Shown here: one piece after another, positions 1 through 64,000 of the stretch
Layout: every line of letters starts with the position of its first letter
Position numbering within the stretch: the first letter of the stretch is position 1
NCBI GenBank assembly: GCA_977017645.1
Contig: OZ360249.1
Coordinates: 35,092,001 to 35,156,000 of the forward strand
Direction: 5' to 3'
Length of the DNA: 64,000 bases
Origin: Torpedo marmorata
Taxonomy: Eukaryota
Translations under genes and position numbers: made by a program
The notes under the pieces: model-generated
Seen by the model: only the letters and a program-made list of their open reading frames with translations
Told to the model about the DNA's origin: nothing
The model's database searches: none

Positions 1-299
1 CAATAAATTCTGATATCATTTAAAACCATTAAATTACTTTTAATAGTTAACTTAAAAGGTTTTAAACACATGCTGATATAACACAAAATAATTTATAAAA
101 AGGAAGTTAACTTCCCTAATGCCTCCCAATCCAAAGCCTGCATTCCCCATAGTCCTCAGCAATTGTCCAGATTATATGGAATCTTAGTCAGATGGTTTCA
201 CCTCCGGGCTCCATGCAGAGATGGACAGACTGATAGATTTGGTCTTGCAAATTGTTAATGAATACGGGCAAATGCGTTTGCTCTTCTTCAAATCATGCT

Positions 300-470
300 T
301 TGGGAATTTTAATGCCCAACTGAAAAGGTGGTTTAGCATCCCACTTGAAAAACAGAAATGCTGATAGTGCTGTAGTCCTGCAAAATTTTGCAAGATTGTC
401 AATCTAGAATGTGGAGTTGAACTAGAATAAACTGACAAAAGCAAAAGAGCTATCTTTGAGCTCTGCCTGA
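300..470 (-). mobile_element. Very degenerate Deu-domain SINE-like remnant
   Basis: tttagcatcccacttgaaaaacag...gatagtgctgtagtcc loosely matches the reverse strand of the Deu-SINE core (TTTAACGTCTCATCCGAAAGAC...GACAGTGCAGCACTCC) as recalled. Boundaries are approximate. Confidence 0.3.
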
Positions 471-2034
471 TACTTTTCACTGATGTAACTTATCCTTGAC
501 TTCATCCCAAAAATGGCTTACAATAAATACGCATTAGAGTGAGAAGCAAGTCCACAGATATTTAACATCTTATTTTTTTTTATCATTTTTTATGCACATT
601 GAAACTTGTGTACTATACGTTTGATTTGCTTCTTCAAAGACTGGAGTGCAGTGCGCAGTACAGGAGACGGGAGTCAACCATTGAACAATGGTCTTGCACT
701 TGAAGCCCAGGTCATGAACAAGAATGTACCTTTTGCTGGGCTCCAAAATCTTTCCTTGCACTTGGCAGTGTTCAGGGTAAAGTAGGCAAGTCCGGTTCTT
801 TAGATGCAGGCTGAGCATTAGGAATAATGACCAGGCTGGAATTAGAAGGTCAATGCCTCGGTCAAGAAGTGGATGGAATCACAAGACCTCAACCACTGGG
901 GAGATATGGTCACTGTTAGAATGGAGGCAAGGGGGGGACAGGGTCATGAACACAGTGGGCTGTTTGGGATTTAAACTAAACCACTGTGTGTGGCAGCATT
1001 TTTTACTTAAAATCCACCTACCTGAAGCTGGTTCCTGCAGCTCTCCTTCCAAGCCAGTCCTCTTTAAGACCTAGAGAGGTCTTACATGGGTGCACCCAGA
1101 TCATTCACACTCATCAATTAAATTTATGGAAATTACACCCAGATTTGCACACCATTGAATGCCACAGCCTCCGTGTATTAGTGATTCAAGCACATGGCAG
1201 AACTAGGAGAAAAATATGATGTGTATTCTGAAGAAATTCTTTCGCAGAGTACAATGAGCCTTGTGCAATGCAATAGAACATCCAGCCCCATGCATGCATA
1301 TTCACACTCAATGTTCATCTTGAAATAATTACTAAATTTAGTTGTGCTTCCAGTTGAAAAACAGAGCCACCAGGTAAAATTATTTTGCTGATTGCATCTG
1401 AATGGGTGATAATGGCTCCCTTGCATGTAGACTGAACTACTACTTGTGTCTAATTCAATTTTTAATATAGCTAGCAGTGATAAAGGTGAGTAAAAGCACC
1501 ACTTAGCACCGCATTACATAATTTTTTCCACTTGAGTGTTGTATGATCTGTTATCAGCAACACCTTTTAATGATTACCACTGTGAAATATCATTGGAAAC
1601 CATGCAGAAAATTTAAAAACACCTTTTCTTCAGATGAAAAAAAAATCAGTGCAGATTTGGAAGTGATTGAAATCTTTGCACAAGAAAATACAAGTATTAT
1701 AACTTTTGGCAGTCTGAGGCTTTCATTTTCTCTTGTTCACTTTGCTCAAACTCTCAGTCTAATGCAAATGTAAACTTGAAATTGTTTCAAGATAATTTTG
1801 GCACAGCCTATCTCTCATGGCTAATAAAACTGTATTGGCATGTTTTAATATAATACAAGTATGATTAACTACTTGTTTAACCGACTAACTAACAGAAACA
1901 TTTAGCTAAGAGATTATTTTCAGTAAATATAATTATTAATTACTACATTAATTTAGGTAACTAACCTTTTGTGCGCACATTAATTTCCTTTGTGTGTTGG
2001 TTGCAAAACGTGTGTGCGCACACACGCGCACAGT

Positions 2035-2700
2035 TTAGAGGGAACAGTGAGCGTGGACCAACGACCATGCCTATCTGTACTTAACCCACTTGCCCGCATT
2101 AATTCAATATCCCTCTGCACCCTGCTCATTCATGTACCTGTCAAGGTGCCTCTTAAATATTGTTACTGTTCCTGCCTCCACCACCTCCTCTGGCAGTTCA
2201 CTCCAGATGCCAAATCTTTTTGTGTGATAAATGTAGCACTCTGATCTACATTAAACCTCCTCCCGCTCACCTTAAACCTATGCCATCTATCTTTAGACTC
2301 CTCTACCATGAGAAATAGACATTGGCTATCCACCCTATCTACGTCTCTCATTATGTTAAGTACCTCTACCACGTCACCTCTTAACATCCTTTGCTCCAGG
2401 AAAAACATATTAAGCCTGTTCATTCTCTCCTGACAACTCAAGCCCTTCAATCGAACCAATATCATTGTTAATCTTTTCTACACCCCTTCTAGCTTTATCA
2501 CATCCTTCCTTTGGTGTGGCAACCAGAACTGCATGCAATACTACAGTGTAGCCTAACCAATGTAATTACAGGACATCCCAACTCTTAAAGTCACGCTACA
2601 GCTGATGAAGGCCAGCATATAATATGTCTACCTTATCACCCAATTTAATCAGTGTTCCTGTTTTCAAGGAACTATGTACTTGCAACCCAAAGGCATTGTG
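2035..2700 (-). mobile_element. CR1-clade LINE, degenerate 3' fragment
   Basis: ORF 2163..2465 (LKGLSCQERMNRLNMFFLEQRMLRGDVVEV...HRFKV) matches the CR1 ORF2 C-terminus (L..LSY.ERL..LGLFSLE.RRLRGDLIEV). Upstream, gtattgcatgcagttctggttgcc (minus) encodes the YC.QFW.P motif. Confidence 0.85.
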
Positions 2701-2807
2701 GCACTCACGTTGACACAAGTTAAGATATGAGTAAGAGTGGAAAGAAGGATAGCATGATATGATAAATATATATGAATGAACATTATGCTGTCATCAAACA
2801 TACCATG

Positions 2808-2900
2808 TGAAATAAAAACAGAAAATGCTGTTAGTACTCACCAGATCAGAAACAGAAACAATTCATGTTTCAAGTCTGAAACCCTTCATCAGAACTGACA
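2808..2900 (-). mobile_element. Penelope-like element terminal fragment with minimal hammerhead-like core
   Basis: aaaacagaaaatgctg..tactca.cag.tcag terminus. The reverse complement of 2860-2896 reads AGTT-CTGATGA-AGGGTTTCAGACTT-GAAA-CATG-AATT. Confidence 0.65.
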
Positions 2901-3049
2901 TACAGGCCTGTTGCAAAGTAACAAGCAAGAATGGACAGGAACTTTGATTAAATTTAAGTATTAACCAATCAGCTGAATCGCCCCTCTCCATAGAATCAAA
3001 TGATTCACCTTTTCCAGCTATCTGCAGCACATTGCCAATTACCCCACCT

Positions 3050-3300
3050 ATTAGGTTGATAGTCTGAGATCATGCTTCAGAGGCAAGACCGTGTGTCCAT
3101 GACTAGTGAGGATCTCCCAGTGGCAACCCATTTCAATTCCATGTCCCATTCCCATGCCGACATGTCTGTCCATGGACCCGTTCACTGCCGGACTGTGGCA
3201 CCCGCAAATTGGAGGAACAACACCTCATCTTCCGTCTGGGCACCCTCCAACCAGATGTCATTAACATCGACTTCTCCAGTTTCCATTAGCCCTCCCCATC
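3050..3300 (+). mobile_element. Penelope-like element, GIY-YIG endonuclease C-terminal fragment
   Basis: Translates DLPVATHFNSMSHSHADMSVHG, then after a frameshift RKLEEQHLIFRLGTLQPDVINIDFS, the typical end of a vertebrate Penelope/Neptune ORF. Confidence 0.8.
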
Positions 3301-3834
3301 TCTCACATTACAAAGAGAGTGGAAAAGAATTAGATTGCTCATAAAAATGGTTAATCAGCTTGTCTCCAGAACTTTGAGATGACAATGCAGAAAAGCAAAC
3401 AAATTGCAGATTGGAACATAATTGTCAATATTCATTTCTGATTTACCATTAACAAATTTCCACTTTCATGCAAAAATAGAAAATTATTAATGCTAGCATA
3501 TACAGTACAAAGAGACAGCTATTCCATGGTAGTAGTCATAACATGGTTACAGTCCTAACCGGATTGAATTGACAATGCAGAGCAATGACTAATTTGAAGT
3601 GGTCCAACAAAATTAGTGACATAGAGGCACATTCACTGCAGAAAATTGATACTGAATAATTAGTCGGAACGTGGTAAGGTTGCCAGGGAAAACAAGAAGG
3701 TAAACATAAGCAGAACTGCCAGTATGACTAACCACAACAGCCCTTTCCAATTAGAAATTATCTCCTTATGATTGTATTATGTTTCTCATATTTAATATAT
3801 TGATAGTATTTCCTGTTTAGCACAGATATTGTGA

Positions 3835-4100
3835 TAGTGCAGTTAAGGAAGCAAACGAGTAATCCAGAGACTTGGATTTAAATTCCATCAGGATCACTTC
3901 AGAATTTAAATTCAGTTAGTATGTTGCAACAACAACTGGTGCTTATAATGATGGCCACAGACACTACTGGATTGTTGTAAACTAATATCCTAGTGAGGAA
4001 GAAACCTGCTATCCTTACCCAGATTGACCTCCATGTAATTCCATACTGCTCCCATGTGATTGAGTTACAAATAGCTCATGGCCCAACAAGCAATACAATT
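3835..4100 (+). mobile_element. Old chondrichthyan SINE-like remnant
   Basis: gtaatccagag...gaatttaaattcagtt...actactggattgttgtaa...aggaagaaacctgctatccttaccc resembles a common shark/ray repeat. The family name is uncertain. Confidence 0.45.
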
Positions 4101-4783
4101 TATGGCTGAGCAGAGAAAGAATAAAACTGGATATAGATTCCCAATTTGGACATAAGCAGTCACATCAAGCCCAGTTTGCTTTGCAAATCCCTGAGATCTA
4201 AATGAGGAGATGTGTCCCTTGCCCAGTGATGCAAAAGCCTGACATGTTCATGCTTGCAGGGTCTTACCTGATGGTCCATGTGCCGGTCTCCTCTATCAGA
4301 ACCTCTGGACACATTCTGTCACATCCTTAGAAGAGCACTGTTGACCATCAGTAGCAGCAGAAATGTATATCATCACAATGTTTAACCTGATGGCCCAGAA
4401 TTTTACTCACTACAGTATCACTAGCAAGGCAGGGGATCATGAAGAGTATGGAAGGGCAGCAGCAGGCGCACATAAAAATGCTGAGGTCACAGCCCAGTCA
4501 AAGTGCAGTGCAGGACTACATGCATACTCAACAGCAGAGACATTGTGCAATAGGCAAAGTGAAGTGACCTGGCAAGCAGAAATTCACATTAAAGATTGAC
4601 ATGTTTAACTGTGAATGGCGGTGTCCACACAAGGCTCCAAGAACACCCCACGTAACATCTGAGTGCTAAAGCCAATACTGAAGCATTTGTAACTAGATTC
4701 AGTCAGAATTGCTGAATCCATCTTGTCTTCTCTCTGAACTCCTCACCATCAGAATAGACATTCATCAGCCAGTTTAATTTTCT

Positions 4784-5122
4784 CATTCCACCTTAAGCAA
4801 TCCCTATGCCATAAGTGCTCTGTGATTAGTAAGGGATTGCTTAAGGTGGTATGTGAGTGGAAAGAACAAGTTTGAAAACCACTGTTTTAATCGTACCCAA
4901 TTGACTCGTTATGTGCACGGTTTCATAACTCCAAAGGAAATGGGCCAATGACAATTTTTCTCAAGCAAAATATTTCAGTAACAATTGGGTCTAGTGGTTC
5001 TCAACCTTCCCTTCCCACTCACATACCACCTTAAGAAATCCCTTACTAATCACAGAGCACTTATGGCATAGGGATTTCTTAAGGTGGAATGTGAGTTTAG
5101 GGGGGCAGTTTGAAAACCACTG
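4784..5122. mobile_element. Composite hAT-type MITE: two palindromic units in inverted orientation
   Basis: 4784-4883 is the near-perfect reverse complement of 4993-5091. The ends read gaaaaccactg (TIR CAGTGGTT), and the right end is followed by ctctagag, a hAT/Charlie-type target octamer. Same family as 20277-20438. Confidence 0.8.
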
Positions 5123-5292
5123 CTCTAGAGCAAAGGCCTTGACATGGAAAGTAGCCCAGTGGTAGTATTGTGCTCCAGAACTACCAGCTGTATCTCCAAC
5201 CAAGTTATTAAGTAGTTTCAACAGTGGCATTTAAACAACTGTGTTCTTGTTCACAAAAGAAAGCATAGAAAATCCTATTGGCTAATTACCAC

Positions 5293-5646
5293 ATTTTACT
5301 CCATTCTACTGCAATAATCTGTGAAATCTCTTCGTGGGATGCCTACCCTGAAGAAGTTCTGCTCTGCTCACACCTTAATGAAGGGCTCAAGCCCGAACCG
5401 TTGGTTCTATAAAGTACGCAGTTTGACCTGCTGAGTTTCTCCAGCATTGTGTTACTTCAATCACGGTGTCTGCAGACTTTTGTGTTTTACTACATTCTAC
5501 TGCAATAATCTGTGAAATCTCTTCGAGGGATGCCTACCCTGGAGAAGTTCTCCTCCGCTCATACCTTAATGAAGGGCTCAAGCCCGAACCGTTGGTTCTA
5601 TAAAGTATGCAGTTTGACCTGCTGAGTTTCTCCAATATTGTGTTAC
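5293..5646 (+). mobile_element. Tandem 191-nt Penelope-terminus/retrozyme-like insertion with degenerate hammerhead motifs
   Basis: Direct repeat with period 191 (ttttact at 5294 and 5485), about 1.85 copies. Flanked by tggctaatt(a/g)ccac at 5279-5292 and 5647-5660. Each copy contains acc-ttaatga-a-gggc-tcaa-gccc-gaac-cg-tt-ggt. Confidence 0.8.
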
Positions 5647-5660
5647 TGGCTAATTGCCAC

Positions 5661-7220
5661 CAATCATTTGTCTCTGAATCATCAGCAAAACAATGGAGCA
5701 TACGATCAGTGATCAGGCAGCACTTACTCAACTGCAGCTTGCATACCAATGCCCAGTTTGGGTTTGCCAAGGTCACTTGTCTCCAGATCTCATGACAGCC
5801 CCAGTCTAAACCTAGACCAAAGAGCATAATTCCAAAGGTGAGGTGACAATGACTGCTCTTGACATCAGAGAACTTTTGACGAAATGCAACTTATTAGGAG
5901 ACCCAAGTGAAACTGCAGTCAATGGGCATCTGAGAAAAACACTCCAATGGGTGAAGTCATACCTTGAACAAAGGAAGATGAATGTGGTTGTGCCAGTGCC
6001 AGAATATCACTATATGATTCCTCAGGGCAGCATCCTTAAGGCCCACCATATTCCGTTGCTTTATAAATGACCTGCCTGCCATGGTAATATCAGAATTGGG
6101 TTGGTTCGCCGATGATTGCATAATGTTCAATTCCATTCAACTATTCAGCAAATGAAGCAGTCTATGCCTACATGCATGAAGGCCCAGAAAATATTCAGGC
6201 AGGAACAGATAAGTGGTAAATAATACTATTGGCCAAGAGTGGCAAGTAATGACCATAACCAACAACAAAAGAGATGTCTACTCACCTACCCTTGACTTTC
6301 TATGACTTTACCATCACAGAGTCGGGGCGGCACGGTTGGCGTAGCGGTTAGTGCAATGCCTTTACAGTGCCAGCAATCGGGACCAGGGTTTGAATCACGC
6401 GCTGTCTGTAAGGAGTTTGTACGTTCTCCCTGTGTCTGCGTGGGTTTTCCCCGGGGGCTCCGGTTTCCTCCCACCGTTCGAAACGTACCGAGGGCGTAGG
6501 TTAATTGGGTGTAAATTGGGCAGCACGGACTCGTGGGCTGAAATGGCCTGTTACTGTGCTGTATGCCTAAATTTAAAAAAAATTAAAAGAGTCCACCAGC
6601 TCAAACAGCCCATGGGTTACTGTTCATCAGGAACTCACCTAGACTAACCATTTAAGGACCAAAATTATAGGAGCAGGTCAGAGGCTGGGGACCCTGTGGC
6701 AAATGATTCACTTCTTGATACCCAAAATCTTTCCACTCTCTACAAAGTATAAGAGAGGAGTGTAGGGGAAGACTCTCCACCTGCCTGGATGTTTACAGTT
6801 CCAATGACTCTCATAAACTCATCACCGCATGAGACAAACATTTTGACTGGCATTACATGTGTCATCCGAAGCATGCATTTCCTGCATTACTCCCAGCATG
6901 TGCCATCTTCAAAGTGTATAGCAATTTCAGACCAAGGCTACTCCAACAGAACACACCAAATCAGTGATGAAACCCACTTAAATACATCAAGGGCAGCGGC
7001 TGCTTCGGAAAAACAGCACTTGCAGGTAACACATCATTCTGACTTGGAAATATATCATCATCATTGTGTCTAAATCCCAAACTCCTTCTTCAACGGCACT
7101 GTGGAAGCCCTTTGACTAAAGGAACTGCAACAATTCAAGAAGGCAGCTCACCATCACTTTCTGAAGGAATGGGAAATAAATGCTGGCTGTGCCGGTGAAC
7201 GCCCATATCCTGAAAATAAA
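5661..7220 (+). mobile_element. Old CR1/L2-like LINE 3' part, interrupted by a SINE
   Basis: RT remnants (AQFGF, LQWVKSYL..RKM.VVV, PQGSIL, FINDLP, FADDC) with many frameshifts. The 3' tail reads ttcaagaaggcagctcaccatcac...aataaatgctggc...gcccatatcc. Confidence 0.75.
6324..6587 (+). mobile_element. tRNA-derived V-SINE (HE1-like), full length
   Basis: A-box tggcgtagcgg, B-box ggtttgaatc, V-domain ggagtttgtacgttctccctgtgtctgcgtgggtttt, CR1-like tail gggctgaaatggcctg and an A-rich end. TSD agagtc at 6318-6323 and 6588-6593. Confidence 0.9.
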
Positions 7221-8124
7221 GAAACATACATAAAATAATTGGCACGTCAATCTGTTGAATGAAATCACACCTAAGAATCAGGTTTATCTAATCCACGTAA
7301 ATTAATCCAATCATGGGAGCCATTTAAGGCACAAAAATAGCAATAGTTTTAATGTGATACATTAATTTGCAGCGGTTGTGTTATGTCACAATCATTGTGA
7401 GATCTTATGATAAAATTATGGAAATAAAATTGATTTTTTTTCCAATAAAGGACAGAAAGGATGCTGTAACTGACAGCAATTGACATCTCTCCTGAGTTCC
7501 AGGTGCCTAATATATTTTTAAAGGTGGGAAACAATAATATCTAATGAGCATTCATTGTGATTGAAAACTGTTGAAGTAGCTTTCTATTGTTTGCTGACAT
7601 TGAAATGTATCATTTATGTGCAAGCATGTTTTTCTATATAAAAAAGAGTATTCATTTGCTTTTATATGGCCCCATCCTTTAAAAAATGCCTAAATTGCAG
7701 CTCTTTCCTTTCTTCCCAATTAACCAATGTTAGCAGGCAAATATCATCACATTGGAGACTTTCTGCTTTCTCATAAACTAAACATAAGAAAAACAGATAT
7801 CCCATTAAAATCTATTACTTTACATCTGTGGAATCCATGGAAAGGCATAACCAGTCAGGCTTCACTTCTAAATATGCAGCTAGGCCATGATTCCGATTTA
7901 ATTTGTTACTCCTGAATGATCTGGACAATACAGGGCAATACTTTTATCATTTACACTACCCCTTCTCACTGCAGAAGTACATACGTGTTCCTCAAATTTG
8001 CCGGTCCTTCCCACTTTCCCACATGCTCTGTGTATTTCTCTGCAGTTTAAAGCACTTTGTAAACAGTCACAGGTACCATTGTGTGCAAAAGCTCAAGAAT
8101 GAGCTCAAGTCATCCAGTTTCGAA

Positions 8125-8223
8125 ATTTAAAAATGTTGGCAGATTGGCCGCGATACACCAACAGATGTACTGTAATGGAGATATCAAAGGAATCCAAATT
8201 TTGTTTCAAACTGCACAGTAAAT
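8125..8223 (+). repeat. Left copy of ~98-bp direct repeat flanking the Rex1/Babar LINE
   Basis: Matches 10196-10293 with 4 substitutions and a 1-nt A-run difference. Confidence 0.92.
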
Positions 8224-10195
8224 CAGAATCAGAATCAGAATTTATTGTCATGAACAAGTCATGAAATTCGGTGTTTTGTGGCAGCATCATAGTGTAAACA
8301 TACATATTATAACCATCTTACGACATTACTATAAAAAACAAAATAAATAATAATGCACGAAAAGTAAGGCAGTGTCTTTGGTTCATTGATTATTCAGGAA
8401 TCTGATGGCAGCGGGGAAGAAGCTGTCCTTGTGCCATTGAGTGCTCGTCTTTAGGCTCTTGTACCTTTTTCCTGATGGTAGCAGAGTGAAGAGGGCATGG
8501 CCTGGGTGGTGGGGGTCTTTGAGGATAGAGGCTGCTTTTTTAAGACACCGCCTCATGTAGATGTTCTTGATGGAGTGAAGTTTGGTGCCTGTGATGTCAC
8601 AGGCCGAGTTAACAACCCTCTGGAGTTTACTCTTGTCCTGAGAGTTGAAGCCTCCATACCAGGCAGTGATGCAACCAGCCAGAATGCACTCCACGGTACA
8701 CCTGTAGAAGCTTACGAGAGTCTTTGATGACATACCGAATCTCCTCAGACACCTCACAAAGTATAGCCGCTGGCGAGCCTTCTTTGTGATTGTATCAATG
8801 TGGAAGCTCCAGGACAGATCCTCGGAGATGCTGACATCCAGGAATTTGAAGTTCTTGACCCTCTCCACTACTGAGCCCTCGATGAGGACTGGGTCATGTT
8901 CCCCTGACTTCCTCTTGAAGTCCACAATCATCTCCTTGGTTTTGCTGACGTTGAGCGCAAGTTTGTTGTCGTTACACGATTCAACGAGCTGATCTATCTC
9001 TCTCCTCTATGCTTCCTCATTGCTGTTTGTGATTCTGCCGACAACTGTGGTGTCATCGGCAAACTTGTAGATGGCATTGGAATTGTGCCTGGCCACACAG
9101 TCATGGGTGTATAACGAGTAGAGCAAAGGGCTAAACACGCATCCTTGGGGTGCGCCTGTGTTGATAATCAGTGAGGAGGAGACGTTGTTTCCAATTCGTA
9201 CTGACTGTGATCTTCCGATGAGAAAGTCAAGGATCCAGTTGCAGAGGGGGGTACAGAGGCATAGAGTTTGTAGCTTCTTGACCAACACTGAGGGAATAAT
9301 GGTATTGAAGGCCGAGCTGCAGTCGATGAAGAACAGCCGTATGTATGAATTGCTGTTTTCGAGGTGATCCAGAGCTGAGTGGAGAGCCAGCGATATTGCA
9401 TCTGCTGTGGAGCGATTGTGATGATAGGCAAATTGCAGTGGGTCCAGATCTTTGCTTAGGTACGTGTTAATTCTGGCCATGACCAGCCTCTCAAAGCATT
9501 TCATCACAGTAGAAGTTAGTGCTGCTGGGCGGTAGTCGTTTTGGCAGCTCACACTACTGTTCTTGGGTACCGGGATGATTGATGCCCTTTTGAAGCAGGT
9601 GGGAACCTCTGACTGCCGCAATGAAAGGTTGAAAATGTCCGTGAACACTCCAGCTAGTTGCTTGGCGCAGATTTTCAGTACCCTGCCAGGTACGCCGTCA
9701 GGGCCTGACGCCTTGCGAGGGTTCACCCTCTTGAATGATGTTCTGACATCGCCCTCAAAGACAGATATCACAGGGTCCTCAGCCTTTTCAGGGATTCTAG
9801 TAGGCACTGTTTTGTTCTTCTTCTCAAAGCGGGCATAGAAGGTGTTCAGCTCATCGGGTAGTGAAGCATCACAACCATCTATAGTTCGCCCTCGCTTTGT
9901 AGGCTGTAATGACCTGCACTCCCTGCCATAGCTGGCGTGTATCTGTCTCTGTCTCTAGCTTCCCCCGGAATTGCCACTTTGCTTCACAGATCGTGCCTGG
10001 ACTTCTTGTAAAGATCCTGTCCTCGGCCTTAAACACCCTGGTTCTCGTCCTCAGCAGGTTGCGAATTCTCTGATTCATCCAGGGCTTCTGGTTGGGGAAC
10101 ACCCGGTATTTGCACGTGGGCACACACTCATCCACGCAGGTCTTAATGAAGTCAGTGACACCTGCTGCATATTCATTCAGGTCTATGGATGAGAT
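8224..10195 (-). mobile_element. Rex1/Babar-clade LINE, 5'-truncated and frameshifted
   Basis: ORFs 9007..9807 (RT: [42 protein letters not shown]) and 8383..8931 (KKARQRLYF.R.LRRFG, DPHHPGHALF). NQKPW motif upstream. The 3' tail is (GATTCT)n, read as aatcag repeats at 8221-8240. Confidence 0.9.
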
Positions 10196-10293
10196 ATTTA
10201 AAATGTTGGCAGATTGGCCGCGATACACCAACAGATGTACTGTAATAGAGATATCAAAGGAATACAAATTTTGTTTCAGACTACACAGTAAAT
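10196..10293 (+). repeat. Right copy of ~98-bp direct repeat flanking the Rex1/Babar LINE
   Basis: atttaaaatgttggcagattggccgcgatacacc...acagtaaat duplicates 8125-8223. Confidence 0.92.
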
Positions 10294-10324
10294 GTCCATT
10301 ACCAATCGGTCCTTCAATTCTTTG

Positions 10325-11263
10325 TGTTATGGACCATGCCTGACCATTTGGACTGCCGATGGTCAGCAGGAAGGATGAAGTCTTTTGGAGTACACACTGG
10401 GACCTGGTACTGAAAGAGTTAACTAACCCAGGACTTGCTGTACTCAGAGAGAGAGAGACACCAGAGAGAGACAGGCTGTGGAAAATATACTTTGTTGCAC
10501 TTTTGCAAAAGCAGGTGCAAACCTCTGCAAAAAGCATTCAGATTCAGTTGTTGTTTGGAGTTGCAAAGGCTGTAGAACACAGCAAAATCCAGGCTTGTGC
10601 ATCCCAGGGGAAAAGGCTGGGAGAATAGCACATGGCCTCCTGTATCAGCAAAATCCTGAGTTAAAACAACTTTCGTGAAGAACAGGCGTAAGATCAGCGG
10701 GACAGGCTGTGAGATCCAAGTACACGCCTCAATCCAAAACTGATTTGGAGTCGCAATCCTCGTGTATCTACCAAAAGGGAAAGTCGTCAGAGAAGAAAAG
10801 CAGGCCAAGCATTCGTAAGCTTAAACAGTCATTGTTTCTCTCTCCAACGTTCATTAAGAAGTCCTTCTTGCCAGCACACAGAGCTGAATTTGGACCCTGA
10901 ACATAAAGAGTGAATTTTTGTGGACTGTATTTTTGGGACTGACTTATTTTTATGACTGACCTGAGGGTTTTGGGGAAGGTTTTCCATTTTTACATGAGGG
11001 TTGGGCACAGNNNNNNNNNNNNNNNNNNNNNNNNNNNNNNNNNNNNNNNNNNNNNNNNNNNNNNNNNNNNNNNNNNNNNNNNNNNNNNNNNNNNNNNNNN
11101 NNNNNNNNNNNNNNNNNNNNNNNNNNNNNNNNNNNNNNNNAGATGTTTATAGTGGGGTTAATTGTTGTGAAACTATATGTTTAATTGGCTTTAATAAATA
11201 TAAATTTCAATTTTACCCCTTTTGCATTGCGTCTTCTGTCGTTGCTGGTTTGAGTTTGTAACA
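10325..11263 (+). mobile_element. Possible solo LTR (spans a gap)
   Basis: Begins tgttat and ends gtaaca (TG...CA with short inverted ends). AATAAA lies about 70 nt from the end, and the stretch is non-coding with composition unlike its flanks. No clean TSD. Confidence 0.35.
11011..11140. other. Assembly gap (others at 16354-16480, 34975-35147, 42158-42285, 48938-49078, 52909-53076, 62048-62197)
   Basis: Runs of N, 127-173 nt each. Confidence 1.
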
Positions 11264-11591
11264 AATGTTACTCATTTTTAAACTGGCATCAAAATTCTAC
11301 TGGAATTTAGTGCATAAATGATTAGATGATCTAATTTCCAAGCAATCCTAAGATTTAAAAATATATATATATTTCTGCTTTCTAATGAGTTTTATTTTTC
11401 TGTTTGTTTGTTTTTCAAATTTCCTTACAATTATGGCAATGAATTGAACATGCTTTATTAGGCCACATATTCAAATAAGATTGGTGTATTACTTGTGAAA
11501 ATAACAGCCATACAAGATGACCATGAATCCCATTTGATCTATTTTAATTAATCTATCCAGAACAATGTTGTGCTACTCCAGTATTACATTT

Positions 11592-12085
11592 GAAATTCAC
11601 AAAGGTGCTGGATTAACACAGCAGGTCACGCAGCATCTATAGGAGGTAAAGAGTAACCAACATTTTGGGCCTGAGTCCTTTGTTAAGGTATGAGCAAAAA
11701 GCAGGCAGGCACCTGAATTAAAAGGTTGGAGGAGAGCGAGAGGAGAGGAGGGAGGAAGGGGCAGGGGGAGGAGTAGATGCTAACAGATAAGAGATCATAG
11801 GTGAATATAGGTTGGAGTGTAGAAGAGAAAAAAGTATAGAAGTGATAGTGGGAGGGGGGACTGAGTGGAGAGGGAAGGGAAGGAGTTGGAGAGCTGAAGG
11901 AAAGTAGACAGAAGGATAGGGAAAGAGAGAGACTCAGTGAAGGGGTTTAACGTAAGTTGGAGAGGTTTATGTTAATTCCATCTTGTTGGGGGGTGCCCCA
12001 TTGGAATATTAGGTGTTGCTCCTCCAAGTTGCAGGCAGCTTTGGTGTGGCAGTGCACGAGGCCATGGTGTGGGAATGGTGTAATA
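11592..12085 (-). mobile_element. Penelope-like element 3' fragment with 17-bp TSD
   Basis: The minus strand encodes HGLVHCHTKAACNLEEQHLIFQWGTPQQDGINI, then a CT-rich tract and a decayed hammerhead-like terminus. actccagtattacattt occurs at 11575-11591 and 12086-12102. Confidence 0.85.
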
Positions 12086-12454
12086 ACTCCAGTATTACAT
12101 TTATCTGAGTATTAAGTAACTCCAGCACACTTCCATTCAAAGTGTTTATTGGGTCAAGGAAAACCTGCTCTAAGCTTTACTTCAGCTTAATTTACTGTTT
12201 GTACCTTATTGCCACAGTTTAATGTCAAGGGGCATTCTAAGTTCACCTTTTCTCACCATTGACCTCTCAGATGCTTACATCAGCATACAGATGTCTCTTC
12301 AGCAGGCCAGAAATCCCTGTGTTCTCCAGTCTTTCCTCATAACGTTGAATCTTGTTTGTGCAAGTTAATCTCCAGTGATGTACAGTATTTCTATTGCCAT
12401 TGTTTGACTGCTGATTTGCAATTGTTTCAATATTGAGCTTTGACACCATTCCAC

Positions 12455-13791
12455 TCCACCTCGAGGTGAATGACAGGATAGGTCCAAGCCAGCATGGTTT
12501 CATGAAGGGAAGATCCTGCCTGACCAACCTATTGGAATTTTTTGAGGTAATCTCAGGTAGAATGGACAAGGGAGAGGCTGTGGTGTTGTGTATTTGGATT
12601 TTCAAAAGGCCTTTGATAAAGTGCCGCATAAGAGGCTGCGTAATAAGATGAGAGCCCATGGAATTACAGGAAAGATATTAGATTGGGTGGAGCATTGGCT
12701 GATAGGCAGGAGGCAAAGGGTGGGAATAAAGTGATCCTGTTCTGGTTGGTTGCCGGTTACTAGTGGTGTTCCGCAAGGGTCGGTGTTGGGGCCGCTTCTT
12801 TTTCCTATATATATTGATGATGTAGATTACGGATTGAATGGTTTTGTGGCTAAGTTTGCAGATGACACCAAGATAGGTGGTGGAGAAAGAAGTGTTGAAG
12901 AAACCGAAAGGTTGCAGAGAGACTTGGACAGCTTAGGAGAGTGGGCAAAGAAATGGCAGATGAGATACAATGTTGAGAAATGCACAGTTGTACATTTTGA
13001 AAGAGGAAATAAACAGGCAGATTATTATTTGGATGGGGAGAAAATTCAAAATTCGGAAGTGCAAAGGGACTTGGGGGTCCTCGTGCAGGATAACCTAAAG
13101 TTTAACCACCAGGTTGAATCGGCAGTAAACAAAGTGAATGCTATGTTGGCATTCATTTCAAGAAGAATAGTGTATAAGAGTAAAGAGGTGTTGATGAGGC
13201 TCTATGGGGCACTGGTGAGACCTCATTTGGAGTACTTTGTGTGCAGTTTTGGGCCCCTTATCTTAGAAGGGATGTAATAATGTTGGAGAGAGTACAGAGA
13301 AGATTTACCAGGATGATTCCTGGAATGCAAGGTCTAACATATGAGGAACATTTAGCGGCTCTTGGACTGTATTCATTGGAGTATAGAAGAATGAGAGGGG
13401 ATCTCATAGAAACATTTTGAATACTGAAAGGATTGGACAGAGTAGATGGAAATAAGATGTTTCCCTTGGTGGGTGAATCCAGGACAAGAGGGCACAGTCT
13501 TAGAATTAGAAGGTACCCATTTAGAACAGAGATGAGGAGGAATTTCTTTAGCCAGAGGTTCGTGGATTTGTGGAATTCGTTGCCACATACAGCTGTGAAG
13601 GCCTGATCATTGGGGGATTTTAAGTGGGAAATTGATAGGTATCTGATTGGTCAGGGTATCAAGGGATATGGGGAAAAGGCCGGAAAAAGAAATTAGATGT
13701 GAGAACAGTTTAGCTCAGGGTGGAGTTGCAGAGCAGACTCATTGGGCCGAATGGCCTACTTCTGTTCCTTTCTCTTGTGATCTTGTGATCT
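12455..13791 (+). mobile_element. CR1-clade LINE (HER1-like), 5'-truncated, relatively young
   Basis: SQHGFMKGRSCLTNLLEFFE, SGVPQGSVLGPLLF, KFADDTK, LVRPHLEY, with few frameshifts. The 3' end is gggccgaatggcctacttctg...tcttgtgatcttgtgatct. Confidence 0.93.
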
Positions 13792-14639
13792 CCTTCATCC
13801 TCTGTTATTTCAATGTCAATTATGAAATATGCAATGCCTTAATTTGTCCACATTAAGTTTCACCACTTCCCTGCATATTTTTTTAGTTAATTCCACAATT
13901 TCCAAAGTATCTGGTTTACTACTGGTTCCCCTTTCTAAATCGGTATCATCTACACACTTGCAATGAGTTTCAGAATCCATGCCATTAATGTAAATTAAAA
14001 ATTACAGTCACTCCAAAGTTGAGACATGGAACTTCACACTTAGTACTCCTATAAGGCCAATGCTGTCCTGCAGCCACTATTAACTGTTACCCAGTTTTCC
14101 ATGATTTTCCAAATGTCGTTTTGAATTTTGACAGCATTGGTTTGATTAGAAATTCAGTCTGAAACTTCAAACCAATGCCTTTCATAATCTAAGAAACATC
14201 TTTTATCATGCCTTCCCACAATTTAATTTTTCCATCAACTTATAAGGAAGAGATGACTGGAGAGGTACTACACTAACAAAGATATTCTTGCAAATACTTT
14301 GTAGCTGTATGTTTGCTCCATGCTACCAAAGCTCCACTCAAAGAAAATGTGATGCTTTAACTATCTTCTATTCTCAATGCTAATAACTCAACACAAGAGT
14401 ATCTTCCTCTTATTTCAACAGTGTAAGCTTTATCTTTACTATACGTGAAATGATTTTTAATTGAATATATTTTTGGATGGGGGATGAGTGGAGGATTTGC
14501 TTAAAATGTAAATGGAAAACCACAGTTTTGATTAAATTGTGCACACAGTGAATGACTTAAAAATAAAGCAAACCCTGAAAAGCAGGTTTATTCCCCTTTC
14601 AAGACAGGATAGAGATTCATGATCCTCCCTCCTCTTTGG

Positions 14640-15568
14640 TTACATGGTGAAGCAGAAAAAGGAAGCATTTGTAAGGTTTGGGAAGTTTAAATCAGACAAG
14701 GCCCTTGAGGAATGCACACGAATCAGGAAAAAACGAACAAGGAATTAGGAGGGTTAAAAGGAGACATGAAATATCCTTGGCAAGTAAGATTAAGGAGAAT
14801 CCCAAGGAAATATGTAGATATAAAATGGTCAGGAGAGTAGCTGGGGAAATAGTAGCTCCATTCAAGCACAAAGTTAGGAATTTATGCATGGAGCGAGACA
14901 AAGTGGGTGAGGTATGAAATGAACACTTTGCATTGGTATTCACCAAGGAGAATAATATCATTGATGGTGAAATCAAAGAGGATGGTATTCTAGAGCATGG
15001 TAATATTAAGGAGGTGTTGGTTACAAAGGAAGGCAAGGGAGGAGATTTCTGATATCTTGGCAAGGTTCAAAAGACAGGAAAATATCCAGTGTTGTTCCTT
15101 TGTTTAAGAAAGGCAACAGGGATAATCAAGGAAATTACAGGCCTAGATCAATAGGAAGGAAATTATTGGAGAAGATTCTTCGTGACAACATTTATTTGCA
15201 TTTGGAAAGGTTGGGCAAACTTGAATTGTTCTCTCTGGAGCATCAGAGGCTGAGATTGGTGACTTGATAGAAGTATGTAAATATATTTTAAAAATGCAAT
15301 GTCAAATATTAGAAGGCAAAGATGAAAGGAAGAACATTTAAAGGGGATATGTGAGGCAAATATTTTACACAGAAAGTGGTAGGTGCTTGGAACGCACTGT
15401 CATGGGAGGTTGCAGAAGATACAATAGCAACATTAAAGAAGCATATGATATGTGATTTGGCACGGAAAGATGATACATGCAGACAGGATTAGTTGGATTG
15501 ACATCATGGTCAGCACAGCATGTTGGGCTGAAGGGCCTTGTCCTGTGCTGTGCTGATCGATGTTCTAA
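14640..15568 (+). mobile_element. CR1-clade LINE, degenerate with internal deletions
   Basis: IRRVKRRHEISLASKIKENPK, VVPLFKKGNRDNQGNYRP and a CR1 tail gggctgaagggccttgtcctgtgctg...tgttctaa. Confidence 0.8.
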
Positions 15569-18500
15569 TTGAATTTACCTACACTAAATCTCCCCAATCA
15601 ATTGCAAGAAGAGCTCTGAAATCTTTGAGTTGTTTGTTAAATCTGAGACCAGAAAGGATATGGAAAAAATGATCCTGAACTGCACTGAGTCCTGTAAGAT
15701 TAAAAAAAATGCAATAACTGAACATTTGAAGTTAATTTATTCCTGAGGAGTAAATAATTGATAACATCACAACAGTTAAGAAGTACAATTGTAGCATGAA
15801 GAACAGTCATAGAAAAATAACGCAAATACTCCACATTCTGCAAATAGTCTAATTGTCAGAGAGTTACTTCTTTTCAACATCTGTATCATAACCTTGTCAG
15901 ACTGAACCAGAAATTATCCATATCAGTCAAGGAAAACCTCATTGAACAAGGGAGTTGAACACATCTACAAAACCCCTGAGTGATGCTTACATTTTGCAAT
16001 AGTGAATGCATACAATTACTAATGATTGTCTGTTGTCTGGTTAAAACACATTGTTAAAATTATTCTTCAGTTGATCATTAAAAGGGGCATTAATCAGAGT
16101 ATTTTAGAGCATTCTTTCACATGTACAGAAGAAGTGAGTATGATGATTTTTGGATGCATTCTTATTCACAAATTCTGAAGTTGTGCATGAGATCATTGCA
16201 GATATTATTAAAATTTTAATGCATCTCTACTGTTTATGCTGTAAGCATCGATAGTGTTGAAGAAATAAAACTTTTTTCACTTTAAACCTGATGTCTTAAT
16301 ACAATTGAATTAAATCCAATATGCACCACTTCCTATAACTTTATGACAATGAANNNNNNNNNNNNNNNNNNNNNNNNNNNNNNNNNNNNNNNNNNNNNNN
16401 NNNNNNNNNNNNNNNNNNNNNNNNNNNNNNNNNNNNNNNNNNNNNNNNNNNNNNNNNNNNNNNNNNNNNNNNNNNNNNNNNTTTAATACTTTTCCTCATA
16501 ATTACCAAATTAAATTAACTGTGCCAGACTTTAAGTGATACATTTTTGTAGCCTAAGAGTGACCAAATTATGAATCAAGAAGGAAGAGTTCCTCATGACT
16601 ATGATCAATCTGACATTCAAGGAAATGTTTCAGTGCAATATTGTCCTATTTAAGATTATGCTGAGGTTATAAGGAGAAATATATTTTAACTGACACTACC
16701 ATACTTGCACTATTTTGCAAGGAAGCCCTTTTATTCAAGATGGACCTTCAATACTATTAGAAACAAAAGCTCTGCTTATTTCTTTTTTTTTGCAGGCCAT
16801 TCTAAATTTAGGAATGATTTATTAAATTCTGACTTTGCCGGACTGTGTCCAGAGACCTTGGGCTGTTTTTTAACTCTAACCACAGATCAAGCGAAAGAAT
16901 GTATAAACAAGGAACTTCAACATTCCATTCAGCTAATTGATCCCAAATGCCTTTTGACATTGATTATTGGCACATACACTTCTTTCTCCCATTTATTTCT
17001 TTGCAGTTCCTGATCAACATTTCAAACAACACTTAAAGGAATATTGGATCGCTTCCGGTTATCTAGCAATTCATTTGAAAATATCTGAAAAACAAATGAA
17101 GCAACTAAATTTCTTATTCTTGTTGGATTTCTTCTCAGTTTAAGAGATGATGCTGTCATGTGCTATGTGAAAGGTTGTTTTCTTTGAGTGGACATATTTT
17201 TAGAGACCTGGTCACACGACAATCTGTGACCAATCTCTCCACCCATTTAAACAGGCATTTTAAAAAAAATATATCTTTTTTTGAAATTAATACACATTTT
17301 TGACTGAGGCAATCATTGAAATAATTTTAACTGCTTGCATTAATACAGTACTTCAGGAGGAATGAAAACCACAGAGATCTGAGGTTCAAAGAACTTGTTT
17401 GTTTCAATGTAAAACAGGAAAAATGAACACTTGAAAAATTCCATGCAGCAATAATCTAAAAAAAATATGCAGAACATCCCATGAATTAATTTTGTACTAT
17501 CAGACAAGATCACAAAGGATCATTTACTTTGAGTTGGCTTGTCATATTTTCATGAAATATTGAATATTTCTACACTGTAACTATAGCTGAATGTTTGAAT
17601 TTTCGGTAACTTTTTGAACTAATGGGCATAAATTCATGATTGGTGGCCACAAGTGACCATTATTTGACATTCCCTGAAACCATCATTGTAATTAAACTCC
17701 TTCAAATTATATCTTTCAACAAACTGAAATACTCTTTCATCACTTTGAATCTTGTAGAATTATTTATATTTCATTTTAACTTTCATTGTGTTTTGTGTTC
17801 TGTTACTGAACCTTAACAAAAGATAAATATAACATTGGAATCAAATACATTCTGGTGTCATGAACAAAGAAAAAACAATTAGCATGAGAAAAAAAACTTG
17901 CTTACCATAAATAAAGATTTATGTTTAATTTGAACCAAGAATAGCATTTGTAACTGAATGGAGTCTTCACCTTATCTGCAAGGATACATTAGGTTTAGCT
18001 GCAAGGAACTCACAAGTGATTTGGTTATGGATTAAAGCATATTATTTAAAATATTGTGTAACTTACAGTTATGAAGACAAGTCCTCTTTACCAGTAAGAA
18101 TTCACCCATGTGCTCCTAGCTGTTATGCATGTAAGTGAAATTATTGTTGCACCAAATGACAAATTCTTTTTTAAAAAACTGTACTGCAACTAACAGCAAA
18201 AACAAAATGCAAAATGTTAAATGTTGTGACTATGAGGCTACTGCAAACAAATGCTTCTTGCATGGAAACACATCCATGATTATCTGCCTTTACCATTTAT
18301 GAACTTTATTAAAGATGCACAATTAAATAGCTAACACAGTAACTTCTGAGAAACAAAATTGACTAACTGGGAGATTGGAAAAGTTATTCCTTGAGCTTCC
18401 AACCTTCCAAGTATCTGCAACAGTGAAATGGAAAAAAAAAATCATATTTATCATTCTTATTGTTTTGTTCCATTATGTTTTGAGCTTTGTGCCCTGCCCT

Positions 18501-19689
18501 AACTTCACCTGTTGCCCTTAGTTTTTGAGTTGTATGTGTCAGAAAGTGAAAATGTGACTGTTTTGAAATTGCAGGCCTTTGTTCATTCAAGTCTCATGAA
18601 GACTTTGTTAACCAAATATTTTGAGAGCATTTCCTCAATACAGTATACATCCAACATAACTTGCAAGTTCCAAGCTACAAAAGAATCTGATGCTCATAAT
18701 GTGAAAGAACTGCAGGAGGTTTAAATAAGCAACCATCTAATACCCTTAAACAATCAAATTAGCTTGTTTGTGTTAGAACTCAAATTGTCTGGAACATTTG
18801 CCAAACAAACCCTTCAGACTCAATATATATTAGGACATTGTTTTTCTCTCTGAAAAATCTCAGTCATGTAGACAATTGCATATGAAAATTTAATTGCTTA
18901 AAGGCATAATGGTTAACTGATGTTTATTCTCTATCTTTGTTATTTGAAGATTGCAGTTGTAATCTGACAACAAAGAAAAGGAATAATGTAAATAATGCCT
19001 TGTGCTTTCTGTTCTCTGGCAGTGCTCTGTAACTATTTTCCTATTGGCAAAATGATGTTTGGCATTTAAGGATAACCTCCTCACACCAGTGTATGAGTAT
19101 GTTGCAAAGTTGGAGTTGAATATTTTTGTTGCAATTTCTTGATTGATACAAAATAGAAACAGATCATATTTTCACCATGTTAAGGAATAGTGCTGCACCT
19201 TAAAATGGATTATTTTTGTATCAATGAGTTTGCCGTGAATGGCAGATAATGCTATTTTGAAGCCACGTTGAGGGATTTCTTGTGATGATTTGTATGATTC
19301 TATTATTTAGTTAGTGCTCACATCAAAATCATTCACAAATGGAAACTTGCAACGGTCCACTTTATTCCACCTTGTGAATCTAGAAGTAATTATGTGTGTG
19401 TTGGTTAAGATGAGCTGCATCATTTTTAAAAATATATATTTTTATAAAATGTCATTACAATTCATCATTTCTATTGCAAATACATAAAAACGACAAGGTT
19501 ATTTTTATTAGTTATTGTTTGATCAGTAACTAATATCTGGCAAAATTATAGAATGATAAAGAAATATAATCTTATCTTTTTCATCATATCCAATAGATAT
19601 TGACAGGTGAAAGTTCTACTTGTTAGGTTCCACTCATTGTTTCATAATCTCTGCATTCCTTTAGATTTTTTCACTGCATCCTTGGCAGA

Positions 19690-19900
19690 CCTGCATTCAG
19701 CTGTCTACGCTCAAGTCTCCGACATTTTCTCTCTGGACCCCTCTGCTTCTCTAACCCACTCTCCTCTTTACAACCTGTCTTGTTGAATGAGCTTCTGGTT
19801 ACCAATTACATCTTTTTGGCTGTATTTCCATTTTTTTCTGATAAATTCCCCTCAAGTGCCTTGGAAATTTCTAATGCTATGAAGGTGCTACATAAGTGCA
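19690..19900 (+). mobile_element. Ancient L2/SINE 3'-tail remnant
   Basis: caagtgccttggaaatttctaatgctatgaaggtgctacataagtgca resembles the L2-type tail AAGCGCCTTGGGA...AAAGGCGCTATATAAATGCA. Confidence 0.4.
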
Positions 19901-20204
19901 GGCAGGTAGTTTGACCTGCTGGGGTTCCCACTGGGGATCTGTTTCTCAGACCGTCCACCATTCACACCTTTTGCAAGGTTTGAGATCCCATTGATTTGAA
20001 TGCGGATTCCAGTCTGTTGTTCAGGAGGCAGAGGAAGGCGTTAAAATTTAGTTCAATTATTTTGTTTTAGTTTAATATTTGCCATTAGATCTAAGTCTGT
20101 GTTCTGAATGTTTTATTTTTTCAAATGCTTGATAACTGAAAATTATTTACTTTAATTGGAATCATATTTAAATATTTCTGGAAGTAAGAAAATATGATAT
20201 ATGA

Positions 20205-20540
20205 ATAAGGAGTTTGTACATTCTCCCCATGTCTGCGTGGGTTTCCTCCAGATTCCATAGATGTAAAGGGTTAGTACAGTGGTTCTCAAACTTTTTCTTC
20301 CCACTCACATACCACCTTAAGTAATCCCTTACTAACCACAGAGCACCTATAGCATACGATGCCATAGGTGCTCTGTGGTTAGTAAGGGATTACTTGAGGT
20401 GGTATGTGAGTGGGGAAAAAAAAGGTTAAGAACCACAGGGTTAGTAGATTATTTGGTCACATGGGTGTATTTGGCATCAGGGGCTTGTGGGCCAGAAGGA
20501 ACATACACTAGAGTGTGCTGTATCTCTAAATTAAATTAAA
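20205..20540 (+). mobile_element. V-SINE fragment (5'-truncated), interrupted by a MITE
   Basis: taaggagtttgtacattctccccatgtctgcgtgggtttcctcc matches the SINE at 6324. The tail is gtgggccagaagg...gtgctgtatctctaaattaaattaaa. Confidence 0.8.
20277..20438. mobile_element. Complete 162-bp palindromic hAT MITE with 8-bp TSD
   Basis: Ends cagtggttctcaa ... ttaagaaccacag. Almost the whole element is one hairpin. TSD ggttagta at 20269-20276 and 20439-20446. Confidence 0.92.
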
Positions 20541-22529
20541 TGTTAAAAGTTATGACAGATGTCAAAGGTCCAACAACCACCCTGTCCCCTCTCAACCATT
20601 CAGCATTGCCCTTTAACAAGCCTTGCCATGAATATTCTGGACTAACTAAGACAAAATCCAGATTTTGTGAGGTGCGCTGGGCCAGTGATGTTGGTCCACT
20701 ACATGCAACCCAGGTGCACGTCAACGTGCAAGGACTGCCAGCAGTTATTTTAGGCAGCTGGTCTGCACTGGAGTGAGTTTCCCCTGATTTCTGGAGCCAT
20801 GAATCCACAATATAGAGTCAAAGTTTGGTTTTATTGGTCCTTTGTTTCCTATTTTATGCGGTCAGTTTCTGGTTACCATAGAAAGTAGAAAAAGGAAAGG
20901 CTCTAGTGAATTCATGCCAGTGTGCATGATTCAGAAGACTACAGAAAAGCATATTCTCTATTTCAGCACATTGTCATGAATGTCATTGCTGGTGACATTG
21001 AGTCCTGAGTTGGAAAAGTGTTCCAAGCGCTAATACTTTGTGACCCATGAACTCAAAATTACTTGGCAATGTTTCTGAACATTTACAAAGGATTTCTTTC
21101 TGAATTGTTGCCCATCTTGAATGTGATGGCCATTACAGTAGTCTGATGGACAGTATAAATTTCTAAGAATCTGAAACAGGAAAGGGAACTGGGACTGAGG
21201 TCAAAGTAGACACAAAAAACAATATGTCTGGAACATGTCTTATGATGATTCCAAGATGTATAAAGAGTACAAAAAAGATGAATGGCACCAAAGTCCATAT
21301 GTTAAACAAACTGGAGGATAAGGAGAAGCCCAAGAAACATACACTAGAGCATCTGGTAAAATGAAGAAACAGATCCAGCTGGATTGAAGTCAATGTTGAA
21401 CACTTAAAATGTGGTTTGTGTTTAAAACGCCAAGCATTTTCTTTGATATTTTACTGCTTCTTTCCCCAATAATGATGGCATCTATTTACATTTCAAAATA
21501 TGCCAAGATAGATACAAGAATGTATTGAATATCTTATTTTGTATTCACTGAGGATTTAAACTGATTTTCAGTGAACTATGAAAAGAGATATAAACTGGCT
21601 CAAACTATTTTCTCATGAAACTACCACTGTACTTTACATAATTTTTCAAGGCAAATCATTTTTGTTCATTTATATTGAACAACCAATTCAAATTGGTTTC
21701 TAAGTAGCTTTTGAAATATTGAATATACCCTTTGCATGAGAGATCTCTGTCGAAGAAAGGTGTGCTTAAGCTATCATTTTAATTGCTGATTACAGCAAGA
21801 ACAAGGATGTTCTTTCAATAAAATATCAACTGATATCTTTTCACTTAGCTTTGTTCCTGATGGGATTTCAGCAGAACTGCTCTTGAAGATTCGTCTGATT
21901 ACAGATGGCCTTATCTTTTCTGAGTGTAGAGAGCTGCAAACCATAGGACATGCAACTTAAATCAAAATGTTAGAAAAATATGATTAGTGGTGATGTGGAA
22001 TCAATCTTGTTTTTTTCTTATGTTTATGGTCTCATGTTCCATTATACCGTCCAAATCTTGATTGTGCATATGTGCATTTTGGTGTAAAAATATATAAATA
22101 TACTTTCAATTGATTTCAATGGGAAATGTTACTTCTGCCGTTAATTTAAATCTTTGCTCTTGGGTTTAAGTCATAAGTAAATATGTTAATCTGTATTTTG
22201 TTCTAACATCATCTACACACAGTTAGGAAAGATTGTTATTTGAACTTGAAGCATTGCCCATTTGTAACAAAATATCAGCTGTTCTTAAAACTTATTTCCT
22301 GCACTATTACAGATTGCAATCACAATCATGCAATTTTACATACAATTATTTCAGAGGTTATTACATCATTTAATGTTTGACTATGAATGAAATACTTCCT
22401 ACTTTGCTGCATGCTAATTGTGAACTAACTTGTTATTTCACCCACAAATACACATAGAAAATTCCACTGGAAATTGCTCATAGATTTTGCAGATGTGTGC
22501 ATTAAAATATGGTCAGGAAAGCATTTTGT

Positions 22530-23563
22530 AACTCTTATTAGGAAAGGAAATATTAAGAAATTTACTTCTATAGTGTATTCTTTGCTACAAAGGGGAGCTT
22601 TAAAACGAGGACTTCATAAATCTAGACAAAGATGGGAACAAGATCCTAATGTTATAATTGATGAAAAAAGATGGTCGGATTTATGTTTAGATAGTATGAC
22701 TAATACTGTTAATGTAAGATATAGATTGGTACAATATAACTTTTTACATCAATTATATCTTACACCACAAAAATTGAATAAGATAAACTCTATGATATCA
22801 AATAGATGTTTTAGATGTGGTGAAGAAGAGGGAACCTTTTTACACTCAACGTGGTCATGTCCAAAAGTTAAAGGTTTTTGGATAGAGTTAGGAAATCGGT
22901 TAAAACAAATTACAGGTGTTACATTTCCACAGAATCCTGACTTATTTTTATTGGGAAACGTGGAAGGAACTAGACCAAAATTGAAGTTATCTACATGGCA
23001 ATTGAAATTTGTAAAAATTGCATTAGCAGTAGCAAGGAAATGTATAGCAGTAACTTGGAAATCGGATACAAATTTAAGTATGGATAGATGGAACTCAGAG
23101 ATGCGGAGTTGTATTCCATTGGAAAGAATAACATATAATATGAGGAATAAATATGGGGTATTTTTGCAAATTTGGCGTCCATTCATCCAATTATTAGGAA
23201 TGAATATTTAAATGTGTTGCCCTACATCCTAGACCCTGCTGACTCTCTTAAATTTAAACTTAAAGAATGAATATTGTTGAATGTCTCGCACCGAGCCGTG
23301 GACCCGTACGGATGTTTTTCGATAAATGTCAATGTCTTCTCCTCTTTCCTCTTTTTTTCTTTCCTTATTTTTAGTAAGGGGAGGGAGTAAGGGATGGGAA
23401 GGGTGGAGGGTGGGTTGTTTTAGTGAGGGTGGGTTAAGATGGGGTTAGAATCACGGTAATACGAATTTTGTTTGTATTGAACTCATTAATGTCTATCATA
23501 TATTTTGTACTATTTTGTATTATTGTGAAAAATTTGAAAATTTAAAATAAAATATTAAAAAAA
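22530..23563 (+). mobile_element. L1/Tx1-clade LINE 3' end with poly(A) and 15-bp TSD
   Basis: Uninterrupted ORF2 C-terminus to 23211 with the CCHC knuckle RCFRCGEEEGTFLHSTWSCP, then a G-rich 3' UTR, AATAAA and an A tail. aggaaagcattttgt occurs at 22515-22529 and 23564-23578. Confidence 0.92.
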
Positions 23564-24709
23564 AGGAAAGCATTTTGTCTGTAGTTTGATCTTTCCAAAT
23601 GGACATGTCAAACCATATTTAATTAAACATTGTTTTAAGAGTTATATGGTTTAGTATGTGCCTTATAAACATATATAAAAATATTGAATGACAATTCAAC
23701 CATCCCATCAGTGAAATTTACAAACTGAAATTCAACAACATAAGTGTAGAATATATTAAATCTTCTGCCTCTTGCAACAGATTGATATTGCCCCCACCTT
23801 GCCTCCATATGAATGGAAAGAAAATTTCACAGGTGCAATATCCACTAATGAGCGATGTGCAGGTATGACCAATTGTAGCATTGTATCCAAACTGACTCAG
23901 GTTGATCAGAGAATCTGGTGTGGAAAAGTTGGCAGTTAGAATAGTAGATATACATGGAGTTGTCTATAACAATAATAATAACAATAATAACCATTACAGA
24001 CAGTTGTCCTTTTGATTAAATTAGCTAAATTCAATGGGCATTTTAGGAAAATGAAATGGACATTTTAGTCAAGCATTGCACAAACTATTTGTTTCTCAAG
24101 ATTTGACACAAAATTCTGAAAAGTTTTTAAAAAATGATTAGTTTGAAAACCAAGTCTTTATTTTGTACTAGTTTATATTTTCAAATAGTGTTACAGTGAA
24201 TTGTAATATCATTACAGCAATACATTTCCAATTTTTTGCAATGGAATTGCACAAAACACACAGGGGGCAGCTTTGTTTTGAGGGGGGGAGATTTACTGCA
24301 TCATTTCGAGCACACTCATGGATGCAAATATGGTGCAATTAACCTGTACCTGCTAGAGGATGAAACGTGTAAAATGTTGTCTGAGGAAATAATCATTTAG
24401 GTCCAATAACTTTACAGAACCTTTACAATCTGTACCCATATTTCCCATTCATATGTATTTATATTAAATGTGTGGTAACTTGAGGGAATATTTCCCTACA
24501 AACACAAACAAAAGTCCCTCTCCCTCCCCAAACAACACATAAAGCATGAGCTTAACAAGCTATTATTATTTTCTGCTTTTTAGGTAAAATAATATTTTCA
24601 TTACAAGGGGTGTTGTATTAAAGGAGTTTGTGGAATGTTGCTCAAATGACGTTTTTACTGTGTTAACAACTCTGCAAAACTCAAGCACAAATGGGGTTAT
24701 CTCTTTTTT

Positions 24710-24820
24710 TAGATATTAAGGGAAACGATGGATATGGGGTTGGTGCATGAAAGTGACAGATCAAGGTGAAACTGACGCAAAGGGTTGAATGGCCCATTTC
24801 ATCTTCTGCTGCTTCTCGTT
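24710..24820 (+). mobile_element. Short decayed CR1 3'-tail remnant
   Basis: ggatatgggg...agggttgaatggcccatttc resembles the CR1 tail at 13664-13765. Confidence 0.4.
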
Positions 24821-27800
24821 ATTCTTCGCCACGATAGGTTTGCAAATTTGCGCTTTTATTGGCAGCGAATAGGGTATGTGCTTCAAGATTCAATGAGACA
24901 TAGTGAAAATGAACCAAACGAATACATTGTTCATTTCGCAATGAAGTCTCCGATTCCTTGATAATGAATAAAGGTACTGTTAATTCGCCTTCTCTGTTAC
25001 ATAATATTGTTTGCCAGTTTTAGAACCACTGATGTTGAGGAATAAAGCTCCACGTTCCAAGATATACAGTATCATGTTTTTTTTACTGCAATTGATATTC
25101 CAAACATTCAATATGTGTTTAGTTGTGCACAATCGAAACAGAGTATGCACAAGGCGCAGAGAAATTTTTGGGGGTAAAATCATGTGTTAAGTACAACTGC
25201 TGTTCAATTTTGCCTGTAGCCCACTCGTCCACGTCTACTCCCAGATTAAAACTAACGTTAGGGAGTTTGACTCCAAACTAAAGGGCCGAATAAATGGACC
25301 TTAAACAGCAACACAAGTTTATTGCCTGTCAGTGAATCAATACTGTTCGCAAAATTCACGGCCCAAGAACATTAAAATAACTTTTCTTTAATCTATCCGC
25401 CAAGTCGTATATTCAAGTGACTTAACGCTCAGAGCGTCCCTTTCTCAAACAACCTATCCCCATTACACTTAAATATGAGATGGCAATCACGAAACAATTC
25501 GAATTGTTTTAAAATATCGAAATGCTCGAAGTGCAGGAAATGGGATCGAGATCTGAACTGGAAATTCTGAGATAGATACCTCGGTGAACTGTGAGGAAAG
25601 GTGACGACTACCTTTGTGAAGCATCGATTATTACTATGTGCAATGGTGTTCTGCTTTGCACTTTACCGCCGGCTTTTATTGTAGTCCCTAAACTCTTGGC
25701 ATGAGGGATATGTTATATCTTCTCCTTACAGCTCTTTGCATCGCCGAAGAAGTAGGTAGTTAAACGGTACACTCATTTCTGTCGGCTGCTATCAGCGATT
25801 TGAATAGTGTTGGTCTTGAATTAAAGGATAAACATAATATTTTAAATAAAGCAATGCAGGACGGTGGCGTCGGGGGGTGGGTGGGGGAGTGGGCGGGGTT
25901 GCGGCTGTTTATCCATCAGACATAAATGCAAAGTTAAAAAGAGTCACTTTGAAACACTTATGTTTAATTATCTTACGAAGCTGATTCGTGCACAAAATCA
26001 TTTCAGGTTTTGGAGCGAGAGAGAAAAAATACTAATTAAATCCAGTATCTGAGGACTGGAGATGTTTGATAACTAAAATCTTCATCAGCAATTTATCTTC
26101 CTGGAACATAATTTTACTGCAAAGCACTGCTTTCATAGCTCTGACGAGTCCTATTAATCTTCTTCACCAAGTTTTCGATAGGAGTCTACAGCTATTTGTG
26201 CCATGTGATCCACGAACATCTAAATTGTCATCTGAAAGGGCAGAAGGGAGATTCCACACAAGCCTACTTCCATTGTACAGTTCGAAGGAGAACACACATA
26301 CAATCGAAACCCGAACCTGTTCAGTTTGAATTGACAAGTGTTCTCCTGTCTCACACCCGTACTATTTTATGTCATATAAATTCCAAACATAGAGAACCAG
26401 TCTCTTCGAATTGGGAACTCGGTGCACGCACCATTGTAGAAAATGCAAAACCAAAAGTTATCATTAGGCTTCGTAAAATTCACTGTATTTGAGAGAAAAC
26501 ATAATAATGCCCCATCAATTGTAATAACTATGTAGAATCAACATATCAGTAAGCAGTTGTATGCAATAGAATCAGGTTATCATTGGGAATATGCAGGAGT
26601 TGGAGATAGGTGGGAGGGAAGGTTATAGTTAGGGCCTGGACCTTTATGTTGCAAACGGACTTTTTCTTAGAGAGAGAGAAAAAAAGCGGTATTTACCCAG
26701 AATATTGTTCCGGTTTATCATAATATGTTGGCAGATGTGTCCACAATTCTTCTGGTAAGACACTTTGTAAAGTATTTAGAATACCAACAAATAAATACAA
26801 AACTTTAAAACTATTGATTTTGCACTGCGTGTGTTAATAATGTTAGGAAAACGAAGTATAAAGAAACTGGTTTGCGTTGAATTACGAAAAAATATCAATG
26901 ACATTATAAATTTGATGTAAAGTTGTAAGGAGATGGAGAATCATTGAGTAACCCTATTGCAATGTCACGGCACAACGGAGTCAAACTTATCTCTTACTAT
27001 TATCACCCTTACAAACTACATCCACTTTGATTGTAAAGAGAAGAGGGAAGGGGAAAGGAAGAGATAGAAAAATGCTGGCGTTCTGCCTAAAGAGAAATCA
27101 TTGAAACAAATTAATCCTTCGCCGGTTAAATTGACATGGCAATCCATCATCGCAGAGCCAGCCTCTGAAAGCAATCTACTGCCTGCGTGTTCTCAGATTG
27201 GCCCTGGGGGCACAGAGACAGATAGAGAAGGTGAGGGGTGGGGGATGGAGTGTAACCTGCACCTTTAAATGAACAACAAAGTGTTTATGGAAGGATGTAA
27301 AAAAAAAGCACACATCGAAGTTAAAGCATCTAAATCAGTGATTAATGAAAGTTAAAACGAGTAGTGATTTGACTGTTCAGGGAGAAATTCAAAGTAGACA
27401 GCAGGTGAAAACGAGCACTGGCTGTTCACTACACCTTACATAAACAATATGGTTATGGTTCTTTGGTTAAGAAAATATGACACAGCCTCAAATCCAGAGT
27501 AGTAAAACAGAATAAGAGTCCAGCGGTTGGATTCGTCTTTAATAAGCAGCAAATAAAAAAAGTGAAATCATGTTTTAAAATGGACAATGAAACACTTAGT
27601 TATCATTGACATGAAAAGAGATGTAGACAAGGGGAGAAAGTCCCATTGATTGACTAATAAATGGAAGGGATAAATTGCTTCGTATAATCCGCATGACGAC
27701 AGTTTGTTCAGAATGGGGGACTGGTGTGAAAGGGGACTGATAACTTATTTAATACTTGGCTGAGCTCTAAACTCTCAGTTAATACTATCTTGCATTTTGG

Positions 27801-30418
27801 AGAAGTTGCATGAGAGATCGTCGTAAACAAGAGGAGAGCAAATTTACAGAGTTGTCCGGGGATACACGTAAGACCCTTACCAATACATGAAGAGGAAACG
27901 CTGTAGAAACCTGGCGTTTCCCCAATAATTAAAGTGGACAGTGACAAATTGGTTTACATCGGTAACACAAATCGTGTCTGCACTTGTTTAGGAGCAACTA
28001 GGAAAGTTTTTTAAAAATGGTTTGCAGGAATTTCTATAAGTTTAATATGTTGAGTCCAACAGTGCGTGTGTATGTAATCACTAGATTTATTAAATTCCAT
28101 TTCTTGCCTTTTCTGAAACTATACTCACTATATCCATCATTTTGTTAACAAACATTCACCTTTTTGCCGCAAATCATCTTTCTGACAATCCCGGTTGACA
28201 CCACTTGTTTATTGTTCGTTTCTTGTTGTCTTTATGTATCGATCAAGTATCTCTTGCTGCCTTTCAACATCATTTATGGTGTAACGTAAATGAGTTCAAA
28301 GCGCGCCGTGAATTTGTTCGGATTAATGTATGCGTTCGGTATGGTCTTGAATTAAGAAAATCACACGTGTTACCAATTGTTTGTTTTTGTGCTGGGGAGA
28401 AGAATTTTTTATCGGATTCTTCAGACAACGCACAATAAATCTGGTAGACCGGTTGGGATGCTGAGGAGAGAAAGATCTTTTTGTCAATTCAGTTGCTACA
28501 AACATAATGAATATGAAACTTAATAATTTTAACTATATGAGATATTAAAAGAGCGCATGCACAATAAGCTATTGCCAAAATTCCAATTGCGAGATCAGCG
28601 TTCAGTTTAAAAAGTAACAGTTAATCCTATATTTTTCTGGCATCTTCGCAACACACGCTACCTCAAAGAAGTTTATCACGAAAAACCAATACTGATTCTC
28701 GACCGTGTATCCAGTCAAACATCAATCAGATTCTAACAACATTCTCGTTTACTCTAAATCTTTCCGCCCAGCCTTCAAACTCGATCAGACTATTTTTTTA
28801 GCGTGTTCATTAGCCTGATTAATCTTTGTTATATTTTGGGTCCGTATGGGTTAATCGGGGCATCAGCGTGAGTCCCGGGGTCATAGGTGCTCATCCTAGT
28901 CTTGGCGCAGGACTTCTGCAAGAAGGTGAGGGAAAACGCATTTTCTCTCACACACAAACGCACACACCATCATCCTCTCCACCTGCAGCTCGCAGTTTGT
29001 CTCCAGGGAGTGCAAAACAGGAGATGACACTCTGCAAATCGCTAATTAGACTTTCCCAGATACCTCGGGATGCAGTTTGCCTTTTCGTTTCTGTACAGCT
29101 TTACGGCTAAATATAGATGGAATCTCAATTTATTTAACATTTTATCTAGTTTTGCTTCAGCATTTTTAAACGTTTCTGTTTATCTCAATGTTGTAATACA
29201 TACGATTTAACCGTGGGATGCATTGGAATGTACACATATCCTTTATTCATGTATGGGGTATGTACCCTGTTTGTGCGTCCATCCTTTTCGCTTTATAACA
29301 TCACTTAAGACAAATGCAGTTGATGTTCAACTCCCTGCATCTTCCACAGATGTTTCACCTCTCGCGACCGCTTCAATTCTCTTTACCTAATTTTATAGAA
29401 CAGTCTTATTTCTACCCTTGCTCTTGCACTTACCCCCACCGTCAGAAATCGCTTTCCAATCAATGTCTATTGATTTCAGCGCCTCTTTTTATCCTGTTAT
29501 CCCCACATCTGAAACATGCCTTTAAAACCTCTCTTTACACACAACGATTTACCCCTTTGCTCCGTTCTCACCAGCGAAAAACAATCGATATGCCCGTGTT
29601 ATTTGTGTGTGATCAGTAAATATTTAGTGTGGTGACATCTTCAGCTTCTCTCCCAATCGATACAAAACCCAATAGGCGGCGTGTTGTAATCTGTAGACAA
29701 CTACTGTCTGCTGTTCTCTATGCTGTCCCCTTTATGCCTTTTTCTTTCTTTCTGGTCCTCTGTTAAGATCAATTTCTTCTCGCCTCAACCTCTGAATCAC
29801 GCGAGTAACCCTTTAGTGCGACATGATACATAATCAACTGGGTAGCTTGTTATCATCATCTTTCCATTCATATATCTGTGTGAATCTTATTAAAACTGCG
29901 CTGCACATTGCTAGTTATTAGGCTTATCCAGTGCCTTTTGGTGCTGTTCCGAATTTTAGTGGTGCCATGCACGCGAATAAATAAACGGTGTCATGTTTAT
30001 TTCTAGCAATCCAGAACTATTAAACCCGTCTTTCTAATTTCACTATTGGCAGGAATAATAACGTTCGCACATTTGTCATTATTCTGACTTTTGAAAATGA
30101 ACTCAGAAACTACAGATACATTTTTTTAATCCACTGCAGTGCTGTTAGTATTTTTTCATTGTCAAACAGCCCTGTGCCTATATCCTTGGCAACGAAGTCA
30201 CAATATTATGTTCTTACACGTTGCGCACACTTCTCTAGAATTAAGCACTGTTAACATTTTTTGTAAAAAAGTATTCACTCAATATATTTAACATGGTTGT
30301 GACTAAAATAAATCATTTATAAATAAAACGAACTGTACATTGGTGTTTAAAATGTTTCACTTATTAATCGGCCTTATCACAATACAGCCACAGTTTATTT
30401 TAAGATTATCGGTGCTGA

Positions 30419-30429
30419 ATATATATATA

Positions 30430-30467
<38 letters not shown>

Positions 30468-30491
30468 TAGATAGATAGATAGATATAGATA
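30419..30491. repeat. (TA)n/(GATA)n microsatellite
   Basis: Read directly from the sequence. Confidence 0.95.
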
Positions 30492-32011
30492 CTAATAAAA
30501 CAGAGTTAGATGTACAGGCGTTAAACACCTTGAAAATAAGCAGTGTTCACACCATCAATAATTAAAAGATAGTGTAATTATATTAGCGATAAGATTTATG
30601 GCCAAATGCACGAAAGGTCGTTCTCCTTGGTTTGACATTTTACTTGTGATTTTCTTCTTTTTAACATAAATATTTAGCTTGAAAAAGACCGTACTGTCGT
30701 ATACGCTATAGGTATATAGTGTCCAGTGGAAAGGCCTGTATGTGTTGTTTAGGTTCTGATATCTATTGTGCCATTGGAAGTGGCTATATGGAAAAGTGAT
30801 GGAGCGGCTAATACTGGCAAGATTTGGAAGTGCACACGTACTTAATGGTTTAATTGCAGCAGATTCCAACCCGAGAATCCGGAGGGTGAGCAGTATTTAG
30901 CTGCAATCAGGCCAGAAATGTAGCACAAGATTTTTCTCTTGAAAGAGCGCCTATGTGTCCATTGAAGAGCGCTGATCCGAAAAGACAGAGGGGACAAATA
31001 AAAATCGATCTGAAGCGACCCTGGCCGTCCTTTTCACACGATTCACACACAATCCCCTCTCAACTCTACCAAGACAAAGGCCTGGGACCGGAGGGATTCT
31101 CCACAAGCTACAGATACCCTTTTGGAAAACGCGTAGATAATTATATACTGGGCATAAACCACACTGTATAACACCAGATCATCTCAAACCTCAAAGAAAT
31201 ATTTGCTCTTCTGCAAAGCATTCATGGAAGTGGAGACAGGCATTTAGCATTGGGGCAATGGGCGGCTTTTGCATTATAAGTCTGAAACAACTTTATAGAA
31301 GAAACAGAACACAAATAAATTAACTTCGACATTAAGTTCTCCGAATCCCAGCAACCACACAATCGGCTACTATTGGCGAGGGGTAGAGGGTAATATGATA
31401 TATTCCCTCCTCTCCTTGCTAGACTACTCTAGTCGCAGTGTACTTCTGGTTTGCAACTGATGCATGCATTCTGCACTGTTGTCTGTACTTTTGGCCTCCA
31501 TTGCCTTCATCCCGTCCCTCCCCCGAAAAATCCATATATTGGAAACTTTTCTAATAGCGTAGAACTGACCAGAGCAAAGGAGCGAAATTGCGCAGGACAA
31601 GGGGTACTAATCGCTCGGGGGGGTTTAAAAGGCGCGGATCGCATTCCTCTGCACTTTCCCCAATTCGGCGCTATCGAAAGGCCCATAAAGTTAACCGTAA
31701 GATTGGACAAAAGTTAAATTGCAAATCGAAAGTACTTCCCTGGTTTCTGAATATTTATATGAGCCTCTCGCTCTCGCCAAAGGCTACCTTTTTTTTTTAA
31801 TCAGTTTACACTATCGGTCGAGCAAACAGATGACGGTCGATGAAATGAATGATTCTCTTCAATAGGCAAATAGATCAGGTGAGGAGGAGACGAGCCCTCC
31901 CTTCAGTTCACCTGCCAGAAAAAAAGAGATTCATCTCACTCAGTAGTTTCCAACTCGGTTCCGCCAAGATTCTCAACTTCCTGTGTCCAGAGGAGATTCC
32001 AACCCGTCACG

Positions 32012-32063
32012 ATGCAAATAATTTCGGACACTGAACAAAGACAATTGCAAGCAATGATGTTTG
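32012..32063 (+). CDS. NR2F2: Candidate alternative first coding exon of NR2F2 (DBD-less isoform)
   Basis: acgATG start (A at -3), encodes MQIISDTEQRQLQAMMF plus G, then donor G|GTATGT at 32064. The phase-1 end fits exon 2. Resembles the recalled human isoform-b N-terminus MQAVWDLEQGKYGF. Confidence 0.65.
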
Positions 32064-33207
32064 GTATGTTTTTAATAAATATATATGTTTCTACTTTTGT
32101 TTACTTAATCGAGGGAAATACGCTTTTCTTGATCAAAACATGATCGTTCTTAAACACCTGTATTAATTAATCTATATTATGTTGACACGAAGCAGGTTTT
32201 GAATTTCAACACATGCTGTACTTTGTAGCCAATTGAATATCCGTCAAAACAATTAAAGTTTTTGCTTTAATTATTTCTAGATTTAATGGGGAAAAATCAC
32301 TAAATCAAGCTCGGGTTCTCGTTCTGATGAATTTGATAATCTACTCCCCGGTTCTTATGTTCCGCATAGTTATGTACGTGTTTCCAAATGTAATAGCGAT
32401 CGGAAATTGAATCGAACCGTGAATGGGTTACAGTGTCGCACGATGGTGTAATATTAGGGACTATGTAATAGAAACATCAGAAATAAACATGTTTGCCGAC
32501 CTCTAAATAAAGCTAAGGGTCCCAGAAACCTTTCTCAAGCGGTTGCCCGTCGAGTCCGCAGAAATCCACAGCCCCTGTCCCGTGTTTCAATGAATTAGAT
32601 TTGTTTATTCATTCATTGCTAAATTGCTGTGTAATACTGCTTTGATTTACAACGCTGTATATCGCCGGCGAGCTCATTAAAAAAAAAACTTGTGCATTAA
32701 AATAAGAAAACAGTTTGAATCGCCGCAAATGAGCGAGTAAACGCTGCTACAATCAACAGATTTAATTTGAACTGTGTATTAGAAATTGGTACTCACCACT
32801 TTTATTTAGATCCAGAAACGCATCTGATGATTTTTTTTTGTGGGAAAATAAATGTTTATTTATTTGAGGGGCGAAGCAGCGGGTTCGATTTGGCAATACT
32901 GCTTCAGATGAATCGTTTTAGAGAGGGGAAAGTCTATTAGCAATCGGTTGTTTTTGAAATAAGACCAATTCCAGGCACCTAAGCCAACCCATACGTCCAG
33001 GCAGATCTAGAAAAAAAAACAAAGCGACGGAGATCACGCAGTCCCGCTCAGCAACGTCCAAGTCAATTAGAGAAAAATCCTAAAGAATTAATCACATTAA
33101 AGGTGCAGAAGTTTTTTTTCGGGGTATAAAGGACGCGTTGTGAGCGAGGAGGCGCCGCGATCCCTTTGAATGGCTTTGCTGCTCCAGAGTTCTACAGCGA
33201 CACTCCA

Positions 33208-33224
33208 TACGCTAGGTGGCAGCC
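33208..33224 (+). promoter_or_regulatory. Candidate CTCF site
   Basis: acgctaggtggcagc is close to the CCASYAGRKGGCRS consensus. Confidence 0.5.
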
Positions 33225-35981
33225 AGATACTGTACAAGATTTTGACAAATTCTCCAGCATATGCTGCGATTTAGCACTGTAAATTTTTCAGAAGCCCGCT
33301 GCACTGACAGCTCCCGGCGGTTATCAAAGTGCCACAAGTCACCGCTTAAAAACTGCAATGACTTTGAGATCACCGGGACACAATGGGAACCACTTTCCCT
33401 ATTCATTGTGTTGAAATGTCGTGAGAGAGAAAAAAAAAACAGGGCGAATTCACAGGGAACTCAAATTCAATAGATCTAGCTGGTTATCAGTGTACAACTG
33501 GGAAGCAAGTGGCATCTAGTTTGTGTTATAAATAACCATGCCACGGTTAGCATACAACACAATATTAATTTAACAAATCCTATACACCGCCATCCTTGGA
33601 AATGATTTAAACTCCGACTGAATGGTTTCTGATTGTCGCTCTCGTTGGTTCGGAGTAGCTCAAACTTACTTTTGAAATTATCACAAAGTATTACCTTGCT
33701 GTCATTAAAAATAAACAACGATTCAATTTTGCTCCACAAACCATGTTTCAAAATGTTGCCTTCATTTCTTAAAAGGGCCTTTGGCAACGCCACCCTTGGC
33801 TAGTTAACAGTGATATTATTGACACGTTTAATTACGAACAAAAGATATTCATTTCATATTTCTCCAAACTCTAGTTTCTCGACTTATCTCCTCAAAATTA
33901 TTTATTTTTGCATAACTAATTTAAACTGTTCAATTTAAAACCCCGTGCACTTTTTTTTTTGCAACGTGCAACATATATTGCTTTAGATGCTAGACTGGAG
34001 GTTGTGTCCTTTCTTTGCTGAACCATGTGAGCGATTGCATTGTGAAATGGACATTGCAAGGAAAATAAGTTGATTTACCTACAAGTAAACACATCATGTG
34101 TTAGAGATTTTAATCATTTCCTTTAATTGTAAGGACTCCACTGAGGAACTGTACCTATATACAATGTGCATTCGAATAGAATTCTGTAGTAAGGTCAGTA
34201 TAGAGAGAAAACATTATATTATCAAAGTAACGGTATTTAAGGTACTACCCATTGGACTTTAAAGGAACACCTGTTTAATGCACTCTACCCAGGGTCATGT
34301 ATTATATACTTGAACGGGTGTAATTTCGTATTTTATATATAAATTGCGTAACAATGCAATCATCGATAAGCGTGAGAATTTCTGAATATTCCCGGTAACG
34401 CATTCTATGAATTTTGAAAACATGTATAATGTGTGCATGATACATCTAAAAAAATGCTTTAAAGTACATATATATTAAAGTATATACTTCTTTGGTTAAA
34501 AACGTGAAATGCGCAGTTACAATTCATCTGGAGCGGACTTCTAACAGCACGCAGCTTCCCACAATCATACATTTTCTCCATACACTCATTCAATTCCATG
34601 TACTGATTTAGTATACTGGAAGAATTTGGCTAAGTATTAATTGCTGCAATTAAATATAACACATAATGCGGCCAGACTCGCCAAAAGAATTCAATTTACG
34701 TGAGTCTTTATATTTCTCATGACAAAATTTGTCAAATCTGCTCTGTTGAAACGTCAATTTCCCAGTTAATTTTAGTAGTACTGCCAACAGAGTAACCCAT
34801 CCAGCCCAGAGTGACCACTGAATATAACGTGGCATAAATAAAATATCGCCCACCCGAAGTAAATACACGATACATTGAAATATTTTATTATGGAAGGACA
34901 AGGGAGAAAGTGGTATCGCAGCAACCCCACTCCAAAAAATCGTCAGTACACAGTTTTGAGGATTTTTATGCAATNNNNNNNNNNNNNNNNNNNNNNNNNN
35001 NNNNNNNNNNNNNNNNNNNNNNNNNNNNNNNNNNNNNNNNNNNNNNNNNNNNNNNNNNNNNNNNNNNNNNNNNNNNNNNNNNNNNNNNNNNNNNNNNNNN
35101 NNNNNNNNNNNNNNNNNNNNNNNNNNNNNNNNNNNNNNNNNNNNNNNTATCTAGATAACCAGTTACACGCGCAGTACAAAACTCTTTTCACATTTTAGTA
35201 TTTCAAAGTAAACACATTATTTATCTGAATTAATAATGGTTCATCAGATGAATGAGACCCTTTCGAATATTCATAGCTTTTCTAAGACAAGATACCCTGT
35301 GGAACGCACAGAAACTATTATTCTCCATAAACTTGCAATAGCTGATTTTTGACATCACTTTACCTCATTGTATTTGGACGTTTTCATGAAAATTCATCAT
35401 AACCCTCGCTACCGTTAGGATGTCCCAATGAAATAAAATAGCATCGCCCGCCAGTGGTACATCTTCAGCATCAACTTCTGTCCTTGATAAAACTGAAGCG
35501 ATTTAAAAAAAAGATGGTATTGATTGTTCAGGAAAACACTTCTCATAGAACCTATGAAATTTATATACACATTATTAGGCATATTGTAAACTCAGAAGTA
35601 GTTTCTTTAATAATGTCAAATATATTCTTCATATATCAAATTTATTTTTCCACAAGACACGCCTGTATAAATAATTTTAATTAGGACTATTCAATATTTA
35701 TTGTTGCATGAGCTTGCCGAGTCTTTTATTGCATATCCTTTGTGAGATTATTTCATATTATCTATATATTAATTTTATCTATATACGGCTCATTTGTGAT
35801 AGTTGCATTTATAAAATCTACTATTCCCCAATGCTACCCATCCTTCCAGATTTTAATGAAAATTGGAGGTGGTGATGGTGGGGGGATAAAAAACTTATTT
35901 TTCGAAGTGGACCTTTGCGCATGGATTTAATGTAAATTTGTTGCCGGCCAGGATGTTCTAGATAATAAGTAAGGTGCCTAT

Positions 35982-36170
35982 CCAATGCGGTGCAGGGGGC
36001 GGGCCAGATGTCCCAGCCCCTCGAACCTAAAGCTCTGACCAGTCGCCTTTGATTGTCAGTCGCCAGCAGCCGCCGCTTGGCTCCGTCACTCGGCAGCGCC
36101 ATATAAGGAAAGCATCTCCATAGAAACGTGTCAGTTTCAATAGTCGTGTCAAAGTTCACTATATACAGCC
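35982..36170 (+). promoter_or_regulatory. NR2F2: NR2F2 proximal promoter
   Basis: CCAAT 35982-35986, GC box ggggcggg 35996-36003, CArG CCATATAAGG 36099-36108, DR1 GTGTCA-A-AGTTCA 36146-36158 and TATATA 36160-36165. The DR1-next-to-TATA layout is known from mammalian COUP-TF promoters. Confidence 0.85.
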
Positions 36171-36189
36171 ATCCGCGCAGATTTCCCCT

Positions 36190-36638
36190 TTCAGAAAAAT
36201 TACTCCGCAAGCCCGCTCGTTCAAATCGGATTCACTTCCAACCCCCTTTTGCATATTTGATCAGTTTGATTCTCTCTCTCTTCCTTTTTTTGCCTCCTCT
36301 CGCATGAGAGAGGTTTCTATAGCTCTCCCTTTTTCACGACGTCGACTCTTTTTTTTTGTAGTCTCTTTTGCTGGCGAGTTGTTGACTCTCATCGTGTGTA
36401 TGTGCAGTTCCAGCACTACCAGTACGGCGGAGAATTTATGATCAGTTGATGGTCGGGCACTTCTACTCCGGATCGTGCATCTGTCTGCAAGAGTCGATCT
36501 TTTTTTTTGTTTTCAATCTTTAACCTTTCGTTTCCCTTCTTCCTTTTTTGATGGGTTTCCTGAATGGCTGACTGCGTGCTACCCTGGTCTTGGCCCCCCG
36601 ACACTCACCTCCTCTCTGCCGATCGGGCTTGAACTGCT

Positions 36639-36678
<40 letters not shown>

Positions 36679-36837
36679 TCTCTTTCTCTTTTTCTCTCCC
36701 TCTCTCTTTCTCTCTCTTTCTCTGTATTTTTTGTCAGCTAATCGACTCCCCTTCCTTCATTTTTTTTTCCTGATTTGCCGATCCAAAAAGACAAGACCTT
36801 TTTTTTTTTTGCTGCCTTATAACACTCTGCCCGAGAT
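36190..36837 (+). other. NR2F2: Predicted long 5' UTR with uORFs and pyrimidine tract
   Basis: TSS inferred about 25-30 nt after the TATA. ATGs at 36304, 36438, 36449, 36551 and 36564 each close before the main ATG. Confidence 0.6.
36640..36723. repeat. (CT)n/(CTCTTT)n tract in the 5' UTR
   Basis: Read directly from the sequence. Confidence 0.95.
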
Positions 36838-37249
36838 ATGGCAATGGTAGTTAGTACGTGGCGAGACCCGCAGGACGACGTGGCCGGAGCGCAGGGCACA
36901 CAGCCACCCCCGCCTCAGCAAGGACCGCAACAGCCTTCTGGAGCACCCCTTACCCCGCAGACCCCGGGCCAGCCGGGAGCCCCGGGTACCCCGGCCCAGT
37001 CCAACCAACAGCAAGGCGAGAAACAGCAGCAGCACATCGAGTGTGTGGTATGCGGGGACAAATCGAGCGGCAAACACTACGGCCAGTTCACCTGCGAAGG
37101 CTGCAAGAGTTTCTTTAAAAGAAGTGTGCGCAGAAACCTGACGTACACATGTCGTGCCAACAGGAACTGCCCCATAGACCAACACCACCGCAATCAGTGT
37201 CAGTACTGTCGCCTGAAAAAATGCCTCAAAGTCGGCATGAGACGGGAAG
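36838..37249 (+). CDS. NR2F2: COUP-TFII exon 1 (N-terminus and C4 zinc-finger DNA-binding domain)
   Basis: [13 protein letters not shown]...[34 protein letters not shown]...KVGMRRE. Donor G|GTATTG at 37250, phase 1. Confidence 0.97.
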
Positions 37250-37467
37250 GTATTGAGAATTCATTTATTTCAAATCTTTGAACCGCTTTTATCACCAACC
37301 CCCCCACTCCACCCAGCGAAAAGAAAAGCGCTTGTTTAAATCTATAAAGTTAAAATAGGCTTTCATGCATGCATATTGCAATCAATTGCCATCGTCTGTC
37401 TCCATAGTCTATGGTTGAGAAAGTCATTTTAAGTATTTTTGTAAATTTTATATTTTGCTTTCATTTG

Positions 37468-37508
37468 GCGTGTATGTGTGTGTGAGATAGAGAGAGAAAG
37501 AAAGTGTT

Positions 37509-37542
<34 letters not shown>

Positions 37543-37580
37543 GGGGGGAGAGAGAGATAACTGTGTGTGGGGGAGAGAGT
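37468..37580. repeat. (TG)n/(GA)n compound microsatellite in intron 1
   Basis: Read directly from the sequence. Confidence 0.9.
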
Positions 37581-37975
37581 GCTCGAAAATTGCAAGTTGT
37601 AGATTAACCATAGAAAGCGTGTTTTGATTGTAATCTAATTTGAAAAATGTGTTATATTACACATGAAACTTCACATGAAAAAAGAGGAGGGTGCTAATAA
37701 TGCTCTGTGCAAGTTGCAGCAGTTTGCAGAGTAAAGTCCAGATAGGAAAATAAATCAGCCATTGTTGTAAAATATTTAATCAGTTTTTACACGCTTTAGG
37801 GAAATGACATAGCAAAATTTCATTGCAGTGCTTGGTTTAACATATGCAGTCATGGTTTAAAATATGCAGCATTGTGCTGTGGAATGGGTGAGATTTATTT
37901 AAAAATACAATGTCTGTGGCAGCTCGTTTCTTTTAGTAAATGGCGAGGGATATGTATTGTGTGCAAACTGTCTGA

Positions 37976-38587
<612 letters not shown>

Positions 38588-39811
38588 TGATCTGCAATCA
38601 GAACAGCCATGACATCAGATCAGAATGGAGATGCAGGCAAATGTTCAGCTCTACTTTCAAAGCACTTAACATATTGTCATGCAGTCTCCACATAATGTCT
38701 ATTAATATTGAATGACTGAAAAGTCTCCTTGATTTAGCAAAATACGTTTGCAAATATAATGAAAACACCGTGAGCTTTTTAACCATTTGTAATAATTTAT
38801 GCCATGTGCAGTTGCTGCATATTTTCCAACATTTTGCACGGGAACGTGCATTAAGATATTTTAACAGTGTGTAAATGTACGTTTGAAAAGAGAACAAATT
38901 ACAATTTTTTTCATATTTCACAGAGTAGGTTAATTACTTTTACATTGAGTTCAACATTGCTGACTTTAGGTTATAATAGCAGCAAAGCCGTTCATTTAGG
39001 GCCAGTGTAAAGCTTTCAGGGATTGATATCAGGAAACAGAACATTTTACTTTCTGTGGGAAAGCGGTTAACAACCCCTTCCTTGTGTCAGGGTGATCTGG
39101 GGATCTGGAGGACTCTCTGGACCCTTTCCAGTGCTCGAGCCGTGACCCAAACTTCCTTTTTCCATATTATTACTTCACACATAAAAAACGACGTCTTTCC
39201 AAAATGTCTTTTTTAAAAAAAAACCAAACTAGTCAAATTAAAGTGAACGTTCAGTTAGAGAAAAACAATATCCAGGCGACTGAGTTTAAGTAAGGGTGAC
39301 GTTTTGTGTGTTTGCTTTAAGTTATGCCATGCCAGGTTTTATGAAGTAGTATTTTCTTAGTCTTTTTTTATACTTGAATTACTAACCAGCTTGGAAACAC
39401 TTTTAAATGTTATGCGGTTTATTTTGTTTGTTCAGTCTACTTGATCCTACTCAACCAAGAGCAATCGATGACATTACCATAGCAGTTAATTTATTACTAT
39501 TTGTAAAATGTCAGGCCTTGTGTGCAGCGAAGCAAACTCACTGTTTTGTGAGCACTTTGGTGTTACATGCAGACGAAAAATATATTTGTATACATGCATG
39601 TAAATGTACACGCTGTTCGCGAGTGCAAGCTAAATGTGTTTTGAGTTTACAAACGCAAAAATAAAGTATTATGTAAAATGTGGTTGTGAATGGTTGTTGT
39701 ATCTGTGCCTTGTGTCTTCTTTGATGCCTGTAATAATATGCGTCTGCTGGCCTGGGTTTGCAGTATTGCAAGATGCAATGGCTAGGTCAGGTCATAACCT
39801 ATGCTCTCTAA

Positions 39812-40192
<381 letters not shown>

Positions 40193-41870
40193 ATAGGATG
40201 GGGAAAAAAAGGCAAGTGACATTATTTTGCAAATTCCTTCTGTCAAGAAGGAAATAAAAGGCTGTTACAAGTTTACCTATGTGACACAAAAAATTGAAGA
40301 GAGGGAAGAATAAAAAGGACTGTGGATTTCAATGACTGTACACGAACTAAAAAAAACGCATTCAAAAACTCTCCTGTATCGTTCAGAACAACTTGCTACT
40401 TATCATTTTGTAACGAAAGGAATTTAGTCTTTTATTTTGGTTTATTTTGTAAACTTTTGAGAAATATCGATATAAAGATAAGTGCATTTAAACAAGAATT
40501 TCAAAATTAGAAGGAAAGAAAAATAACATTTTCCAAATTATTATAAATTGTCCGGTGTCTATGTATCTATAGCTGTTTTGTATTTTTCCTGGTTTCAAAC
40601 CAGTCTCCTATGTGATTCTCTACTAATAATTTTGATATAACCATTGCTTCTTATCAGATACGGTGTATCACGTAAATATGTTCTGCAAGAATTAAAACTG
40701 AATCCGCTAAAATGTTAGATGAAAAGGTTTTTTTTACAGAATTGCAACTTAATGCTGGAAGCGCACTTATAGTGTTAACTCGAAAGACGTTTAATTTGGG
40801 GGAAATTGACTGCAGACCAATATTAAATGATACACACTTGTAATTTAAAAATCCATTGTTGAAAACTCGTTAATATTGACATGTGGGGGAGGGGGCGGGA
40901 GTATAATGTGGGTATATATATCTGAAAGCAAAAATATTTGATGTGTCCAAGACACAGTGCAATTTTTTTTCATTAAATTTACGTGGCTCGATTTAGTTCC
41001 TGTTGCAGTATAGAATCGTACGAGGCTCCAAAACATGCCCGTTTTTGTATATTTCCCATCCATTTGTAACAATTATAAATCCTTCGCCCTTTTAAAGGAA
41101 AAAAAAATACCGCAATTTCTTTTCTTGGATTCAGCATGGAACTCTATGTCGGCACTTACTATTTGACATGTGGTTAATTAAGTATCTGGAGTTTACAGTC
41201 GTGTATACAAACTGAAGGGTTTTTTAAGTGCAAATTTTCTGTACTGTAAAAGTTCTGATTGGATTGTTTGGTCAGTCTTGTGTGTTATATTCAAAAAAAA
41301 TGAAAGTATTCGGAGATTATAATATCATTTGATATATGGAACTTTTCGCTGTTACAATTGTATGTTCACCCAAGGGAAAAAAATCTCATTACATTGGTCA
41401 AACATCGCAGTTTACTGGAGTCATTACAATTCGTGCATTATTTGTCTTATTTACTCTATATACCTGTATAGTTTACTGCCACAGTCTGTAGTAGTGGACA
41501 AACTACATGCGTTTTCAATGAAAGGCTAAATCGTGGATTCATGCTGCTCCTTGCTTTTAGGTTTTAGCAATGACACCCTAAAGATACTGTCACATGGCCC
41601 CTGTACTTACACGTTGTACCCCTTCCTTTTAAAATTCAAAATGCCACGGGGATTTTGACCACCGACCCTTATTTTGTTCTAACTTAAGTGCCTGTGCAAC
41701 CAATGTACATTAGACAGGTGTTAGGAAGCATGGATCATTATGTGTTTTAATGGTCAGGACTTTGTTTTGAAGCTTATTGTGTCTAAAGTTCACGCACAGA
41801 ACACACTTAAACAAGCAATTGCTACTAGGAACAGTGTTGATTGTAAATAAAATATATTAAATGAGATTTA
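40193..41870 (+). other. NR2F2: Predicted NR2F2 3' UTR
   Basis: AU-rich with miRNA seed matches. Candidate AATAAA at 41846-41851 and another at 42029-42034. The true end is uncertain. Confidence 0.55.
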
Positions 41871-43255
41871 TTCAAAAAAGTATGTCTGGAAAAAATGTGG
41901 TTGCCAATTTTTGTTATTGGAAGATCTTCAAACAGAGGATGATGTGGCTGACGTTTGATGTGTAGCACTACAAGTGAGCCTGATTTTATGTATATAAATA
42001 TAAATTCATTTGGATTTTTATATGTGGGAATAAACTGTGAGAGCATGGCCACAGGTCGCTAACACATTTTACATTTGTTACATACATGTAAATGTTTGAA
42101 TTGTATAGAGGATATACATTTGGGCGAATGATTGCCTTCAGTGCTCCCATATACCCTNNNNNNNNNNNNNNNNNNNNNNNNNNNNNNNNNNNNNNNNNNN
42201 NNNNNNNNNNNNNNNNNNNNNNNNNNNNNNNNNNNNNNNNNNNNNNNNNNNNNNNNNNNNNNNNNNNNNNNNNNNNNNNNNNNNNGCTGGTTTGGGTTGG
42301 CCAAGCCATTTGTTCCGAGCTTTTCCGGTAGTGCTGCTAACTACACTGCAGTGTGAAAACTTGCATTTTGTCCCCCTTTTTAAAAAAAAAGAAAAAAAGA
42401 CATTTTTTTTTTGTGTGTGGCTGTCCAGCCACATTCTACATCATGTTGTGGTTGCACAGAAAAAAAAGAATCATTTTGTATAGTTGATGGAACAGTGATC
42501 TTTACCTGTTATAGAGACAGATCTGGACCAGAAATGATGTATGATTGTGATTATTAACACGTTTGCAGCTGACCCACGGTTTTTTTTTTACTTCAGGGTA
42601 TTGCTACGCTGTTCTAACTTATAGATCGAGCCTTTTCAGATGTTTTTTATTGCGAGTAATATGTGTGTGGAGTTACTACGCCAGACTCCTGTTTGTGTTA
42701 GCTATTGTATACAGCGTTTTGTTGTAAATTGTTCTTGGTATTAAATTATAATTTATGGCTTTGAATTAAAGTCTCTCCCTGTTTCATTCCCTCTTTTCTT
42801 AACTTAAATATTGATAAATCGAAGCTTTCATCATAACCAACGATTCTGGATACAATCTGTACATTGCACGAAACTGTATTGCGTACAGTAAAGTTCCACT
42901 ATTGTAAGTTGCTGGATAATCTGCTCTACATTTAGTTTAGGATAGTTTATAAATAATAATGCCCCTCTCCGTCGCATCTCCTCCACACTAAGAAAAAAAA
43001 GTTTTCCCTTTTCTCGCTGCGTTGGAACAATAAAATTAACCCGGGGGTGAAACTGACAAAAGGGATTGAAATTGACGAGCTTGTCCTTTAACTGGCGAGA
43101 TCTGAGGCCGCTGAAATATGGTGACGCTCCCCTGAAGTGTCCATTTTTTTTTCCTGCGGCTTTTTTAAAAATCTGATCTTACTTCGCATTTCTGTGCTAG
43201 GGGTTAAAAGAAACCAGCCAAACATGACCTGCAAGCTAGTACGGCTCCGGCGTGC

Positions 43256-43346
43256 ACCCCTACCCACCCAACCCCCACCCCCACCCTCTCTCTCTCCCCC
43301 CCCCCCCCCTCTCTCTCAAACACACACACACACACACACACACACA
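43256..43346. repeat. C-rich/(CT)n/(CA)n compound repeat
   Basis: Read directly from the sequence. Confidence 0.9.
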
Positions 43347-46300
43347 ACCTTGCAGCGAGTGGAGGGAGGTCTGGGCAATGTGACTTCACTCGGCATGCTC
43401 AGTAACCCAAATGATTTGCCTTTAACCGCTAATGACCAAACCTCGGCAATTCTGAAGGGTGGGGGCATATCAGATCATGTTTTACAACGCGGCTAGGCGA
43501 TCTTTAAACATCAACAAAAAGCCCCATTAAGAGGATATAACTCAATATTATACCACCTGCACGGCATCAAACCCAGTGCGATCTCCAAACGCTGCTTTAA
43601 AACGTAGCGTTCGTATTGCAGCATGAAGTTTGGTGCATTCTTTCTCTGTTTGTCTTTTAATGTATTTTATTGGGAGGTGGCAGGGGTGGGGGTGGGATTG
43701 TATTTGTAATCGGAGATCGAGCGTGTGAAAGCATGCGTTCAGCCGGCTGGGTTTTAGTGTCCTGTTAGCAACCCAACATGGCGTCGTGTAATATGCTGCC
43801 GTCTCCAGGCGAGTGGTAATAGGAAACACATTTCATCCCCCCTCTACTATTTACGCACAGAACCGCTCTGCTAAAACTATTAACACTGAGCTCGGGTTTA
43901 ATGTAAATATATATATTATATGCATACATATTATATTTATTTGCAATCGGTTCTGAGAGCGATCCAAAGGGGAAATAGAGGAGACTCGGTCTGTTGCTGG
44001 AAGTGCAGTTGTTTTCGCTAAAGACAGCCAGGTTTTACCCCGTGCAGTCCTCGAGGTAAAAAGGCCCGACGTTTCACGCGATCCTATTGTGGTTTGACAT
44101 TTAAATATGCAAAAATCGGCAGCCTCAATTCAATCTCGACCCCAGTTTTATTCATATAGAGGCGAATGCACAAGCACAAAACTATCGTACACATGTGTCT
44201 TTAATGCACGATTTGCATTACGGCGCCCCATATACCTCTCACTTCTTCATTATTTTTTTTATATTGCAAAGGCCGAAAGGGTTAACTTCAATCCTGAGCA
44301 GATCAGCTTAATGGTGCGTTGACAAAGCCAAAAAAGAAAAGACACAAGTGATTAAACAAAGTTTGGATTCCCCGTGCCACCGACTTAAGGGAAATACATT
44401 TACAGCCTTCGAGACGCAGACACGATCAGAATTCTAAACCCCTGCGAGCATTTATTTATTTAAACTGGGCTGAAAGTTGCTTCAGATGATTCTTCCCCCC
44501 CCCCCTTATTTTCTCGAATTTCAAAGCCTCCCTACTGCGCTGTTACCTAATTAATGGTGAAACGCAACTCAATCTAATTACTCAGTAATTTTAAAGCAGT
44601 TAAATCTGGGCGTTGGTTGTAACAGGATTCGAGTTGATGAAAGAAAGTTTACTTGAAATGTGTGCCTGTGTAGCCTCAATCAATATAAATGTATTAATTA
44701 AATAAAAAGATCGCCAGAATATTCTTTAGAGATCCGGCCTTTAAAAAAAGAGTGGCGTTTAAGGCACACGAAGGGCAATATCAGAGAATCGATAAGGTAT
44801 CTTGCAAAATTTCAGTTACATACCTATAATCCAACGATTATATTTTAATATATTTTTAACGCAAAGATGATTGCCATTATACTCACAACCTCAAAGGGAC
44901 TGAAAATGCAATTTTGCAGCAATTTGTATCATGGTTCTAGTGGGCTGATTTTAGTTGACAACGCGTGTGCTGGGTTTGAACTCTATAATTTGCACTTATG
45001 TCTCCGTATTAGGATCGTACAGCGAACTAATGAGCTCTCGCTTAGTCGAATGTCACATTTATTTATTTTCTTCAGACGAAAGTTTCAGAAAAAAAGCGAA
45101 GGGTTTACACAAAAAAATCTCAGCGCTTCTAGGTCCAGCCCGAGTCCACGTATTTTATGAAGGGTTTTCTTTAAAATAGGAAGTGTCAAGAAGAATGGCG
45201 GTGCAGTTTACCACTTACCTTACACTTAGAAAATGGAAGTATAATCAATAAGAGAGCCTTGTGCTCATGAAACAGCACACACACGCACACAGATCTAACA
45301 TAGTTTGACTTTAAAGCAATTAGTAAAATATTAACATTACCAGAGGCACAATTTTTTTTAAAATGCGAGAGCTTTGAATAAGTGCAGTTTTCCACGTTAC
45401 GCATTGTTTGGGTTATAGCGAGTGACTACTGGCTAAATTTAAAAGCATTTTACGCGAGTTTCATCGTTTCTCCCCATTTTTTTCTCCGTGGAAGGCAATG
45501 TATCTTAAACAGTTTTACCTTTTCAAGGAAGATAGAATAAATATATTGACAACTCAAAAATTGTTACACTGCGGATGTACAATCTATCTTCCACTGTCTC
45601 CCTCTCACGCTCGCACACATACATATTTACAGGTATATACTTTCTGTGAAACTCGCATTAAGGTTCACTTTAATACATGGTGTTAAATATAAACAGGATC
45701 GCGAACTGTATCCTGGACGATCCAACGCCATGTGTTTTATCAAGGCACTCGCAATTATCCAGCTGAGGTGTGTGATTGAAATAGATTATGTTGTTCTGCC
45801 AAATAAAAAGGCTGCTACGTTGTGATTCATATTCATCTCTTGAATGCACATTTGTTTGACGCGATGAAGCACTTTTTAAAGAAAGATAACCAGATTACCA
45901 ATGCCTTTAATGCTCAGTTTCTAAGTTTATACAATCAGACACCCCACGCTCTCTCTAAAAGCATTTAATAAATGTCTATTAAAGTGCTACAAAAACGAGA
46001 TAAATTTACTGTAACTGCCGCCTTACAGGAAATAAATGCTAATGATGGATTTACCATTAGGGATTCGCCTTCAGCCCAACAGACTGTTCTATGCGGCCCA
46101 GTCCTCCAAAATTCACAGCTTCTGCACTATTTATTTCAGTTCAAATTGACATTTCTTTGGACGGGAATTAATTTATTGACAACCCCATGGAATAATGCTT
46201 CCTTTTTCTACAATATTCACGTCTCCGATTTTTCTTCATAAACCTGTGATTTGCAAATTCCTTTGTGCGAACTTTTACAAGCTTCATTGAGATGTCTATG

Positions 46301-47378
46301 TTCTGCTTGTCTGTCAAGTTATCTCTGTGCACACAAAGAAAGTGCTTCTAAATGGACTTTGTGCTCAGCGTGTGTGCTCTCTAAATGTTAGAAAATTGTG
46401 CCATCTACCCGTTATTCACAGAATTGTCACTTAAGGACCTACTTCGGGTTTCAACGACAAATTATACACGACGAGAACACAAATGCTTTCAAAGTGGGAA
46501 AAGGCTTTATTATCTTCATACCTGCACCCTGATAGAAGTTAACCGGTCGTACTTGGGTTTTTTTTTTCATAATTGCGAACCGCCCGCTTTATTGAAACCC
46601 GTTCAATATTAACCACCTGTTAAGATCGGTCTAAAAATCTCGCAGGTTCACTGTAATACTGTGCACATTACGTCAATCGTCGCCATCCACAACGGAAAGA
46701 ACGGAGTCTAAAATATCTATAATTGCGTTGTTGTATTGTGCTTGCGTCTGAATTGTTAAAACTTTGAGATGTGTGTAAATTGGTTAGACGCTAATGTTTT
46801 CTCACGCATGCATCTCCAAAGAAAGAAATGCTGTAACAGCTCATCTTGCACCAACTTTATGCCGCAACATCTCTGGTTTGTCCTCGATAGCCAGCTTATC
46901 CCTCTGTTTCAAAAAAAAATAAAGTTTAGTTTCACGAGGAATGGGCATGAATAAAAAAACACATTCAAACACAATAATACATGCTTGCGCTTCTACAATT
47001 TTGCACGTCAATAATAAACGCGGAGTACGTCCTATATATTCAGCAAACAAGCATTTGTCCAAATATCCACATATTATTACATCTGTTCCCTTTTAAAGCT
47101 TTCTTAAAATTTCCACTGACACTCTTATCGCCAGTCCTCAGTCGTGGAGGAGCGCTTGAGAATGGATTGATTGTTGTAAAACGCCAGCAATCTTTATTGC
47201 GGGAATCTGTATCAACACAGACAAGGGCATTATTTCAAGTAAATTCTCATGATACTAGCTTTGCAACTTTGGTGTTGAATATAGTTGAAGTCGACATCAT
47301 CACCGCAAGGTCCATTTGAGCACACTGGACTTGTATTCAACAGAGTTTGCTTAGAATATTTGTTGTTCCAAATCTTAT

Positions 47379-47382
<4 letters not shown>

Positions 47383-47412
<30 letters not shown>
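47383..47412. repeat. (CT)n microsatellite
   Basis: Read directly from the sequence. Confidence 0.95.
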
Positions 47413-47414
<2 letters not shown>

Positions 47415-48030
47415 GGCATTTAGACATACTAACACAAAGTAAATAATTAAAAGGACACTTGGATTTTAACAGGATTTCCATACAAATTCATAAGAGTACT
47501 CTGGAAATACAGAGTTGATTGTTAACAAAAGTTGTTGGTTTGTGAGTGGTTCAGTGCTGAAGATGAGGTTGATTATATCATTGCTATGCAGCATAAATAA
47601 GACGTTCTGGGAGCCCTGGGTCAACAATCGATCCCTTCCAATGTAACGAAAGGACGGGTTAATATTGTCTCATTAGCATTCCCATTGCACGACCCTACAG
47701 ATTGACAACTAACACTGATGCATTGGCTCTGAGCTTATTTTAAAATAGATACCCAATCACCAAACACGAGTCTTAGGTCCATACGTGTCGTTATTTTTAT
47801 TACTCATAAAAGAAGACAATCTAATCCTCCCAAATCACCCCTTTCTTAAAATTTATTTACGTTGCTTTTCATTTATTTATTTATATTTGTCCTCTCCTCC
47901 TCTTTCCCATATAGTTCCTTCCCAGTGAACCCCAACCTCAAATTATATTTCGTTCTCTCAACACATGCCTCTTACTGTGCATTAGAAGAGATTTCGTCGA
48001 CTCTAAACTGGCAAAGTTCAGATTGAGGGG

Positions 48031-48031
<1 letters not shown>

Positions 48032-48078
<47 letters not shown>
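48032..48078. repeat. (TG)n microsatellite
   Basis: Read directly from the sequence. Confidence 0.95.
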
Positions 48079-48079
<1 letters not shown>

Positions 48080-50114
48080 TATGGGGAGGGGGTTGGTAGT
48101 TGAGGGTGGAGGTGGGGGCAACAGTCCCCCGACGAACAAAAGGATGCTTGGGCTTGAAAACTATAGCAGGAATATGAAAATCGCAGTTTCGACTGGTGTA
48201 TGTATGTGTATGTACGTGTGTCTCTGTGTCTGTATCGCTGTGTGTGTTTCTGCCTGTGTTTTAAAGGTTCCTTTGAACTGCCTTTGTGCTGAGTCGGCGC
48301 TGCTTTTTGCCAATGCAAGTCACGGTCATACGAACTTTGTGTTAACCTCTTATGTCGAATGAATCTTTTCATTTGGAAACCCATAAATCTCATTCCGTAG
48401 CTCCTTTTGTGCGGCACGCTACGACTTAGTAAACCAAGTGTGCGCCGGACAACAACTAAAAAAAATAAAGCAGAAAAAAGTTGCAACCGGTAAAAAAAAG
48501 TTCAACTTTAAAAAAAGATTCCAGTGTAAAGTGCGGAACTGGCTGTTCGCAGGAGGAACGAGGAAGAAAACGGAGTGGAAACGAAGCTCAGCACTCACAA
48601 CCACAGTAAGCAAGCTATTTTCTAAAAAGCTCCTTCAAGGTTTACATGGAGACGATGATTTATCGTACTGAAACAGTCATTATTTTGGTGAATTTCAAGT
48701 AGTTAGAGACCTGCTGTGATTTGAGCCAAGAAGGTAGAAATCGGATAAAGAACTGGAAGTGAGAGAAAGGGAGATGTAGAGGAAGACGGAAAATAAATAA
48801 ACAAATGGTCATTTTAGAAGGATGTTTGTAAATGAGGTGAACAGCGACACACACACCGAAAATAATATTTTAACTGAAGTTTATGTTGAACTGTCAGCAG
48901 TTGGGATTGGGGGAAGGGCCGTAAACGTGCATGCGCGNNNNNNNNNNNNNNNNNNNNNNNNNNNNNNNNNNNNNNNNNNNNNNNNNNNNNNNNNNNNNNN
49001 NNNNNNNNNNNNNNNNNNNNNNNNNNNNNNNNNNNNNNNNNNNNNNNNNNNNNNNNNNNNNNNNNNNNNNNNNNNNNNGACCTGCAAAAGTCTCGAAAGG
49101 GAACTGATAATTTTCAATTAAACCATGACTGTTACACTGGTCATTCCAAGATGTGATGCTATCATTTCTGTTATGACTGTAAGTGAGCTGTATTGTGTGG
49201 CGGGGTTTAGATTTATTTTTACATATTTCATTCAGTTATCGGCAGCGACGGTCAGTTCGTTCAGTCCGTTTGGAGCCTATTGAAATACTTTCATCCGCTA
49301 GACGTTCTCTAGATTTCGGCTCGCCAATCTGTTGGGTTGCGCTGTATTGCCGAGACCCATTTATTCGTATTTCTTTCGCCTTCATATTTGTTTCCTTCTT
49401 CTCCCTCTATCTCTACCTGCGTACGCTTTATTATTAAAGCTTCCTTTCCATCGACTCTCCCACCCAACCCCCGCCCTTTTCGAATCCTTCTATCATTCGC
49501 CATCATTGCGGGACAGCTGTGCTTATCACTACCGGTACAGAAGGGTCCATTCGTCTTTGAGTGTTCCACTCAGGGTGTTATTAATTGCCACTACAATGCT
49601 GGTGATTTTTAACTAATAACAAAGTTGTAAATTAACGCGTTCCTTCAAATATTTCTAATTTGTCAACACTGATTGATTTGATTAATACTCCTCTTGTATA
49701 AATAACGTTGCAACAGACATATCTGCTGCGAGACTATTAATGCAGGCCGGTACTTTCATATCAAAAAATAAATGACACTGTTGTATTTTTGTGTTAGTGC
49801 CATCATCGGCACTGCCGTTAAAATAACGACCGCACGACTAAAATCTCCATTCACCTTAGTTTTGAACAGCAGTTTGTCCTACGCGCCTGTACCTTACGGT
49901 AAGTGGTACAGTACTGCATCTACGAAGTGCAATCTGCATTTGTTTACGTCGATCGTTTGCACAACACAGATCTTGACCACACCACGTTCCAATATGTTTA
50001 TTCTTTAAATAAATCCTAGGTGCAGTAAAGCAGTACTGATGCTTGAATGCAGCTTGGAGATCACCTGGAAGTCAATAGAATACTGTTAAACGTCGACCTC
50101 TACTCCATTGGACA

Positions 50115-50189
50115 CCCCCCCCCCCTACCCCCCCCCCCCCCTCCCCAACAACTCCCTCCCCTCCACCAGCACCCATTTTGAGATCAAGC

Positions 50190-50224
<35 letters not shown>
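50115..50224. repeat. poly(C) runs followed by (GA)n
   Basis: Read directly from the sequence. Confidence 0.9.
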
Positions 50225-50226
<2 letters not shown>

Positions 50227-50735
50227 TTGAATCGTCTCAAAGGAGGGTTAAAAAGCTTGAAAGAATTGCACGCTCTGATGATGAACCTACTGCCAGCGTT
50301 AAGCCTTTAAGCCCTTTGGCGCATACTGACACTTCTGTGTTGGTAAACAGTAACTAAGATTTGCAAAGTTCCCTCGTCTGTGAGCACTTTTTGTTTCATC
50401 CCATTTCCATCGCCTTCTCTAAATTTTGACAACCAAAATTTTACATGAATTCTAAATACATCGATTTTTCTTCTTCATTACTTGAAAACTAAGCACAGAA
50501 AACTTTCAACTTAGACGGATCTGGAACTTCTAGGTAAAGTAGAAAGGACCAAGAGTCCACTTTATATGCCTTATCAACAGTCATATTAGGAATATAAATA
50601 TGCATGTGAGAGACAAACCTTCCACAGGAATGGAAGCTAAGCAGAAATTTCATCTCCTCTGATAAATAAATTACAAGTCCATAAATATATGTTCATATAC
50701 ACACACTATAATGATGTTCATACAATACATTTATT

Positions 50736-50806
50736 TGTGTGCGTGTGCATGTGTGTGTGTGCGGGCGTGTGCGTGAGCATGTGAATGTGCGTGTGTGCGT
50801 GCGTGC

Positions 50807-50863
<57 letters not shown>
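50736..50863. repeat. (TG)/(CG) alternating purine-pyrimidine tract
   Basis: Mixed gtgc repeats, a pure (GC)n core near 50805-50820, then (GT)n. Confidence 0.95.
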
Positions 50864-50867
<4 letters not shown>

Positions 50868-53800
50868 ATTCAATCTGCCGAGTATTGTGACTCTGACTCG
50901 TCTTTAAATAGGTTGCATTTGTGTGCTCGAAACCTTTGTCTGGGTTTGCGAGCAAAGCTTTTTCAAGCAGACCCAGCGATAGTTCAGGGTCACTGGCAAT
51001 TTACTGTCCTATTACTATAAAGCACAGTACCGCAAAGTATTCAAGAAATAAGAAAATTGGAATGCCTGTTAAATACTACCTTGACGTTTTTCCTCTCTTG
51101 CAACTGAAGAGTTCAGTTCATTTGAATGGAATTATATTCGGACATTTCAGCGACACAAATGGCGCAGAATACACCATGTCAAACAACAACTTTCATAGAA
51201 TATATTTCAACGTAATTAAACATAGAAATGCTTGCAACAAACATTTCAGTAGCTTACTGGTGCATTATATATACTGTCTCTAAATCGCTATATGACACCT
51301 TTCTGCAGTTAGTTTGTGCTAAAGTACATTGGTCAATATAATGTCCAGTTTGATTTGGACAGATTTTATTACAAACGAGATACCCTTTAAAGCACTCAAT
51401 TGCGCAGGTTTGTGTTTAACTTTTGAGGTGTTTTCATTGGGTTGATTCGTTTTGATAAATATAGTTAAATGTTAACATTTCAATGAAATGTTCCGAAACT
51501 AATATGAACAGAATCCATTCGTCAGATCTGGAAGAAGGTCCAAACTTCTAATATCAATAGGCAGAAGACAGAATTAGGCGTCATATGGCGATATTGCATG
51601 TAGTTAATCCGTGTAGTATCCTTTCAAATATGGTTATTACATCGGTAGCTAGCAATAATTTATTAACATTGTGACTCATACATTTTATATATTGATGACA
51701 TATTATTCAAGTGCATCTTTTTGCTGCCTTCAAATAATATTCAAAATCTGGTAAACATTATGAACAGTTGCACCGAAACGTTAGCGGATTTATGTTTTGC
51801 AAATTGAATAGTAAATAAGCTTCAAAAAAGTTTCTGCGAAAATATTGAGAATATTATTCTTTGAATGTATGACAATCCAGGCATGTGTCATTATAGTCGA
51901 GCCGCAATTAAAAAAGTTTCAAACTTCTGCTGATGAAGTGGAAATCGTACGTGGAATAAAACAACCAAATAATGTTATATTCTTCCAAAATATATGAGTA
52001 AAGCAAGTGTTAGTTTACCATTAAATGTTGATTGATTTGGTGCACTTGACCAATACCCATTACAAATATTTGCAATCATGTTGTACCTAAATAGATATCG
52101 GATATTAGAAACGAAGCACATCATCATTGCAATCGTGGGTTGGTTCTTCCTTCCTCGGAGCCGATTTTAAATGAAACACCATAGAGTAATATTTAAAACA
52201 TTTAATCCACAATATTATTTGTCGTAAATTTAATTTGACATGCTGACTATAAGGCTCCAACAAGCATATATTTTCGGTGCTTATACCGATTCATCTGTTT
52301 TGTACAAAAAAATCCAATTGCAAGGCAAATCATGTTATTTATACGTTACCCAGGCACGATTTCCAAGAGATTAAAAAATGGCTGCTTTATGGCAGACAAT
52401 CAAGTGCCGCCATTCAGTTGTCGTGGATAAGTAGAACTGTTTATTACAAGTATCAAAAATAATTTCTAGACGGCAAATTTTAAATATGATTTGAAATTTG
52501 TATACAATTATGGAAATAATTAACTGGGTTGGATTTAAAGTTTATAACATGTGTTTGCCTGACATAAAGAAACATTTTAATTTATTGACGTATTACTGTA
52601 GATTATTGGGCATGCATGGGGAAATATGGTAGGTTATTTGTTTTGATAGTTCTGATCTACAACCCAAGAAGACCGGCCCATAAGGTTGCAACACACTTAT
52701 TGATCCAGGAGATATGTTTTAAATCCCAGCATTTATTGATCTTACATGCAACACCCACTATATTTTCTATTTGCATTGATTAATTTAGATGTTGATAGAG
52801 ATATTGTATGTACTTAAAATATATCGGAGCTTTCTTCTGCAATCCAATGTCCTTTGGAATGATTCTGCAACCCAGTCCTTTTTATGATGTTGAACATGCA
52901 TCATACACNNNNNNNNNNNNNNNNNNNNNNNNNNNNNNNNNNNNNNNNNNNNNNNNNNNNNNNNNNNNNNNNNNNNNNNNNNNNNNNNNNNNNNNNNNNN
53001 NNNNNNNNNNNNNNNNNNNNNNNNNNNNNNNNNNNNNNNNNNNNNNNNNNNNNNNNNNNNNNNNNNNNNNNNNNNNAGGCTCGCCGTTCTTTTAATTTCT
53101 GTTTTTCTTTATCCTTTCTCTTTCACCCTGAAGATCCGACGATTAAACCATGCTCAGAGTGAATAGATTAAGTCGGATCTGAGGTTGGAATCCCGGCCTA
53201 GCACGTGACTCTGAACAATTGCATTTATTACAATATCAGGACAATCAAACGTAAACCAAGTCTTATTAAAACAGCAAACCTACTGTATTCGACTTGCACT
53301 TGAACGAATCAGTATGGTCGAGGCGCTGGTGTAATACACGATGAATATTTCACGTTATTACAAGGCATTGTTCAATATATTAATAAAGTAAAATGCTTGC
53401 ATGTATATTTTAGAACCAGTTACGACGCGACTGGGCTTATTAATAATACAGAGCATATTAAGACTGGGAGCAGTAAGGAAATTTGCAATATATTTGTAAT
53501 GGTAGAAAGAAATATTAATGCAGGAATTCTACACCTTGCACTATTTTAACCTGTGAGGCACAGAGCTGGTTTGTATCAGGGATATCTTTTATTAACATGT
53601 CTTCCGAAATAGTCTCAGCGACTTGATGTTTAATGCTGTTGAGCTGTCTGAAGGCAATGATCCCTCGACATTTTGGCGTGGACCAGTTCGTTTAAATTAA
53701 TTGAATTATTTCATTGGATACTTTAGACATGAGGAATATATAACCAGGACATTTCTAGAAAACATTTCAAAGATAATTCTACTAATGTTAGTGAAAACAA

Positions 53801-56800
53801 AAACTGCACAGCAAATTGCATGAATGCTTCACGGTCCATCGTTCTTTGCATCAGTATTAAAAGTAGCAGAACGTTGAGTCTCTTTGAGATTAATAGCCCT
53901 TAAAAAGAGATCCAGAAAGTAGTTCCACCATCTTCGTGATTCCAAATATTCCCAGCACTTCCAGCACGTAATATTGAATTCAAACGCCTCCTTTCAATAC
54001 AAGAGTAAGACAAGATTTACAACGTTTTTGTAAAGCCCCATTCTGTTAATGCTATTTGCCTTAATAATAGAAATCTTGCCGTAAAAATATATTAAACTTT
54101 TAAAATCTTTATTGCCAAAAATAGTTTGATTCCACTATATTAAATATCATCTGAATTATGAGGAAACTTGATGCACAAAAAAGGCTGGTCTTATATTCTG
54201 TATCTGGTACTTTAAAATGACAAATGTCTTGTCAAATGTAGAAAACCTATTCCATCTGGATCTCCGCAATTACTCATTCAGTGAAAAGCGGCTGGAAAGG
54301 TCTGACGGTGCGTCACATAAAATAAATTTGTAATGTAATAGCAAAAACGTAGGGATAATTTGCTGCTAATCGTCTTGTAGCATGGTGCCTGAGAGGAAAT
54401 CAGCTGTATAAAGAGTGAAAGCGGTCTTGAAAAGAAGAGAGAAGAGTTTATAATTAGCGTTGAGACAGAAAGCGTCATATTTTAAAAATCTTTATGTTGG
54501 AGTGCTATGTGTTTCTTGTTTTATAGTCCGGGGAGAGTTGGATAAGTGCCTGACCACTGAATTAATAATGGCCAGTTTCTAGGCTGCCTGTTCTTTTGGA
54601 GCCGGGGTTTATACTGTAATCATTAGAAGGCCCTCTGGCTACATGTTTTGCATTGGTGTAACACTATGACACAGTTGTAATACAAACTCCTCAGTCTTGC
54701 ATTTCATTTGTGGCAGCAAGTTTAACAGCAGTAGAATTCAACGTTACATTACTTGTATAAAAGTACCATTAAAATGTGCAAAAAGAGGGAAATACTTACT
54801 GGTATGTTTTTCAAACATTTAATCTTAAGTTTGCACCAAAACATTGATCGAATGCTTGCTCTAATGAGAGTTAGGTTTTGGTCCATATATTTATGTTTAA
54901 ATATCGCTGTTATATCATTTATAATGGTATATTAATAGAATTAATTGGTATTACATAACTTTGCAGCTAACTGTCAAACTACACACTCTTCAAGCAAAGG
55001 AATATTTTAATGTGAGCGGTTCAGGATCAGCACGTCAAAAAGGATGCTGCTGTTGGTGTCTAATAAAAGGTTCAATAATTTAATGAAAAGTTACAAAGGG
55101 TAACGATGTGTGTGTCATGTTTGAGAGACTGTTTGATCTGCTCCATGCTTTTGGAATGCACATCCCACAAATGACAGCGGGGTGGCGCTAATATCTGTCG
55201 TTTTCATGCCGTACTTTCAAGATGGTGCAACAGAGGTACAAGAGGACCTTACATTACTGAATTTGTTTTGGATCCATAAAATGTGATCAAACCCCATTGA
55301 TTTTTTTTTGCATCTTCCTAAAATAAAATCTTACCGAACCCATCTCGTTTGCATATTTGAATTGCAACTTAAGATCGTGGCGGGAAAGAGCGTGGCAGAT
55401 TTAAGTCCATTTAAAAGCAATAGTCAGAACAAATATTGACGAAGAAGGTGATATTTTGCACAAAGGAGTTTCCTTAATTTGATCCTGGTTGCGAGTCGTC
55501 ATTTTGTTCGTTTGCCAAGAATCTGGCTAACAATGGATTCTGGAAACTTGGTCAGTTTTTGATTTCAGTTTTGCTTTGTTTGAATGCAAGCCAGAGAGGA
55601 GAAACTACGCTGCTCTATTTATTTATAACTAAACAGGCTAGACATGCAATGACTGCGTTTACTGTTTCTCTTTCTAAGATAACCATATTTTCTCAGACAT
55701 AAGGTGCTAAAAACAGATACACACACAAACTCAACTATAAAACCAGTCCTGGATGTAACGATATAATTATTTCAGATTCATTGCATTACTAAATATTTCT
55801 CAAATATATAACTATGTAATTATAGAATGGCAGCAAAATAAGTATAATACATTAATCCTACCCCTCCCACACCCACACCCGACCCCACCATAAAAAAAAA
55901 CCAATGAACTGAGCATTTAATCTCGCTGTTGGCGTCCTATTTGCAAATGAAACAATTTACACGTTATTGCCTTGTATATGTTTTATTTATTTAAAGAAAA
56001 GTCTTGTACGAAAAATATAAACAAAGTTGCGCCACTGAAAGTTATTAGAGCCTATAGCAGTTGACTATAGTTAAATTAAATTATATTCTTAAACGATCAA
56101 AACTTACGAAACATGTTAAAATATTTAGTTAGTTGTAAGAGCAAACTAAACAATATGGTAAGAATTGCCTTTTAATCTTCATAGCTTTTATTTGTTTAAT
56201 TTTACCTTCTATAGATTGGTCAATGGAACATTATTTGTCGTCGATATATGTAAAACACTTTAGCTCTCAGTATAATTTCTTACATTGAACAATCGTTTGA
56301 TTTCAGTATGAGTTCGAAAATATTAACATCTCTGCGTTTGATTTTGCGGTACAATTGCGAAGTTAGCATTTCACGTTAGACAGATGCCGACCAATGTGAA
56401 ATTGGAGCATATCTATTCTCTTTTAAACCTTTGATGATGCCATTTGTTTTTATGTTATGTTTCATTGTGATGAATCTTTCGGAAAATCTACTGGAGTTAA
56501 TACCCTGTTAGGTACTAGGAGGCGCTGGTCTTTGAACAAGATTATATTCTGTAAAACTCAATTCTTTGTCTGGTGTTTCATGATGAAGGCAATAAAATAT
56601 TGCAAAATTAAATTTCAGGTAATGAAAAGTCAAAACAGTTTGTCTCATTTGCTACTCCATGAAATTGTTTTGCATGCAAAATAACTGTACAGTATTAGCA
56701 ACAACAACAACAACCATTGGCTTAATTGAATGCTGGATTTGGAAATATTTATTTAAAAGTTTTTATTAAATTTGGAGTGCAGATTTCCTGCTATTATTAA

Positions 56801-59800
56801 AGCGAAAACACTGTAGCTGCGCGTTTATTCTTTTAGTTTGCCGGTATAATATGAATTGAAAGGCATTCACTTGTGCACCAGTTCGTTCAGTGCAATACGT
56901 CGAGAACGTTGTTTGTCTGCTGAAATTTAAAGTGACATTTCAGCATTAAAATCTCTTAACTGTGACTAGTGAAGTCGTACCACGAATTCGTCCAAGGTCC
57001 TGATAACTAAAGAAGGAACAGGCGAAAAGGCTAATCAATGAAACCATGTTTTAACCACGACGTTAAAGGAAATTATAAATTGTAATTGAAAATAGCTGAT
57101 ATAACTCTGAGCACCAATCTAACCGTTTCAAACGAGTATCAGACAATAACCACCGCGGACATGCACAATTACAACATATTATTGTACTTCTGAACATTGC
57201 ACATTGAGATCGTTTGAGGTAATCAGAAGGGTTTTCTTTGTGTGTGTGTGTGGGGGGGGGGGGGTGGTGGTGAAGCGAGCAAAATACCCTGTTTTCATGT
57301 ACATGAAAATGAAACAAAGTTCGGAAACATAAATGCTGACTAACAATTCCTGATTAATAAAATGAAATCATATGCAATATGTAAAGTTATTTTAAAAGTA
57401 ACAAATGCACGAATTAACATGTAAAATTGCTTTGAAACGTCTTAACCTGCAAAATAATGATTTACACAGAAATATTACTTATATCAAATTAAATTTCTAT
57501 TCGCTGTATTGATATAAAGAATAGTTATGTTCCTAGGACAGGAGCTATTGTCAGAAAGTAATAACACATCCGAATGTGATCCTTTATGGTCTGCCTTATG
57601 AGCGTAACTTTCATTGAAGCTCTGTGATTTTTCTAATTTCCTGTTTCCTTATAATCTTCACAATTGTCAGGTTGTTACTGTCGCTGCATCAATATAGTAA
57701 CGGCCAGAGCAAATCAATTTGTTCTTTACATTATCTTCTTTACAGATTTCAAGAAAATGGACATATTTTCCTCATGAAACTCTATTTAATTCTAGATAAT
57801 TTTATATAAATAATGAAAAAAGGTAAAGTGACCAAGTGACCAGAGAGAAAAAATATTTAATCACGGTACAATACACTTCCAAGATGTACTATAATCCAAT
57901 GTTGGTTCCACATTTAAATGAGTAGTTACTATACCACATACTATACCACAGAATAAATATGATATGTATACATGCGAGTGTGTGCCAATCCAAAAATAAA
58001 GGAGAGTTTGACAAAATTCTAATGCAAAAATTACACTTTTTACATATTTGTTATGTTGACAAATGACACATATTTCACCAACAAGGTTTATTCGTTTGCT
58101 ACTTCTAATCGAATACAGTCTTCTGGGCAGAGACTCGCAAGTTCTGTTTCATTTAATTTAATTTGTAGATGATAAATATGAAATTATGATTATAGGCAGA
58201 TTAGTTTCTTGAAAATATCATGTCATTGGTGCTATTGATCCACTTTCAAAATAGCATTGACGCTAAGGTCAATTGGATGACGACTCTGGAAATAATTTTG
58301 CACAGTAGCAACTAAAACAAGAAAGTTATCATGCAGATCAGAAGAGACGCCCATCCCATTTTCTGGTCAACCGATGCAAGGTTTAGACCAATACCTTTAC
58401 AAGTCATTGAACCGTATTATTTAAATTATGTATAATGCTAACTATTATTATACCTTCATATTAATGTACCATAATATAAACTTAGCTTCAAAGCATTTGT
58501 ATACAAAGCACTCCTTGATTTATCACGTATTTTTTAGACATGTATTGTACGCCTTATTCTAAGGTATTACTTTAGTTCCGTAAAATGAAGAATGGATTTT
58601 CTGGAATAATCAGTCTCTGTAAAGAAAATCCCACAAAATTATCCCATGAAGTGTTTCATTTCCATTGTGGTCTAATGCTGCGATATTTCCATTAAAAAAA
58701 AACATACGTGTGGTAAATAGTTATTTTGTTATCACCATTGGGTGGCTGCAATGTGATCAGAAAATCTTTTATTTGAAACAGACTTCAAATGTTTTAGAAG
58801 TTTGCAGCTTGTATACGTCAGAAGTGCTCAATACATGATGAGATTCTGCAAGGCACCTGTTGAAAGCATTTATAGATAAGTTCCACTTCTGATTGCCCCT
58901 GCTGCTGGGATTCATTCCATACAATGTCTGTTCATTTGTATGAAACAGTTTCCACTGATTTTCTGTATTTGCACTAGAAAAAAGTTTAATTATTCGTTGG
59001 TCACAGATTTAAACTTAGCCACTGATTGAATTCACTTTTTTTTTAAATGGCACTACCCACTATTAAAAAGAACATCAATTTCAAACCAATGAGCAGTGAC
59101 TTTTTTATCAAAATATGTGCAGTATTTTTTTTCAATCCACAAATGTATGTATATCTACAGTAAAAGAGAACTAAATATTAAAACTGCGTAAAACATATGA
59201 CACCCATTGGAATTTTCTTTGACAGGTTGTTGTTTTCTTCCCTTTCGAAAAGTCCAAAAATGTATTCTGGCCTTTTTAAGTGTCAGCGTTGTGGAATATC
59301 GCCACTGCTGGACACCACAATCGCGGGAGTTCAGATGAAATTCGAACCCAATCAAAAATAAACATTTATTTTCAGTTCAAACATCTTTACAACGACCACA
59401 CCTCCCCCCCCCCCACAAACACAGATGTCAATGCCACAGGTGCTACAAAGGAATACTTACGCATGAAGCAGATATAAGTCGCCTGACACCAAAGTATATT
59501 GTATATTTGCGTGAAGGAAGTATTCCGCTCGGATATTTTCCTAAAACGTGAGAGAAACAGAAGTAAACAAGTTAATCTGAATTATTTATTCCATCAAGGT
59601 CGTGTCAAGAATAAACAGAATGTACATCGAAAGTACATCTGCAACGAATTTATGGTGGAATCGATGCACTTTCCGTTCTCCATTCTTTCATCTCCTTCTC
59701 TAACAGGCGAGTCCACAGAGATCTGCAGACTACATTTTTTTACTCAATATCCGAATGATGAATATCTGAGATCAAAACAAGAAAAGTGTATAGAATAATT

Positions 59801-62197
59801 TTAAATTTATGACGGGCAACCTTCTCAGCTTTACAATCTAATATACAGCATATTTTTTTAGCTTGCACCAATGATTAAACCAATGTTACGCAACTTAAAT
59901 CCATTGTATTCATCCGAACTTCAATAGATAGATATCTGAATCTGACAGACTTTCCAACACATATAGTAAAGGAACACAAATTATCGCTCAAATCGCTATT
60001 TCTTCTTTTCATTAAGAAAAAAAATAAAAACATAGACTTTCAAAATACGTAATAATTGGATTACATCCAGATATGTAAAAAGTTTTTAATGACAGATTTA
60101 AAAAAACACCAGGAACAATTCATATCAGGCTGCAATGTCCACTGATACATTGCGTGGTACGTTTCATAGAATTTCCATTACATTTTCAAAGCTTGTATTT
60201 TCAAGAACAATCCAACTTGATGCGATAACTGTCAAAAGTTCACATCAAAGACACAATATTATTCAGTTACCAGAGAAACTGTCTCCCCAGATAAGAATAT
60301 CTTAATTACTACGGCACAAAGGTAACGATTGTAAAAAAAAAAATCAGTTTTGAAAAGAGAGTCTTTCGGTCTATTTCTTTGATGGATTTCTATATCGGAT
60401 CACGATGAAGCTCTCAATCAGGGAACCCTGAAGTTCGCTGAACTCGGGAGCTATAAGTAAACAAGTTGTCAGATTGGAATAATCTCTCTTCTTTGGGTTC
60501 TGAGAAAAATTCGGCTTCACATTCTTAGATTTATCTAAATCTACTTTCTCCCCGCGCCGATAGTGGCGTACTTCGAGTCGTGGACAATAATGTGGCAATT
60601 GTTAAAGTTTTGTGACCCATAAAATTTCGGGGTTAGTATTCTGGCTATGGCATGTAATTATGCAAAACACTTTCCATAAAGACTTGCCATTCGATCTAAT
60701 GACATAGTCTACGGTCCAAACCTCTGTGTGTATGTGTACTCGTTGGAGCGGTGGTGATGGTGATTGGATAAGGGGTAAGGGGGCAGTACAGCGTTGGGAG
60801 TCGGGTTGGGGGGCGGGGGAGCAAGAATATTATATTTGCACCCAAATATTAAGCAGGCAGACTGACTGGACTCCAAAGTTGTAAACTATTGCTAACACCC
60901 GATATGACTGCTTCTTTTTTGAAGAGCATGTGCTCTACACCAATCTATTCGAATATGTATCTCTGAGCAATCCCTGTTTACTTCGCTCTAATGACAGTTG
61001 TTGATAGCTATAAGCGATCGGTGAGTTGCAGACACTTCTCTAGACTGACGTGAAATTGGCAGGTGCATTGTGGAAGAGACCTAACAGTTGAGATTGAATT
61101 AGTTGAAGAAATGAGCACATTTTGGAACCAATAATCAGAAAATCAAAGGTGGGGGGGGGGGGGAGGCTCTGACATTCAACAGGATCAAAGCTGTAAATCA
61201 CTGATTGTTTAATAGAACCGATTTTCTTCATCGAAGCAATAAAACGAGTTCTAACTTGTAATACAATCCGACAAGCTGAAACAGGGAAAACCAGTGCTTA
61301 AAATATAAGAAACAAATTCCCAGCATTGTAAAACACTTGCAATAATAGTTCAAACAATAGCAAATGAATACAACCATGGGCTTGCGTTCACTACTTAGGG
61401 ATCGATTTCTATTCTTCCGTTTCATCATCTCACCCCATCTCCTCGGGAAGAATTATATGGCTTCTGTACCGATTTAATTAATCAGAATTTAAAGCAAAAA
61501 ATATTAAGTTTTCTCATGTAGTTTTCTTTCAACATCCAGATGCCACAGGAAAGGATAGCAGGGGCAGTTCATTGTGAAGGAAAGTTGCTCTAACTTTCAG
61601 CGAAGTGTATGTATGTTAGGCAGGTGTACGGTTGTAGGATAAATTGCAGTCACATGTCTAATGCAATGAGCCGACGAGAATTCTGTTGGAAGTATTATAC
61701 ATTACTTTATCACACTGATGGGTGCACACTCTCGCTTTTAAAAATTTGGCTTGTCCTGAGAAACATCTATCCTAGCAAGTAAACTAATCACATTATTTAA
61801 CTGTACAAGATAAGCACGAAAACAAATGAATAGTACGTTATTTGCTGGTACCCTTGTTCATCTTCAATTGTGACGTCTCTTATAAGTCCGTCTGTATCCC
61901 ATACAATAATTTTGCTCACGTTTTAAAATTGCAAGACACGGAAACATTCATTCCCTACAAAATAAGGGCGCATTCTGAATAGTTATTACAGACTTAAACC
62001 TCAAAGTTACTTTGTCGAATATAAAATACTGTAGGTGACAGAGAGCGNNNNNNNNNNNNNNNNNNNNNNNNNNNNNNNNNNNNNNNNNNNNNNNNNNNNN
62101 NNNNNNNNNNNNNNNNNNNNNNNNNNNNNNNNNNNNNNNNNNNNNNNNNNNNNNNNNNNNNNNNNNNNNNNNNNNNNNNNNNNNNNNNNNNNNNNNN

Positions 62198-62285
62198 GAG
62201 AGAGAGGAGAGTGAGAGAGGAAAGAGAGGTAATGAGAGAGAGAGAGACAGAAAGAGAGGGAGAGAGAGAGAAAGAGAGAGAGAGC

Positions 62286-62326
<41 letters not shown>
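62198..62326. repeat. Degenerate (GA)n tract next to a gap
   Basis: Read directly from the sequence. Confidence 0.9.
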
Positions 62327-62327
<1 letters not shown>

Positions 62328-64000
62328 CTGCCAGGGGTCAGTCAGCCAGAGATTGCTTCTTGAGATCTTTCAAATTTCACACGTTTGAAGGCTTATAGGC
62401 TTAATGATTCGCATTTCAAAACAAGATCAGTGGATTCATAATCAGAAAATTGAGGTCTATAACTGGACTGTGTTTTGATGCAGGGAAATGTCGTGTAGGG
62501 TGAGTGAATTTGGAAAGCACTGTTCTGACACGACTCTGATCGTTGGGATGACGGGTCTCTGAGAAAAAAAGAGATTCCTGTCTGTCTTGTTGCCTCTCCA
62601 ACATCAAAGCCAGAGTTAGAGAAAATTGGAAATGAAATTAAGTAACCGACCAAAATAAAAGCCATATCCAAGTTTTCTTTTGAACCACGTGTTGTTTATT
62701 TCTTTAAAAACACAATTTCCACCGGTCTAAGGTCCGAAGGAAAAAAGAAATTAACATTGTGGCAATCACAACATGATATCTCGTATATTTCCAAATAAGT
62801 CGATAACCAATGACGTTTAAAGAAACATGCTTGTTTTCAAATCGTATTGTGTGGTGTAATTTGATGACGTCACCCGGCATCAGTTTAAAAAAGTTTGATC
62901 CAAATGTAAAATATCCGATTTAAACTTTAAATATTAAAATTACAAATGAAAAAAATTGCAAAATTAGCAGTGCAATAAAATGAAAGCAAAGACCATTGAA
63001 TATCAAAGTAATTTATAGTGCTTAAATGTTTGGAACCGAATTACATGTAATTTGTGAATTTAATGGAAAATTATAATTTATATATTAATTGGCATTAATA
63101 TTTTTCCAATTAAAATAGACCAAATCTGCAATTAATTAGTTATTATGCATAAGGTAAAAATATTGATACAACCTTGCAATTTTACCCTTATTATTCATCA
63201 CACCACATAGAAAATTCCTCATAAAGTTAGAACTTTAATGCTATGCATTGAGGGCATTATTCAATCTCCCATCCGTCATATTTCTGCAAAGATCCTACAA
63301 TTACAAGAATCTCACGAAAACAATAAGTTTATTGACCATGTTTTCAATTATGAAGGATACATTTAATTTTTCTAAAATATATATGTGTCCTTATTTTATG
63401 AATTAAACGCCTTGAATTGAAGGAAATAAAAATTGTGTTTATTTTCTAAGTACTCGGCTACAAACCAATAAATTGGGGATAAAAAGTCGGGATCTCTTTT
63501 TGCGGTATTTCCGAGGATTCCTGACACTGTGAGTGATGTATAGATGTGATATCAGAGTGAAAATGTCGGTGTGAAGCCGTTCTACTGATAGATTTATTAG
63601 TTGTATTGCTTATTTATTTTTACATAATTACAACTGAAAATAAGTTGATTAGCGATGGAAACTTTGAAGAAATACTTCAACTAAATGTAAACTTAAATGA
63701 AAATTGAAAGCTGGACTGAACACAACCCGATCTGAATAAATTGGAAGGGAATGTTCAAGGTAAAATTGAAGAATGAAATTTCGGATAGTTACATCGATAA
63801 GAAAATAAAACAAACGAGTTTGGATAGTGAAATTAGCGTACGCTAAGAGCAGGTTGGGAAATCATTGAAAACCGGGAATCTGTAAGGAACTGAAGGAGGG
63901 GGACACAGTGCTAGAAAGCGTAACATAATAAACAAGACGAGAAGCAGAGCTGACAAAGAATTTAACCAATAATCAGCAATGGAATGAAGGGGGAACACTT

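Follow-up and report, generated by a model that had tools for sequence, protein, structure and literature searches.

A hammerhead-bearing partial tandem insertion in Torpedo marmorata, very likely built from an ORF-deleted unit of a Penelope-like element

The window, which is the whole stretch of 64,000 nt of Torpedo marmorata DNA analysed here, contains on its plus strand (36823-40192) a three-exon nuclear receptor gene with a zf-C4 and a ligand-binding domain, which we take to be COUP-TF/NR2F2-like; the insert described below lies ~31 kb upstream of it. Broken remnants of LINE reverse transcriptases (RT) of several types, with RVT_1 and zf-RVT matches, were found at 8383-10537 (minus), 12621-13277 (plus) and 22429-23211 (plus). 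A SINE-like repeat with a tRNA-like head, recognized by eye, is present at 6325-6560 and 20206-20244; the repeat is presumably of the elasmobranch HE1 type, and ARAGORN found no tRNA in it. Positions 4781-5122 hold a nested palindromic repeat with 84-nt inverted arms, each with a 25-27-bp hairpin, and a second copy lies at 20276-20436. This repeat, which gave only sub-threshold matches to miRNA models, looks like a non-autonomous hairpin/DNA transposon. The window also carries 1,018 N.

The insert occupies 5293-5646, a total of 354 nt or 1.85 copies of a 191-nt unit (Tandem Repeats Finder: period 191, 1.9 copies, 94%), with one type I hammerhead layout per unit, as in the short tandem units (about 150-450 bp) of non-LTR retrozymes. 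When letters i and i+191 are compared over the 163 nt of 5294-5456, nine mismatches are found (5301, 5335, 5351, 5361, 5365, 5371, 5417, 5444 and 5445), or ten if 5293 is counted. The target-site duplication (TSD) of 14 bp exceeds the 4 bp expected as a minimum for non-LTR retrozymes, and a match of its grade, with ±5 nt of slack, was obtained in 1 of 20,000 random placements within the window. The period of 191, the approximately nine differences and the 14-bp TSD of the original prediction are all borne out by these values. Its description of the unit as non-coding holds in that no intact ORF is present, the coding capacity of the insert being a 9-codon ORF remnant as in elements without protein-coding function such as retrozymes; it does not hold for the origin of the unit, which is partly coding (the start codon and nine codons of a Penelope-like element, PLE). 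For comparison with related sequences, contigs, and contigs only, of four of 23 runs (X1, X2, X4 and X11) were aligned at an 80% threshold, and 32 of 116,354 pieces, 15 of 259 joints and 39 of 159 variant rows were listed; X11 is an RNA run by guess, the other three are non-RNA runs. No contig spanning the entire dimer was found among the 32 of 116,354 pieces listed, and the two-unit state rests on this assembly and on one candidate middle piece in organism C. The features of the insert and of a nearby PLE relic are collected in Table 1.

Table 1. Features of the insert and of the PLE relic at 11.6 kb (window positions)
Feature	Position	Strand	Evidence or remark
Left TSD, 14 bp	5279-5292	+	13 of 14 bp identical to 5647-5660; chance 1/20,000
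Last 8 nt of PLE tail, 5' end of insert	5293-5300	+	Same register as 5484-5491; period-191 match; organism B has the unit-2 letter at 5293
PLE 5' leader (tail to start codon), unit 1	5301-5338	+	Family contigs collinear from the tail (aligned to unit 2)
PLE start codon and first 9 codons, unit 1	5339-5365	+	Match to P0038, score 27; joint at 5365/5366
PLE 3' UTR end and minimal type I hammerhead 1	5366-5406	+	Motif scan, alignment to relic, family letters
Hammerhead 1, parts	stem I 5372-5374/5403-5405; core 5375-5381; bulge 5382; stem II 5383-5394	+	Predicted cut after 5402
Hammerhead 1, core changes	5377 (G5A); 5398 (A15.1C)	+	Compared with family letters
Terminal-repeat body, unit 1	5407-5456	+	~19 nt shorter than family majority just after the hammerhead; loose-end rows 5408/5409 and 5597; ends in short motif 5447-5456
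Optional PLE tail, 35 nt	5457-5491	+	Ends in long motif 5480-5491; present once in full; 233-1498 contigs per run depart at 5491
5' leader and first 9 codons, unit 2	5492-5556	+	ATG at 5530; joint at 5556/5557; relic homology from 5557
3' UTR end and minimal hammerhead 2	5557-5597	+	Stem I 5563-5565/5594-5596; core 5566-5572; predicted cut after 5593
Hammerhead 2, core changes		+	G5A and A15.1C as in hammerhead 1, compared with family letters
Terminal-repeat body, unit 2	5598-5646	+	Ends on short motif (5638-5647); 3' end of insert, putative RT start
Right TSD	5647-5660	+	Pairs with 5279-5292
5'-truncated PLE relic, outside the insert	11575-12102	-	GIY-YIG C-terminal remnant, 3' UTR, hammerhead-like motif at 11686

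Both units have a 3-bp stem I, a 7-nt core, one bulged A, a 4-bp stem II and GAAC, so that minimal type I hammerhead layouts are indeed found at 5372-5405 and 5563-5596 as had been predicted. Positions within the motif (5, 15.1 and so on) are given in what we take to be the usual hammerhead numbering. The layout shows the features of PLE-type minimal hammerheads, with the bulge between A9 and 10.1 and the G10.1-C11.1 pair, and the family majority letter at 5398/5589 restores the palindromic 15.1-16.1. A relaxed scan, whose pattern was composed after the motifs had been seen, gave three motifs in the window (5375, 5566 and, on the minus strand, 11686) against 0.02 per shuffled window in 50 shuffles. 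Rfam gave no match for the window at the gathering threshold, and its 18 matches for 4500-6500 up to E 10 included no hammerhead. In predicted folds, the isolated motif favours an alternative hairpin (-11.6 kcal/mol versus -9.6 kcal/mol for the hammerhead), and the circular fold of the monomer, taken from this decayed copy, reaches -46.3 kcal/mol (z -2.1 versus shuffles) with 54% of bases paired.

The minus-strand motif belongs to the PLE relic of Table 1, whose body (12085-11592) lies within a perfect 17-bp TSD (12086-12102 and 11575-11591). The 3' part of this relic aligns to the 191-nt unit with a local score of 72, the best of 500 shuffles reaching 32, and its coding remnant has 56% identity over 34 residues to P0005. 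This protein is one of six matches of a representative search, among which P0001 and P0002 were discarded as unrelated repeats and P0003, P0004 and P0006 are chimeric gene models. The nearest Atlas clusters of P0005 carry GIY-YIG, and it has 29 longer relatives, including models from Rhincodon, Stegostoma and Leucoraja, which supports the cartilaginous-fish setting that had been proposed for the family; none of the 29 is a full-length PLE protein (the longest has 522 aa), and P0012 has matches to both RT and GIY-YIG. Using the relic itself as query, a protein search with a 53-aa fragment and Pfam with a 45-aa fragment gave no matches, and the Atlas search gave leads under 0.9 only. P0012 and P0014 have, by eye, a Cys-rich linker before the endonuclease, which is described as a mark of Neptune and Nematis (PMC8557442); judged from this linker in the two relatives, the parent PLE was probably of the Neptune type. 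The public gene models P0003, P0004, P0037 and P0014 are chimeric, joining host genes to PLE fragments, and the P0014 model reads through into a hammerhead-bearing terminal repeat. The hammerhead-like core of the relic has U3, A5 and A8, for which a U3-A8 pair or CpG decay could account. Additionally, a third PLE relic at 2795-3310 combines an inverted terminal repeat with an adjacent plus-strand fragment of a GIY-YIG C-terminus that carries a frameshift; a hammerhead-like motif with a consensus core was seen by eye at ~2892-2864 (minus) and failed the relaxed scan, and no TSD was found around this relic.

The 191-nt unit is, in all likelihood, an ORF-deleted PLE unit. It includes, in this order, the terminal repeat with the hammerhead, the 35-nt tail, the 5' leader and the first nine PLE codons, after which the hammerhead follows again. 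The start codon at 5339/5530 was noted before the protein comparison. The N-terminus of the PLE protein was reached from P0023, which has an RT match, to P0038 (70% identity over 54 residues), and the N-terminus of P0038 has the same 9-residue pattern, with the best of six frames exactly on the ATG of the unit and a score of 27, which was reached by 2 of 2000 shuffles and by 0 of 320 window tiles. The match comprises nine residues and one predicted protein, which counts against the reading favoured below; short-word blastp of the insert against P0003-P0035, a set without P0038, gave noise only. On the other side, the homology to the 3' UTR of the 11.6-kb relic begins exactly at 5557, and the deletion joint lies at 5365/5366 and 5556/5557. 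The terminal repeat is homologous to the 3' end of a PLE with RT and GIY-YIG, as in a PLE-derived non-autonomous element, and this homology together with the ORF-start match supports the Penelope origin that had been suspected. No intact RT and GIY-YIG coding region between terminal repeats, as in an autonomous PLE, was found at the insert locus.

The terminal repeat is present in 29,422-40,653 aligned contigs per non-RNA run. Among the 32 of 116,354 pieces listed are family contigs that extend from the hammerhead through the tail and leader to the ATG, and at least nine records (2, 15, 16, 18, 23, 26, 28, 29 and 30) depart at 5537-5560 into at least 31 other letters, presumably the PLE ORF. 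At least two of the listed contigs cross the joint: record 7 reaches 41 nt into the hammerhead side and record 6 reaches 28 nt, which is under the 31-nt bar. Both are about 83-85% identical to the window, despite the 99% identity of the flank of organism A, and therefore represent other loci; the joined form is thus a minority subfamily and no one-off, and there is probably a small family of joined units, as had been anticipated. The joined copy of record 7 (X1) apparently keeps the family-type spacer. Pattern scans of viral contigs gave five loci, each with only an 18-26-nt chance match, and in another scan none; scans of metagenome contigs gave 0 and 0 loci.

Compared with the family majority, both units have A at the position equivalent to 5377 and C at that equivalent to 5398 (G5A and A15.1C). 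Expressed as depth, which is a sum over contigs and not a copy number, G at 5377 makes up 98, 98 and 95% in X1, X2 and X4, A at 5398 makes up 99, 99, 96 and 85% in X1, X2, X4 and X11, and A at 5589 makes up 97, 98, 96 and 71% in the same runs. The core changes common to both copies (G5 to A and GAAA to GAAC), on which the original prediction had remarked, are accordingly real relative to the family majority. The majority also has ~19 more bases after the cut site and then, by eye, six pairs in stem I, and a third lesion shared by the two units is the loss of these ~19 nt with a shortened stem I. Including 5407, 5418, 5420, 5506 and 5508, both units carry at least seven substitutions versus the majority among the 39 of 159 variant rows listed. 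The relic also has the U at position 3, for which the variant rows listed show no entry. With G5A, A15.1C and a 3-bp stem I in both units, the complete hammerhead of a non-LTR retrozyme was not found, and by comparison with studied mutants both hammerheads here are very probably inactive. Since the lesions are present in both units, the simplest account places them in the template, which probably could not self-cleave; a template with dead hammerheads would therefore not have cut itself into a circle. At 5335, 5361 and 5542, among the variant rows listed, one unit each departs from the family letter, as is expected of decay after copying. The A5 is also found in the relic at 11.6 kb and in about half of the X11 depth, and may be a tolerated or subfamily variant, the family majority then being a different subfamily; in one study, natural PLE hammerhead core variants reportedly cleave as dimers. 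In X11, the presumed RNA run of organism C, G at 5377 makes up 47% of depth against 95% in the DNA run of that organism, which could reflect transcription of an A5 subfamily or a single contig of high depth. Hammerheads with U3 are known from the PLE literature (PMC4209133), and published mutants are described in which G5A abolished the cleavage of an engineered hammerhead (PMC4027429) and changes at 15.1/16.1 caused an at least tenfold loss (PMC3088659).

One end motif occurs at 5447-5456, 5480-5491 and 5638-5647. Loose contig ends accumulate behind 5491 (809, 901, 1498 and 233 per run), sharply and with random flanks, and behind 5453 (474, 500, 968 and 235 per run), where they are blurred and partly produced by the alignment, the T-run of the family being longer; joints of 5453 to 5491 on opposite strands were found in 10, 7 and 14 contigs of three runs. 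The insert ends 3' on the short motif, as does the relic at 11.6 kb (11592), and begins 5' at 8 nt inside the long motif, the 0.15 unit absent from it being the tail; neither end coincides with the cut predicted for the ribozymes (after 5402 or 5593). The locus and its family thus have an optional tail with two 3' end points 35 nt apart, an insertion ending on one of them, and partial-tandem or inverted forms (the insert and the opposite-strand joints). Similar properties have been described for PLEs, including an optional 30-40-bp tail between two internal RT start sites in an anole PLE (PMC11167929), a 34-37-bp repeat in Drosophila Penelope (PMC2377424), partial tandems as an ordinary insertion form (PMC8557442, PMC2377424), and inverted arrangements together with the optional tail and two RT start sites (PMC11167929, PMC8557442, PMC2377424). 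Read from the sequence, the ends of the insert appear to be the PLE tail boundaries of the family and not permuted points; of the proposal that the unit starts and stops at differing points, the 1.85 units remain, but both ends lie on these boundaries and are not arbitrary.

The insertion is present at the orthologous site in organisms B and C, and because they share it at a divergence of 7.3-9.3% it is old. In a contig of organism B (record 17), 5125-5447 is joined to 5647-5894, which leaves one unit and a site 199 nt shorter; the first piece has 23 gap letters, and because all of them are explained by two flank indels, the unit of organism B shares the joint and the short spacer. The contigs of organism C break inside the element, where a gap-free contig over 5372-5534 has 23 differences in 163 nt and a depth of 10.4 (adjoining flank contigs, 12.5 and 11.1); with its single-copy depth, this piece perhaps represents the central part of the same dimer, or it could be a paralogue. 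Organism A has zero contig cover over 5166-5281 and carries no weight either way, and no empty pre-insertion site was found among the 32 of 116,354 pieces listed. The divergence between the two units (9/163 = 5.5%, 95% CI 2.9-10.2%) is nominally below the flank divergence to B and C, the intervals overlapping; nominally, this speaks for late doubling or conversion. The history is shorter with an ancestral dimer and a single subsequent loss in organism B than with plain duplication, because the latter cannot give 354 periodic bases and a site in B without the middle 28 nt; alternatively, the one-unit state of B is a contig collapse instead of a loss. Either way, the site has a labile number of units, and any conclusion drawn from 1.85 units about an RNA template is weakened accordingly.

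On balance, we favour an old partial-tandem insertion of a non-autonomous mini-PLE, made from a linear RNA or by a template jump. As the homology shows, an autonomous PLE, probably Neptune-type, was stripped of almost its entire ORF and 3' UTR, which brought codon 9 up against the hammerhead and left a 191-nt head-to-tail unit in which terminal repeat, tail and leader persist. G5A, A15.1C and a stem I without its outer half would then have arisen in a master copy, after which a PLE RT/GIY-YIG protein acting in trans would have nicked the target, with RT starting at the short internal start site of the family. Two units would have been copied, the template being either one linear transcript of tandem units or two RNAs of one master, with a jump from one to the other over the 8-nt end motif; copying would have stopped at the tail boundary, and repair would have left the 14-bp TSD. 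The copies would since have decayed neutrally to nine differences, at least one relative lineage now having one unit, a step seen in part. We infer the mobilization in trans by a PLE RT/endonuclease from the TSD and the end position only. The hammerheads were probably not needed for the making of this copy, and in an in vitro system of the anole PLE, hammerhead mutants are described as having no effect on insertion (PMC11167929). The single unit of organism B counts against this reading, which needs the later 199-nt loss or the contig collapse, as does the unit divergence, since copies identical at birth and older than the splits from B and C should be at least as diverged as those lineages.

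In the retrozyme explanation, dimer transcripts self-cleave, the monomers circularize, and a PLE RT goes 1.85 times round the circle. A circle template has been proposed for PLEs (PMC4209133), and the layout, with tandem units, a type I hammerhead and a long TSD, is like that of non-LTR retrozymes, whose units measure 150-450 bp (PMC7229834); the family majority retains G5, GAAAC and a longer stem I, the joined copy of record 7 has an apparently family-type spacer, and the predicted circular fold is somewhat stabler than shuffles. We nevertheless consider this origin unlikely for the insert. The shared lesions would have to be later than the insertion and spread by conversion between the units, or be tolerated, whereas at least seven substitutions and the ~19-nt gap in both units, two of the changes being at catalytic positions, are most simply explained by a template with dead ribozymes. 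The 5' end lies inside the 12-nt long-end motif, where a random stop on a 191-nt circle would fall in ~6% of cases, and the circular fold pairs only 54% of its bases. Published evidence points the same way, with 8 of 9 predicted Xenopus retrozyme dimers showing no cleavage in vitro (10.64898/2026.07.22.740005) and no anole reads ending at the hammerhead cut, as far as that account describes them (PMC11167929). The argument of the original prediction, that a longer-than-unit insert with one TSD indicates RT round a circle, therefore loses its force, partial tandems being ordinary in PLEs; nor is a circular template borne out by ends that lie on tail boundaries with none at the cut site, by the shared lesions and by the one unit in B. 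The insert does not by itself show the copying of a circular RNA.

Equally doubtful is that a single mini-PLE unit inserted and decayed and was then doubled or homogenized at the DNA level, by unequal crossover over the end motif, in which case the two-unit state would say nothing about the RNA template. The one unit of organism B, the many changes versus the family majority common to both units and the nominally low unit divergence all fit such a doubling, and local amplification has been proposed as a route (10.64898/2026.07.22.740005). However, a plain local tandem duplication was rejected, the periodic stretch of 354 nt being less than two units (382 nt), and the absence of the 28-nt middle piece in B would require a duplication and two independent tail losses; the gap-free contig of organism C, if not a paralogue, also resembles the middle of a dimer. 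Far less probable is a plain 5'-truncated autonomous PLE with nothing but its terminal repeats, or a chimera produced by the assembly from two copies of the repeat. The extreme abundance of the terminal repeat, the N in the window and the lack of a dimer-spanning contig among the pieces listed would agree with it, but in a truncated PLE the leader and ATG are followed by the ORF, and here the hammerhead follows, at two joints; in addition, the orthologous contig of organism B reads across the joint, as do other copies in organism A, and both units lie inside a single TSD pair.

The insert is real, old and intergenic, and very probably inactive. As a tentative and rather unlikely extension, intact members of a shark/ray mini-PLE subfamily would self-cleave and circularize, a PLE RT then copying them for more than one round from its normal internal start; if so, the locus would be a fossil of the birth of a retrozyme from a PLE by one internal deletion, with a joint readable at base level, and of a later ribozyme-independent spread. 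The unit offers one concrete route from PLE to retrozyme, an internal deletion from codon 9 to the hammerhead, where the PLE origin of animal retrozymes has been argued in print from co-occurrence and terminal-repeat trees. If the dimer moved with dead ribozymes, it would be the genomic counterpart of the in vitro PLE insertion without hammerhead cleavage. Its use is in the curation of shark and ray repeats, as one decayed intergenic copy with no hint of host function.

We file the insert as a non-autonomous PLE derivative that is retrozyme-like in its layout and in its PLE dependence. Among the ribozyme-bearing elements that it resembles are the R2 SIDE elements, whose ribozyme class is HDV-like. 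As described, these also arose by internal deletion and keep a ribozyme-bearing end and an RT recognition end, but they belong to the R2 clade, are rDNA-specific and are non-tandem (PMC3414825). The idea of a circle template (PMC4209133, PMC7229834) and non-autonomous head-to-tail PLE derivatives (PMC8557442) have both been published, as have tandem hammerhead repeats in one chondrichthyan genome, with a mean consensus of 363 bp and derived from PLE terminal repeats (10.64898/2026.07.22.740005); the supplements of that work may include the present family. A literature search, with Repbase and Dfam outside its scope, found no published description of the 191-nt unit or of its joint.

Like minimal-hammerhead PLEs with pseudo-LTRs, the unit has a bulged base before stem II and G10.1-C11.1 (PMC4209133), and it shares with PLEs the 35-nt optional tail, the two 3' end points, the partial-tandem or inverted forms and the long TSDs; unlike the PLEs described there, it has no RT or GIY-YIG coding region and cannot move alone (PMC4209133). 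Similarly to MRC1 and the non-autonomous Chlamys derivatives, it is non-autonomous and akin to the ends of autonomous PLEs, forming pseudo-LTRs often in head-to-tail multicopy; those belong to another clade and kingdom and are described without canonical hammerheads, whereas this unit has 191 nt, bears a ribozyme and is found in a cartilaginous fish (PMC8557442). As in non-LTR retrozymes (PMC7229834, 10.64898/2026.07.22.740005), the short units are arranged head to tail, each with a single type I hammerhead and without an intact ORF; the GC content is under 50%, the TSD is long and PLEs co-occur. In contrast to the canonical hammerhead of the coral, mussel and axolotl retrozymes in those accounts, the unit has the minimal PLE form, with both cores mutated, and the insert is described here from DNA, whereas retrozymes accumulate as monomeric circular RNA. 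Finally, unlike retrozymes described as bare terminal-repeat amplifications, the unit still contains the leader and initial codons of the PLE, as left by an internal deletion.

Follow-up and report, generated by a model that had tools for sequence, protein, structure and literature searches.

The window, that is, the whole 64,000-nucleotide stretch of Torpedo marmorata DNA analysed here (contig OZ360249.1, positions 35,092,001 to 35,156,000), carries the gene NR2F2 (COUP-TFII) on its forward strand, together with an alternative first exon that lies upstream of the main one. The main product, of 404 amino acids, is read from the ATG at 36838 through a first exon (coding part 36838..37249), exon 2 (38031..38558) and exon 3 (coding part 39918..40192), which supplies the end of the ligand-binding domain and the stop at 40192. 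The first exon holds the A/B region and both zinc fingers, with the family search placing PF00105 entirely within it, and exon 2, which is common to both forms, holds the hinge and most of the ligand-binding domain (PF00104, from exon 2 onward). The gene thus combines a C4 zinc-finger exon with a nuclear receptor ligand-binding domain that matches PDB 3CJW, and it is nearest to NR2F2 as against NR2F1, NR2F5 and NR2F6; NR2F1 (C2) and an NR2F5-like gene (C54) are separate loci elsewhere in the genome. Over the first 70 residues, which correspond to the A/B region, identity reaches 100% with a Narcine NR2F2 record, 96% with a Logan protein grouped with Amblyraja records (the skate cluster) and 90% with a Callorhinchus record, as against at most 65% over the whole stretch for the other NR2F2 matches.

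Several further features of the locus were recorded. A second acceptor 21 nt 5' of exon 2 (38010-38030) would add seven residues after the zinc fingers; rays, birds and Xenopus have annotated forms of this longer kind, which may be another old variant. A donor consensus at 40106/40107, within exon 3, falls at the same point where many annotated NR2F1 and NR2F2 forms exchange the last helix for other C-termini. A Callorhinchus NR2F2 model (P0204) keeps the A/B region and splices out of exon 1 within the first zinc finger, which is another route to the loss of DNA binding. On the minus strand, positions 8225-10207 hold a broken retroelement of the reverse-transcriptase type, of which a 92% identical copy sits in the NR2F5-like locus.

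The coding tail of the NR2F2 alternative first exon occupies 32012..32063 on the + strand. These 52 nt comprise a 17-codon open leader, which begins with the ATG at 32012 and has A at -3, and the first base of the junction codon, and they are followed by the 5' splice site GTATGT (32064..32069). The ATG lies 4,826 nt above the main ATG at 36838, the phase of 1 at 32063 fits exon 2 at 38031, and the joining of 32012-32063 to exon 2 onward gives a product of 284 amino acids in frame. An earlier analysis, hereafter the sequence-only reading, had proposed the exon from its letters, and its start codon, open codons, GTATGT, spacing of 4.8 kb, phase and product length were all confirmed, as was its claim of a product without zinc fingers, since the join bypasses the main first exon that holds PF00105. 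It had also called the donor strong. By a rough matrix this site scores 1.69 bits, a value equalled or exceeded by 145 of the 3,482 GT sites in the window, and it is better described as a modest consensus; by the same matrix the donor of exon 2 scores 7.84 bits and that of the main exon 1 scores 0.36 bits. Over the 36.8 kb upstream of the main ATG, nine candidates show an ATG-to-GT pattern of phase 1 that has a purine at -3 and a donor scoring at least as well. The bare pattern is within chance expectation, and this exon is raised above chance by the leader match together with the spliced contigs.

The spliced contigs were obtained from assembled sequencing runs. The run search matched 24 runs from 10 organisms with shares of 0.05-0.19; none of them is on record as RNA, their types being guessed, and none comes from the window's species, and the search result by itself was not counted as evidence. 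Eight runs, one per organism and all from relatives, were aligned to 31400-32500 with identities mostly of 90-98%. Five of them (X1, X2, X15, X19 and X22, representing five organisms and five studies) join position 32063 to the start of exon 2, and the sequence after the join agrees with 38031-38059 in 28 of 29 letters, the lone difference being at a third codon position. All seven runs that cover the 3' part of the exon break off at 32063 and none enters the intron. Run X4 ends exactly there, with no onward sequence, and run X18 covers 31434-31494 only, outside the coding tail. In run X7, position 32063 is joined to another sequence, whose best ungapped match in the window carries 11 mismatches in 30 letters and which has no match in the genome at three mismatches; this could be a lineage-specific cassette exon.

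The evidence consists of contigs with just 29 letters past the join, and run X15 is flagged as 'probably DNA'. A tail of 29 letters together with the shared last G is what would be expected of a 31-letter assembly graph in which two first exons share one acceptor. The join in X15 needs either RNA or a retrocopy, and a genome search found the alternative-exon stretch as a single copy, with no retrocopy in the window's genome, so that a retrocopy is unsupported despite the flag. The junction foreseen by the sequence-only reading is therefore found in five of the eight assemblies, all of them from relatives and none from the window's own species; for the latter we infer the join from its intact signals (ATG, frame and GT). 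It could be argued that a chance ATG...GT pattern or an assembly artefact was picked up and that the window's species has no real exon here, given the nine similar candidates and the provenance of the runs, which come from relatives and whose types are guessed. With an exact exon-exon join in five organisms and five studies, a single-copy stretch, and intact ATG, frame and GT in the window, this explanation is already largely refuted and hardly credible.

The contigs also determine what kind of exon this is. The minimum extent of the alternative first exon is 31659..32063, with the seven covering runs all ending at 32063; the contigs run from 31659 or 31684 to 32063, and one starts at 31430, which makes the exon at least 380-630 nt long, or about 400 nt or more. 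The sequence-only reading had described a micro-exon. That label was rejected, because contigs extending 380-630 nt in the 5' direction show no upstream join, and the structure is a first exon that is coding only in a short tail. Contigs begin at 31659, 31679, 31684, 31769, about 31720, or further up (31430), and a TATA-like element at 31624..31632 (+ strand) lies some 30-55 nt above the start of three of them (31659, 31679 and 31684). This element is a possible core promoter; X4 and X19 extend further upstream than these starts, and contig starts cannot prove a transcription start. Low-depth contigs above the element (31430-31600) occur in X1, X4 and X18, and may reflect a further start site or antisense RNA. 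The observed/expected CpG ratio rises from 0.14-0.43 in 1-24000 to 0.64-0.92 in 24000-64000, where matches to mobile elements are also thinner, and this shift is read as a broad unmethylated domain surrounding the gene; the ratio is high over the whole of 24-64 kb and does not single out the alternative exon.

The leader peptide was then compared with those of short NR2F2 forms in bony vertebrates, which were found through a search with exon 2 and the reading of cluster members. A leader of 14 residues is annotated in primates, dog, meerkat, bats, birds, turtles, lizards, frogs, a caecilian and reedfish, and a diverged leader of 13 residues in teleosts; all of them end at the same junction and in the same phase as the leader of the window. 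The leader that the sequence-only reading had given for human isoform b is carried in exactly that form by simian, dog and meerkat records. Scoring used 11 leaders, weighted as tetrapod, bichir and teleost, which were chosen by the analyst because they recur in several lineages; the reference excluded nine further leaders that are annotated for NR2F2 short forms, including a coelacanth record, and are dissimilar to that of the window. On this scale the window leader comes top of the 567 candidate mini-exons of the + strand and also of all 1,938 candidates from four sequence sets (score 12.7; next 10.0). Shuffling reached its score once in 20,000 trials with M fixed and 19 times in 20,000 with both M and F fixed. 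The residues kept between ray, bichir and tetrapods are M-Q, an acidic residue at position 6, E-Q at 8-9 and the last F, which bears out the alignment of M-Q, E-Q and terminal F first proposed, and the bichir leader has M-Q and E-Q-R at the same places as the window leader. Leader lengths vary by whole codons (13, 14 and 17).

These likenesses could still be coincidental if the ray and bony-vertebrate exons arose independently, because any upstream exon with a phase-1 donor skips the DNA-binding domain. The short forms of NR2F2 and NR2F1 have been annotated with many unrelated leaders, identities amount to just 5-7 over 14-17 residues, and teleost leaders align poorly to that of the window (scores 0-10). 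Against a chance likeness stand the first rank among 1,938 candidates with a shuffle p of about 0.001 or less, the fact that the same candidate is the spliced one, and the position of the mammalian exon, which also lies upstream of the main promoter (PMC7016888, PMC10073109). Moreover, the candidate with its donor at 32064 was picked before any transcript data were available, and its appearance in spliced contigs counts against coincidence. Independent origin is accordingly considered very unlikely, and orthology with mammalian isoform 2/b is likely from the sequence comparison. As the same type of leader is found in amphibians, in bichir and, diverged, in teleosts, and the join is found in cartilaginous relatives, the short form probably dates to the ancestor of all jawed vertebrates, before the split between cartilaginous and bony fishes, as the sequence-only reading had suggested.

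The conservation of the start codon is less straightforward. The ATG is kept in the window and in five of the seven organisms covering it, and is replaced by ACG in the other two, where base 32013 reads C (runs X19 and X22, from organisms I and J of two studies, at depths of 31 and 45). The coding tail of X19 and X22 shows no other listed change or indel, one difference per contig near the end of a piece being unlisted, and across the seven organisms no indel is listed in the 52 coding bases. The expectation that ATG and frame would be conserved in relatives is thus borne out for the frame and the join and fails for the ATG in two organisms. Substitutions number 0 in 52 bases of the coding tail versus 13 in 333 of the untranslated region (p = 0.23, a test without power). 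When the unspliced frame of 43 codons that begins at 32012 was used as a protein query, none of the three candidates scored. Five upstream ATGs (31759, 31830, 31840, 31845 and 31849, thus 31759..31851, + strand) are out of frame with the leader, and the last of them, at 31849, opens a frame of 61 codons that overlaps the leader start and is lost in relatives through indels at 31899 and 31916-31918. Codons 15 and 16 of the leader are also ATGs in the same frame (32054 and 32057), from which products of 270 and 269 amino acids would start, and an in-frame ATG within exon 2 would give a 261-residue product with the same domain. The leader may be dispensable in some lineages because starts at 32012, at codons 15-16 or in exon 2 all give the same domain. 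Taken together, the ATG loss, the UTR-like conservation and the upstream ATGs suggest modest, regulated translation and a dispensable leader, and the conserved unit is likely the ligand-binding-domain-only product rather than the leader.

The same observations feed the main rival explanation, according to which the exon and its join are ancient and selection acts on the DNA element or on the act of transcription (as a promoter or enhancer within the NR2F2 regulatory block, an antisense RNA, or a decoy laden with upstream frames), with little short protein being made. The untranslated part is conserved about as well as the coding tail, the ATG is lost in two of seven organisms beside a cluster of upstream ATGs, the locus has many conserved non-coding blocks, some of them common to NR2F1, and the short forms make up a low share in human gonad-like cells, where the main form is about 1000-fold above the short form (PMC10768475). 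Nonetheless, M-Q, the acidic residue at 6, E-Q at 8-9 and F are kept despite length shifts by whole codons, which points to selection on frame and peptide, and the short protein has been seen by western blot in human cells (PMC10073109, PMC5785710). This explanation is therefore regarded as unlikely.

To look for a deeper history, the window was compared with 40 kb of the NR2F1 locus (33.7 kb above NR2F1). Five non-coding matches occur in the same order in both loci, at window positions 27071 (about 85% over 88 nt), 30953 (66% over 87), 31797 (62% over 90), 33208 (21/23) and 35924 (75% over 395). The third lies inside the alternative exon (31797..31886, + strand, 56 of 90 identical) and closes with a strong match to the donor consensus at 31879, which scores 8.11 and 7.25 bits in the NR2F2 and NR2F1 loci, respectively, and is read through by the NR2F2 contigs. 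Under strict alignment this 90-nt block was reached by none of 1,000 shuffles and none of 80 other tiles. Its score was reached by 3 of 360 natural control tiles after masking and 16 of 360 before, so that the match is only a hint; a loose-scoring alignment of the exon region to the paralogues did no better than shuffles, and no similar block was found in the NR2F5-like locus. Matches to the leader profile in the NR2F1 locus (10.0, intron 1) were rejected as they have no plausible donor, and the four-residue leader of amniote NR2F1 had no match in the 33.7 kb above NR2F1 in this genome. DNA-binding-less NR2F1 forms are annotated in amniotes, and a 263-residue NR2F1 form has a UniRef group labelled Gnathostomata. 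It is possible, if rather doubtful, that the upstream exon predates the genome duplication by which NR2F1 and NR2F2 became separate, with a leader that drifts or vanishes and a ligand-binding-domain-only product that is kept. If that were true, vertebrate COUP-TF (and neural-crest) control would have had, as an ancestral component, an inbuilt modulator isoform with its own switch. Two other observations came from this comparison: 27071-27158 and 30953-31039, with L011:7489-7568 and L011:1272-1357, are duplicated NR2F2/NR2F1 non-coding elements, 86% and 66% alike, and candidate ancient enhancers, and the promoter/5' UTR (35924-36310) and the 3' UTR (40400-40697) are 74-75% alike between NR2F2 and NR2F1.

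The nearest known system is isoform 2 of human and mouse NR2F2 (variant 2, isoform b, COUP-TFII V2), which likewise has an upstream first exon joined to exon 2, loses the A/B region and the zinc fingers, and keeps the ligand-binding domain intact behind a related short leader. Unlike it, the form described here has a leader of 17 residues rather than 14 and two extra in-frame ATGs, its start codon is lost in two relatives of the window, and the fish form is a predicted protein. The 281-residue NR2F2 forms of bichir/reedfish, amphibians, reptiles and birds and the 13-residue teleost leaders share junction and phase, and are automated predictions. NR2F2 isoform c and the NR2F1 short forms (261-273 amino acids) are also ligand-binding-domain-only products of upstream exons, but they start inside exon 2 or have an unrelated four-residue leader. 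DNA-binding-less receptors such as SHP/DAX1 of NR0B and the insect E75B and DHR3S act by dimerisation or cofactor competition, and are separate genes or of independent origin in other subfamilies.

The exon had been called hidden, which does not hold outside mammals, where automated annotations already include the short form for bony fishes. No cartilaginous-fish record of it was found among the 15 of 136 cluster members listed, and an automated chondrichthyan model may well be present among the remaining 121. A search of the openly readable literature found no paper on a short NR2F2 form in cartilaginous fishes; the main text of a family-wide evolutionary study does not use 'isoform', 'variant' or 'truncated' (PMC8608329), and a review mentions the short form for no species but mouse and human, and describes its mode of action as unknown (PMC7016888). 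The short form itself was thus familiar from mammals, and pipelines had predicted it for bony vertebrates; what is new is its probable greater age and its presence in cartilaginous fishes.

We therefore favour, with a probability of about 0.7, the reading that the upstream exon is the orthologue of that of mammalian isoform 2/b, and that its predicted product, confined to ligand binding and dimerisation, likely pairs with the full-length receptor and thereby modulates it. The short transcript would start from a promoter of its own near 31.6 kb, and on it ribosomes would pass several upstream ATGs and start at 32012 (284 amino acids), at codons 15-16 (270/269) or in exon 2 (261). The product, hinge plus ligand-binding domain, would be unable to bind DNA alone, and by analogy with mammals it may pair with the full-length receptor and move cofactor use up or down by context; the upstream promoter would then be a second, separately regulated dial on COUP-TFII activity. 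In mammals, variant 2 encodes isoform b without a DNA-binding domain (PMC5785710), and isoform 2 physically interacts with isoform 1 and, depending on context, raises or lowers its output; it is expressed in neural crest and stem cells, is silenced by methylation in melanocytes and is re-expressed in metastatic melanoma (PMC10073109). The suggestion of the sequence-only reading that the short form is potentially dominant-negative covers one side of this and is too narrow, as both enhancement and inhibition are described depending on cell and target (PMC7016888, PMC10073109).

The finding that the exon is spliced in cartilaginous fishes has several consequences. It likely dates the short form to the jawed-vertebrate ancestor and speaks against its being a by-product in mammals or a transcript restricted to cancer. 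That ancestor lived over 400 million years ago. A developmental role of the short form becomes testable in zebrafish, frog and skate, and knockouts of exon 1, which spare the short form, call for caution in the reading of such mutants. Finally, the natural loss of the ATG suggests that it is the domain that matters, and not the leader.
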